The position numbers and the translations under genes are program-made. From Octopus sinensis (taxonomy: Eukaryota), in contig NC_043012.1 of assembly GCF_006345805.1 (NCBI RefSeq), positions 55,676,001 to 55,740,000 of the forward strand: DNA of 64,000 nucleotides. Direction: 5' to 3'. The notes under the pieces are model-generated. The model saw only the letters and a list, made by a program, of their open reading frames with translations, was not told where the DNA came from and ran no database searches. Positions 1 to 64,000 of the stretch are shown one piece after another. Numbering within the stretch: position 1 is the stretch's first letter; each line of letters opens with the position of its first letter.

Positions 1-185
1 TTGCGGGACTACAAGCTTCAATAGAGGTGACTTCATGCTACAAGATAAGGGGCCGCAGAGCAGGGTACAAACCAGAACAAATATTTTGCTACAGAGAGGG
101 TGAGAATGACAGGGTGGACCTGGAAAGAAGAATATTTAATAAACTATATGTTTATTGTTACTAATTAGTAATAAAAGAAATTTAC

Positions 186-306
186 CTTTTTGGCACATGT
201 TGGTTAGCATATTTCACATCAAGTTGGCATGGACCTTCTTCAGGTACTGTGTAATTAGCCTTGAAAACACCTTCTTCAATAGGATGAACATCAGCTGGCC
301 TCTTAC
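186..306 (-). CDS. FLNA: Filamin coding exon 18 ([40 protein letters not shown])
   Basis: Acceptor TATCTAG, donor AG|GTAAAT; 121 nt, phase 1-2 (split Ser of the expected KSPF motif). Confidence 0.88.
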
Positions 307-3300
307 CTAGATATAGAGAATTTACACTTTGATAAAAAAACCTGTATTGCTCTTTTACACACACGTACACAACTTTACAATCACATTTCTATGCTAGGGT
401 TGGATGAGTACTTGATACCCTTCCTGATGCCAACCCATAGCTGGTTTTCATGTAAGCTACTTAATTTCATTGGTCTTTGCACATCAAACCAATGAGCGCT
501 AGACATATTGCTTATGTGAAAAACCTCATCACTGCTTCCAATGGTACTAGTGCAAAGACATTTGCAGACAAACACTTGCACATACAACACTTCTATATAA
601 GTGCTGTCAACCAATTTTCACTCACAAGGAATTGGTCAACCAGAAGTTATAGAAGATACATGCTCATTATGCATGAACCTGTGTATATAAGGTTGACTCA
701 AGAGAATATTAGCTATTCAAGTTGATAGCTGAAATATTTTTTTAGCATTGAACTATGGTACTGGCAAACGCCTCTCTCAAAGTTTCCAATATAACAAATT
801 AAGAACCATGTAGAGACAAAGCCTGCCACCAAATAACAGATTTAATTTATTTTTTCCCCTTCTTCCTGCCAGCAGAATTGAACTTGCCACTGTTAGCTAC
901 ACCTCTGCTAAGTGGGAGAAAGATCAATCTCCCTCTGATCCAACATTATGGTAACAGGGGGTAGGCATTGGTTGTACAATACATTGAGATTCAGAGAAGG
1001 GTTCTCTTGTCATTCTTTAATAGGACAGAATGAAAGATGAAATTTTTTAAAAATGAAAGAAAGGAAAACGAAAGAGCAAGGGAGGGAGGGAGGGAGACAG
1101 AGAAGGAAAGAGACAGAGAGGCTAAAACAAGAGTAGGAGTGAAGGAAAAAATTGAAAAAGAAAGCAGAAAAGGTATGAAAAGGAAGTTTTACCAAATTTG
1201 TCAGTGACAGTAACTTCAAGTGGAGCATCTCCGGCTTCTTTAGTATCAATGGTGAAGGATGTTGGTTCCTTGGGTTTGACTCCTTTAGCAGTATCAACAC
1301 CAGGACCTTGGCATTTAACTTTGCTAGGATCAACTGGAGTCTCAACTGGGACATGGAATGGACTTCCTGAAAGACAAAAATGTTGGAAAAAAAAGTTGAG
1401 AAATGATCCAAGGATTCTTTAGTACAAGGGAATTATTTATTGCATATGGTTCAAGATGAGGAATAGAACTTTATCACCACTAACTCCTGATGAAGGAACC
1501 TCTATATCAGTAGTTTTCAGCCATCTTTTGCCTAAAGACTGATTTCTATTTTATTCTACTGGATCTTCCTATAACCATTCAATGTTTAAAAAAGTTCCAT
1601 TATATTTTTATATCATCATCATCATTTAGTGTGTGCTTTCCATGTTGGCATGGGTTAGATAGTTTGACTGGAACTAGTAAGTTGGAGAGCTGCACTAAGT
1701 TCCAGTTTAATTTAGCATGGTTTCTATGGCTGGATGCCCTTCCTAATGCCAACCACTCCAAGAGTGTAATGGATACCTTTTACATGCCAGTTTCATGACA
1801 CAGGCCATGCCAACTTGATGTGAAATAATTGCACTACAAAATGTTTGAAATATTTTGTCTATCGTAGACCAGGTTGTGTGTTGTGTTCTTGAGCAAGACA
1901 CTTTATTTCTCATTGCTCCAGTTCACTCAGCTGTAGAAATGAGTCAAGACGTTACTGGTGCCAAGCTGTATTGGCCTTTGCCATTCCTTTGGATAATATT
2001 GGTGGCATGAAGAGGGGAGGCTAGTATGCATGGATGACTGCAGGTCTTCCATAAAACAACTTTGCCAGGACTTGTGCCTTGGAGGGGAACTTTCTAAGTG
2101 CAATTCCATGGTCATTCATGACCAAAGGGAGTCTTTATGTCTAGTAATATAAATATAGTAATTTTAAAATACTATTTACTTGGCTTTCATAATCAGCCTT
2201 AAAAAAAAAATGGAAAAAAACCCCAACAAAACTTAAAGCCATGGTTTAATTGTAGAATTTCAATCAAACTTACCAGGAATATGTTTATCACCATATTTCA
2301 CACCAATATCATAAGGTCCAGATTTAAGAGGCATGTATTCGACTTGGCATGTTCCATCATGATTGTCCTTGCAGGTCATCTTAGCTTCGACAGGTCCATC
2401 AATGGAGAGACCAAGGTTACCGTGGCCAGCTCCACGACTGTCCACAGTGAACACATTGGGTTTATTAGTGATACCACGTTCAAGACCTGGAAACAAAATG
2501 CATTCGATAAGTTTGTATGTCAAGCAATTTTTGTGTGATTTATGATCCTATAAACCAGGCATGTCACACTGCAAAGTCTCTAAGGGCCACATTGCTTACA
2601 TGTTGCCATATGGGCCACATATTTTTGAACAAGTGTTTACAAAGATTTCCATCGTATCAATTCTTCATAATGTAAAATCATTTAAAATCTTTTATTTGCT
2701 CATCAATATTCCTATATTCATTAACTAAATTATTAATTATTTTTATTATCAAAAATTGGTGGGGATTTCTCATTTTTAAACCTCTAGCAACACTGTTCAC
2801 AGGCTGCACTTGTGTTTGAAAAGGTCACATGCAGCCCATGGGGTACATGTTTGATATGCCTGCTATAAATGACAATGCTCAGATTTTTGCTTATTTAAAG
2901 CATTATAACAGCAGAGGTAGACAAGAAGAGCAGGTATGGTTGTGTGGTAACATGGTTCCAGGTTCATTCCCACTGTGTGGCACCTTGGGCAAGTGTCTAC
3001 TATAACCTCGGGCTGACCAAAGCCTTGTGAGTGGATCTGGTTGATAGAAACTGACAGAAGCCCATCGTGTATATACAGGTGTGTGTGTGTGTGTCCCATC
3101 ACTGCTTGATAACTGGTGTTAGTTTGTTTACATCCCCATAAGTACTAGGCTTTAAAAAAATAAGTCGATTCGTTCATGCTCCAGCATGGCCACAGTCAAA
3201 TGAAAAACGAGTAAAAGAATAAAAGAAAAAGAATATAAATTGCAAGCATGGTTGAGTGGGTAAGAAGTTCACTTTTCAACCACATAATTTGGGGTTCAGT

Positions 3301-6300
3301 CCCACTGTGCAGCACCTTGGCAAGTGTTTTCTAAGACATTGGGCTTACCAATGAATTTATTTCCCAGTCATTTCGCCCTTCAGCAAAAGAGACTGACAGA
3401 TGGTAATGTTTGTCGACATTCCTTGTCAAAAAGGTATTTGTCCTTTAGCTCTGTTCTCTCAAAGTGGAATAAAAAATTTTTTTAATTACTATTTTGTAAA
3501 ATATGTCATGGTTAGTGACACAAGGAGCATCAGGCAGTAAAACAATACTGCTTCAATATATATTCATCTAACTCTTGCTAGGATGGAAAATCAGATGTAA
3601 AAATGGAAGAATGAACAGACACAATCATTGAATAAATCTTACCTGGGCCGTAAGCTTTGACTTTAGAAGGATCACAACCAGGAACAGCAGTTGTTTTGAA
3701 AGGACTGCCAGGAATTGGCATATTTTCATAAGAAATGTCAACAGCATAAGGACCTAAAATAATAGTAAAAAAAAACAAAAATTGTAGATTTAACAACATT
3801 CCAGATAAGAAATACTATTAAAGTGTTCATACTTCTGAGAATTATTATAATTATGATATTAATGGTTCTCAGAGTGATTGGCATTAGGAAGGGCATCCAG
3901 CTGTAGAAACTCTGCCAGATAAGATTGGAGCCTGGTGCAGCCATCTGATCCGCCAGACCTCAGTCAAATCATCCAACCCATGCTAGCATGGAAAGCGGAC
4001 GTTAAACAATGATGATGATGATATTCTCTATCTTCAGATGCTATCCCTTTCTAAGGGGCGTATGTGTGTGTGTGTGTGTGTGTATGTGTGTGTGTATGCA
4101 CATACACACACACAACCTAGTAGTTAGGGTGCTGTACACAAAATCAATAGAGTGGGGTTTCAATTTCCAAAACTGGGGAGTGCAATCTGTTCTTGAGCAA
4201 AACACTTTATTTTACATTACTCTGTGATCACTGACACCTGGTGTGTGGCACCTGTACATGTAATGCTGATTTGATGGAGGGAATGAACTAATGTAAAGCA
4301 TAAACATTTGATCACTATAAGCATATCACCTGTGTAGATTGTTCAACAAGAAGTTGCAGAACTGTCATTTGACAGGAGAATCCACCCTAAGTGTACGTCA
4401 TCATTTAATGCCTGTTCACAGTCTTGGCATGGGTTGGATAGTATGACTGGAGCTGATAAGGCTGGGTGCCACAATAGGCACCATTGTCTGTTCTGGCATG
4501 GTTTCCTATTTCTTTATTGCCCACAAGGGGCTAAACAGAGGGGACAAACAAGGACAGTTACAGTGTGTAACTGGTACTTCATTTTAGTGATGCCAAAAGG
4601 ATGAAAGGCAAAGTCGACTTCAGCGTAATTTGAACTCAGAACGTAACAGCAGACAAACTACCACTAAGCATTTCGCCCAGCGTGCTAACGTTTCTGCCAG
4701 CTCGACGCCTTTTCCTTGGTTGGATGCCCTTCCTAATGCCAATGACTCCACAAGTGTACTGGGTGTTTTTTATGTGGTATCAGCATGCGTAGGTACATAT
4801 TCATACTTAGTGTATAAATGAACTGGTACGTCTTAATTTTTAAGAACAGTTGAAACGATTATCTACTTCCCCACAGGCCTGAAATTTGGGGAAGAAATAG
4901 TTGATTACATTGACTCCAGTACTCAACAAGTACTTATTTTAATGACCCTGAATGGATGAAAGGCCAAGTCAACTTCAGCAGAATTTGAACTCAGAATGTA
5001 AAGATGTAAAGAGTACGTAAATAACAAACATCGTACAAACAATTGCTGACTTAAGGGAAGTCAGAACAAGCTGATGTTAAAGCATTCACTTATAGAAACA
5101 ATCAAATTTTAGGATTGATATTGTAAAATCAACAATTTCAAAATTTTTGTTCAGAATATTTTGGTGGAGTTGATCAAACAAAATGCAATTTACCTTGTTC
5201 AATTGGCATGTAAGAGCCAGTGTAAATACCATTCTTCTTGTTGTCAATTGGCAGCTCAGCTTTGGCTCCAGATGGACTTGTGACAACAGCACGTACTTTA
5301 CCATCACCATTCGTTGTAACAGGAGTAGCGTCAACAGTGAAGTTGGCTGGGGCATCCAAAAAGACACCTGCACAAAAAAAAAAAGATTACATGAGAATAT
5401 TGAAGAATAAATTCTGATAGTGATTAGTATTGTCATGGAAAAAAAATGGCAGCAGTTTGAGGAAGTGGGAAAAATTGGTTTTAAATAACCATAACATTTA
5501 GGAAGGTCTTTTAATAAATATAAAGATGTAAGATTATTAGCTACGTAATTTTATACATTGGCCATTATTTCTCATGAGAAAATACAATTAGAGATCTAAA
5601 CAGGAAAATGAAATATGATAGTACAAATGAACCCAAATTCTTTTGCAATTTAATAGAACCAATTAACGAAAAAAATTTAAATCAAATCTAAATTTCAAAA
5701 TTAAGAGTTCCTGGAAATTATTTAGGGAGTTAAAAAAAAATTAAAAAGCAATCAAAACAAGAAACAATATTGAAAAGTAAAATATAAAATTCTAGAACTT
5801 CAATAGAAATAAAGTTAAAAACTGAACGCCAAAAGTTGTAGTGCAAGCATCAGTCAAAAACTAAAAGACCATAGCTACAAAATATGGTCAAGTGAGAAAC
5901 TATATCTCCAAGCTGTTTTACTTCAGGTAATTAAGACTGCATGCTCATTTGAAACCAATACAGTGATTCTCAACTTTCATTATTTATTCCACCCAATGGC
6001 TTGAGGTAGTCCACCATCTACCATGTAATCTCACAGTAAAAATATACACTAAATAATAGCATGTGCATATGTGTATATATATATCTCTCTCCTTGTTTTT
6101 TCTGTGTACCTTTCTGTAGAAGAGCGTAGGCTCAAAACGTAAAAGACTTTTTCTATTCCTGAGCGTTATACTAATACATTGTTTGTTTTGTACACCACCT
6201 GTCTTCATCTTTTGTTTTTTTCGTAAACTTTCCATATATATATATATATATATATATGAGATTCAGATGAATTAGGTACTTAAGTTGAAGCACCAGATCA

Positions 6301-6860
6301 GTGCAGTATGATCTGTACAACTCAAAGTAAGGTAAATAAAATCAAAATAAGCAACAGGATATCAAGGTGATGCAGCACGACCGTTTCAAGCAACTCCATT
6401 TAATTGAACAATACAATCATTACATCAATTTAAATGCAGGTTTATCCTCAGCTGCATAAAGACTAATAAATTAAAAATGAACCCCAACAAACTTCATACA
6501 ATTCTTAGAAGTGTAGTATATTCTTAGCTACATTAGAGGCAATATGGACTCTTTCCATCTTCTTCCTCTATTAGAGCACTTGAGTAAAATTATATTAATG
6601 TGTTCAACTGATTAAAAATTCTATTTATTTATTTATGCAGCTGAGGATAGTTCTGCATTTATATTGATATAATGATTGCATTGTTCAATTAAATGGAACC
6701 ACTCGAAACAGTTGTGGTGCATCACCTCTTGATATCTCGTTGCTTATTTTGATTATATATAAAATGTATATGTATGTATGTCACAGTTTTACAGGTTTTT
6801 GTTACATACCCTGAGCCATTATGCAATATATGTACAGCCCCTTTCATTAGTGCTGTTACA

Positions 6861-6903
<43 letters not shown>

Positions 6904-7045
6904 CTCTTTATACCTATCATTTTATTATATATATATATATAATCTCTTTATACCTATCATTTTATTTTATTATATATATAAAACATCTCTTTATACCTAT
7001 CATTTTATTATATATATATATAAAACATCTCTTTATACCTATCAT

Positions 7046-7093
<48 letters not shown>

Positions 7094-10000
7094 CTCTTTA
7101 TACCTATCATTTTATTATATATATATATATATATATATAAAACATCTCTTTATACCTATCATTTTATTATATATATATATATAAATGGTATCATAGTTTC
7201 ATCTGCTGTTATGTAATGTTTATAGATATACATATGCCCATTCTCAGGAGAAAGGTAATATTTAAAATATTTTTGAGTAATCTCTATATTAGAAAACAAT
7301 TTATGATCAACTATGATAGTTATTCCTTGCCATATAAATTTTTACTGCTGAGGAGTAAATTCACCCCTAGTTGAGAATCACTGCTCTAATAAATCTGAAA
7401 CAAGTTTATAATAACTGTGTGAGTATAGATTTAAAAACGTGTGTGTGTGTGTGTGTGTGAAAGATTATAAATTTGTCTTTTACATCACAACTGGATAATA
7501 TGTTGATAGTATTCTCGGTCCTTATTAACAAGTGTCTTTATCAATTTCAAACGTTAACTAAAAATGTTCTTTTCATTTTAACTCATTTCACAATAATATA
7601 TCCAAACAACAAGTTTCAATAACTCCATTAGTTGTAATTGCATCCCCTTATATAAATTATTTTCATTAAACCTTTGTCCGTTCTGTATATTATTACACGT
7701 GATGCACAGGACATATTCCCCTGGTGTCCTCACAACATATGATACACCATCCCAATTTTTCAATTGTTAGAGTAACTTAGGACTTATGAAAGTAAAGCAT
7801 TATGTTACTCAGAACATACGAAACAAGGGCTTGGCTTAACTAAAAATTTGAAAACGAGCATGGTCATTTTGAGGGCCATATTTAATTAATTATAACTTCT
7901 GCTTTATTTCATTCAAAATATATCCATTGTGACAATGTTGCCATCTTTAAGATGTAGAAAGAATATTTGTTTTCTTTTTTGGGGATTTAAGGATCTAAAA
8001 TGTCCACCTAATGCTTTCCTTTCTAAAAAGGACTATATATCAGTTTTATTCTCTTAAGTTTCTCAACCTGTCCTGATGTTTCCTTTTCTAAGCAGTTTTT
8101 ATGGGTCATTTCAATATATTTTGCACAGTAATGTAATTAAAACAAATGATGAAATGAGCGTTGCTGTGAGCCTTATGGTAACTTTACCAACTCAACTATA
8201 ACACCTGTATCCAAAACAGTATTGTTTCTGACCAAACCGTAACAACTGGACAAAGTCTGCTCAACTAATGAAAGTACCAGATAAGTGATTAGCATTAAAA
8301 AGAAAACTGGAAAATAAGCCAAAATTAAATTAAAACAAAAAATTAGAACATCTTTCCAACTGAGTCAAAGTCAAATTATGAAGGAAAAAAAAAAGAAAAA
8401 AAAAAACCTCAGCCATGCTAGAATAGACAAAAATGTCAAAAATAATGTTAAATAAATGAATAAATGGAGTGAATATGTTCTGCAGCAGCAAAGATATGAA
8501 TTAAATGAAACCTAGGAACATTGAGCTTTAATCACTAAGAGATTTCGAGTCTTTGGTTATATGATGAAGAACATTCAGCTGTTTGATCAACTGAGCTACC
8601 AACTCATTAAGATAATGTGCAAGTGGTTGAGTATTCCACAGACATATACACTTATACTGATTTAGCCTGAAAATTTTATTGAGAGATAGGCAAAGCTGAA
8701 TCTGGATTTTACAGCTACATCTTATTCAGTGGGTTTCTAAACGGTTCCTTTCCATGCAATTTAATTCACAAGACTTTGGGTGACTCGAGGCTATCTTCTA
8801 GGATATCGCACAATAGAATCAGTCCCTGAAGTTCACGAGCACAAAGCAAACCTTTTTAACCAAGTGTGCAATGCTGTGTCCTTTGGTCCGGTATTTACCA
8901 ATCTAAAAGCACAACAGTCAAATCAAGGACATTTCTGTAAATCTTTATCATAATGTCAGCCTATACTTTACCCATACTGGAGTACAACCAATTACAATTT
9001 GAAAATTGTGGAGATCAGTTCAAACAACTGTGTTACAAGTCTAAGTATACAAAAAACATACACTACGAATTACAAAACTGAAGTGCATGTCTATATTATT
9101 AATCAACAAGCTCATGTAGCATTCAATGCACAGTATTGATGTCCATATCTAATTCAGAAATGGTGTAGGATGTACAGTGGTAATGAATCAAGTAAGTGGA
9201 ATCAAGACCAAATACTTCTGACAATCCTAAAGTTTGGGACATGGCTGAGCTATCAGCCCACAATTTTATGATAGAAAAAAAAAAAAAAAAAGGGTCAATT
9301 GGTTCAAAATTAAAATTTTGCCTGTTGAGAATTAGATTTTTTTTACTTCTGTTAATACAGAACTTCATATAATATGCTAATCTTTTTCTAACCTCATAAA
9401 ACAAAAAGACATCTTCAGAACAGAAGACAAAATAGATTTCATGTCCAAAGAGGTTAACTTTTATCTTGGTCCTTTCAAATGGAGGTCCTTCGATTCTATG
9501 TATGTATGCATAAAATTTATACCCAGAAAACTTTAGGAGCAAGACCAGGTTTAAGACTGGGTGTCAGACTATTCCAGAGTATATAAATTCTGGCACTGTA
9601 ACAGCTTACAATTTAGGCAGTTAACTGCTCAATATTACTACCAAAAAAACACTTTTTAAAATTTGTGCAAAGAATTAAAAAAAAAATGAAAATTATCCTT
9701 CCAGAAGAGCCAGAGAGAAGAAAGAGAAGTTGAAAAGTTCACATATCAAAATATAAACATAGAACTGCTGTAATGACACTGATGATGCTGCATCAAAGAG
9801 GCTGAAACCAATAAAAGAAATTCATTAAGATTTGCAACACAAAGCAGACTTTACATGCAAAATGCTGAAACTATCTTTGTTAATATGCCAACATAAGCAT
9901 CAGTATTGTCTTTTCATTTTGAATACTGCTGAGAAAATGGATTATTTTGGGTTTTTTTTGAATGAATTTAAGCCACACATCGGCTAGATCACACCATGCA

Positions 10001-13000
10001 GTTTGCATCAGTTTACCGGTCTTCTCAACTCCTGGTCCATAAGCCTTGATGCCTCCGACATCGAGAGTTGCGGGTTGAATCTTAGCCTTAAATGGTGATC
10101 CAGGAATTGGAGCGTTATCATAGATGACATTCACTTTGTAGTCTCCTGGCACAGTTGGGAAGTATTCAGCGTTGACAGTACCGTCTTTGTTATCAGTACA
10201 GTTAACTTTAGCCTCAGATGGACCTTCAACAGATACTCCAAGAGCGCCTGGTGGAGCAGCACGCCTGTCGACTGTAAATGTGGCTGGTTTCTTTGCAGTT
10301 CCTTCTTTCAAGCCAGGGCCGTAAGCATGAACATTGTTAGCGGAGACCGGAACAACGGCATCGACTTTAAATGGAGAACCCTTTGCTGGCATTCCACCAT
10401 AGCTGACCTCAACCTTATGAGGACCAGGTTCTTTGAAGAGAATAGGTGCACTATGTCCGTTAGCCATTGGCTTAGTAGGAACAGTTGTCTTGACACCTTT
10501 AGGATTGGTTATCTGGACAGTGGCTTCAGCCTTTCCAGCACCAACCGTAATGATATCAATCATTTTCTCTTTGCCAACCTCTTGAGCTAAACAACGGAAA
10601 AAAGAATAGGGACCAGAATGTATTGGCAGAACTAAGATTTAACTCAAGATAAAAGGGTTTCTTTTTTTAAGTTACGGAAAAAATGTACAAATATGAAAAT
10701 AATGCTTAAATATTGCAAAAATTTATATTCTTTTCAAAATGAAGCGATACCCAAGTATCTAAGGTAAATTTATTTCAATAGATATTTTGAAGCACAATAA
10801 CAAATAAAATAAAATGCATTTATAATACAATAAAATTCAATATGTCTGAATTAATTTGTGAATTGTATCAAGTTTAGATAGAAATAAATTTGTTAAAACT
10901 CCTTGTAAAATCCTCATTTGGCAATAATTAAATGACGGGGTAAAGTAAAATATTTAATGAAGTGAGCAAAAAATTCTCAAAATTATACCCATGATAAAAT
11001 TTAGTGTTAATGACAATACTTATCAAAAAAGGTAAGGGAGATAATTTTCCCAAATCAGTATGATTGTTTTACATGAGATAATGGTCATGGTAGTATGTGC
11101 CAAAGCAGATTTCACTGGATTGTATAATTCATACAATGCAAAAAGAAAAGAGTATAACTGAAACTTACTTTTCTCCAAACCTTCAACGCGCACTTTGCCG
11201 ATATCAATACTGGATTCAACTTTCACCTTGATGGGTGATGCTGGAATCTCTTTATCGGCAAAGTACACATTTATGGTGTACATGCCAGGGATCTTGGCTT
11301 CATAATTGACAGTGAAGGTACCATCTTGGTTGTCAACAGTATTAACAGGCACATCCATTCCACGCTCATCAGTCAATGAAATAGCCACATCACCTAAATT
11401 CAAACAAATTATTTATATTCAATGTCAGTTCTTGGGCAGTAGAAAAAAAAAATGTTTGGAAATTTCAAAAGCTGTGATTTAGATTTATGACAGAGAGAAA
11501 AATTAACAAAAAAAAAAAAGAAAAAAAGAAAAAGAAAATTAAATTCATAATTAATTAGAAATTGCAGAAAAATCCATGTATATATTCAGCATTCAATTTC
11601 ATTTTACAAGTTTCAATGATTGGACTGTGGTCATACTGGTGTGTATATATAGCAATTTATTCAAGACTGCTTGAGAGTATGTAGTGTGTGTAAGTGTTAT
11701 ACAACCCAGTATCTTATGGCATAAATAGACACATTCATAAACATGGAAACACATGTGTGAGAGTGCTTATGTCGTGCTGTTCTGGATCATACAGAGAACC
11801 ACATGAATATCTCCCCTTCATGTAATTTATCAAACTTTAAGTTAGCTTAATATGGTTTATCCTAAATTGTCTTGAACTTTTATGTAAGTGTATAAGGCCT
11901 GTGTGAAGACACATGGCTCATTGGTTAGAGTGTTGGACTCCCATTCATGAGGTAGTGAGCTCAATTCACAGACCAGGCTATGTGTTGGGTTCTTGAGCAA
12001 GAGTTTATTTTACGTTGCTCCAGTTCACAGAGGGGAACTTTCTAGGTGCAGTCCTATGGTCATTCATGACTGAAGGGGGTTATTACCATTTTACCCTAGT
12101 GATCAGAATGTTGAGCTCACAAATGTTAGGTCGTGGGTTCAATTCTTGAACTAAGTAGTGCTTATGTACTTGAAGAAAGCACTTTATATTAAGCTGTTTC
12201 AGTACACTTTGCTGAAAAATAGTAGTACCAGTAGCATCTAGGATTTCACCCTGCAACCTATTGCAAGATTAAACTTCCAAGTGCTAATGTCACTTCCTTT
12301 TTCAGATTAACCCACTACAGATTTTATTCTAGGGGTTATCCCATTCAACAGAGTTTTGTACTAAGCTCTGGCCTCATGAGACTGTAGGTTCAATGCAGAA
12401 GTTTTTGTGGTAAGTACATTAATATGTATAATTAATAAGACAAAAGTTTGATCACACCAGCTCTCAGCCAACAAAACTTTGATCAAATTAGCTAACAAGC
12501 TGTTACATTTTCTAAATAGATTTTTATTTTAAACTCAAGTTGTTTAGTCCCCAAATCAGCATTGAATAAGTAAATATATGATCCAAAGATATTCCAGTTA
12601 TAATCATCCTGTCTTTTTTTTTTTTAAAGAAGTGTATACCTTGTACTACATTAGCTAATGTATCATATTCTTTACAAATTGCAAGGAACATGGTTTGAAG
12701 GAGATTTGTCTATTTCTAGCAGGTGAAGCAACCACACAAAAAAAAGAGTGCTCTCAAGTTTAAAATGTATGTGAATGTGTATAAACCATGACACAAAATG
12801 GTTGGAAATATATAATAACAACTATGTTCTCTTACCAGGTCCAGCTTCTTTGCAATCAACCACGAAGTGAGTTGGTTGGTTAGTTTTCACACCTGGTTTC
12901 ACACCTGGTCCATAAACCTTCACACTGGAAGGAGATTGGACAAAAACCTGTAAGAAGAAAATTAAAATAATTAGTCTAAAAAGAACTATGAACTTCCTTA

Positions 13001-16000
13001 GTAAAATATTGTTTTTACTTTATATCCAGAGGTACAATGCCACAAATACAAGAAGTGGGCATAATCAGTTGATTAAACTGACTGATATTAATTAGAATGG
13101 TATTTAAGGCAGCAAGCTGGCAGAATCGTTAGCATGCCAGGCAAAATGCTTAGTGACATATCTATCTTTACATACTGAGTTCAAATTCCACCAAGGTCGG
13201 TTTTGCCTTTCATCCTTTCAGGGTTGATAAAATGAGTAGCTGTTGAACATTGGGGTTGATATAATTGATTTACAACTTCCCTTGAAATTGCTGGCCTTGT
13301 GCCAGGTTTTGAAACCAATATTAGTGTGGTACTCAATTTTATTAAAGTGAGAAGTGTGTGCTGATGTTCTGAGTAAAGTTCTTAATCAACAGTAACCAAC
13401 ATATGGGAGCCTAGTTTAAATGTTAATTTAATGTCTGGGAAAAAAAAAAAATTTAAGTCACCAGAAGAAGATGGTGAAGTCACAGACCTAGCTGTGAAGT
13501 TGAGAATTTCAGATGACAACCACATGGTATGCAGTTGGATAGCCCACTTGCATGGTAGCTTCGACAAATGTCTAACTGAAGTCTAGAGTTGACCTATACC
13601 TTGTGTGTGAAATTTGGCTGACAGGAACTGTACACAATCTTCTGTGTGTGTGTGTGGGGGGGGGGATAAGCACTGCAATTTTTGCATGCATTGTGCTACA
13701 ATGATGTGTTTATATGCCACATAGTCAGGCAGCTTAGTGGCTCTATGTACAGAGATATGGAAATTAAATACCTAACTTGAAAACAAGGCTTGGAGTTAGA
13801 GAGCATCTGGCCATAGAATAATACAGCCTCTAGAAGTTTTATTCATATGGAAAATGTACACATAAAACTGACAAATGATGATGACTGTAGCAGATGCAAC
13901 ATCAAATGAATATTCAAAAGGAATTCATCTGGATTTCTGACTTTGGCATGGAGCCAAATAACTCTTATTTACAAGTTAATCAGAGGATGATGGGGTAGTG
14001 TATGAGCTTTACAGACCCCTTCCTTTCAGACAGGTGAGATTGATATTATATAGCTGATGTCTAGGTTTAATATCCTTAGGTCAGTGCAAAGAAGAGAAAA
14101 ATGTGAGAAGGGAGGGAACTTTGCAGTCATTTGACTCAAACTTGCAGTAGCAGTGATCTCTGCTTTAAAGGTTGGCCAGGATCTAGGATGGTGCTGTTTA
14201 AACTGAGCAATGCAGTAAGTCACAAGAAAAATGACCAGTCAATTGAATTACCCTGGTAAATTACTGGTATTCGTTTTATCAGCACAAGCGAAATTAAAGA
14301 CATAGCTTAGGACACAATGTAAGAAAGAATGCAATTCAGTATGGATTTCTAACAAGGTTTCGAATTTAAGGCAAGGGAACAGTTGATCATATATCCCAAT
14401 ACATGACTGGTACTGAATTTTATAATTCCTGGAAGAATGGAATGCGAAGTTGCTCAAGACAGAATTTGAACTGAGCATACAACACTAGAATAAATACTGC
14501 AAAGTATTTTTCTCCAACACTTAGTTCTGCAAATCCAGACAATTATAGCAACTTGCCCTCACCATGTTTGACCAATATTTTATTGACAATGGAAGGACAA
14601 AAAAAAGGCAACATCAGCCTCCTACCATGACAACCATTAGTAGGATTTGAACACAGAATCAGAGGAATTACAAGACATTTAGTCCAAAACTACCATTTCT
14701 GACACATCAACACCATATTGAAAGTATTTCTCATCGAAACATTTTACTACATGTTCACAGTTATACGTACGCATACACACAGACACACACACAGTCGTGA
14801 ATTAGTGCTCAACATTGCATTGGTGAATAAATATTCTCTATTTGTGAGTTGGCAAGGCTACCATTGGTTTCATGCAGAAATTCTCAGCAGTTACCAAGCC
14901 AGCCACATTGAATGTTGGTACTAGTCTCCATCTTGGATGAGAATACACACACACACACACACTATAAAATCAACTAAAACTATAAAACTATGAGGTACTT
15001 ACTCTGAAAGGACTTTTTGGTATGTTTACACCACCATATGAAATCAACACAACATGCTTGACATTCTTCAAAGGCTTGTATTTACAAGTGTAAGTACCAT
15101 CCTTGTTGTCTTTGATATCAACTTTAACGGGATTACCATCGGCGTCATGGCAAATAATGTCCAGTTGAGCCTTCCCAGCTTTCTTGGCATCAACAGTAAA
15201 TTCAGTCATCTGCTGAACTTGGACCCCAGTTTCCTGTAAGCCAGGCCCAAATGCAACCACCTAAAAAATAAAATCATTTAGTTTTTAATTTATTTTACAA
15301 AATGTGTGTTAATTGGAAAATTTATTCAGTGTTAGACAATCAGGAAGGGTGGCATCTGATTTTTACTAAAGCTTCCGAGATTAGTTTCCTTACAATAGGA
15401 CCCTAGTCTGAATGCTACAACAGAGTGAACACTGCCAAAAGGTCCCTAATAATCAATCACCACCATTGAATGTGACTATACTGAAACCTATTGGATGGAT
15501 TGTACCCAAATTTGTATTTCTGAATTTATTACATACACTGTCTACATTAAACTAGTGTCTTCATCTTGATTGTTGCTTTCTTTACATTTTGGCTCTGTAC
15601 ACACCACTTTTCTTCAGGTGTCTTGTGATTCACTAAGGTGAAGTTTCAGTACAGTTTTCATCTACCTAATTTCAATCACAAGCTTCAGGTTAATCCAAAA
15701 TTATGGTAGAAAACACTTGGCTAAGGTATTATGCAGTGGACTCCAACCTATTATTGCAAAGGGAACTTATTAACCAGTAATTAACCAAAGTATATCAGAA
15801 AATTGTAAACTTCAGTTCCTCATAGAACCTTCTCAGAAGGGAATACACTATCCACAAAGTTATGGATTCTTCTATAGTTGAATGTTACTTATCCCTAGAT
15901 TAGTCCAAACTGAGCAAACCTAGAACCAGAAGCATTCGCACCCTGGCCTCTTGTTTAATCCACACTAAAGTGTGATTCGAGGCAGACTTGACTGCTGTTC

Positions 16001-19000
16001 TTAGTAGGTTGAGTAACCATCTAGAACTGTAGTTTCCATCCTTTTTAATATCCAGACCAGGTCCAAAATTTGGATTTTATTTAGAGGTCTGCACCAAAAA
16101 CAGGTCAAAAAAAAAATTTGTATAGAGAAGACCTTCAAGGGTCACATGTGGCCCTGAGAGGCATGGTCGAGAACCGCTGATCCAAAGGGTCCCTCTTTGG
16201 CTCATTTCCCTAATACACAGCTAGTAACCAGCATAACGTACGAACAGTAAAGCTGATTGAGAACAATAAGGAACTGCTATGAAGAGAAATTTTTGAGCCA
16301 TTTCCAACATTTCAAAGCATTTAACAACTGTATGTATTGAATTAGTGTTGGGTTAAGGATCTTAGCTAGATATCATTGCATCAAGATAAGAACCAGATGT
16401 GACTTACTACACTTGATAAGACCTGTCAAGCTAAGTAAGATCGCTGCCTCCCACACAGGCTTGTCCCTTCAGGTGGTGGTGCCACTTAGAAAGCACCTGT
16501 GCTGGTGTTGCATAAACACACCCATGACTGTGACACATAAAAAGCACCCAGCATACTTAAGTGGTCGGCATTAGGAAGGGAATCAAGCTATAGAAACCAT
16601 GCCAAAACAGACATGGAACCTGAACAGCCCTTCAGCTGGTCACCCCACTGTCAAACCGTCCAACCCATGCCAGCATGGAAAAAAAGATGTTAAATGAGGA
16701 AAATGTCTCACCTTGAGAGGATCAAAGTCCTTAGTAGCTGGTTGAATCTGGGCCATATATGGAGATTTAGGAATATCTTCTTCATTACAATGAATGTGGA
16801 CTGCATATTCTCCTGGGGCTGTTGGCCAATAAGTGATATCAGCTGTTCCATCACCATTATCTTTGCAGTCAATTTTGGCCTGGGAAGGACCTTCAATTGA
16901 AAAACCTGTCCAAAACAAATATAAAAGGCTTCAGTACTTGGGTTTAATTGAACAGAGTACATTATATGAACCCTTATCTGAGAAATAAATGCATACGCGT
17001 CTTCGTTAATTGCAATGTTAATGAGCTAATTATATATGCATATAGTGTTAGGAGTTAACATTGAGCTTGATTACCAACTTCAAAATGACAAAATTATTTT
17101 TTTTTTAATCTTTCAATTCTAACAAATAAGAAAATGAAATATGTCAAAATGCAAGAAGTTAAAGTGAAACCATCAAGAAATCAATTATGATTGGATTAAC
17201 AGTTCCAAAAAATGTTGTAAGCAACAGAAGAAAGACAATGTAATATAGCAAAAGAGGAAATCTAAGAGAATGACCAAAATATAGTAGCTCTAAAGGTTAT
17301 ATTTATTACAATATACCATCTGAAGAGGTCTAGCTGTACTCGAGACATTGTGACCTCAATTCAGCTAATAGACAGAATGGTCAATAACTTCACAATCCTA
17401 ATAGTTATGATGCTGTGTAACACAAGTGACTCATTTGTCTATATTGTGGGGCCTACTTGTCTCTTTGAAATCCAATACTATCACCAAACCTCCTTCAAGA
17501 TCTGACCCTCCTGGAAATCCCACCTACCCACTTACAACCCAATTTTTGCAGGCCTGTACAACCCCTTACTGCAGATCAACCAATTAAAAAGTTAGATCAT
17601 TACTTGCTCTATCTAGTTCGTTAATCAAAACTATTCTATTTACCATTTAATCAGTTTTAAAATGACATCAGTATTTGAGGGTCATCATCATCATCGTTTA
17701 ACGTCCGCTTTCCATGCTAGCATGGGTTGGACAATTTGACTGAGGACTGGCAAACCAGATGGCTGCACCAGGCTCCAGTCTTGATCTGGCAGAGATTCTA
17801 CAGCTGGATGCCCTTCCTAATGCCAACCACTCCGAGAGTGTAGTGGGTGCTTTTACGTGCCACCAGCATGAGGGCCAGTCAGGTGGTACTGGCAACGGCC
17901 ATGCTCAAATGGTGTTTTTTACGTGCCACCTGCACAGGAGCGAGTCCAGTGGCACTGGCAACGACCTCGAAAAAATTTATAGATCTATGGTAAGCTATAG
18001 TATTTGGTAAAAAAAACTGAACATGCTAGGATTTCTTTCCCTCATCTATCAAAATGTATTTTTTCTTGAGTAAAAATATAGTTGAGAGATATAATATTCT
18101 TATGAGCATTAATAAAAGCCACAAGTTAGAGTATTCAAGAGAGACAACTGTGCAAGTATGGACATGGGATGAAAATTGGAAAAGGGACAGGTGAGAAAGG
18201 ATTGTAAAGGAACCAGGTTAGGAGACAACTTTGGAGACACAGAAATTGTGGTCAAAGTTCCAGATTTTTAGGGCTTTCGAAAAAGAAAAAAAATGGTGTC
18301 ATACAAGTCATGACCCAATATATATTACAGAAATTTTTTGCAATATTACCAACCAATCCTACATAGAAAAGAAAAAATAAAAGGGCAAAAAAGAAAAGGG
18401 TAAGAAAAAAAAATGAGAATCATGCCAGAATAAAAAATTATAAAGAAATAAAAATTTCATGTACCTAATGCTCCTGTTTCGCCATGGGTTTCCACAACAA
18501 ATGTTGCTGGTTTGCCGACCATTCCGCCGTGCAAGCCAGGACCATATGCTATAATCTTAGACAACTTGAATGGACCGACTTCAACCTTGAATGGACTCTT
18601 GGGGATGTGTTGGCCACCAAAAGTGACATTGATAGTGTAAGTACCAGGCTGTTTTGGGGTGTAAACACACTCGTAAGTTGTTGGATCAAGTTTCTTAATA
18701 CTAACCGGTTCATTTGCATTGCCTGGTAAAAGAAAAATGAATCTAATATTTAGCTGACATTTTAAAATTAAAATAATGTTAAAAAGAATTAGCATGTAAT
18801 AAAGATAAGTGTTTAAAATAAAACAGATTCTAAAAAAGTTGCAATAGAAATTTTAAACATTACCAAAAACAAAATTGGCACAGTGCTTTGTGTTCTTGGG
18901 CAAAACACTTTATTTTACATTGTTCCAGTTTATTATGGAAATGAGTAACTTTGCAATGGACTGGCATCCTCTTCAGGCAAAACATGAAGATCTCAGTCAG

Positions 19001-22000
19001 CCAGTCATATAACATGGAAACAATAACTGGCCCTACGAGTCCTAGGACTTTAGTTACTCATGCTATAAAAATGAAATAACTAGCCCTACAGATCTTGGGG
19101 CTCTAGAGTAATTTTCAGAGGTTATTGATGAGGACCATCATCAGGATACCAAGACAAGTTATTGCCAATTCACAATTTTCCAAATACTAATTTGTTAGAG
19201 ACTAGCCACAGGTCAACCTTACTGGAGCAGTCAAGAATCCCAGTCATGAAGACATGATCATCTTGTCCTTTTCTCAGGCACAGCATATCTTGGACTACAT
19301 ATAATGTAGCCCTTTCAAGACATTAGGTTATAAGAGATTTGGTTGTTATTTCTAGCAGATTAAAGGACCAATTTTTTAAAATCTTCCAATTCATTAGTAC
19401 ATTTAAAAGATTACAGAAGTTTGATAATTAGGGTGTGAGGACTAGTGGTTAGGATGTAGGTTCAATTTCTGTATCAAGTAGCACTGTCTTTGAGGAAGGA
19501 ACTTCATTTAACATTGGTCCAGTATCCTCAGCTGATAATGAAGACCAGACAGGTCTTGGTCAAGCCCTCTCTCCCCTTGAGAATCTGTCCTAGCCATTCT
19601 GGCTTCCTGAAAACTTAAAATGATTTTAAAAAAACGAAAAGAAAAGAAAAAAAATTACCTGGTCCAGTGATAGTAACTTTCATATCTCCATCACCAGCTC
19701 CTTTAGTATATACCTTGAAATCAGCATTGTCTTTCACTCTAATACCTTTAGGTTGGATTCCACGACCAGTTGCATAACATTTCTTTGCATTTGATGCTAT
19801 TAAATTTAAGAAAGAAAAAATAACAGTTAAAATATATATTTCTTTTAATCATTTCTTCAATGTATCTTCAAAGGCAAAATTATTTTAGTTGCTGTTGGCA
19901 TTGTTACAAAAAGAAGGAAAAAAAAATAACTCACCAGTAGAAATAGTAACCGAAATAGGGGATCGTGGAATAGGTTGTCCACAAAAGACAATGCTAATTG
20001 TATGGACTCCAGGCACTTTAGGTGTATATTCTACATGGTAAGTACCATCAGGCTGACGTGTCATCTTGGGCTTGATAGCATTTTGATTACCAGAGGGATC
20101 TGTGATGACAACACCCACTGGACCTTCTCCAGCATCTATCAAAGAGGACAAAAGTTATTGAGATATAAGTACAATATTTTGTGATTGGATATATCTAAAT
20201 TTTCTTTTATTTCTAAAATATTTAAGAAAATTTCCAGTAAAATTTTTGAAGGAATATTTCCAAACAAAATTTAAAGAGGAAATTTCAATGAAAATGTTTG
20301 AAGTAAAATGTTTTGTAAAGATAGAAAAACAATTTGAAGGTGGCAAGGAAGAAAAAAAAACTTACCTTTCAGAGAAATGGTAAAGTGAGTCACTACGCTC
20401 ACAACATTTCCTGGTTCCAGACCAGGACCAGCTGCTTTGACCTTTGAGGGATCTCCAGCAGGAGCAGAAACTGCAACCGGAAACGGACTCTTAGGAATTT
20501 CCTTGCCTGAGTATTTGATGATTACCTTGTAACTCCCTTCAACTTTAGGAGTGTACGTACAAGTGTACGTGAGGTGTTTGTCTTGGTTGAAAACAACCTC
20601 ACACTGAAAAGAGGAAAAGAGGAACAATAAAACCATTAATCAGAACAAAAAAAATGCATAGTAAAAGGAAAAAAAAAAAACTTAATTTTAATCTTATGAA
20701 ATTAAATAACATTTTTAACTATTACTACTGATTTTCAATAATGTCCTTTTGATTTAAAAAATATAAGCATACAGACATGGCTGTGTGGTTAAGAGCTTTG
20801 CATCCCAATCCTGTAGCATCAGGTTCAATCACTCAGTGCATCCCCTTGACCAAGTGTCATTTATAGTGTCAAGTTAACCAAGTGAATGGATTTATGAATG
20901 GATTTGATAAACAGAAACCGAAAGAAGCTCATGTGTTTTCTTCATTATCACAATAGTTGTAAATGAGTTACTGTCATATGAGTGGTGTTTGTTTCCAATC
21001 TTTCATGTCCAGCCATGGGGAAAATAATACTCTACATGGAAACTGGTAGGGAGCAGTGATAGGAAGAATATTCAACCATAGAAAATTTGCCTCAATAGAC
21101 ATCACCTACACCATGCAAGCACAGAAAAGTTAGAATGTAGAGTTTGATTTTGTATGTATAAAAAAACAAATAATAATAATAATGGTTTCGAATTTTGGCA
21201 CAAGCCCAGCAGTTTTTGGGGGAAGGGCTAAATTGATTACATTGACCCTAGTACTGGGCTGGTACTTTTATTGATCCTGGAAAGTTGACTGCAGAATTTT
21301 AACTCTGAACGTAATGATGGATGAAATGCCACCAAGCATTTGGTTCAGAGTGCTGAGGATTCTGCCAGCTTGCCACCTTAATAATAGTAGTAATGATAAA
21401 TGTAATTGTAATAGTAAGTGTAACAGTAATAATAAGTGTAACAGTAATAATAATAGTATAACAGTAATAATAAAAAGTTCTACTCACTGGCTCCTTCTGA
21501 CCCTTGGGATTGAGGACAAGTGGTTCAAGAGTTCCTTGTCCAGCACTAAATGTCTCCACAGTAAACGACGTCTTGGCTCCTTTCGTGTTACCAGTAGGTT
21601 CGATACCAGGACCATAGGCACGCACCCGATTGGGGTTAAGACGAGGCCTAAGGGGAGCTTGAGGATTCAGTTTGCAGTTGGGGAACTGGGATAGATACGT
21701 CATCATACTCATTTCATCAATCTTCGGGTTGTTCATTTCTGCTGGTTTAATTAGCTGTAGATGAACAGAGAATAAACAAAACATGCGTGAAGATTTTTAC
21801 TGAAGATTTTATAGTATTACAAATCCTTTTTACACCAGAAAATTTACAATAATCTAAAATTTCAGAGATGCATTGTTCTGCACGTTGTTTGATCCGAGAC
21901 TGTGTTGAAACTGTAACAATTACTCCATGGAAAACACAGTTAAGAAAAAAAAAAAAAATTAAAAAAAAAAAAAAACCTAATTTCCTTTAAACATTGGTAT

Positions 22001-25000
22001 CAAAATTTTTGCTGCACTAACTGAGACCAGGTCATTGATGCAGTTCTACAGTTGCAGTTAGTGCAATGGAAATTTTGACACCAAAATAGTAAATGTTTAA
22101 GTTACCATTCTTTGGTCTGTTTCTGAATTATTATGTCTTCAAACACTGTAGTAATTTTAAAATTTTACACAATGTAAACCTCAAATTTCCCAATTCAAAA
22201 TTTTCAGAAATTCAAATCTGACCATACATATTGGTGTTTAAAATAACTGATTGGTAAGATGATAACTCCACAATGCTCTATTTTATTATGTAACTAGCAG
22301 TATCGCCCGGCATTGCTCAGGTTTGTAAGGGAAATAACTATAAAGCATTTTTAGAGAGTTATAGCCCAAAAATAGCAAAAAAAAATGGGGAAAAAATTAT
22401 GGTAAATTTTTTTTGAGAGTAAAAAAAAGGTCGAGTTGCGTCCCCTAGACAGTCTGTGGTTTGTGTTTCAGATTCTCGACCCCATGTTGAATTTATCGAT
22501 TTTTTTTCAGAACTGGGGGAACTTTTCAAAATTTTCGCTGCGTTAGTTTTGAATTATGACATTGGGCTATGTGTATGTCAAGTTTCATCAGAATCGGTTG
22601 AAAGCAGCCTTCTGACCCTTGGGATTGAGGACAAGTGGTTCAAGAGTTCCTTGTCCAGCACTAAATGTCTCCACAGTAAACGACGTCTTGGCTCCTTTCG
22701 TGTTACCAGTAGGTTCGATACCAGGACCATAGGAACGCACCCGATTGGGGTTAACGGGGCCTAAGGGGAGCTTGAGGATTCAGTTTGCGGTTGGGGAACT
22801 GGGATAGATACGTCATCATACTCATTTCATCAATCTTCGGGTTGTTCATTTCTTCTGGTTTAATTAGCTGTAGATGAACAGAGAATAAACAAAACATGCG
22901 TGAAGATTTTTACTGAAGATTTTATAGTATTACAAATCCTTTTTACACCAGAAAATTTACAATAATCTAAAATTTCAGAGATGCATTGTTCTGCACGTTG
23001 TTTGATCCGAGACTGTGTTGAAACTGTAACAATTACTCCATGGAAAACACAGTTAAGAAAAAAATTAAATTAAATTAAAAAAAAAAAAACCTAATTTCCC
23101 TTAAACATTTGGTATCAAAATTTTTGCTACACCAACTGAGGTCATTGATGCAGTTCTACATTTGCAGTTAGTGCAATGGAAATTTTGACACCAAAATAGT
23201 AAATGTTTAAGTTACCATTCTTTGGTCTGTTTCTGAATTATTATGATAATAATAATAATAATAATAATAATAATTGTGTAAAGTGCTCAGGTGCACTACA
23301 ACTCATCTAAAGTGTATATATAATCAGGTGTAGTTTCGGCGGATTTCGGAAAGCATGAGGGCCTTAAAGGATGCAGTGTCATGGCAGTCAACAACTGACG
23401 CAGGCAGTTTATTCCAAGTTTCAGCAACTCTGAGCGTGAAAAAATGTTTCCGAAAGTCATGGGAGCTGTGTTGTTTTCTGACTTTGTAGGCATGTCCACG
23501 TGTGTTAGACACATGGAGATCAAAAAGGTGTTCAGTGTTGTTGTTGGTGAGGTGGTTGATAACTTTGTGGGTGTTTACCAAGTCCGTCGCCAGATGCCGG
23601 AGCTTCAGTGAATCCATGCCCAGGGAAACAAGGCGCTCAGAATATGGTAGGTGTCTGATGGAGGGTATGCGTTTGGTTGCACGTCTCTGGACAGATTCCA
23701 GGAGGTCAATGTTCTGAGCAAGATAGGGGTTCCAAACTGATGATGTGAATTCCAAGTGTGGTCGTACCATAGCTGTATACAGTTTTAAATAGATGGCTGG
23801 AGAGCGGCTAACAAAAGTCTTGCTGAGTGATGCCAAGACACCCTCGGCCATAGAGATATGCTTTGTCCAACGCAAATCACTGCTGACAGTGATGCCTAGG
23901 TCACGCTCGCAAGAGGATTTCTTGATATTAGTGTTGTGGAGGGAGTATGTGGACGCAGGGTTTTTTCTCCCAAAATGCATGGTGGTACACTTGTCCACAG
24001 CCAGTTTCAGTTGCCAGTCTGTGATCCATTGCTGCATTGTGTCTAGGTCTGATTGCAGGAAAGAGTTGTAGACATCAGGATCTGTCCTCTTGATTTCAAG
24101 GTACAGCTTGATGTCGTCTGCATATTTCAATACTGTGGCATTCTTTAAATTGGCATCTATGTCATTAATGTATGCCACAAACAAGAGGGGACCAAGGACA
24201 GATCCCTGTGGTACACCCGATGACATCTCATATGGTGTAGAGTGCTGTCCTAGAACTGTGACTACCTCCTTTCGGCTGAGGATGAAGGATTTCAACCAGT
24301 TAAAAAGGTCATCCCCCACACCCATTGCAGAGAGTTTCACCATAAGCCTTTTGTGTGGCACAGAGTTGAAAGCCTTAGCAAAGTCAAGGTAGACAACATC
24401 CACCCATGAGCCACTGTCAGTGATCTGAGTAATGTCCTCAAGGAACTCGACAAGCTGATCACTGCAGCTGGAGTTATGTCTTCAACACTGTAGTAATTTT
24501 AAAATTTTACACAATGTAAACCTCAAATTTCCCAATTCAAAATTTTCAGAAATTCAAATCTGACCATATATATTGGTGTTTAAAATAACTGATTGGTAAG
24601 ATGATAACTCCACAATGCCCTATTTTATTATGTAATACATATCATATCAAAACACTTTTCACATTTCTCATAGTTTTTTCTTTCTTTTTTTTTTTTTTCT
24701 TTTTAAGTTTTATTTTTATTACATGGATCACTTTGCAGGTACAAAGTTCACAGCAGATACTTTCCTGTAATTTAAGAATGAGGTTTTTTTTTCTGCCTGC
24801 AAGAGATGAGCCACAAAAGCTGTTCACGTTTAAAACAATCCTCAGCTAATTAATATCCAGTCCAGTCCTGAGCAACACAGGCATTTGATCAAAGGTATTC
24901 TAATCATGACCAACACATCTTTTTTGTCTATTCAATGTAGCCTTCATTTTCGAAAAAGAAAAAAGTACGACTCATGACCTGGTTGTTATTTCTATCAAGT

Positions 25001-28000
25001 CAAGCAACCAGGCAGAAGCTCTCCTTTTGGTTTGTGCATTCTTCATTTTTATGTATTTGTAACCCATGTGATTACTCCAGTAAGGTTTCACCAAGATATA
25101 CTTGTACAAATGCTACATGAGCAAGTCAATGGCCCACACAATAATACTGCTGCCAATGCGAGGCTATCACTTGGAGATTTTTGGTGGAATTTAAGCCAAT
25201 TTAGATCTTACACCCAGTATAGAACATGACCTGGTTTTGACCATTTCAAGAAACATCACCTTTGAATATTGCCTTGAATATGCTAACAGATACATATTTT
25301 TCCAAATAGTTATATAAGTAATGAGAGAAATGGGGAACAAAAACTTACTTGTGGCACATCTAACCATTTCTCTGCAGCTTCCATAGCTTCCTTAGCATTC
25401 TTCAGTTTGTTTTTGGGTGCCCAATCAGCCCAGTCGGGACACAGACCTAATTAAAAGAAAAAATATGAGGAAGTCAAATTAAATATGAAATAAAGCCTAA
25501 CAAACAAGAAACAATCGTTTAATATCAAATTCATAATTGTAGTTTAAAGAATTTTATGTCTAGTTCTGACTTCTTTCCGACTTCGTAGAAGAAATTAAAT
25601 CTGGGTGAAGTTTAAGATATATCACAAGAAGTTTTTTGCCAAAGGTTAACCTCATTTGAGTAAACCCATGGTCAAAGATGACCCAGCTGTGATCATTACA
25701 ATTTTGCTCATTTATTATAAAGATGATTGTGTTGAGGGAGATTTGGCTGTTATTTCGAGAAAATTAAATGAATGCATAGAGACTCCCTCACTGACTGGCT
25801 TGTATGTCAGTTAGCCAGAGGGTCCCCTTTGGAATTTTTTATGCCTACTTTAGTGAATATAAACGCTGGAATCAAGACCAAGCCATAAATATTGTACACC
25901 GACTTCTATACAACCATCACCCCGACAATTGTTACAATTCCTTGATATGCTTCCACTAAAGTTTGAATGCTGTTGAGTTATTCTTAATATTATAATTTTC
26001 TGCAGAAATTCAAATTTCCATTTATGGATGAAACTGGAAGGTTCCTTTAGAAACAGTAGGCAGAAGTTATGTGTGTACATGTATGAGTGCTTCTGCCTCC
26101 TAACAGAGTAAGCACACCTTGGACAAACTGCATTGGCTGTGATATTGCCCCATGCTTAGCTTTGGTAAGTTAGAAAAAAAAAAAAAAAAAATGTAACAGC
26201 TACCTAAAATATCTTTTTTTAAAAAATATTGTATTGTATTTTACCTGGTCCGCAAGCATCAACCAAAGCACCAATTGCTCGGCCATCGTTCCAATCAGTA
26301 GTGAAGTTATTAATTGGCAAATCTCCACATTTGCCTTGGATCCAGTTAAGAAGCCTTTGTTTAGGAGTGGGACCTCCAGCACCTGGTGCTGGTTCTTCCC
26401 CTTCCCACATAGGCATCGAGATGGAATAGTGAAGAATAAGAGTCCATATTAGACCCAAAATCAGCTTAAGCTTCTGATCAACAATATCACCACTGTCTGA
26501 AAAATTAAATAAATGATTCATATTTAGTATATATGTTAACAGTCAAATACCGGATTTTAAAAAAATTCAAAAATTTTCACAATGCTTTTATTAAAAACAT
26601 AATTCAAAATATAAACAATGACAAGTTTCCAAAATAGTCAGAAATAACTTATGGTTTTATAAACAAAGATTTAGAATAACTTAGCCAAAATGTCAGCCAC
26701 AGTCAAAGATCAAATTCCTCCAAGTTTTATTATGTAGTTCTGGGTCAATCATTGGATCAAGCCATGAAAAACAAATTTTATACAGTTATTTAAAAAGATT
26801 TTGTTAATTATTAGAAATAGTGGTATAAGCCACTTTTCTCAATTCTGCACCCTCCACTCAATCAAAGGGTTTTATCTTGCAGACTATGTGTCAACCACAT
26901 TAATCCTGAGCAACATGGAAAACACCCAGCACATTCTGTAAAGTGGTTGACCTTAGGAAGGGAATCCACCAGTAGAAACCATGCCAAAACAGACACAGGA
27001 ACCCAACAAAGTCCTCCAACCTATCAAACCATCCAATCAATGCCAGTATGGAATATGGACACTAAATGATAATGTAATAATTGTAGAAATTAGAAGTTTA
27101 GATTAGCTTTTGGATATATTTTTCAGACTTGTTTTACAGTTTTTTTTGTTATTTAATAATCAGCAAAAAAAAAAGTTGGGTTTTCTCCCCCCACAAAATA
27201 AAAAAAAAAAAAAAATCTTTGGTATTTGTTCCCAATACATATAAAAGATTTTTATATTCTTTGGAAGTCACAAATACTAAAAGTTTTATTAATGGATTTT
27301 AAATTATTTCGCTCAAATATCATGGAGAGTAAACATGTCATTACAAGGATAGAAAAATAAAAACCAACAGGGAATTAACAAACATTGACTACGACACCTT
27401 AATTATAGTGTAGAAGAATCCAAATATTCAGTTTTCAACTAAAACAACACAAATGAGTTCCCAAGACAATTTACTTAAGAAAAAAAATAAAAATAAAAAA
27501 GAATTGTAGTCCAAGACAAAAATAATCTACCAGAATCCTAATTTGGATGTCTGCAATTCTGATAACCAAAAGGAAGAACTTATGAAAAGACCTAAATGAA
27601 AAGTGGATTTGAGTCATTTTGTTATTCTTCATGCTTTCACAAACTACCATGACTCATATCAGGGACACCAGGCTGCTACTACTGTTGCTGCAGATTACTT
27701 TACATCAGTGGTTCTCAGCTGTGGTTCTCAGCTGGGGTCCATATGCCCCCCCCCCCCCAAAGAGTCCATGTAATAGTTTTGGTGGGTCCACAACAAAATA
27801 GTAAATTGGGGGTCCACAATGGTATTTTAAGGGTCCCTGAAAAAATTTTTGCCTAAGATGTATGTATTGGTATATATTGCAAGAAACAGCTAGGTTTCTT
27901 TAACATTTTACATAATTCAACCTCCACAAGTTAATGTGTGAAAACCAAAATAGAAATTTTGAAAGAAGTTTGGCTATGGGGGTCCACTAGAATAAAATAG

Positions 28001-31000
28001 TAATGAAATGGGTCCATAGATTAAAAAAAAATGGTTGAGAACTACAGCTTTACACCCTAAATGTCTGGAGTATCTAGTAATCTATTTTAGACAGCAGTCA
28101 AAAACTGAGTGGGCGAGCTGGCATGGTGTGTGTATGGTGGGAGAGATTTCATTAACCAAACCCATCTTTCGACATTTGTAGCCTTATGTCAATGATAGAA
28201 TTCATTACCATACAAAATATATTCCCATGACAATGTTTTTGATCCTAAAACCCCTTCACTTACACCACACTGTCATCAGAATTATAATTTTGGTGGAGGT
28301 TTTAGAGTGTCAGACAATGCTAAGCAGTAATTGTCTTGAATCTTTAAATTGCTGATTTCAAATCACTCTGAATCCAATTTTGCTTTTTATCCTTACAGGG
28401 TCAATGAAATTAAAGTACCAGTCAAGAACTGGGTTGATGGTATCAACTGACTCCCTTGCCTACATTTCAGGCCATGTGTCTCTCCTAAAGTCATCATTAC
28501 TATGGCAGTGAGCTGGTTGACCTGTTAGTGCAAAGAAAATACTTCCAGCTCTTTATATTCTAAGTTCAAATTCCTGCCACAATCATGGCCTTTTATCCTT
28601 TCAGGATTGATTAAAGTCAAGTACCAGTCAAGTACTGGGGGAGTCAATGAAATCAAATGACCCCCCTTAAAACTGCTGGCTGTGTGCCTATAATAGAAAC
28701 AATTATTACATAGCCCTATACCTAACTTAATATTTTGTTTACTTTTCTTAAAAAAAAAAAAAAAAAAATCCCCACATATATCTAGGATTTATTTCCAAAT
28801 TTGTAAAAAAAAAAAAAACTTAGAAAAACCATGTAATATGAATACATGTAGTAAATGCTTCTTTCTCCTATCATTGTTAAAATTCCCTAAACAAGTAGCA
28901 TATTTTGAAGAAATTGAGATTTGACAGATTACAGCAGTATTACTAAAACTGTAAACCGATCAGCTTTAGGAATTTTCTGTACTAAATGTACAACTTTCAG
29001 AGTAAGACTTATTTCTCTTCAGTGTAGAATTTCAAAACACTAAGTATTCTTGTTTGGAATTCTTCAATTATCAACAATTATCAACAAATGGCTATGCTCT
29101 ATGGATAATCTACTATAATAAAAGAGGTTAAACTGTTACTACTTATGCAAAGTGGCAGAATTCTAATATATGATTTTTGATTTAAGCACAAGAGCAGCAA
29201 TTTTGAGGTGGGTGGAGAAGTTAATACCATTGATTGCAGCAGGAGACTGGTCAATCTTGGAAAGATGAGAGGTAAAGCTGACCTTGACAAGAATTGGACT
29301 CAAAGTGGGACATAGTGAATAATGTCCAACATATGCACAAATAGAATTACTGTGATTGGAATGTCTTTGATTAAGATCTGTTGAATCCAGATTCATCTGG
29401 AGTTAAACACCACAACTGACAACAAGTATCAGAAGTTTTAAGAATTTATTTTTTGAAACCTTAGTGTTGCTGCTATTTCTTCACGTGTCAATAACTGATA
29501 AGATAGAGGACTGAAAAACACTGATGTATGGAATGTATAAATAGAAACAGAGGGAATATTTTTGCAAAATCCATATAGCGCTCCCTACTTCACCAGAAAA
29601 GAAAAAATAAAATAAAGCTCTATATCACAATGCACCAACATGGGTCACAACCTACTTGTTACAAAAAATATTACATATTAGAAATAAATTAACTGCTGTG
29701 ATTTTCAATATAAATTGATATGAGAAAAACATGATTATAGCCCTTCTCCACCTTGATGAGATTAGGTGGCGAGCTGGCAGAAACGTTAGCATGCCGGGCG
29801 AAATGCTTAGTGATATTTCGTCGGGCGCTGCATTCTGAGTTCAAATTCCGAAGTTGATTTTGCCTTTCATCCTTTCGGGGTCAATTAAATAAGTACCAGT
29901 TACACACTGGGGTCAATATAATCGACTTAATCTGTTTGTCTGTCCTTGTTTGTCCCCTCAGTGTGTAGCCCCTTGTGGGTAGTAAAAAAATAAGAAATAT
30001 GTATCATTTGAAGAGCAACTATTTTTCTTTTTTTTTAAAGAAAATCACAAAGAAAGAAAGAAAAAAGAAAAATCAGTAGTTTCACTTCCTACTTCCTTAT
30101 GTTATCAGGTTGAAAGTCTGACCTGATGACTTCATTGACAAATGAACTGCTATGTGTCCCTTCATGGGAAAATGCAAAATTAATTTCCTCCACCGTTTTC
30201 CTTCAGTTTTTTTTTTCTCTCCCTGCCACCCCCCACACAAGATACCATCTTGGTATGATTTAGACAAGTTCACCACACCTGTCTTGGCACCAGAATGCAT
30301 AGAAATAGAGAAAATACAACAAAGCATTTCGTTCCATGCCCTAACAAGTTCACTGTCCTGAACAGGTTATTTTATTTTATCAAAATATTTTATCTGATGT
30401 ATCATAACGAATGTAAATTGTTGATGGGCCAGTTACTGCAGTATTTATATCAAGACAACTACTGGAGTAATAGCCTATCATGAGTATGTATACATTAAGT
30501 ATGATACGTAAGTAGCTATTTTAAATATTGCCTCAATTGTATATACTGAATTATCAGTTCATTGATCCCCACCACCCTGCCTCATAAGGATGAGAAGTGA
30601 TATTGGTTTAATCAGAATTTGAACTATAATATAAAGAGTTGGAACAAATACTGCAAAGTATTTGCTCCGACACTAAAAAGTTTGCCACTTCCAACAAACA
30701 TTTTCTCTTGGAAATCACAAACTATAACAATAGAAAAATAAAAAAATTTTACCTCTGTTTTAACCCTTTCATTACTGTATTTATTTTGAGATGCTCTGTT
30801 TCTTTCAATTATTTTAGATAAAACAAAGAATTTATGAAAATAACTTAGTTATCATTCAGCTAGTGTTAGGAACATAAATTGTGACTAAGGTTTGGTGGAA
30901 GATTTTAATTCAAACCTTATGAAAACAAGACATTTGTACTCAGATCCAGAGCCGGTTTCAGCCGGGTTGGTAACGAAAGGGTTAATTAACAGTCACTCTT

Positions 31001-34000
31001 GTACTTAATCAGACTAAAAATATATTGCTTTCGGTGCTAATGAAATCAATACAGTTTATTTGTATCAATTGTCACGCACACTCACGGTACATGCAAGTCC
31101 TCTCCTTACTAGGATTATGTTGAGAAGTATATAAGTCAAATAATTCAGTCACACACACAGTACAACTAAGTATACAATGCTACAAGCAAGCATTAATTAA
31201 TTTAGCACTGTACAAATCAACTAATATTTCATTTCAGTCTTTCCATACCAATCATTGTGCAATTAAAATTTCTCCCATCGATACCTTTTTAACAAAAACA
31301 GGGATGAAAAAGCTTTCTGGAATAAAATTAATGAAATAAATAAATGGAAACTGAATTGGTGAGTGTGTTATATTAAGGCACTACGACTCCCCAGACCCAA
31401 AATGTTTCAGCACAAATTTACATCAAGGATCTTGCTAACCAGATACAAAAATGAAGTGACATTTAAGCCTTACTGAAGAGGTACAATATGCTGAAATGTG
31501 TTTGGAATTATCTCCCATGCTTGTCAAATTTAAAATCAGTCAATGGTTAATTTTTTTGTTATTGTTTTTCCTGCTTTCCTCTATTTCTAGTTTTGCATTT
31601 TAATACTCTTGAATTACATATGTTAAAACTAACATAATTATAGCTTATGCAGATGGTATCTCATTTATTCTCCATGATACACAGCCCAGTGATATACAAC
31701 AACTAGCAACCATTGGAAGATAAAACCTAATCTTGTGGAAAGCAGCAGCAACAACAACAACAACAGCAACAACGGTGCTTGGTCAGAGAATAGTTTGATA
31801 AATTGAAATGCCATGAGAAGTGGCAAGTCTAAACAACCAACTCTTATCTCAGAAAGAGAGGAAGAGAGAGAGTGTTGTTGCTAAGGAAACATCATCAACA
31901 TCATCATTTGACATCCATTTTCCATGCTGGCATGGGTCGGACAGTTACATAGAAGCTGGCAAGGCCAGGAGTCACACCAGGTTCTCTCGTCTATTTTGGT
32001 TTCTAGAGCTGGATGCCCTTCTTAACACCAACCACTGATGTAGAGTTGTTCTGCATTGTTTCTCTCAATCTCCTGAGCAACAACACTATGTCCAGAGACA
32101 AGATGTCAACGGTGGGGTCAAATATGTGATCCCTCAGCAGGTATTCGTTGTCATTAATTTACATCTGGGTTTTCACTTGGATGAAATTTTGTGAGTATTC
32201 TATAGCTCGATGCACTTTCTGATTCCACCCTACCTTCATTTTTATTGTTTATGGGGCAAGTGTATTCCACCAAGCTGTAGAAAATATTGTTTAATTTTGG
32301 GACACAAATGCCACCGCTGCCCGAACAGTGTCAATATGAGGAAATACAAAAACACAAATACAGGGGGATTCAAAATGAATGGTGCAAAAAAGATGCATTT
32401 TCTTTTTGTATCTTTCAGTTTGAATTACTCTGTATACAATGCCGAATTTCACTCAAAAGCAACAGATGAATTTGAGGCCAGTAGAAACCTTTTGCCCAAT
32501 ATGCTATACAATGGAATTGAAACAATATAGTTTCATAGTGACATTAACTACATAGACACGCCTGTATGTACAATTCAGTGAATAGTTTGAAGGCTATGTC
32601 AAGCTGATTAGGTCAGAATAATACCCAAACATATCTCGAATTGTTTCCCTGTACTTGAACAGAAAAGAGAAAAAAAATTAGTCATTGATTTAGTCTTTTG
32701 CTTACCACATTATTATTTCTAATTAACGTAATACAACCTGCATTAAATGTGTTAGCTATTGTTTTTTCTTTATTAGTTTTTTTTAGTTTTTTTCCTTCAT
32801 CTCTGAATCATTTATTTAAAAAACAGTCGAGGCTGATCCTACACAGAAGCTTCGCTGATCAACCATCTAATTAATTTAATGTGAAATTATGTAAACTTAG
32901 TCAATAAGATTTGTGTAAAGCAGTAGCACTACTTTGCAGTCAAAATATTTACAGTTCAAGGATAAATGGCGGGGGAGGGGGAAGATAGTAAAACACAAAC
33001 CTAATAAAAAAGGTGAATTATAATCTATGCCATGTTAACTAAACAACTTCAAATTTAATATGTAAGCATTTATTTTATAGAATATGGCAAGGGTGGATGA
33101 ATAATATAAACACCACAATAGCTTAAATAATATATGGGAACAATAATGTCATGAACTACATATATTTAGTCTATTAAAGAATTAAATGGGTTTATTAAAT
33201 GCATTAAAATAAGAAAAATAATAGAGAGGACTACATAAGCTGATTTCTTAGAAAAGGCGCTCCATGTAAGGTCATTCCATTTATCTTGTACTATATACAT
33301 TAGCATAGGTTTTTTAGAATTTATTTTATTGCCATACCTAAAAGAAAATATGTAAAAAGTAAAAAAGAAGTGGGGAGTTTTGAAAACAGCATTTTCACAC
33401 TACACCGTTTCTTCTTCCCACACAAACATCCCAACTGGCAAGCGACTGACAGTGGCAGCAGCAGCAGCAGCGGTAGCAGCAATGACAAAAGTCAACAGTT
33501 TGTCAGAAAAGGCTGGGTTAATTATAGCAGGAAATCATGAGGAGAGAGAGAGAGAGAAGAAGAGTGAGAGAGAAGAGAAAAAAAGAGAGAGAGAAGAGAA
33601 AGAAAAGAGAGAGAGAAGAGAAAGAAAAGAGAGAGAGAAGAGAAAGAAAAGAGAGAGAGAGAAGAGAAAGAAAAGAGAGAGAGAGAAGAGAAAGAAAAGA
33701 GAGAGAAGAGAAGAAAAGAGAGAGAAGAGAAAGAAAAGAGAGAGAGAAGAGAAAGAAAAGAGAGAGAGAAGAGAAAGAAAAGAGAGAGAGAAGAGAAAGA
33801 AAAGAGAGAGAGAAGAGAAAGAAAAGAGAGAGAGAAGAGAAAGAAAAGAGAGAGAGAAGAGAAAGAAAGGAGAGAGAGAAGAGAAAGAAAAGAGAGAGAG
33901 AAGAGAAAGAAAAGAGAGAGAGAAGAGAGAGAAAAGCAAAGAGAGAGAGAAATGTGAAAAAAGAGAGAAATGTGAAAAAAGAGACATTAAGAGAAAGAAA

Positions 34001-34892
34001 GAGTAAAAAGTGAACAGAAGAAAGAGAGAGAGAGAGAGAGATATAGAAAGTAGAGAAAAAAGAAAAGAAAAAAGAAAACCAACAAGAAACAAAAATAGTT
34101 CAGATACAAACTTAGTCTGCTGCTAGCTTAGGTTTTATTTATTCTGCCCACCCTGAGTCTCACCCCTGGCAGAAATTCCATATAAGGTAAGATTTCATCT
34201 GTCCAGTGTTAAGAAAGCAAAACTTTGCACAGTATTATCCTTAGGTGGTAGTAGCAGCAGAAGGAATTTGATATAGGGGATGAGTTATAAAGTAGTTGGG
34301 GTGGGGGTTTGGGGGTGCCGGTGACCGGGCAGTGGATTAGATATGAACAGTTTAAGTCCTGTTTTAGATCAATTTTGACAAGGAATGTACACAGAGGAAA
34401 GGAAATATAACTAAAATAAATAAAAATCAATTGCATGAAGTCCACTCCTATTTAAAAGACAGCGGAAAGGAAATAAAATTTTATTTGCAAAGAAAAAAAA
34501 ACAAAAAAAAAACACGAAAATTAAAAATAAATAAACCAACAACCCACCTTGATATTTAATTAATATAAGTATAATTGCTTAATATTAGCTAATATTATAA
34601 TATAGTGGGTGGTAATATAAGAAAAAAAAGTATTTTGATATCTGTTCTAGCAATTGTGGAAGTATAAAGCATGACTGGTTAACTACAATTTGATAATATA
34701 AAGAGATATGTGTAAGTTTAAGAAAGGTGTACGTATGTATACACTCTGAATGCACTGAAATGAACCCAAACACAATGTAAGAGGTTGTGCTTGAGCCATG
34801 GATGATGAATTAGCAGTTTTTCAAGCTTTGATGTCAGAAACACAGCATTAGAAATGAAAAAGGCCAGGTTTATAAAGCCTACTAGTCTAAAT

Positions 34893-34930
<38 letters not shown>

Positions 34931-37822
34931 ACACGCATGTGCACATCATGGTCGAAGTTCACTGTTTAGGAAGGAAGTTGGTTAGGCCACTTAAGCAGAG
35001 CTTTTATCGTTTGTTTCAATCAGGCGCAGAACTTGGCAAGGAGTTCGTTCCCCCCCCCCATCACATGGTTCCTGGTTCAATCCCATTGTACAGGTCCTTG
35101 GACAAGGTTGGTTGGTATCCCAGGCCAACCAACCAGCCAACCAACGAAAGCCTTGTGAATAGGATATGGCAGACAGAAATTGAATCAAAGCGGCGATCTG
35201 GCAGAATCGTTAGCACACTGGGTGAAATGCTTATTGGTATTTCGTTTGCCGTTATGTTCTGAGTTCAAATTCCGCCGAGGTCGACTTTGCCTTTCATCCT
35301 TTCGGGGTCGATAAATTAAGTACTAGTTACACACTGGGGTCAATGTAATCAACAATCTGTTTGTCTGTCCTTGTTTGTCCCCTCTATGTTTAGCCCCTTG
35401 TGGGCAATTAAGAAATAAGAAACAGAAAGAAGCCTGTCATGTGTGTGTGTGTGTCCCACCATCACCACCTGACAATTAGTGTTGGTGAGATTACATCCAT
35501 GTAACTTAGCAGTTCAGCAAAAGAGTGACAGAATAAGTGCCAGGCTTAAAATAAAGAAAAAAAAAAAGTCCTGGGATGATGGGTGGGGGGTTCAATTTGA
35601 CTAAAAACCCTTAAAAGGTGGTGCTCCAGCATGGCCACAGTAAAACAGCAGAAACAAAAATAAAAATATTCCAATATTTGGTTTCAGATACTGGTAGATA
35701 TCAAATATTCCATATCTAGGCGCTAAGAAACAAACTGTGACAAGTTTAATAATCTCAGTAAAACAACAAACAAAGATTAAACCAAAAGGGGGAACAAACT
35801 GCTTGCGTTACCCAAAGCCTTGGTTCTTCAAGAAAAAAATAAAAAGGACAAAAAAAGAAACAAAATGGTACATGAACTTTTCAACTCTTAAATTACAAGG
35901 AAAGACTGGTAACTATTCCACTAATGCTAAATATGAAGCAGGAACCATCAGAAAATGTGTCAAAGGGGCTCAGAGTACAGAGAGGAAGTAGAAATATCTA
36001 AGAGATTGAGTGTGGGATTTGACTGAACCAGAGACACCTCAGTGGATCTGGAATTTCCTTTTTGTGTGTGTGTGAGTGTGTGTGTGTGTAACAATCGAAA
36101 GTCCATGAGCCACTTGACTGGTTTGGCCATTTTTGAATTCTTTTTTGTTTGAATGATCTGTGCATAGTATAGCGCAAAGGACAAAAAAGTGAAAACAAAA
36201 AACTTAATATGAATACAATGACTATTAGATTAGTCATTTTAGATTGATCTGCCTAGAAGTTGTTATTATTGTTATTATTATTATTATTGGCATTTCACCT
36301 GGCTTTTTGTTCTGAGTTCAAATGCTGCCAGAGCCAACTTTACCTTTCATACTTTATGGGTCAATAAAATAAGTACCAGTTAAGTACTGGGGTTGATGTA
36401 ATAAACTTACTCACTCCTGAAACATGCTGCCCTTGTGGCAAAATTTGAAACCATTATCATCATGGCAGCAATCTAGCAGAATTGTTAGCACATTTGAGAA
36501 AAATGCTTAGGAGCACTTCATCTGTCTTCGTGTTCAGAGTTCAAACTCTGCCAAGTTGGACTGCCTTTCATCATGAAAAGTGAGTGTTTTTGGAAAGGGA
36601 CAGTGACAACTCCAGACTTGTTTCTGTTTTCTTGAACCTTATCAGCAAAGCACAGTTTAAGCAATAAACAACATATTTGATAAACATGTCTTGATGTGTT
36701 AGACAGTTGTATGGTACTTACTGTATCAAACATTTTTTGCTGAACCACTAGATTACAAGGATGTAAAGAAACCAAGGCCAGTTATGAAGAAATGAGAAAG
36801 ACATAACCCACCAGCACCAAATGATGCACAGTTTCTATTCACTAAATTCACTGAAGGCATTATTTGACTCAGGGCTATAAAATAAAATGTGGCATGCAAT
36901 AGGACTTGAACCCAATACCACATGACTGGAAAGCAAATTTCATAACTGCATAGCCAGCTTCATGCTTAAGAACCTCAACCCTACCCTAACGGTTCAGTTG
37001 AATGGAAGGAGCTATGTCCATAGGGTTTTGCAAGGCCTCCAAAACATGCGACTAATGTTCCTCTTGAACAACTATTACAAGCTGAGGGATGCAGGGGAGA
37101 CATAACAGAAGGAATTCCAGAGGGTGGGGAGCATTCTGAAAAGGAAAGACTAGGCATTGTACATGCCAATATACTGTGAACTTTAAGGCAGTGAGCTGAC
37201 AGAATAGTAAGAGCACAAAACAAAATGCTTAATGGCATTTTGTACGATTTTTACATTCAGTGTTGAAATCCCATCAGGGTCACCTTGCTTTTATCCTTTC
37301 GGAGTTGATAAAATAAGGAGTTGAGCAATAAGGTCAATGTAATCGACTTAGCCCCTTCCCTGAAACTGCTGGCCTTGTGCTAAAATTTGAAATGAATGTA
37401 CTGTGACCTTATAGGTTTTATATCATGTTCATGACAAAAAGGATTGTAATAAAAAGACATAACCATAAAGAGAGACAGTACTTCAAAGTACCTCATTTTC
37501 ATTCCCATGTTCCCTCTAGGCCTTGGATAACAAGGTTTTATCAATGAAGAAGAAAAACTGGTTGAACTCAAAACTAAATGATAAAACAAAACAAAACAAA
37601 AAAAACAGGAAAATAACTAAAATGTTCACCTAATAAATTAGGAATAATTACTTCTAAAATTATGTGAATAGTAGAAAATTATGGCTACTAAAAAGGAAGA
37701 TTAAAAATATATGAGTCAGATGAAAAGAAAGTTTCTCACATAGGCATGGAGCCAAATTTGAAGTGGAACAGGGAAGGACATGATTGAATTAAACACGAGC
37801 AGATGACGTGATGGTGTGTGTG

Positions 37823-37877
<55 letters not shown>

Positions 37878-40083
37878 ATATATTATGTGTGTATATGTAT
37901 ATATATGGAGGTGGATGAACAGCAATTGTAACGAGTATAGAAAGATGAAACCCCAGTATTTCATCGTTTCTATCATTCCATCACCACCTTAATAATGATA
38001 ATACTAATTTTAGCACAAGGCCAGGAATTTTGAAAGGAAGGAGGCAAGTGAATTTATTTTGAGTGCAGTACTTGGATGGTGGCAGAAATGTTAGCACACC
38101 GGGCGAAATGCTTTGCGGTATTTCGTCTGCCGTTACGTTGTGAGTTCAAATTCCGCCGAGGTCGACTTTGCCTCCTCATCCTTTCGGGGTTGATTAAATA
38201 AGTACCAGTTACGCACTGGGGTCGATGTAATCGACTTAATACCTATGTCTGTCCTTGTTTGTCCCCTCTATGTTTAGCCCCTTGTGGGTAATAAAGAAAT
38301 AGGTATTTATTTTATGAACCCCAGAGCGATGAAAGGCAAAGCTGACCAAAGGAGAATTTGAATTCAGAACGTTAAGGAGTCAGAAGAAATGCCATGCGCT
38401 AACAATTCCACCAGCTTGCTACCTGAATGATAATTCTTTCTAATTCTAGTACAAGGCCAGGAATTTTGAGAGGAGGAAGGTTGTTTGCCAACTTCAATAT
38501 TTGATGGGTGCTTATTTTATCTTCCCTGGTGGAATTTGAACTTGGAACATGAGTCAGTAACAATTCTGTCAGCATACCACATCCGTGCAGGTGGCTTGTA
38601 AAAAGCACCATTCAAGCGTGATCGTTACCAGCGTCGCCTTACTGGCACTTGTGCTGGTGGCACGTGTAAAAACATTTGAGCGAGGCCGTTGCCAGTAGCA
38701 CCTGACAGGCCCTTGTGCCGGCAGCACATAAAACCACCCGCTACACTCTCAGAGTGGTTGGTGTTAGGAAGGGCATCCAGCTGTAGAAACTGCCAGATCA
38801 GATTGGAGCCTGGTGCAGCCATCTGGTTTGCCAGTCCTCAGTCAAACCGTCCAACCCATGCTAGCATGGAAAGCGGACGTTAAACGATGATGATGATAAT
38901 GTACATGTGACTGAAGCTTTATGGGTAAATGCTACAACCACTTACTGCTTTCAGAATGAAATCAGAATGGCTAGACACATGACATTTATTTTCAGGAAGA
39001 CGAAAATAAAAGGGCAAAATAAATTGAAGATTTAGTAAAACTGGCTGAACAGACACAGAAACACACATTCAATGGAAGAATTACATAAATATGGGTAGGC
39101 ATACACAGAGTGGCTTAAACTTAGTAGAATGAAACACATTCAGGAATAAACCGTTAAGACTACTCGTCCTGCCAACATCAATGAACAAAGCAGATCCAGA
39201 CCCACCTTGAATATACAATACTGGGCAGAAAGGTCAACGAGCGTTTAAGTTGAATAATGAAGTTATAAAAATTCATGTGTAAAATGTTCACAGCAAAAAA
39301 AATTAAAAAAAAAAAAAAAAAAGCCTAGCATGTGAATGGCATGTATGGCAGGGTAAATGTAAATTTCAAATCAGTTGCTTTTAAAATTGCTATTTTTACA
39401 TACATTTGAGGTTTAGTTTCCCCTCATAAATGCATGCACATGCAGCACACACGCCATTTGATAATGAATGCATCAGAAGTCCTCAATAGTCATAACACTT
39501 AAAGCAGGAATTAGATTAGTTTTTATAGGAAATGAATTGGTAGGCATTGGCTAAGAAATACACTTTGCAACTATGAAGTCCCAGTTTCAATCCTACTATA
39601 TGGCACAATGAGCAAATGACTTCAAGCTCTTTTATCTTTTACTTGTTTCAGTCATTAGACTGAGGCCATGCTGGTGCACCATCTTGAGGAATTTTAATTG
39701 AATCAATCCCCTGCGCTGTGGAGTCAGAGACAATTGAGGGGTAGCTGGAGTCAGAGTCAGTAAAACTATACCAACCGACTCCGACTCACAATGTCTTTAT
39801 TCTTTAATATAAACCAGTTATAACATATAGGCCTACTCAATGTACAAGCGTATTCATATGCCTTGAGGTATGTAGACCACAATCAATTATATAAAGAGGA
39901 GTCAGAGGTGCCCGTAGTACAGGAATCAGAGTCAAAGTTTTTTGTTTCGATTCCACAGCCCTGTCGACCACTGCTCTACTTTTTTAAGCCTAGTACTTCT
40001 AATTGGTCTCTTTTGCTGAACAGCTAAGTTACATGGACGTAAACACTCCAACAACAGTTGTCAAGCAGTGGTGGGGTATATAA

Positions 40084-40119
<36 letters not shown>

Positions 40120-43100
40120 TGAGAGAAAGAAATAGCAAGAACTATTATATAAAAACACTGAGCATGTTGAGTAAGCAATTTAAAAAACAAAACAGAAAGT
40201 GGATAACATTTCCAAGATGCTCTGGTTAAAATGGTATTGATGTTGCTGCATATTGTAAATTAAGACAATCTAGATAGAACTCAAGTATTATTGGAATTTA
40301 ATACTTTCCTCCACTGTCACCAACATAGTTACTCTCTCACCAGAAAGAATGTAATTCATTTCAAACAACTGAAACTATTTTTGTGGCGCCATTAATGGCA
40401 CCAAACCAAGAAACCTAAATGCAGTAACATTTTGGTTTGAGTTTCTGTCTGCTAACTTTATCTGTCTTATCACTTTTATGTGGTTGCACAATCTGTCAGA
40501 AACAGCAACCGAATATCCCTCAAGTCACTGTCATTAAAAAGTTAGTCGCATTAGAAAATATAAGGTTTACATAAAAAGGCAAAATGATTATGGCTGGAAC
40601 TGGGACCTCCAAGAAAATCTTGGCAAAGCAGAACGAAACTGTTTTCAAACTCTTTTCCTCTTGAGTTGATTAATCCTTTTTTAATACCATTCTGCTTGAG
40701 GCTGATCATACTAAAGTGGCCGTACCTTATAACTCAAATAATGCAAAGTTTCTGCTGATCAGTAGCTCTTTTATCCAGAACTCAAATAACCAGAACTTGT
40801 CAAGCAACCAGTACCCAGAAAGAATTTTTGAAAAATGTGTTAGTGTTGTGCTAATTTGTGTTAATGAAATTGTCAACCAAAAAATGTCTTGCCTTGTAAT
40901 GACAGACACACTCTTGTTTTCCCATCCTTGACTCAGAACACCAAGGATATGACAACAGGAGAGAGAGGTGGGGGACTGCATCAGCATTCACTTGGTAGCT
41001 TGCAAGATATGTTTTGGAGCTTTGCAGTTGAGCAGACAGAAGTGATAGGAAACAAAATTTCTTGTACCAGAGACCAGTGTACGGCCCAGTTTGAGAAATG
41101 AACTTGCTACCTTATGCCGCACCCATGCGTACATACGACAGTGGAATTTCTTGAATGCAATGCATGCCTAAGATATATAAATGAATGCAGCTAACATATC
41201 AGATTTTTATATAAATCTTACATTTTTATGAGAGACAGCTGGAAAGATGGTACATACAAGCTATATGTACCTTCTTTCAAATATATGGTTTTAATCTTTA
41301 GCATTAACATTCTGTGGCTTTAAGTACAAAGAGTTGGCCCTGATATTTCATGTGTGTGTGTGTGTGTGTGTGTGTGTTGAGGGGGGAAATGTATAGAAGT
41401 GATTCAAGTAGAAGTTAACAGTTTCACTATTATGAATAAGTACTTGAGAAAGAAAACGAACAAGAAAGAAATGTCTAGCATAGGTGTGGTCAGTTTTTAG
41501 ATTACAGCACAACCTTAAACAATTTCAGTGAATATAATTGCCAGCATAGACAGCGCACACAAAGACGTACTTAAACACCTACACAAGTACACCTACACAC
41601 AAAATTATAATGATGTTTCTGGGTTTCATAAGAAAGCAAAATAAAATATATAAGAAAAAAAAAAAGAGAAGCAATGAACATTCTGAAGTTTAAAACTTGA
41701 AAGAATAACTTTCTTTTAGCTGTGTTGACATTCATCTCTCTCGGCGCTGGTATGGGTGGAAGAAAATGTTTTGCTAGTGCAATTGTGCATATTGTTTTGA
41801 CAGCTGTTTGACCGTCCTACTACAAATCATTTTGTTGAGAGACATAATCAGAACTTGTCTGTCAGAAAAGTAAAACTGAGGCAGTGTTGTTGCTAGTGCT
41901 TAGATCTATAATCAAAAAAGAATTCCACCCATGGAAATACCTTTAAGGGTATGCAGTGTATGAGCTAAACATATCTTGCAAGCTACATTGCAGTCCACTC
42001 ATCCAAAAGGTCAGTGACTGAGTAAGAATGGTAACAATATAGAGGGGAGGGTGTCTCTTTTGTCTGGCCTGCACTGGACATATAACATCTAATGCTAGGG
42101 GTACAAATAAAATTTACCCATTCATAAATACAATACACACAAAAAAATTTTTTTAATGGAATGTCGGAGTAGCTGTGTGGTAAGTAGCTTGCTTACGAAC
42201 CACATGGTTCCGGGTTCAGTCCCACTGCGTGACACCTTGGGCTAGTGTAGCCTCAGGCCGACGAAAGCCTTTTGAGTGGATTTGGTAGACAGAAACTGAA
42301 ATAAGCCCGTCGTATTTATGTATATGTATGTATATGTTTGTGTTTCTGTGTTTGTCCCCACCAACATCGCTTGACAACCAATGCTGGTGTGCTTACGTCC
42401 ACGTAACTTAGCGGCTCGGCAAAAGTGACCTGGGATCGATTTGCTCGACTAAAGGCGGTGCTCCAGCATGGCCGCAGTCAAATGATTGAAACAAGTAAAA
42501 GAGTAAGCCATGGACTCTGCAAGCTACATTGCAGGCCAACAATCTAAGAGGGCAGTAACTCCAAATAAGAACCAGCAGACTGCGACAACCATCCAACCCA
42601 TGGCAGCATAGAAGAATGAATGAATATGGTAACGCATCGTATAAGATGTTCTTTAAGAATGTAGGATGTGACGAGAGCAAATTGGCTGCTATTTCACAAG
42701 AAGGTAGTTCACATAAAAGCGCTAAAGTTTTCAAAACCACAAGGAACTGAGATTCAAGATTGTGAATATTACAGGTCCCTGAAGGACTAAGGCTCCCTTA
42801 ACTGTTTTACAAAGCTATTGAAATCTGTCTTTGAAATAGAATGGTTTTAAAGATATGCCAATAGTTTGGTTTTACAATATATAAGAATAATCAAGCACAT
42901 AACTGGAAAAAATATCACAAAGCCATTTATTTACAGTAAGTAATACCATGGATCAAGTCTCAGAGCCCCAAAGTTTGGTGCTCATTCCCACGGGGTGGAG
43001 GCAGAGCTGTTTTAAGGTATAGGTTCACTGGGCAGTTATCCAGAAGCCTCTCAGATCTAGAGAGGACCAATTCTGATCTGTATGCTGTGATTTACTGTCA

Positions 43101-46100
43101 ATAAATAAAGCCCAATGCATTGATTTGCCTGGGGGCCTATAAAGCTAAGATGGCCTCAGATGGAGGGATATCTTCACTAGTTGAGAATTTTTCCATAAAG
43201 GTTCTTTTATTAACTCATGCAAATGGTAAGTATGTGATGTATGATATACCCTACTAGGTCTCTGGCTGGAATCACCTAACACCATTTACTTGGCTCATGC
43301 TAAAAAAATAAATAAAAACTAATTTTCCTTGGTCTCCAAAATAGTGCTGGTTTGTACAGTAAAAAATAGTATAAACATATTAACATAAGTGGTAGTATAT
43401 TATAAAATTTTTAGCTGATTACAAAGTTATTTGGATTTGATAGGAAGCAGATGATAAAATGAAAGATGAATTAATATTTTCTGTACGCACATTATATATA
43501 TATATATATATATATATATAGATATAGATATATATATATATTAATATCCACATGAGGGATATATTAAATAGTCCATATTTTTTGCATAAAAAAAAAACAT
43601 GGAAGCCAAAAGGAATGTTTCTAAACCAGTTTCTTAAAGCTAGCTAATATATACTAAATACTAGCAAGAATTTAGAGTTTCCAAAATGTCGAAAATATCA
43701 AATACCACAGAAGTATTGCAAATATATATATATAATAAATTACATCAAATCAAATTTCAGGGGAAAAGGCAGAAAAAAAAGCAAAAATAAAAGAACTATA
43801 AAATATATATTTACATATTTTTTTATACAATATTTAGTATTTTGATGTTTGTTTGGTATATATTTTAAATAGGATTAAAATTTATAGCCACAGAAGTATT
43901 AGCAATCAAAGAAGAAAAATAATTAAATTAAAACAAAACTTCAGTACATGATTTTCCATCCAGCCCCTGGGAGCAAGGAAAAACAGTCGAAATGATGACA
44001 ATATGGCTGTCTCGGCTTTAAAGCGATTACACACCCTGCTGACATACTGCTACCACCTCCATGCAAACTCACAGTCAATGACCAGCCAAACTCATTCATA
44101 GTCTCAACACAAGAAGACTGCTTTTTCAATAATCTAAGAATCTTTTTTTTTTGCAGTACACAAACAGAAGTCTTATCCCCCTCAACACATACTTGTCTTT
44201 ATTGGAGCATGCGATCAGGAGTTCTCTGTACATAGAAAAAAAAATATGTGTTGATCATGGCTCGCATAACCTTGCTAATAGGTTTGCTCAATCAGTACTA
44301 ACACAAGACAAAAGCTATATCTATACTGACTCGTGTCAAAGCTGCTAACAAGGAGGACCTCAATGTGGACACTTGAAATGGCTGGAAATAATAACCAAAT
44401 ATCAGAAGAAAAAATCTAGGTCTATAAAGAGACCAATATACTAAGTAAATACCAGACTTAAAAATGAGTGCTGGTGTAAATTTGTTTGACTCAAGACTAC
44501 AAGGCGTTGCCCCAATATGGACATTAGTTCAACAACTGAAACATGATAATGTTAGAGATAAAAGATACTACTTATACAAGATTCACTGGACTGTCAACTC
44601 AATCAGAGCTGAACTTAGATTAAGTTCTGAGGATGAAGGAAAAAAAAAAAAGCCCAAAATATTTCCCAATGCCTGTTAGTCAAAGATTGCTATCACAAAT
44701 CAATGATGAGTGTCCAGCTCTATTGGAGTTAAACACTTCCAGCTCACAGGATTTACAAGTTAAGCTATCTATGCTAACAGCTGTTACAATTAAGACAACC
44801 ATCGGAAAGTATACAAAAAAAACAAAATTTCAAAAAAAGAAAGAATTTATCAAAACATCAAGTAAATCATTAGCAAGATTTTTACACTTTATGAATCCCT
44901 AAAATGGATAAATTAGTATAGAATTAATTTCTTAACTCAAAAGGAGTCAGAATTTTTTTTTTTTAAGGTTGAAAATTTAATGCTAAATATAGAAGATTGC
45001 TGATGGTGCCACATAAAAAGTACCCAGTACACTCTGCATAATGGTTGACATTAGGAAGTGTGTCCAGCTGTAGAAACTATGCCAAAACAGATTATGGAAC
45101 CTGATGCAGCCCCTGGCTTTGCCAGTTCCTGTCAAGGTGTCCAAACCCATGCAAGAATGGAAAATGGACATAAAATGATAATTAGATACAGGTACAGGCA
45201 TTTCTATATGGAAGTATGAATGGGTGGTTTATTTCACAACCAAGTAGTTTGGGGTTTGGTCCCACTGTGTGGAATCTTGTCAAGTCTCTTAATAACCCCA
45301 GGTTGACTAATCCCTTGAGGGAAATTTGGTCAATGGAAACTGTACAGAAGCCTTTTATGTATCATATCTTACTTGTTTGACTCATTTTCCATGCTGGCCA
45401 CAGAGCTGCATCAGGCTTCAATATCAGCTTTGGCATAGTTTCTACAGCTGAACACTCTTCCTAATGCCAACCACTTTACAGTGGATAAAAATTAAAAGCA
45501 GGACATTTTAAAAATAAAGCTTTTAGGCTTACTGTCTTAGTTTTCTTAGACACAGAAAACAAAAACAATGACACTTGGAGAAGTTACCTACGACAGACTA
45601 GGATTCTATCCTGGAGAGAATTCAGCTTCTGTCTACTTACCCCCAAGATCATTTCTGGTTCTATAGTACGAACTTCCTCTTTAAAAAAAAAGACAAATTA
45701 AAATTTTCCATCAAGAGTCTGTGTTAATTTATATTCCAAAACACCAGTTTAATTGTGACTTATTTTACTAAATTCTTTATTACATTCAAAATTGATCGAA
45801 ATAAAAGCAATGTGTTCCAACAGAAATAAGGTAACAAAAGAATTAATAGAACTAAGCAACAGCTTTGTAGTAACTCTCTAGATATAAGAGACATTATTAT
45901 TACTATCATTAAGGTGAAGATTTGGCAAAATTGTTAGCACCCCAGATAAACTACTTAGTGGAATTTAGGCTGTCTTTACACTGAGTTCATATTCTGCCAA
46001 GGTGGACTTTGCCTTTCAGAGTTGATAAAATAAGTACCAGCTGAGCACTAAGGTTGATCTAATTAACTTATCCCCTCCTCCGAATTTGCTGGCTTTATGC

Positions 46101-49100
46101 GAAAATTTAAAACCATTAGTATTATTATTGTTGTTTCAAAGACTAAAATATTAGGAAACTAGTTTTCCACTCTGAACTCTTAAAAGACTCTCCAATTCAA
46201 CAACTAGGATTGGTTGGAATGTATTTCAGAAATTAAGACAATTCCCATACTATCATCAAATATGTAACAGACAATTACTTGGTTGTGCCTGCCTTGCTCA
46301 GCAAGTGTCAATCTCCTGAAAGACGTCACTCAACATCTCCAAATAAAGTTACACAATTCGGCTCTAAATACAGTTGTTCAAAGCCATACTGTATACTTAG
46401 ATAAGATACAATTTTCATTAATTTTCCACACATTGCTTACATCCTAATTATAGTTTGTTTTCGGTTTTTGTTTTGTCTGTTTTTAACCTTAGGATATCTC
46501 TATGTGGTCTATGATTAAAAGCATTTGAGCCATAATCACTTATTCAGATAAATATCTAAGATCATACTAACCAATGTATCTTACCATCTTTTAAGACTGT
46601 GGGGTTTGATAGGAGAGGATTTAACTGACAGTTCAAGCATAGGTCAAGATGATATTAGTAATGTAGCAACAAAGCCTCATATTTAAAAGATGTGAAGAAT
46701 GAGATATCTATTTGCTTCCTTCTATGAAGCCTCAACTCTTGATGTAATCATAAGGGAACCATCATTTCATACGTATCTTAGGGATATAAACCTGTCTAAC
46801 AATCTCTCTCTGCTGATTTCCCTCTCTCTCTCTCTGAGGGATGAAGAGAGAGAGAGAGAGAGTATTTCTTTATTCACCATAAGGTTGAGAAAAAGAGGGG
46901 AGAAAACAAACGTTGGGGTCAGGGTATCGAATGAGACGAGAGAGCAGTCAGTCAGGTGATGCTCAGTACAAGATATCTATATGATTGTAATGAAGATAAT
47001 AACATCTAAGGTTCGTTAACTGGTTTACATATTTTTATAGAAATAATTTCATCACTAATTAATAAACAAGAATGACAGATAGGATAGGCCCGTCTAGGCT
47101 AAGCATAGGATATAGCATGGGTTAGGTTTAATTGATGCATCTTTAAAAAGTAGTTTTTATTGTTTCCTACAAACAAAGTTAATATTGTTTGTTTCATTAT
47201 GAATGGAATAGAGAAATAATAGCATCACAAACATGAATGACCAACAGGATAACAATGCGAGTTATTAAGAAGTCTGAAAATTCAGCATTGTTTAAAGCAT
47301 CAAGATCTTAAGACTTATTTAACTGCTCAACCAAGAAGCAGGGAGATTTATATCAGCCAGCCTAAAAAAAAAAAAAATTGTGCAGGGGGTTAAAATAGAA
47401 TAAAAATTAACAGATGCCATTGGCTTCTCTAACTTTGAGCAGAGTGTTTAACTCTGGAGGTTTTAATTTGTTTTTTTACTCTTGGGAATAAGTAACAGAT
47501 CTTCAGGAAATGTAGCTTGTATACATAGATAAGTTGGTAGTTTTTGGTCCAGAAAATTATTTTGTCAGTCAAAAATGCAGAGCACATAACCTTTTACAGG
47601 GCCTCCAAAACTCATCAGGAGGAAGGAATAAGGTGTTGCCAAACCAAAGGCTCGGTCCAAATGAATGCAATAGAGCAAACTCCAGCAAAAACCACCCAAA
47701 GTACCTGGCGATGGGGGTATTTAACCAAGTGACAGATTAAGTAGGCCACAGTAGGATTAGAACTCAAACAATGAAAAGCTTCAATAAATAAGGCAAAAAT
47801 TTCCAACCAATGCTCTAACTACTACCATAATAATAGTAAATATATAAATTTACTGAACAGGAAAGATAAATAATTCAAATAGGTCATTAATGATTGAACA
47901 GATAAAACAATAGAATTAAATTGATTTATCCATTTCAACATCTAGTTAAACTCAGGATAATCACAATTATTGTATATGAAATTTGTCAAAACCTTAGAAG
48001 ACTAATGACTTTAAAATATAAAGAAAATGGTTCGTAATAATATATATCAGACATACTTGACAAGGTAAACAAGAGCAGCTTATAAAACATATGGCATACG
48101 TTTAGTTGAGTTTTAGTGTTTGTTTATTTAAATAAAAATACAGAAGATGTGAAAAAGAAAAACAATAATGTAGACAACTTATTTCACACGTCTCTCTTTT
48201 TCTGTGAATATTATATAATGTTATGAACTGCAACTACCAATCCTTGGTGTGTAGGTGGCTCTAGTAAGCTTTATAAAGCTATGGCAGTGGGGCCTCAGAT
48301 TCTTTTTTGAAATTGCAGACTATGCAAGTGGTCCCCAAAACCGTTTTGGAACACATCATACCCAATCCAGGGATAAAGAGGAACAAAAGAAATTGATCCT
48401 AGTAATCATGATTGTTACTTTTACAAGAGAATGAAAAATCAATCTCTCCTTTGCTTAGCCATCCTACCGAGACTATTTTAATAGAGAGAAAGAGCAAAAC
48501 TTCAAGCAAAATTTATAAAAACAATTTTAAAAGGAAATGCATTTGTAGATAATACACTATATATAATTTTGAATTTTGATAACATCAAAATGTAAAATTA
48601 GGTATAAAAATTCAGTTATACCACTTTCTGTAACGATAATACACGTCATTTAGCATCCATATTCCATTCTGGTATGAATTGGACATAAATCTCAATTACT
48701 AGAACCCATATGTTGATATAAATTCTAGAATTTAAAATTTTCACCCAAATGCAATGTTGGTGGTGAGTAGATAATCCTAGATTAAAAAATGATCAAAATA
48801 TTCAAACCTATCAGGTTATTTATTTAGCAGAGAGAAAAAAGATGAACTATTATTCACGAATTTTTCTTTGCCCTATATTTTATTCAATTAAAAATAAACA
48901 GCTGTTCCGCTGATACCTTTATTTTACCTGAAGTAGTTAGTTAAAACAAGGGACACGTTTCATTGATATTCCAAAGCAAAAATAAAGCGAAGTGATGGAA
49001 GGCCTCGAAGGAATTAATGAAGGTTCTAGTCAGGAGTTTGGAACATAAAATTCAAAAGCTCCAGGCTTTAGTGACAAGAACGTTTTTGGATATAATTATG

Positions 49101-52100
49101 CTGCCTCATAACTGTAGGGGTCAAAGTCAACCCCAGTACATGACAATCTTTTATCATTTACTTGTTCCAGCCAAAGAGTTGCAGCCATGCTGGAGCACTG
49201 CCTTTAAAGAGTTTTAGTTGAACAAATTGACCCTAGTATTTTTAAGACTGATACTTTTGGCCTCTTAAGCCAAACTGCTAAGTTATGAACACATAAACCA
49301 ACATTGGTTGCCAAGCATGGGGACAAAAACACAATAGATTTCCATTTTTCAGATTTAATCACAAGCCATTGGTTGGCCTAGTGAAGGATTTGTCCAAGAG
49401 ACTGAACCCAATTACATAGCCATACCTGGTGTTCACTATTTGGAACAAGGATGGACAAGCAGCAAGGATTTGAACTCATTGCAATATTAAATCCAACTAC
49501 AGTAACTGCATAAATCACCCTGCTAGACCTATACTTAAATGGAATTCCACATGTGACCATCCCCGTCGGTGTTCTTGAGCATACATTAAGGATTACCTTA
49601 TCTAATTATATTTCTGTTTTTAAGATGGTAGGATGTAACTTGAGGGATTTTTGACAGCTATTTCTAGCAAGTTGAGTAGCCACATAGGGGCATCTCTCCA
49701 AAGGGGCTTATTTCTTACAACTGATATTAAAAACAGTGATAAAGTAACAGGAACTGTTTAGAAGTACTTAAAGTTTTAATGAATTTTGTACACACCAAAA
49801 GGAAATGTTCCATGCAGCCGGTTTTAAATGATAAAACAAGGTTTTAAGTTTACAAAACAAAAACATTTTTGGATATTGGTTAATAACAGGAGAAACAAGA
49901 GGATAAGAGAATGGAAGTTCAGTCCAGAATATACAACTGGATTCAGTTATTAAAAAGAAAGTTTAAGTTGAAGATATAAAAAGATGTGAAAATATATTTC
50001 TAACTGTAAATTTCAAGACTTTTGAATAAGTCTAGAACAGTTATTTCTAAAATTGAGTGAAAAACAAGAATGAAGGGTAGGAGTAGAATATCGAGTTAGA
50101 ATACTGCTGTCTCCTCCCACAACTCTATACAGGCATAGCTGGAACCAAAAGGTCAAGGTTTGACCTTGACAAGCAGTTCTTTAGATAAAGTCAGCTGGAA
50201 AACAGGAATGAGACTCACAGCAAGCAGGAGTGTCATTCAAAAGACATTTTTTTTTTCTTTATTACTGCCACAAGGGTGCCAGATGAAAGGGCATCACAAG
50301 GGTAGGTTATTAAGAGCATTGAGGGTTTGTACAGAATTCAAATGTATGAAAGAAAAATGGTTTGTTGCAGTTTAGAAATATATATGCTGAAGTTTTAAGA
50401 GATGGTTCGCCTCATTGGACTACTGAAGGACCACAAAGATCAAGGATTATACTAAATAACAAAGTGTCCTTCCCAAGCCTACTGGTACATGCCGAAAATA
50501 GTACCAATCTCTCAAGCTACCATTCAACAACTATACTGGGACAGCTTTTCCCTCTTCGTCTTCCTCTCCAAGTGTGAGAAAAATAAAAGAATTAGAAAAT
50601 AGATGAGGACTTCATCAATGAGAGAAAAGTCTGTCCATCATAGTCTTTCTCTATAGCCACCAGACATTAGAAAGCTACCTGTTCTCCTGACAAAAAGAAG
50701 ATAGCAGAGTGATCTCCTCATCAGACTCGGCTAATAACCTATCCATCTTACACATGACAACAGCTGTTCCAAAACTGCCCAAAGCAGCAACATTCAGACA
50801 TCAAATGAGTATATGCAGAATGGTCCAAATTGGATTTGCACCTACTGATGACATTTCCGTGCCAGTAATGTTTATTGTGAATCAGCAATGTCCCTCTAAT
50901 GTTTCTAGGCCCAGTATTTCTGGAAATTATCCATAGTTCTCAAGTCAAGACGTCTTTCGAAAAAAAAAAAAAAAAGTCAGGAGATACCCTCAAAACATTA
51001 TACTTCTTCATTAACCCTCTGCAGAACTCTAATGTGGGACTACACTGCCTAGCTGGTAGAAGGCTATGAGTACGACAGCATTTCAGATAACTAGCACCAG
51101 TCTTAGTCTTTACTTGACCCAGAGTTCAAAGAGACAAGCTGAGGGTAAACATGCTTGATAAAAGACAATCACACCTGCTTGCCATGTAGATATTTTTATA
51201 TCTGTTGCAGCCTCAAAATATCTGAATAATAAAATAATTATCAGTGGAATGAGTTCTTTCTACAATAAACAAAAGAGTAGCTCTTTCAAGCTACGCAGAC
51301 AATAACAGGGGCAGAGCATCATGAAAAGGTAATCATACATCAGAAAAGAAGTGTATGTGTTTGCCACCTCTGTCCAACTTTTCAGTGAACGATCCCTCTC
51401 TACCTATCTCTGGGTGATACAGGCCAACTGGCTGATCTCACTTCCCACCTACCTGACAAATTTGAAAGAAACCACAGCTCAGGCAGCTTAATTGGTTCAT
51501 TGACCCAAATTACAGATGTGTCTCCCAGGTTCCAAGATGGAGCAATCCCAGCAACTTGTCCAGTTTAATTCCTTTAAAATGGTGCCAAGTTTTGTGTGTC
51601 TGACACTATTGGTGGTAACATTGCCTGCATATGCTGACATGGTACTCCTGCCTACCGTTCAAACCAGCTCAGCAATCAGTCCAAACAGAAGAAATGTGAT
51701 AGGACACTTGATGGACCAAGTGTATGGTTCAAAGTGCTTCCTTTTAATCTGACTACCAAGTGGATGTCTCTATACAATAATATATAATACAATATATGAT
51801 ATTCATGAGTGTTCTCTACTAAATAGCTCCTGGCATATTCCTAACCGCTTCCCCTCTCTTTTTACACACACATACAGTATAAATATAATTTGAAAAGTAG
51901 TAAGAATTTCCGAGTAGAGAACACCTACTCTATGAGAAAGTAATTATAAAATGATGACTAATAAAATTCCTGTTATTCTGATATGAGAAATAATAATTAA
52001 CAAAAAGGAGCTTAGAAAGGGGCCAATGCATTTTTTAAAGCGAGAGTTAGACGTAATTATATGTCTCCTGAAAAAAAAAATGTTGATACTTTGGTATTTA

Positions 52101-53302
52101 ATAAAACAGAATAAGCTAGACAACAGCAGGTCCATGCTTAGTACTAGCAATGCTGACCTAGATGCACCATATTATTGCCGGTTACGTCAGGATATTTATT
52201 ATGATTTGACGAGAATAAGGTTTTTTTTTAATGTCTCTTGACAAGTTGTTCAACAGAAGGGGAAAAAAAAGAAACTACCGAATTTATTAGAATATAAACT
52301 GTTAGTTTAACAAATAGTAATTATGAAAGCGATGTTAATTATAACTTAAAAAAAGCTATCAGTAGCGATTTTTTTTACAATAAATATTTAGGAAAAAAAA
52401 AGAAGGTAAATGTGATTAAGCTGACATAGGACTGTAGGATTGTCGAAATAGCAAAAGACCAGCTAGAAGTTTTTGTTTGCAACTTCCCTTTCTACTTCCA
52501 GTGAATTACTTGATAGAGGAGTGGCAGAGGCGGGACTAAGTTGTACAACACAACAAGGTCTGGTTTTTCTTTCTTTTTCTTTTTTTTTTTCTGCTTTCCG
52601 TCCCTCTATGAATCATTATCAAATTCTTTGTTAGAAAATGTGGCAGGATGAGCCATTTGTATACAAACGACTCGTACTTTTAAAAATAATTGCAGTAGTT
52701 TGTCACAGGAAAGGAACTGTGTAATATTAAACAATAGGGGGCGAGTATGCAACGATAAAAATATATCCAGAGCAACATTTTAAAAGACGAGACAAGCACG
52801 AACGGAGAGATTTAAGATTATAGTCAAGTAGTAAAGAACCTACCACCACTATCAACAACGGAAAATAAACAACTATATCCAGTACAAGTAAGCCAGACCG
52901 GGCTAACTGGTTTGTTACCGACAGGTATATTAAATAACAGGTGAATATGCAAGACAACCAGTTACCTGCCAAGTGCCACAAGTCAACACACAAGAAAACG
53001 AATAATGAGAATAAAGACAAACCACACGATTTATATATATCATACTCATAACTTATAGAATCTATCTATGAAATGTGTGTGTGTGTACCTTTTTACTTGT
53101 TTCAGTCATGTGACTGTGGCCATGCTGGAGCACCGCCTTTAGTCGAGCAAATCGATCCCAGGACTTATTCTTTGTAAGCCTAGTACTTATTCTATCAGTC
53201 TCTTTTGCCGAACCGCTAAGTTACGGAGACGTAGGCACACCAGCATCGGTTGTCAAGCGATGTTGGGGGGACAAACGCAGACACACACACACATATATAC
53301 AC

Positions 53303-53342
<40 letters not shown>

Positions 53343-54727
53343 GACGGGCTTCTTTCAGTTTCCGTCTACCAAATCCACTCACAAGGCTTTGGTCGGCCCG
53401 AGGCTATAGTAGAAGACACTTGCCCAAGGTGCCACGCAGTGGGACTGAACCCAGAACCATGTGGTTGGTAAACAAGCTACTCCTACGCCTATATAATTAT
53501 ATACAATGTAAGTGTGTGTGTGTGTGTGTATTAGAACATAAATACGAGTTTGGTCGTTCAAGCAGACTTCCTATATTTATTTCGACTGCGGCCCATTCCA
53601 CAGGTTTCTCTTTGCTGAGCCACCGTGTTGCGGGGACGTAAACAAACTAATACCAGTTGTCAAGCAATGAGAGAAACATACTCTTACTCTTTTACTCGTT
53701 TCAGTCATTTGACTGCGGCCATGCTGGAGCATCGTCTTTAGTCGAGCAAATCGATCCCAGGACTTATTCTTTGCAAGTCTAGTACTTATTCTATCGGTCT
53801 CTTTCGCCGAACCGCTAAGTTACTGGGACGTAAACACACCAACATCGGTTGTCAAGCGATGTTGGGGGAAACAAACACAGACACACATACATATATACGA
53901 CGAGCTTCTTTCAGTTTCCGTCTACCAAATCCACTCACAAAGATTTGGTCGGCCCGAGGCTATAGTAGAAGACACTTGCCCAAGGTGCTACGCAGTGGGA
54001 CTGAAACCAGAACCATGTGGTTGATAAGCAAGCTACAGGGTTGTTTTTTTCCCTGGTTTATCGCAATATTCTAATTTGATTTGATAATTTAAAATTTTAT
54101 TTTCTTTCCATATAGCTGTGTTCCTTAATGTAAGTTTTCTCTAGAAAAATTTACCTCAGAATGAATATATGAGGAATATGGCTGCCTGGTTCAAAGTTTA
54201 GTTCTCACTGCTTACTACCTTGGCCAAATGTCTTTTACCCTGAGCCAACTAATGGCTTCTGAATGAATTTGGTAAATGGAAACTGAAAGAAGCTGGTCTC
54301 TCTCTCGCGCGCGCGTGCGTGTGTGTGTGTGTGTTTACATTCTGCAATTTCATGAGTTACGGTGTTCTCTTGACATTTCCCTGTCAACAAATCCTCCAAT
54401 AGTTTAGCGCTTTTGAAAAATGCGTCGCATGAAAACTTCCAAGGATAATCGACAGGAAGGGCATCCGGCTGTAAAACAATATGTACCCGCCTTACCTATG
54501 CTAGCATATGAACAAAAAAAACTAGACGTAAATTCGAACGCACGAATGAATATATCATTTTCCACCTCAAAACTCCTAGTTCTTTTTTACCCTTTTAAAT
54601 TTTGCCCTCTCCCCTACTATCACCACCGTGCACTTTTTGTCTTTCCTTTGAGATGTGGGGGACACTTCGAGAGACAGTTATGCCGAAACTCTGCTCATAT
54701 AATTTATCACACACACACACACACACA

Positions 54728-54774
<47 letters not shown>

Positions 54775-56651
54775 AAGGGGCGCTTAATGTTGAAAATTTA
54801 AATCCCCAAAGCATGAAAATAATACCATTTGAAAATTCGAGCAACTTTACGAACCCTGCCTTCTATAGAAGGTCTTGGATTTAGAGGTGAAATGGGATAC
54901 TATTAAACTAAAACCGTATATAGTGTAGTTGTTTCTTTTTTCTTTTGTTTTGTTTCTGGATTCTTTTTTATCATTGATGGAAACCACTAGATTCTTGGAT
55001 TACCTTCATTTCGGATAACACTGGATCTGTTATTATTTTATGCTGTTAACATTGGTGTCTTTCCCAAGGGCGTTAACAGTTTAAGTAAAGCGAAACAGCT
55101 ACTAGCAGGAATCGAAACCAGCTTGGCGTGTGTTCTGTACGAAGGCAGGTCAAACCAGTGGTGATTATGCAGAGGGAGTTTTTCCCCCCGCCGCTCATGT
55201 ATTGGCCTCTTCCCCAACATTTCCCCTTCAGACATATACACCCTAGTTACGAGACCCAGTTTGCGTAGTTACACTAGAAAGAAAAAAAATCTGATTATTT
55301 TGCAGTTAGGAGGGTGGTACTGAAAGATGGCAGTCTCTTCGTTTGGATGGGAGGTGTTGTGAGTAATAATAATAATAAAGATTACAATAATACGGCTGTC
55401 AGCTTAGTCTCCCGCAACCTTTCTGAACAAAGTCAGTTGTCAGCGTGGGATATGTGTATTTATACATAGATGTGTGTGTGTGTGGACAAACTTGAGAGGA
55501 GTACACTGGTCGGTCTAGATAGTAGGATAGAAAGAAAATAACTATACAATTGAATTAACAGTATTGAAATTTGAAGAATCAAGGAGTCGAATAAAGTTCA
55601 TTATCATTATAGTTTTTTTTTTTTGTGTGTGTGTAGGAGAAGAATGTAGAAGCAATAATAGAGCAAGTGTGTAGCAGAAATTAGTTACTTAGGATCTGGA
55701 GGAGAAACAATAATTAACGGTTACAGGAAAGGAGCAGAATAACTTATCCCAACAAGTGTGTGTATAATATATATATATATATATATAATCGTTTAATATG
55801 TTTATATATATTCTGCAGAATTTATAAGTGTTCATTCGGTGAAAAGTGAAAGAATCTAATGGTTTGGACACTTGTCTTTCGGTGAAAAGGAATATATATG
55901 AACGAGCTGTCGTATCGGTTGGAAAATTTTTTACTATATTTTATTATTATCTGCTCTAGCTGTGTATGCTTAAACATAAAATAAACACTTGTTCGTTGAT
56001 GTTTAGCTCCAGATCAGCCTTCATCATGCGGACTCGTAAATTGAAAAGCATGCCAACCGCGACCATCCCGACATTGTTATATTTAACGCTACATTGCCGA
56101 TGTATATGTAGTATTTCATTAAGACTGCAGTGTGCGTAATTAGATAGAAATTGGTTGCTATTACTAACAGGGTAAGCGACCACAACGATGCTCCGTCGTA
56201 GTGTGTTGCTAGTATTTAGCACATTTATTTTCGAATGAAAGAAAGCAGAAATAGAAGTGTTTAGAATAATTCTATATCGAAACGAAGTTTACACGAAAAT
56301 GAGAGGGGAAGAGAGAGAGAAAGAGGAGAACAGGTGTTAGCCCCTATCGAGCAAGCAGACCCAAGATCGAAACCGTTCCAAACGTGACCATCTAGTTTTA
56401 TCCTCGGGTATAGTGCATGACTGCTTTATCAAATGTGTCCCTCAGTTTATTATTTTATCAAGACGACTGAATATGATTTGAGGGAGATTTTACTAACATT
56501 TCCAGCAGGTCTTTACTACATGACTGTAGAGCTAGATACCACTTCTACCCCGTTGGCTGGAACAGATTTCTAAAATAAGACAATAACGTGAAACTAACAC
56601 AGAAAAAAAAAAAAAGAGAAAAAAACAAACAAACAGGTGCGCTATTACGTG

Positions 56652-56698
<47 letters not shown>

Positions 56699-57312
56699 AA
56701 TGTAGACACTTGACATTAATTATTATTTGAAGGATACTAATAGTAATTTAGTAGCAGAGAAAGTGAGAGCGAGATAGAGTGAGAGGCGGGTGAGCAGACA
56801 TCAATAGAAAGGTCGGTGGTTGTCGACAAATTTTTCATTCCTAACACCGGCCAAACGATTAACAACCCCAAATGTTAAAAGAATAAGCATCTATGCTTCT
56901 TTTAAACACCTTTTCCGTCTAATGACAAACAGCTAAGGACGTGGAGTTCACACTTACCTATGTTCACAATACGGATTCCTTCATCTTCTTCCAGAAACTT
57001 CAAGACCCTAGTAACGTTTTCGAGCTTCTGTGTTCGGAAGTTCGGCTTCTTGTTGATAAATTTGAATTTTTTGCTAGAGAGCACTTCAACGAGAGCAATA
57101 AGCCTTAAACCATCCGATAAATCCGTTTCCAGATCCATTAGTTGCTTGCTGACCGTTTTCAGGTGCTCGTTGGCCCATCTTGTAAAAGTGTTCTTTTGAA
57201 TTAGCTTCCATTGCGCATCATCGGCAAGATCTCTCTCAGTAGCCGGCATGTCCTCGTCGTCCTCGTCGTAATCTTCGTCGTCGTCGTAATAAGCCTCACT
57301 TTGACTAGCCAT
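186..57312 (-). CDS. FLNA: Filamin (filamin-A/cheerio-like), 5' part: 18 coding exons, ABD (CH1+CH2) plus about 11 Ig-like filamin repeats; continues beyond left edge
   Basis: Joined exons translate to filamin hallmarks: [62 protein letters not shown], then repeats opening with [16 protein letters not shown] and closing with IPxSPF. All 17 internal introns are GT-AG with compatible phases; total 3959 nt. FLNA is used as the family label; this is an invertebrate homolog. Confidence 0.97.
1193..1366 (-). CDS. FLNA: Filamin coding exon 17 ([23 protein letters not shown]...VTDKF)
   Basis: Read manually. Acceptor TCTTTCAG, donor G|GTAAAA; 174 nt, phase 1-1. Confidence 0.91.
1866..2137 (+). mobile_element. 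SINE family D copy (another at about 11905-12097)
   Basis: TTCTTGAGCAAGACACTTTATT...GCTCCAGTTCAC...GGTCATTCATGAC shared with 11905-12097, whose head has TGGCTCATTGG (A-box-like). Confidence 0.7.
2274..2486 (-). CDS. FLNA: Filamin coding exon 16 (GLERGITNK...DKHIP)
   Basis: Acceptor TTTCCAG, donor G|GTAAGT; 213 nt, phase 1-1. Confidence 0.93.
2556..2862. mobile_element. hAT-type MITE (307 bp)
   Basis: TIRs CAGGCATGTCACAC / GTTTGATATGCCTG (12/14); 8-bp flanks CTATAAAC / CTATAAAT. Confidence 0.82.
2930..3235 (+). mobile_element. SINE family B copy
   Basis: GGTTCATTCCCACTGTGTGGCACCTTGGGCAAG...GAAACTGACAGAAGCCC...(GT)n...GCTCCAGCATGGCCACAGTCAAATGA. Confidence 0.75.
3643..3753 (-). CDS. FLNA: Filamin coding exon 15 (GPYAVDISY...KVKAYGP)
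   Basis: Acceptor ATTTTAG, donor G|GTAAGA; 111 nt, phase 1-1. Confidence 0.93.
3865..4022 (+). mobile_element. Family-C retroposon fragment
   Basis: GGCATTAGGAAGGGCATCCAGCTGTAG...CCAACCCATGCTAGCATGGAAAGCGGACGTTAAAC(GAT)n. Further diverged copies at about 1614-1790 (-), 4407-4790 (-), 16490-16697 (+), 26920-27075 (+), 31895-32040 (-), 45003-45180 (+), 45383-45483 (-). Confidence 0.8.
4508..4710 (-). mobile_element. tRNA-derived SINE family A, nested in a family-C repeat
   Basis: Reverse complement of head GGCG..GAGCTGGCAGAAACGTTAGC...GAGTTCAAATT (A/B-box-like); TTTCCT on both sides. Confidence 0.8.
5194..5367 (-). CDS. FLNA: Filamin coding exon 14 ([14 protein letters not shown]...YMPIEQ)
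   Basis: Acceptor TTTTTGTGCAG, donor G|GTAAAT; 174 nt, phase 1-1. Confidence 0.92.
6110..6230 (+). mobile_element. Penelope-like element terminal remnant with decayed minimal hammerhead motif
   Basis: CTTT-CTGTAGA-A-GAGC-GTAG-GCTC-AAAAC-GT-A-AAAG geometry at 6110-6145. Confidence 0.55.
6341..6753. repeat. Inverted repeat with arms of about 120 bp (6341-6460 / 6632-6753), Penelope pLTR-like
   Basis: Arms are reverse complements (CCTCAGCTGCATAAA / TTTATGCAGCTGAGG; ATCAAAATAAGCAAC / GTTGCTTATTTTGAT) around a spacer of about 170 bp. Confidence 0.85.
6865..7183. repeat. Compound minisatellite: six ATCTCTTTATACCTATCATTTTATT units separated by variable (TA)n
   Basis: Units begin near 6901, 6941, 6985, 7027, 7090 and 7143. 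Confidence 0.9.
10017..10586 (-). CDS. FLNA: Filamin coding exon 13 ([13 protein letters not shown]...YGPGVEKT)
   Basis: Acceptor TTGTTTAG, donor G|GTAAAC; 570 nt, phase 1-1. Confidence 0.92.
11169..11393 (-). CDS. FLNA: Filamin coding exon 12 (GDVAISLT...KVRVEGLEK)
   Basis: Acceptor AATTTAG, donor A|GTAAGT; 225 nt, phase 1-1. Confidence 0.92.
12836..12947 (-). CDS. FLNA: Filamin coding exon 11 ([37 protein letters not shown])
   Basis: Not in the ORF track; read manually. Acceptor TTCTTACAG, donor G|GTAAGA; 112 nt, phase 0-1. Confidence 0.91.
13106..13316 (+). mobile_element. SINE family A copy (diverged)
   Basis: GCTGGCAGAATCGTTAGC...GAGTTCAAATTCC...TTGCCTTTCATCCTTTC shared with other copies. 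Confidence 0.75.
15003..15260 (-). CDS. FLNA: Filamin coding exon 10 (VVAFGPG...IPKSPFR)
   Basis: Acceptor TTTTTTAG, donor AGA|GTAAGT; 258 nt, phase 0-0. Confidence 0.93.
16712..16905 (-). CDS. FLNA: Filamin coding exon 9 ([20 protein letters not shown]...DFDPLK)
   Basis: Acceptor GGACAG, donor AAG|GTGAGA; 194 nt, phase 1-0. Confidence 0.93.
17683..17968 (-). mobile_element. Family-C retroposon 3' end with (GAT)n tail
   Basis: (CAT)n-CGTTTAACGTCCGCTTTCCATGCTAGCATGGGTTGG...GGATGCCCTTCCTAA; near-identical inverted copy at 38574-38897; orientation inferred from the tail. Confidence 0.8.
18465..18722 (-). CDS. FLNA: Filamin coding exon 8 (GNANEPVS...GETGAL)
   Basis: Acceptor TTTTACCAG, donor G|GTACAT; 258 nt, phase 1-1. 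Confidence 0.92.
19659..19796 (-). CDS. FLNA: Filamin coding exon 7 ([46 protein letters not shown])
   Basis: Not in the ORF track; read manually. Acceptor TTAATAG, donor G|GTAATT; 138 nt, phase 1-1; repeat-3 signature GRGxQPKGxRV. Confidence 0.92.
19935..20135 (-). CDS. FLNA: Filamin coding exon 6 (DAGEGPVG...SPISVTIST)
   Basis: Acceptor TTTGATAG, donor G|GTGAGT; 201 nt, phase 1-1. Confidence 0.92.
20366..20603 (-). CDS. FLNA: Filamin coding exon 5 (CEVVFNQDK...HFTISLK)
   Basis: Acceptor TTTTCAG, donor G|GTAAGT; 238 nt; IPKSPF and [11 protein letters not shown] motifs. Confidence 0.93.
21488..21754 (-). CDS. FLNA: Filamin coding exon 4, functional copy (LIKPAEM...PKGQKEP; end of CH2 and start of repeat 1)
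   Basis: Acceptor CTACAG, donor CCA|GTGAGT; 267 nt, phase 0-0, open frame. Confidence 0.94.
22294..22607 (-). mobile_element. Non-autonomous Helitron, 3' end intact, 5' end truncated
   Basis: Minus strand ends CCTG-AGCAATGC-CGGG hairpin + 8 nt + CTAG followed by T; the empty site in copy B reads A|T (24635/24636); contains AACCGATTCTGATGAAACTTG, typical of short Helitron derivatives; no 5' TC seen. Confidence 0.72.
22608..22867 (-). pseudogene. Duplicated exon 4 (pseudo-exon): acceptor intact, donor lost, premature TAA at 22753-22751
   Basis: Near-identical to 21493-21754; substitutions A>E, C>R, A>S; loss of CT turns CGT CTT AAC into CGT TAA; last 5 nt and the donor are replaced by Helitron sequence. 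Confidence 0.9.
23246..24473 (-). mobile_element. 5'-truncated CR1/L2-group LINE with open RT C-terminal frame (about 24472 to 23324)
   Basis: RT motifs [54 protein letters not shown]; (ATT)n 3' tail; TTATG duplicated at 23241-23245 and 24474-24478. Confidence 0.93.
25349..25446 (-). CDS. FLNA: Filamin coding exon 3 ([33 protein letters not shown])
   Basis: Not in the ORF track; read manually. Acceptor TTTAATTAG, donor CAA|GTAAGT; 98 nt; matches CH2 GLCPDW...WLxxPQ. Confidence 0.93.
26245..26496 (-). CDS. FLNA: Filamin coding exon 2 ([18 protein letters not shown]...DACGP)
   Basis: Acceptor TTTTCAG, donor G|GTAAAA; 252 nt, phase 1-1; ABS motif [14 protein letters not shown]. Confidence 0.95.
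27706..28047. mobile_element. hAT (Charlie-like) MITE (342 bp)
   Basis: TIRs CAGTGGTTCTCAGC / GTTGAGAACTACAG (11/14); 8-bp flanks CTTTACAT / CTTTACAC. Confidence 0.8.
29764..29997 (+). mobile_element. SINE family A, full length
   Basis: Same head, core TTTGCCTTTCATCCTTTCGGGGTC and tail AGCCCCTTGTGGG...AATAAGAAA as 35188 and 38078. Confidence 0.85.
30764..30981. mobile_element. piggyBac-type MITE (218 bp)
   Basis: TTAA on both sides (30760-30763, 30982-30985); TIRs CCCTTTCATTAC / GTAACGAAAGGG (11/12). Confidence 0.85.
33540..34060. repeat. Polypurine minisatellite (unit about AGAAGAGAAAGAAAAGAGAGAG, 20-24 bp)
   Basis: No C or T between 33566 and 33936 (371 nt). Confidence 0.95.
34178..34187. 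promoter_or_regulatory. Perfect CArG box CCATATAAGG (candidate SRF site in the long intron)
   Basis: Matches CC(A/T)6GG; near-match CCATGTAAGG at 33262-33271; several such sites are expected by chance in this AT-rich window. Confidence 0.25.
35188..35422 (+). mobile_element. SINE family A, full length, nested in a family-B SINE (about 35000-35670)
   Basis: Family-B sequence resumes after the insertion; flanks GAAATTGAA / GAAACAGAA resemble a decayed TSD. Confidence 0.8.
36985..37160 (-). mobile_element. Possible L2/CR1 LINE 3' remnant
   Basis: Minus-strand translation gives PTLWNSF...FKRNISRM, resembling the LWNSLP...FK terminus of L2/CR1 ORF2; heavily decayed. Confidence 0.35.
38078..38302 (+). 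mobile_element. SINE family A, full length
   Basis: High similarity to 29764-29997 and 35188-35422. Confidence 0.85.
38574..38897 (+). mobile_element. Family-C retroposon 3' end with (GAT)n tail
   Basis: Reverse complement of 17683-17968. Confidence 0.8.
39711..39963. mobile_element. hAT-type MITE (253 bp) nested in a family-B SINE
   Basis: TIRs CTGCGCTGTGGAGTC / GATTCCACAGCCCTG (12/15); internal GGAGTC(A/G)GA repeats; decayed 8-bp flanks TCAATCCC / TCGACCAC. Confidence 0.7.
42166..42506 (+). mobile_element. SINE family B, near full length
   Basis: tRNA-like head GCTGTGTGGTAAG...GGTTCAGTCCC; tail AAACAAGTAAAAGAG. Confidence 0.82.
43005..43158. mobile_element. Possible degenerate hAT-like MITE
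   Basis: Ends CAGAGCTGTTTTAA and CTAAGATGGCCT resemble a CAGGGCCGTCTTAA-type inverted pair; TSD not established. Confidence 0.35.
49553..49700 (+). repeat. Interspersed repeat family G (GAGGGAGATTTGGCTGCTATTTCTAGCAG core)
   Basis: Diverged copies also at about 12570-12750, 19250-19390, 25670-25790, 56375-56515, 59965-60112 and, inverted, 15935-16030; class unknown. Confidence 0.6.
50500..51750 (-). mobile_element. Possible very old L1/Tx1-like LINE relic
   Basis: Non-simple, coding-like composition; broken frames give [10 protein letters not shown] and [12 protein letters not shown], reminiscent of Tx1-type ORF2 C-termini; no catalytic motif seen. Confidence 0.25.
53091..53490 (-). mobile_element. 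SINE family B, full length
   Basis: Reverse complement of the 42166-42506 type; CpGs largely intact. Confidence 0.85.
53681..54036 (-). mobile_element. SINE family B, full length, same orientation as 53091-53490
   Basis: Near-identical to 53091-53490. Confidence 0.85.
54706..54772. repeat. (CA)n microsatellite
   Basis: Direct reading; many shorter (CA)n/(TA)n tracts occur throughout. Confidence 0.9.
56958..57312 (-). CDS. FLNA: Filamin coding exon 1 (MASQSEAYY...GIRIVNI; CH1)
   Basis: ATG at 57312 with in-frame TAA five codons upstream; CH1 motifs; donor AG|GTAAGT (GT at 56957-56956), phase 1. Confidence 0.95.
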
Positions 57313-57530
57313 AGTGACAGCCGTTTATTTATATATACTAACAAGTGGCTGCTGCTGATGCCTTCCGAAACTTGACGGAATAAACCGAAGAGAGTGAGTG
57401 CGAGAGAGAAATTCGTCTGCTAAACTTCCGAAGATGTTCTTGTGAATTTGTTCTGGTTTTTCTTAAAAAGCCGAGTCTTTTAATTTTAGTTTTGGTGTTT
57501 TTTGGTGTTTGGTGTTTGCTTTGCCCAGGT
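57313..57530 (-). other. 5' UTR part of the first coding exon
   Basis: Long T-tract plus TTTCAG acceptor (AG at 57532-57531) lies 218 nt upstream of the ATG; no upstream ATG in between. Confidence 0.65.
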
Positions 57531-57724
57531 CTGAAATTACAAGAACAAAAAAAAAAAATAGACATCAATATATATTTATTTTATATATTTAAAAAATAAT
57601 TAAAATATGACAAAAATTGTTATAAAATTAAATTTATTTACAAAAACACCTCCATTCTTATTTATTTTGATTTTAGTATTTTAGCGCGTCGGAAAAAAAT
57701 GCTTTATGGTATTTCTTCCCGCTC

Positions 57725-58111
57725 TTTACGATCTGAGTTCAAATTCCACACAGGTCAAGTTTACTTTTATTCGTTCGCGGGGAAGGGGTCAATAAAATAA
57801 AGTACCAGTCACGTACTCGGGTTGATGGTTTCGGCTACCCCACCCACTCAAATTTACGATCTGAGTTCAAATTCCACACAGGTCAAGTTTACTTTTATTC
57901 GTTCGCGGGGAAGGAGTCAATAAAATAAAGTACCAGTCACGTACTCGGGTTGATGGTTTCGGCTACCCCACCCACTCAAATTTACGATCTGAGTTCAAAT
58001 TCCACACAGGTCAAGTTTACTTTTATTCGTTCGCGGGGAAGGGGTCAATAAAATAAAGTACCAGTCACGTACTCGGGTTGATGGTTTCGGCTACCCCACC
58101 CACTCAAATTT
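57725..58111 (+). repeat. 3 x 128-bp tandem repeat inside a diverged family-A SINE
   Basis: Units start at 57725, 57853 and 57981; one visible difference (GGGGTC vs GGAGTC); each unit has GAGTTCAAATTCC. Confidence 0.93.
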
Positions 58112-58764
58112 GCCAGCCCTGTACCTAAATCAAAAACAATATTTTACTTCAAAATAACACTAAATTTTTTGAATATTTTTTTTTTTATTTACTAGAAATA
58201 TTTTTATTTACTGGAAATATTTTTATTTCTATTTTTATAAAAAAAATATAGGCGTAAGCAGGAAATAGCTGTTGGAATCTCGTCACTTATTGAATTGGCT
58301 AGTTGTTGTGTGATCTTAGTGCAGATGTGTGATAATGTAAGAGGGGATAGGTCTTGTGAACTTCATATTATTAAACAAACTATTCGACACCAAGGAGTTG
58401 GTGCAATTATTGTTTAATTCTAGGATATTAGTAAGGGGAGAAACAGAACACCTGAAGTTTACTTCAAAATTTTATTTTATTTTATTTTTTATTTTATTTA
58501 TTTACATTTTGAAGATAGCAGGGTATTCAGGAGCCGGGTTAGGGGATGCCTCGCACTTTTACTCCCACTAGTCATGAAGGAAGGGGCTGTGAAGGATCAT
58601 GGGCGTTGCCCCTCTTCCTCTGACTAAGCCACGCGCGCGCGTACTCTCACACATACACACACACCTACGCACACGACATACCTACACGCATAATACACCT
58701 ACACACGCAGAGAAATGTACGTGTGTATAGGTATCTATATACACACTAAGTATATATATATATA

Positions 58765-59076
58765 TCACTGTGATCGTCGTGACCGACCAGGCTATCAGAT
58801 GTTGCTACACATCGCTGGTCACAATGCGTTTCGCATTGTTTTAGCCTTCAAATGACGCCATCCCGCTGGCTAAGCGAGCAGGCCAACAGAAGAAAGAGTG
58901 AGAGAAAGTTGTGGCGAAAGAGTACAGCAGGGATCGCCACCAGCCCCTGCCAGAGCCTCATGGAGATTTAGGTGTTTTCGCTCAATAAACACTCAGAACG
59001 CCCGGTCTGGGAATCGAAACCGCGATCCTATGATCGCAAGTCTGCTGGCCTAACCACTGAGCCATTGCGCCTCCAC
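58765..59076 (-). mobile_element. tRNA-derived SINE family E
   Basis: Minus strand head GGCGCAATGGCTCAGTGGTTAGG...GGTTTCGATTCCC (A and B boxes) followed by about 240 nt of non-tRNA body; related fragment at 63955-64000. Confidence 0.78.
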
Positions 59077-59112
59077 ACACACACAAACAGACATACACAC
59101 ACACACACACAC

Positions 59113-59114
<2 letters not shown>

Positions 59115-59203
<89 letters not shown>

Positions 59204-59255
59204 CGGACGGACGGATGGATGGATGGATAGATAGATGATAGATAGATAGATAGAC

Positions 59256-59286
<31 letters not shown>

Positions 59287-59307
59287 CAGACGGATGGATG
59301 GATGGAT

Positions 59308-59378
<71 letters not shown>

Positions 59379-59388
59379 GCATATAGGT
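59115..59388. repeat. (AGAT)n/(GGAT)n/(GGAC)n tetranucleotide microsatellite
   Basis: Direct reading. Confidence 0.95.
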
Positions 59389-59389
59389 A

Positions 59390-59420
<31 letters not shown>

Positions 59421-62043
59421 GTATTAACCAATGTTAAGGAAAGAAAAACTTAAACATCGTTTCGCAAATTTCAACAAAGATTCACACGAACAATTCTCGC
59501 GCTAACAACTACAACAACGAATTCTACCTCCACCATCGCCACTATAACCTATACTTCGATACCTGATCCTCTCCTCCGCTCACTCAACTGTTAAGTGATC
59601 TGAAACCGTGTAGAATTAAGTACACTGCCTAGAAACACGAGCTGTTGTTGTTGTTGTCGTTGTTATTGTTTAACACCAGGCCAGGCTTCTTCCAACAGAC
59701 CCTTAATGATAGGCACTCTAATCCAACCCGACCTAATCCTGTTTTTGTTGTTGTTTTCATTCCCCCACTCATCCTCATAATTATAAGGGAAGGAGTAATT
59801 GACAGGTTCGGAGAATTCCAACCCACAGCTTCATGCAAAAATAATAATTATCTAACATTTATTTTAAGTGTGTTTTACGTAAATCAGACGGTTAGCAGTG
59901 GGTTCATTTTATGAATTAAAAAAACACAAACCCCAACTCGACTGAAATGCAGGCCACGCCCATGTTTTGAAGAGTAGTATATATCTAGAACTATATTATG
60001 AAAATGTGATCGTCTCTATTTAAAACTTTTAAGATGGTAGGGTGGGAGATTTAAAGAAAATTCAGCTGCTATTTCTAGCATGTAAGAAAACTACGCACAG
60101 AAAAGCTCTCTCGGCGACTTTAGAAACAAAAAAATCACAATATGCAGCGTAATAGGTTTGAACTCCTGTCGTATAAAGCGGTAGCCCGATAGCTTATCCA
60201 TTCGGCCATTTCATCTCCACACTGAATTGATATGGGTTTCTTTCATGTGTACCTGGACCATTTTTTTTTTCAGACGGTTATTATTTAATGTTATCCCCTG
60301 TGTATTTACATGAGCCCCACCCCCCAAAGGAGCCTCTACCATCTGAATTAAAAGGCGCATAAGATAATATACCCCTATATGCCTTTCAAAAAAACGAGAT
60401 AGTCATAGCTGGAACGTCTTTGATTTCACTATGAGACCATTTAATGAAGATTGACCTGGAGCTAATCAATAAACAACTGCTACAAAAATGAGCCAATGAA
60501 GGACACATTGAGTAATGCAAGTCCTTCCAACAACTAAAAAAAAAACCAGACGGTCACGGCGGGAAAATCTCTGGTCATAATGTCTGTTCAGTGTTGACCT
60601 GGGGCTTAACTAAAAATAAAAACATCGACGGGACACTTTGGATAAGGTGATGATCACGACGGGGAAGCGATTGACCATAGAACTCAATCAAATATGACCT
60701 AGGGTTAAAAACAACACCGCAACAACGAGCGGTACCTATTTTATTATCAACATATTCTCAGCTCCAGTGAAAGATAGAATAAATTTGACTGTCGTATGAT
60801 TCGAACCTTTTTGCAAAAACAAAAAAAAATGAAGAACAAAACAAAACTTTAAAACGAAATTGCTAACAATATATTTAAGAAACATTTTATTATCTTAGCT
60901 CCCACCACCAAGCATACGCCGCCGCCACCACCACGCATACGCCGCCGCTACCACCACACCCATGTTATCGAAATAATCATATAAGACTAACTATAATAAT
61001 ACTAACAAATGTTGACGTTAAATTCATTACTTATTAAAAATGACAACGTGGCCTTATTTCACACATTTCTGCCCTCTCTCTTTAGTTGTTTTTTCATTTT
61101 CTCTCTTTAAGAGAAAGAGATAGACAGGAGAACGTGAGACAAGAGAGAGATAGGAAGAGAGAGGGTGAGTGAGAGAAAGAAAGGAGAGGAGATATATTTA
61201 TATTAAATAAATAAATTCAAAGTCCGTGTTTCTAAAACTTTATTTAGTTAATGAGTCTCAACTTTTGTAAATATGTCGTTTAAACAATAGTTGTTTAAAA
61301 GTTTCAGGTCAATCTTGACTCAGCAGATCCATAATCTATGCGATTTGGCTGCTATTTCTAACGGATCGAACGGTCATGTAAACACTCACCTCTTTGGCTA
61401 GGCAAGGCATTTTAGTTAAATAGTGGCTAACATGTTTGATGTAGTAAACCTCTAAATGTTGTGGAAAGAAAAAGAAAAGAAAAAACTCCATTAGTTGCAA
61501 TGGTTAATTCTGGTAAAGAAAAGCAAGGGAGTGAACTTTAGAATTCAATTAAAAAACTGATTGAGACCATGCAATGAGGAAATGAGTTTGATCTTTGATA
61601 AGTGTCAGTGACCACTCTAGACATGTTTCAGTTTAATGAGATCTCCTCAGAAAGTATGGCATTTGCCAGTACTAATTAGATTCTGAATAATTGATAAGAG
61701 AGATAAAGATTTTGTGTGAATAAATATTACAGCCATAACAGTTTAAAAGAAGGGTTCATGCTGGGCTAAAGGAATTAGTCAAGAACAATCTCTGTAGGAT
61801 AAAAATGGCCAAGCCTTTGCCATCACCACCAAAATTTTTGATTAATAGAATATTAACTCATAACAAGGAGAGTTTATTCTTTAACTCTTTGTGTTAACAC
61901 CATTACATTTGTGTTCCTCATAACATTGGAATGAACATGTAAGGGTTTGTAAGTTTAAATAACATTCAATAAGTGATCCATTGCTGAATGGAACTTGCAT
62001 CAAGCAAGCCATTGGTCAAGGGAATTGTTTTTTAAATAAACTT

Positions 62044-62385
62044 TTTTGGCCAGATTGGCTTATTGTCCTCTACTTTAAAAAATGGATTTACTGACAGGTC
62101 TTTTGTCAAATGGAACTTTTGTCTAGTAAATCATTTGTCAAGTGAACTGTTTGTCAAACAAATTTTTTGCCAGATTGACTTATTGTCCTCTACTTTGTCA
62201 AATGGACTTCTTGTTGATGGGTCTTTTGTCAAATGGACCATTTGTCAAGCAAAACATTTGTCAAAAGGATCGTTTGTCAAACTTTTTGCCAGATTGGTTT
62301 ATCATCCTTACTTCATCAAGAGGACTCCTTATCAAAAGGATCATTTATCAGGCAAGCCATTCACCAAGGGAACTGTTTGTCACTA
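62044..62385. repeat. Higher-order repeat: three units of about 120 bp built from about 15-bp TTTGTCAA subunits
   Basis: TTTT(G)GCCAGATTG recurs near 62044, 62165 and 62284; eight exact TTTGTCAA. Confidence 0.8.
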
Positions 62386-63689
62386 TAAACACATATATAT
62401 ATATATAAAGCGGCCACCCTGTGTAGTCTTCCCACCTCACACATCCAAACTTATGCCACTGTTACTGCTACCAAAGTAGTCTTTACTTCTTGGAGCTGGT
62501 CAGTCTTATACCCCTCTATTCAGACACTTCCTACACACACACACACCACACACACACACACTCTCTCTCTGCTTGTCATCCATATTGTATCCACTGCCAC
62601 AAGGCCAGCAATAACCATTATGCCTAAAATGTTGGCCCTGAGGAATTTTTTAAAATTCCTGCATCTGTTCAAGATAGACATTAGTCACATGAAGACAGAG
62701 AAGGTGAAACTCTGAGTATCAACTCATACATACTAACTTTCAAATAAATCATGGTTTTCCATTTTATCCAACAATATTGAAGACTTAATTGCTTAATTGC
62801 AATTTTCACCAATATGTAAACACTATCTGCTATGATGCAGAAATGGTTACATCTCTCTCTATATGTGTGTATACAGATGTGTGTGTGTGTGTGTGTGTTT
62901 ATTGGTATGCATATATTAAGGTTATTTCCCGGTGAAGGCATCATGGTGTGAATATATACAGATGATATATGAGTGAGTGTGTGTGCGTATATATATATGT
63001 ATGTGAGCAACTATGATATAAGGCTGAATGAGTTTCCTGCAAGCTCAGGATTACAACACAGTATTTAAAGTGAATTAGCAGAGAACCTTCCACAGCTATA
63101 CAAGTAATTGCTTCATAATTGTGTGATAATAATAATAACAATAATAATAATAATAATACAACAGCAACAGCAGTTTGTTGTCCGGAACCACACAAGCCTT
63201 AAATGATTAATTACTACAACAGATAACTATTCCTGATGTGACGTCATTTGAACTATAATGAACGTCTGACATAGGTACGCAAAGTCACAAATTAACTGGG
63301 TGGTGGTGGTGGTGGTGGTGGTGGTGGGAAGATGTAGTTGCTTATATGAACTCCCTCTCCCTTCTCTATTATTTGGATGGTGGTACTTTCGGGATGTTCG
63401 AGAAAGGATGAAAATTACAGGAGGTGAGTAATAGTAAAAAAAAATGGTAAAGGATCAGACTACGCAATCTAAAACTATTTACTTTTCTCATTCCATATTT
63501 GGTGTTCAGAAACCATTGTGGTTTCTGAACTTTGCCCTTCATCTTCCAAACACATATATTTTTTGGTTCTTTCTTCTTTCTAAAAAGTGTATGAGAGTGG
63601 TAAGCATGGTTGAGTTAGATGGTCTTGTTATGCACCTGTCGACCATGGGTAGAATTTGAGAGACGGCACTCACTTTTGGTAATCACACA

Positions 63690-63872
63690 GGACAAAATGC
63701 TTAGTGGCATTTCATCCATCTTCACATTCTAAGTTCAAATTCCTCCAAGGTTGACTTTGCCTTTCATCCTTTTGGGGGTTGATAAAATAAGCACTAGTTG
63801 ATCACCAGGGGCAAAGCAATTGACTTAGCCTTTCTCCCAAAATTATGGGCCTTGTGCCAAAATTTGAAACCA
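63690..63872 (+). mobile_element. SINE family A copy (diverged)
   Basis: AAATGCTTAG...AGTTCAAATTCC...GACTTTGCCTTTCATCCTTT...AAATTTGAAACC. Confidence 0.7.
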
Positions 63873-64000
63873 TTATTAATTTTGTCTTTGATACTTTCAG
63901 ATTTGATAAAATGATGTACCAGCTAAATACTAGTGTCAATTTAAAATGACTAACAGGGGTCACCACCACCACACCCTGCCGGAGCCTCTTGGAGCTCTAG

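What the first reader, a model, noticed from the sequence alone, without database searches (positions are those of the whole stretch)
21493..24635. Duplicated exon 4 with a stop placed right after the actin-binding domain: candidate ABD-only filamin isoform or poison exon
Seen: the duplicate (22608-22867) lies upstream in the pre-mRNA, so it is the first acceptor met after exon 3. Its polypyrimidine tract and CTACAG acceptor match the real exon. A 2-nt loss (CGT CTT AAC to CGT TAA) ends the frame after LIKPEEM...QAPLRPR, just before Ig repeat 1. Exons 1-3 plus this exon give a 273-aa product comprising the complete CH1-CH2 domain with no rod or dimerisation domain. The donor is gone, so the exon could act as an alternative last exon; an AATAAA occurs on the minus strand at 22287-22282, just past the Helitron end. 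Established: isolated filamin ABDs bind F-actin without cross-linking. Inference: this is either a new short isoform, an NMD-coupled poison exon, or a silent decoy. AATAAA is common in AT-rich DNA, so it is weak support.
Basis: partly seen in the sequence, partly recalled or inferred. Interest (0 to 1): 0.78.

Follow-up and report, generated by a model that had tools for sequence, protein, structure and literature searches.

The report
Broken tandem copy of filamin exon 4
An invertebrate filamin gene carries a young, partial tandem copy of exon 4 inside intron 3; the copy keeps the real exon's acceptor site but has lost its donor site and reading frame, so it is most likely a decaying pseudo-exon rather than a proven short isoform.

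Summary
On the minus strand, about 0.8 kb (the 3' end of intron 3 plus the first 262 nt of the 267-nt filamin exon 4) is present twice in tandem. The copies are about 98.5% identical at aligned bases. They are separated by about 303-314 nt of foreign DNA.

The upstream copy (4B, 22867-22608):
- has the same acceptor region as the real exon;
- lacks the last 5 exon nt and the donor;
- has a 2-nt deletion that creates TAA at 22753-22751.

Exons 1-3 plus 4B do read as 273 aa, a complete CH1-CH2 actin-binding domain. It ends at the same residue as the crystallised human FLNA construct 2WFN.

Nothing shows that the copy is used.
- Exon and intron have diverged equally (1.5%).
- Three of the four exonic changes alter the amino acid in the original frame, and one of them (Arg) occurs in 0 of 79 orthologues.
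- None of 80 orthologous loci has a second copy.
- The cited AATAAA occurs at background frequency and has an identical paralogue upstream of 4B.
- About one in five random small deletions would place a stop just after the domain.
- A cryptic donor at 22740 would give a 127-nt stop-containing exon.

Best reading: a recent, lineage-specific pseudo-exon that is mostly skipped, with any use being non-productive. No expression data could be reached. The Helitron label is not confirmed.

The parts
56958..57312 (-). Filamin exon 1 coding part. ATG at 57312; donor TAG|GTAAGT. Encodes the N-terminus and most of CH1.
26245..26496 (-). Filamin exon 2 (end of CH1, linker, start of CH2). It follows a ~30-kb intron 1.
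25349..25446 (-). Filamin exon 3. Ends in phase 0; donor CAA|GTAAGT (GT at 25348-25347).
24474..24643 (-). Copy B, first piece of the duplicated intron-3 segment. Certain identity starts at 24635.
23246..24473 (-). 5'-truncated non-LTR retrotransposon fragment, in the same sense as the gene. It has an RVT_1 domain, a 359-codon frame open to its own stop, and an (ATT)n tail. It is flanked by the target-site duplication CATAA (24478-24474 and 23245-23241). It is absent from copy A, so it inserted after the duplication.
22868..23245 (-). Copy B, second piece of the duplicated intron-3 segment, with the polypyrimidine tract and CTACAG acceptor. The last 197 nt are identical to copy A.
22608..22867 (-). 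Duplicate exon 4B. 260 nt, equivalent to the first 262 nt of exon 4A minus a 2-nt deletion. It lacks the last 5 exon nt and the donor.
22751..22753 (-). In-frame TAA created by the 2-nt deletion. It ends a 273-aa reading of exons 1-3 plus 4B.
22735..22743 (-). Cryptic donor candidate CGG|GTGCGT (GT at 22740-22739). It is the only GT scoring at least 2 bits between the 4B and 4A acceptors. Its use would give a 127-nt exon containing the stop. The same site exists inside exon 4A (GT at 21625-21624).
   Evidence: (approximate generic 5' splice-site matrix)
22305..22607 (.). Foreign junction DNA (303 nt for certain, up to 314 nt) between the end of copy B and the start of copy A. No coding frame, no other copy in the window. 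On the gene strand it ends ...CTAG before T 22293.
21755..22304 (-). Copy A of the duplicated intron-3 segment, immediately upstream of the real exon 4. Contains AATAAA 22287-22282.
21488..21754 (-). Real exon 4 (4A). 267 nt, phase 0 at both ends; donor CCA|GTGAGT. Encodes the end of CH2 and the start of filamin repeat 1.

Best explanation
This is a recent, lineage-specific partial tandem duplication inside a filamin gene.

Origin (inferred). One non-homologous exchange or replication template switch copied the last ~550 nt of intron 3 and the first 262 nt of exon 4. About 303-314 nt of foreign DNA was trapped at the junction. The copy now sits upstream of the original, within what is now a 3.6-kb intron 3. 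Afterwards the copy acquired a 2-nt deletion, and a 5'-truncated non-LTR retrotransposon inserted into its intron part.

How it behaves (inferred). The copy keeps a full-strength 3' splice site but has no authentic 5' splice site, so it is poorly defined as an exon. It is most likely removed with intron 3 in most transcripts. When its acceptor is used, the likely outcomes are splicing from the cryptic donor at 22740 (a 127-nt exon carrying TAA) or retention of everything up to exon 4A. Both give a premature stop and decay of the transcript. On this reading it is a decaying pseudo-exon that costs the gene a little output, not a designed isoform.

Shown here: the anatomy, the order of events, the frame, the domain content and the neutral-looking divergence. 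Inferred: the splicing behaviour.
For: - Anatomy and breakpoints.
- Two independent disabling lesions are present, loss of the donor and a frameshift.
- Substitution divergence is the same in the exon (4/260) and in the intron (8/531), both 1.5%.
- Three of the four exonic substitutions are non-synonymous in the original frame. If both copies were strongly constrained, synonymous changes should dominate.
- Arg at exon position 27 occurs in 0 of 79 orthologous exons, which have Ala or Cys with four single exceptions.
- None of 80 orthologous loci has a second copy of this exon part, and 40 of them have at least 1.2 kb of upstream flank.
- The retrotransposon has an intact target-site duplication and is in one copy only, so the copies have separate histories on one DNA molecule.
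- The one usable cryptic donor yields a stop-containing exon whose length is not a multiple of three.
- AATAAA is at background density, and an identical paralogue lies upstream of 4B.
- 21% of simulated 1-2-nt deletions end the product at residues 262-280.
- Established knowledge: loss of an authentic 5' splice site usually causes exon skipping or activation of a cryptic 5' site.
Against: - No transcript data could be reached, so the splicing outcome is pure inference.
- The acceptor region is perfectly preserved: 0 differences in 210 nt against 1.5% elsewhere, roughly P = 0.04 by chance. It is also the first acceptor the spliceosome meets.
- The frame upstream of the stop is intact.
- The stop falls on exactly the residue where the crystallised FLNA ABD construct ends.
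- A 3' splice site followed about 580 nt later by AATAAA and a GU-rich stretch could define a terminal exon.
- With only 12 substitutions, the neutrality argument is weak.
Confidence: 0.62

Rival explanations
1. Poison exon in regular use. The 4B acceptor competes effectively with 4A. The cryptic donor at 22740, or retention down to 4A, puts the TAA into a sizeable share of transcripts. These are degraded by NMD, and this sets or regulates filamin dosage.
For: - The acceptor is identical to the real one and is met first.
- The cryptic donor CGG|GTGCGT scores 5.4 bits, within the range of this gene's real donors (2.8-6.3), and it no longer has to compete with the authentic donor.
- The in-frame stop lies far upstream of many exon junctions.
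- There is precedent for a stop-containing exon in a filamin gene: mouse and human Flna, repressed by PTBP1 (Zhang et al. 2016, as reviewed in PMC5816070).
Against: - The same cryptic site sits unused inside the real exon, since protein homology runs through it.
- There is no conservation in other species.
- No regulatory elements were identified, and a young neutral-looking copy is not expected to be a regulated device.
- The donor matrix was a generic one recalled from the literature.
Confidence: 0.17
2. ABD-only filamin isoform. Exon 3 splices to 4B, the transcript is cleaved and polyadenylated after AATAAA 22287-22282, and a 273-aa CH1-CH2 protein is made. This protein binds F-actin without cross-linking it and could compete with full-length filamin.
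For: - The 273-aa frame is open and has two CH stretches.
- It aligns end to end with the crystallised FLNA ABD constructs 2WFN and 6D8C, stopping at the same residue.
- An acceptor plus a downstream AATAAA with a GU-rich tail could define a terminal exon.
- A stop in a last exon escapes NMD (established knowledge).
- Short filamin-like gene models that end just after the ABD exist in sea-urchin RefSeq annotations.
Against: - AATAAA occurs at 1.57 per kb on this strand, so about one is expected by chance in this interval.
- The same hexamer in identical context is ancestral intron sequence and also lies upstream of 4B, along with three more AATAAA in intron 3.
- The U1-type site at 22740 lies between the acceptor and the signal and would be expected to suppress cleavage (established knowledge of U1 telescripting; inference here).
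- The pre-stop codons show 2 non-synonymous changes against 1 synonymous, including an unprecedented Arg.
- The stop position is not improbable by chance.
- No natural ABD-only filamin isoform was found in the literature search.
Confidence: 0.09
3. Assembly artefact. Two haplotypes of one region were laid down in tandem, and the living genome has a single exon 4.
For: The 1.5% substitution divergence, and an insertion present in only one copy, are also what two alleles of a heterozygous marine invertebrate would look like.
Against: - There are no Ns or gaps.
- The copies are joined through ~303-314 nt of unique foreign DNA that matches nothing nearby. Real molecules must therefore carry both junctions: exon position 262 to foreign DNA, and foreign DNA to the intron.
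- A simple allelic insertion cannot produce the second junction.
- Copy B carries two disabling lesions, which fits a redundant copy better than an allele of a single-copy exon.
- The window has no other such duplication.
Confidence: 0.07

Closest known systems
Tandem exon duplication as a source of alternative exons (mutually exclusive exon pairs; reviewed in PMC9013439 and PMC9741552)
   Same: An exon and its upstream intron sequence are duplicated head to tail inside the same gene, and the duplicate keeps a functional-looking acceptor.
   Different: The known functional cases keep both splice sites and the reading frame, and most are ancient and conserved. Here the donor and the frame are lost, the copy is young (1.5% divergence), and it is absent from 80 related loci.
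PTBP1-repressed stop-containing exon of mammalian Flna (Zhang et al. 2016, cited in PMC5816070)
   Same: A filamin gene with an intronic exon that carries a premature stop and would lower filamin output if included.
   Different: The mammalian exon is a regulated cassette exon with both splice sites. It is not a copy of a neighbouring exon and lies elsewhere in the gene. No inclusion or regulation has been shown here.
Recombinant filamin A/B actin-binding-domain constructs (PDB 2WFN, 3HOP, 3FER, 6D8C)
   Same: The 273-aa reading covers the same CH1-CH2 unit and ends at the residue matching the last residue (278) of 2WFN. Such fragments fold and bind F-actin.
   Different: These are laboratory truncations, not natural isoforms. 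They show that the product could fold, not that it is made.
Helitron carrying a captured gene fragment
   Same: On the gene strand the foreign junction DNA ends CTAG and is followed by T. The paralogous empty site reads A|T. The gene fragment lies directly 5' of that end, where Helitrons carry captured fragments.
   Different: There is no subterminal hairpin, no 5' end, no other copy in the window or the related loci, and no Rep/helicase. The fragment lies at its own source locus, which fits a local rearrangement better than capture followed by transposition.
Pseudo-exons and decoy exons in introns
   Same: An intronic sequence with one good splice site and a stop, expected to be skipped or to give non-productive transcripts.
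   Different: Most described pseudo-exons arise from random intron sequence or transposable elements. This one is a recognisable recent copy of the adjacent coding exon.

Membership tests
Filamin gene (host gene) | N-terminal tandem CH1-CH2 actin-binding domain followed by filamin/ABP280 Ig-like repeats | tested here: met
   Pfam CH matches in two stretches (E 1e-41), and the Filamin repeat starts at residue 275. PDB filamin A/B ABDs match at E 1e-100 to 1e-105. Many repeat exons lie downstream in the window.
Tandem exon duplication | Two homologous copies of an exon, adjacent, in the same orientation, within one gene | tested here: met
   22608-22867 matches 21493-21754, with 4 substitutions and one 2-nt deletion. 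Both are on the minus strand, 1113 nt apart.
Mutually exclusive exon pair | Both copies have an acceptor and a donor and preserve the reading frame | tested here: not met
   4B lacks the last 5 nt and the donor, and carries a frameshift and TAA.
Poison (NMD-coupled) exon | Usable 3' splice site | tested here: met
   The acceptor, polypyrimidine tract and 197 nt upstream are identical to those of the constitutive exon. This is sequence evidence only.
Poison (NMD-coupled) exon | Usable 5' splice site | tested here: inconclusive
   The authentic donor is absent. One cryptic candidate exists at 22740 (5.4 bits, 99.4th percentile of GTs in the gene). The same site is not used in exon 4A.
Poison (NMD-coupled) exon | In-frame premature stop upstream of later exon junctions | tested here: met
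   TAA at 22753-22751; many filamin exons follow.
Poison (NMD-coupled) exon | Observed inclusion, with transcripts stabilised when NMD is blocked | not testable with these tools
   No transcript data were available. No same-species sequence was found in the protein, contig or metagenome collections.
Poison (NMD-coupled) exon | Evolutionary conservation (typical of regulated poison exons) | tested here: not met
   0 of 80 orthologous loci have a second copy, and 40 of them have at least 1.2 kb of upstream flank.
Alternative last exon giving a short isoform | Polyadenylation signal downstream of the stop, beyond chance expectation | tested here: inconclusive
   There is one AATAAA (22287) in the 1 kb after the stop, and about 1.6 are expected from the gene-wide density. 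An identical paralogue lies at 24629.
Alternative last exon giving a short isoform | Mapped 3' ends or a detected protein product | not testable with these tools
   No data were available.
Helitron (junction DNA) | 3' terminus CTRR inserted before a host T, at an A|T site | tested here: met
   ...CTGCTAG|TTACAT at 22294/22293; the paralogous site in copy B reads GTA|TTACAT. A four-base match is weak evidence.
Helitron (junction DNA) | GC-rich hairpin about 10-20 nt before the 3' terminus | tested here: not met
   The DNA fold of the last 61 nt gives -1.5 kcal/mol with z = +1.3; 187 of 200 shuffles fold at least as well.
Helitron (junction DNA) | 5' TC terminus, Rep/helicase or other family copies | tested here: inconclusive
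   The 5' side is cut off at the exon junction. No open frame exists, and no other copy was found in the window or in the 80 loci. The rest of the source genome could not be searched.
Non-LTR retrotransposon insertion (23246-24473) | Reverse-transcriptase domain, 5' truncation, 3' tail and target-site duplication | tested here: met
   RVT_1 at E 7e-27, starting at profile position 49. A 359-codon frame is open to its own stop. An (ATT)n tail and the CATAA duplication are present. The clade was not determined.

The most novel reading that the evidence does not exclude
The partial duplication plus frameshift has created a lineage-specific, naturally expressed ABD-only filamin. It would be 273 aa and end at the same residue as the classic crystallised construct. 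It would be made from an alternative last exon and would act as a non-cross-linking F-actin binder, or as a competitor that tunes filamin cross-linking. This would be a one-step birth of a dominant modulator from an exon duplication.
Probability: 0.08. Interest if true: 0.6.

Novelty: new member of a known kind. Interest (0 to 1): 0.27.

Why it matters
As it stands, this is a clean, datable snapshot of the earliest stage of tandem exon duplication. One exchange event puts a second full-strength acceptor in front of a constitutive exon of an essential cytoskeletal gene. It is useful for two things.

First, as an annotation warning. Gene predictors may pick 4B and truncate the filamin model to an ABD-only fragment, and the databases already contain many such short filamin models.

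Second, as a natural test of how a spliceosome chooses between two identical acceptors when only the second is followed by a real donor.

It would matter more if the copy proved to be used. That would give a natural ABD-only filamin or a new dosage-controlling exon. Nothing found here argues for either.

Tried and rejected
Attempts to find expression or same-species evidence:
1. A homology search with the 273-aa product found nothing above 78% identity (Capitella, Candidula) and no protein ending ...LRPR.
3. Exact look-ups of two window ORFs, the RT frame and the frame containing exon 4A, found nothing.
4. A metagenome scan with the exon-4 peptide gave 80 orthologous loci, but none from the same species (at most 84% identity). 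These loci were used only to polarise the amino-acid changes and to test conservation.

Attempts to identify the junction DNA:
5. A sensitive BLAST against the window and all loci found no copy.
6. There is no open frame, no tRNA-like head and no Rfam match.
7. There is no terminal hairpin, so 'Helitron' is left as an unconfirmed lead.

Readings considered and rejected:
8. A mutually exclusive exon pair is rejected because the donor and the frame are lost.
9. Recursive splicing is rejected because no GT follows the acceptor (CAG|CTAATT).
10. The idea that 4B is the real exon is rejected because only 4A is in frame and has a donor.
11. An assembly artefact is judged unlikely because of the unique junction DNA and the two junctions it requires.

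Other:
12. A literature search for natural ABD-only filamin isoforms found none.
Every boundary was then read from the sequence itself.

Full report
**What the window is.** The sequence is eukaryotic, about 36% G+C, with no N. Its minus strand carries the 5' part of a filamin gene. Each boundary was then read from the sequence.
- Exon 1 coding part is 57312-56958.
- A ~30-kb intron follows.
- Exon 2 is 26496-26245.
- Exon 3 is 25446-25349 and ends in phase 0.
- Exon 4 is 21754-21488 (267 nt, phase 0 at both ends).
- Many filamin-repeat exons follow, down to the start of the window.

Pfam finds two CH stretches and, from residue 275, the first filamin repeat. The closest proteins in the large collection are from Capitella (76%) and a land snail (78%, partial), so the source is probably a lophotrochozoan. 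The species itself is not represented.

**The observation.** A self-comparison shows two homologous blocks: 22608-23245 with 21493-22135, and 24474-24643 with 22131-22304. Both are 96.6% identical with gaps counted. The gapped alignment resolves the anatomy in the direction of transcription:
- exon 3;
- 713 nt of unique intron;
- copy B of the distal intron-3 segment, starting at T 24635;
- a 1228-nt insertion (24473-23246);
- the rest of copy B, including the acceptor and 260 nt of exon (22867-22608);
- 303-314 nt of unrelated DNA (22607 to about 22305/22294);
- copy A of the same intron segment, starting at T 22293;
- the real exon 4.

The 2-nt deletion turns CGT CTT AAC into CGT TAA, with the stop at 22753-22751. 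Exons 1-3 plus 4B read as 273 aa. Homology stops after ...CAGAAGG, 5 exon nt before the donor, so the authentic donor is missing. There is one more difference, at 22734. AATAAA is at 22287-22282.

**Domain content of the hypothetical product.** The 273-aa reading has both CH stretches. It aligns over residues 13-273 with residues 19-278 of the 278-residue human FLNA ABD chain 2WFN. The two sequences end at the same position (...APLRPR against ...APLRPK). It also matches the F-actin-bound FLNA ABD entry 6D8C and the FLNB ABD entries. The product would therefore be a complete, foldable actin-binding domain. I tested how surprising this is. Among all 523 possible 1- or 2-nt deletions in this exon, 21% give a product ending between residues 262 and 280, and 2.3% give exactly 273. 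The clean stop position is therefore not strong evidence of design.

**Order of events.** The 1228-nt insertion encodes a reverse transcriptase: RVT_1 at E 7e-27, entering the profile at position 49, which indicates 5' truncation. It has a 359-codon frame open to its own stop. It ends in an (ATT)n tail and is flanked by a perfect 5-nt duplication, CATAA (24478-24474 and 23245-23241), which copy A has only once. It is a non-LTR retrotransposon that inserted into copy B after the duplication, and the open frame suggests this happened recently. Its C-terminal motif resembles CR1-type elements from memory, but this was not tested.

**Divergence and selection.** Excluding gaps, the copies differ at 8 of 531 intron positions and 4 of 260 exon positions, 1.5% in both. 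Three of the four exonic substitutions change the amino acid in the original frame (A>E, C>R, A>S) and one is silent. If both copies were under filamin-like constraint, silent changes should dominate. With an assumed dN/dS of 0.1, three or more replacements out of four has a probability of about 0.04 (my arithmetic). In the orthologous exons from the 80 metagenome-derived loci, exon position 5 is variable (V, E, D, N, A). Position 27 is Ala or Cys in 75 of the 79 orthologues that cover it (four single exceptions: T, S, F, G) and is never Arg, so the Arg of 4B is a derived and unprecedented change. None of the 80 loci has a second copy of this exon part, and 40 of them extend at least 1.2 kb upstream. 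The copy is therefore young, specific to this lineage and evolving as neutral DNA, as far as 12 substitutions can show. One observation points the other way. There is no difference in the 197 nt before the acceptor or in the first 13 exon nt (P about 0.04). This could be chance, gene conversion or constraint on the acceptor region.

**Splicing and 3'-end signals.** The two acceptors are identical. I scored every GT between the 4B and 4A acceptors with a generic 5' splice-site matrix. The frequencies were recalled from the literature, so the scores are approximate. Only one site reaches 2 bits: CGG|GTGCGT at 22740. It scores 5.4 bits, at the 99.4th percentile of all 3169 GTs in the gene. The four verified donors of this gene score 2.8-6.3. 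Its use would make a 127-nt exon that contains the TAA and breaks the frame, which is a poison exon. The same site lies inside the real exon 4A, where protein homology runs through it, so it is not normally the chosen donor.

AATAAA occurs 90 times in the 57 kb of sense strand (1.57 per kb). About one is therefore expected by chance in the 1 kb between the stop and the 4A acceptor. Intron 3 has four more AATAAA upstream of 4B. The hexamer is thus ancestral intron sequence and not something gained with the duplicate. It remains true that the duplication placed a strong acceptor about 580 nt in front of one copy of it. That arrangement could define a terminal exon, so this route cannot be excluded.

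**The junction DNA and the 'Helitron'.** The 303-314 nt between the copies has no other copy in the window or in the 80 related loci and no open frame. It has no tRNA-like part and no Rfam match. On the gene strand it ends CTAG before T 22293, and the paralogous site in copy B reads A|T, which is compatible with a Helitron 3' end. However, the last 61 nt fold no better than shuffled sequence (z = +1.3), and the 5' side is cut off at the exon. The label is unconfirmed.

If it is a Helitron, a neat origin is a single unequal non-homologous exchange between two chromosomes. One chromosome would carry the element at that A|T site, and the other would lack it. The exchange would join exon 4 position 262 of the empty chromosome to an internal point of the element. 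This reproduces the observed structure exactly, but it is inference. A tandem duplication with a templated insertion at the junction explains the structure equally well.

**Artefact?** The divergence level alone could be allelic. But the two copies are joined through unique DNA, so real molecules must contain both junctions, and the second junction (foreign DNA to intron) cannot come from a simple allelic insertion. There are no gaps, and no other duplication of this kind exists in the window. I put this rival at about 7%.

**Comparison with what is known.**
- Tandem exon duplication is a well-known source of mutually exclusive exons (PMC9013439). This copy fails that family's defining features, because it has neither a donor nor an intact frame.
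- Mammalian Flna has a regulated stop-containing exon repressed by PTBP1 (Zhang et al. 2016 as reviewed in PMC5816070). That is a functional analogue of the poison-exon reading, but it is unrelated in origin and position.
- I found no report of a natural ABD-only filamin isoform.
- RefSeq does hold 257-272-aa 'filamin-A-like' models from three sea urchins that end just after the ABD.
- Several other short filamin models in the same list simply stop at an exon edge. This shows how easily predictors truncate this gene.

**Verdict.** The finding is accurate as a description and ordinary as biology. It is a recent partial tandem duplicate of exon 4 that has lost its donor and its frame. It is most likely skipped, or used only non-productively (0.62). 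Regular poison-exon use (0.17), a real ABD-only isoform (0.09) and an assembly artefact (0.07) remain open, because no transcript or read data for the source species could be reached.

Noticed in passing
window 57725-58111: Three head-to-tail copies of a 128-bp unit, 99% identical, about 400 bp upstream of the filamin start codon. The unit looks SINE-like from memory, but this was not tested.
   Followed up: no
window 21389-21473: An 18-bp minisatellite (4.6 copies) begins 15 nt after the exon 4A donor GT, just outside the duplicated segment.
   Followed up: no
window 38641-38897, 17684-17945, 3867-4021 (also 29768-29997, 35192-35422, 38080-38301): Two families of short dispersed repeats (about 150-260 bp, 84-92% identical), in both orientations, lie within filamin introns. 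They are probably non-autonomous transposable elements.
   Followed up: no
proteins P0066, P0068, P0069 (Diadema setosum, D. antillarum, Lytechinus pictus): RefSeq 'filamin-A-like' models of 257-272 aa, 55-57% identical to this ABD, all end a few residues after the CH2 domain. They may represent a stand-alone ABD-only filamin paralogue in sea urchins, or they may be truncated models.
   Followed up: partly
loci L017-L077 (annelid-associated metagenome contigs): In most of these orthologues the match to exon 4 stops after ...RAYGPG (residue 50). This suggests an extra intron there. In this window and in L001-L004 the exon is undivided.
   Followed up: no
window 21755-21951 and 22868-23064: The 197 nt upstream of both acceptors, plus the first 13 exon nt, are identical, while the rest of the duplicate differs at 1.5%. 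This could be chance (P about 0.04), gene conversion or constraint.
   Followed up: partly
window 33542-34075: A 534-nt GA-rich array with a 22-nt period lies in intron 1. It accounts for the strong GC and AT skew of that stretch and for two spurious long ORFs.
   Followed up: no
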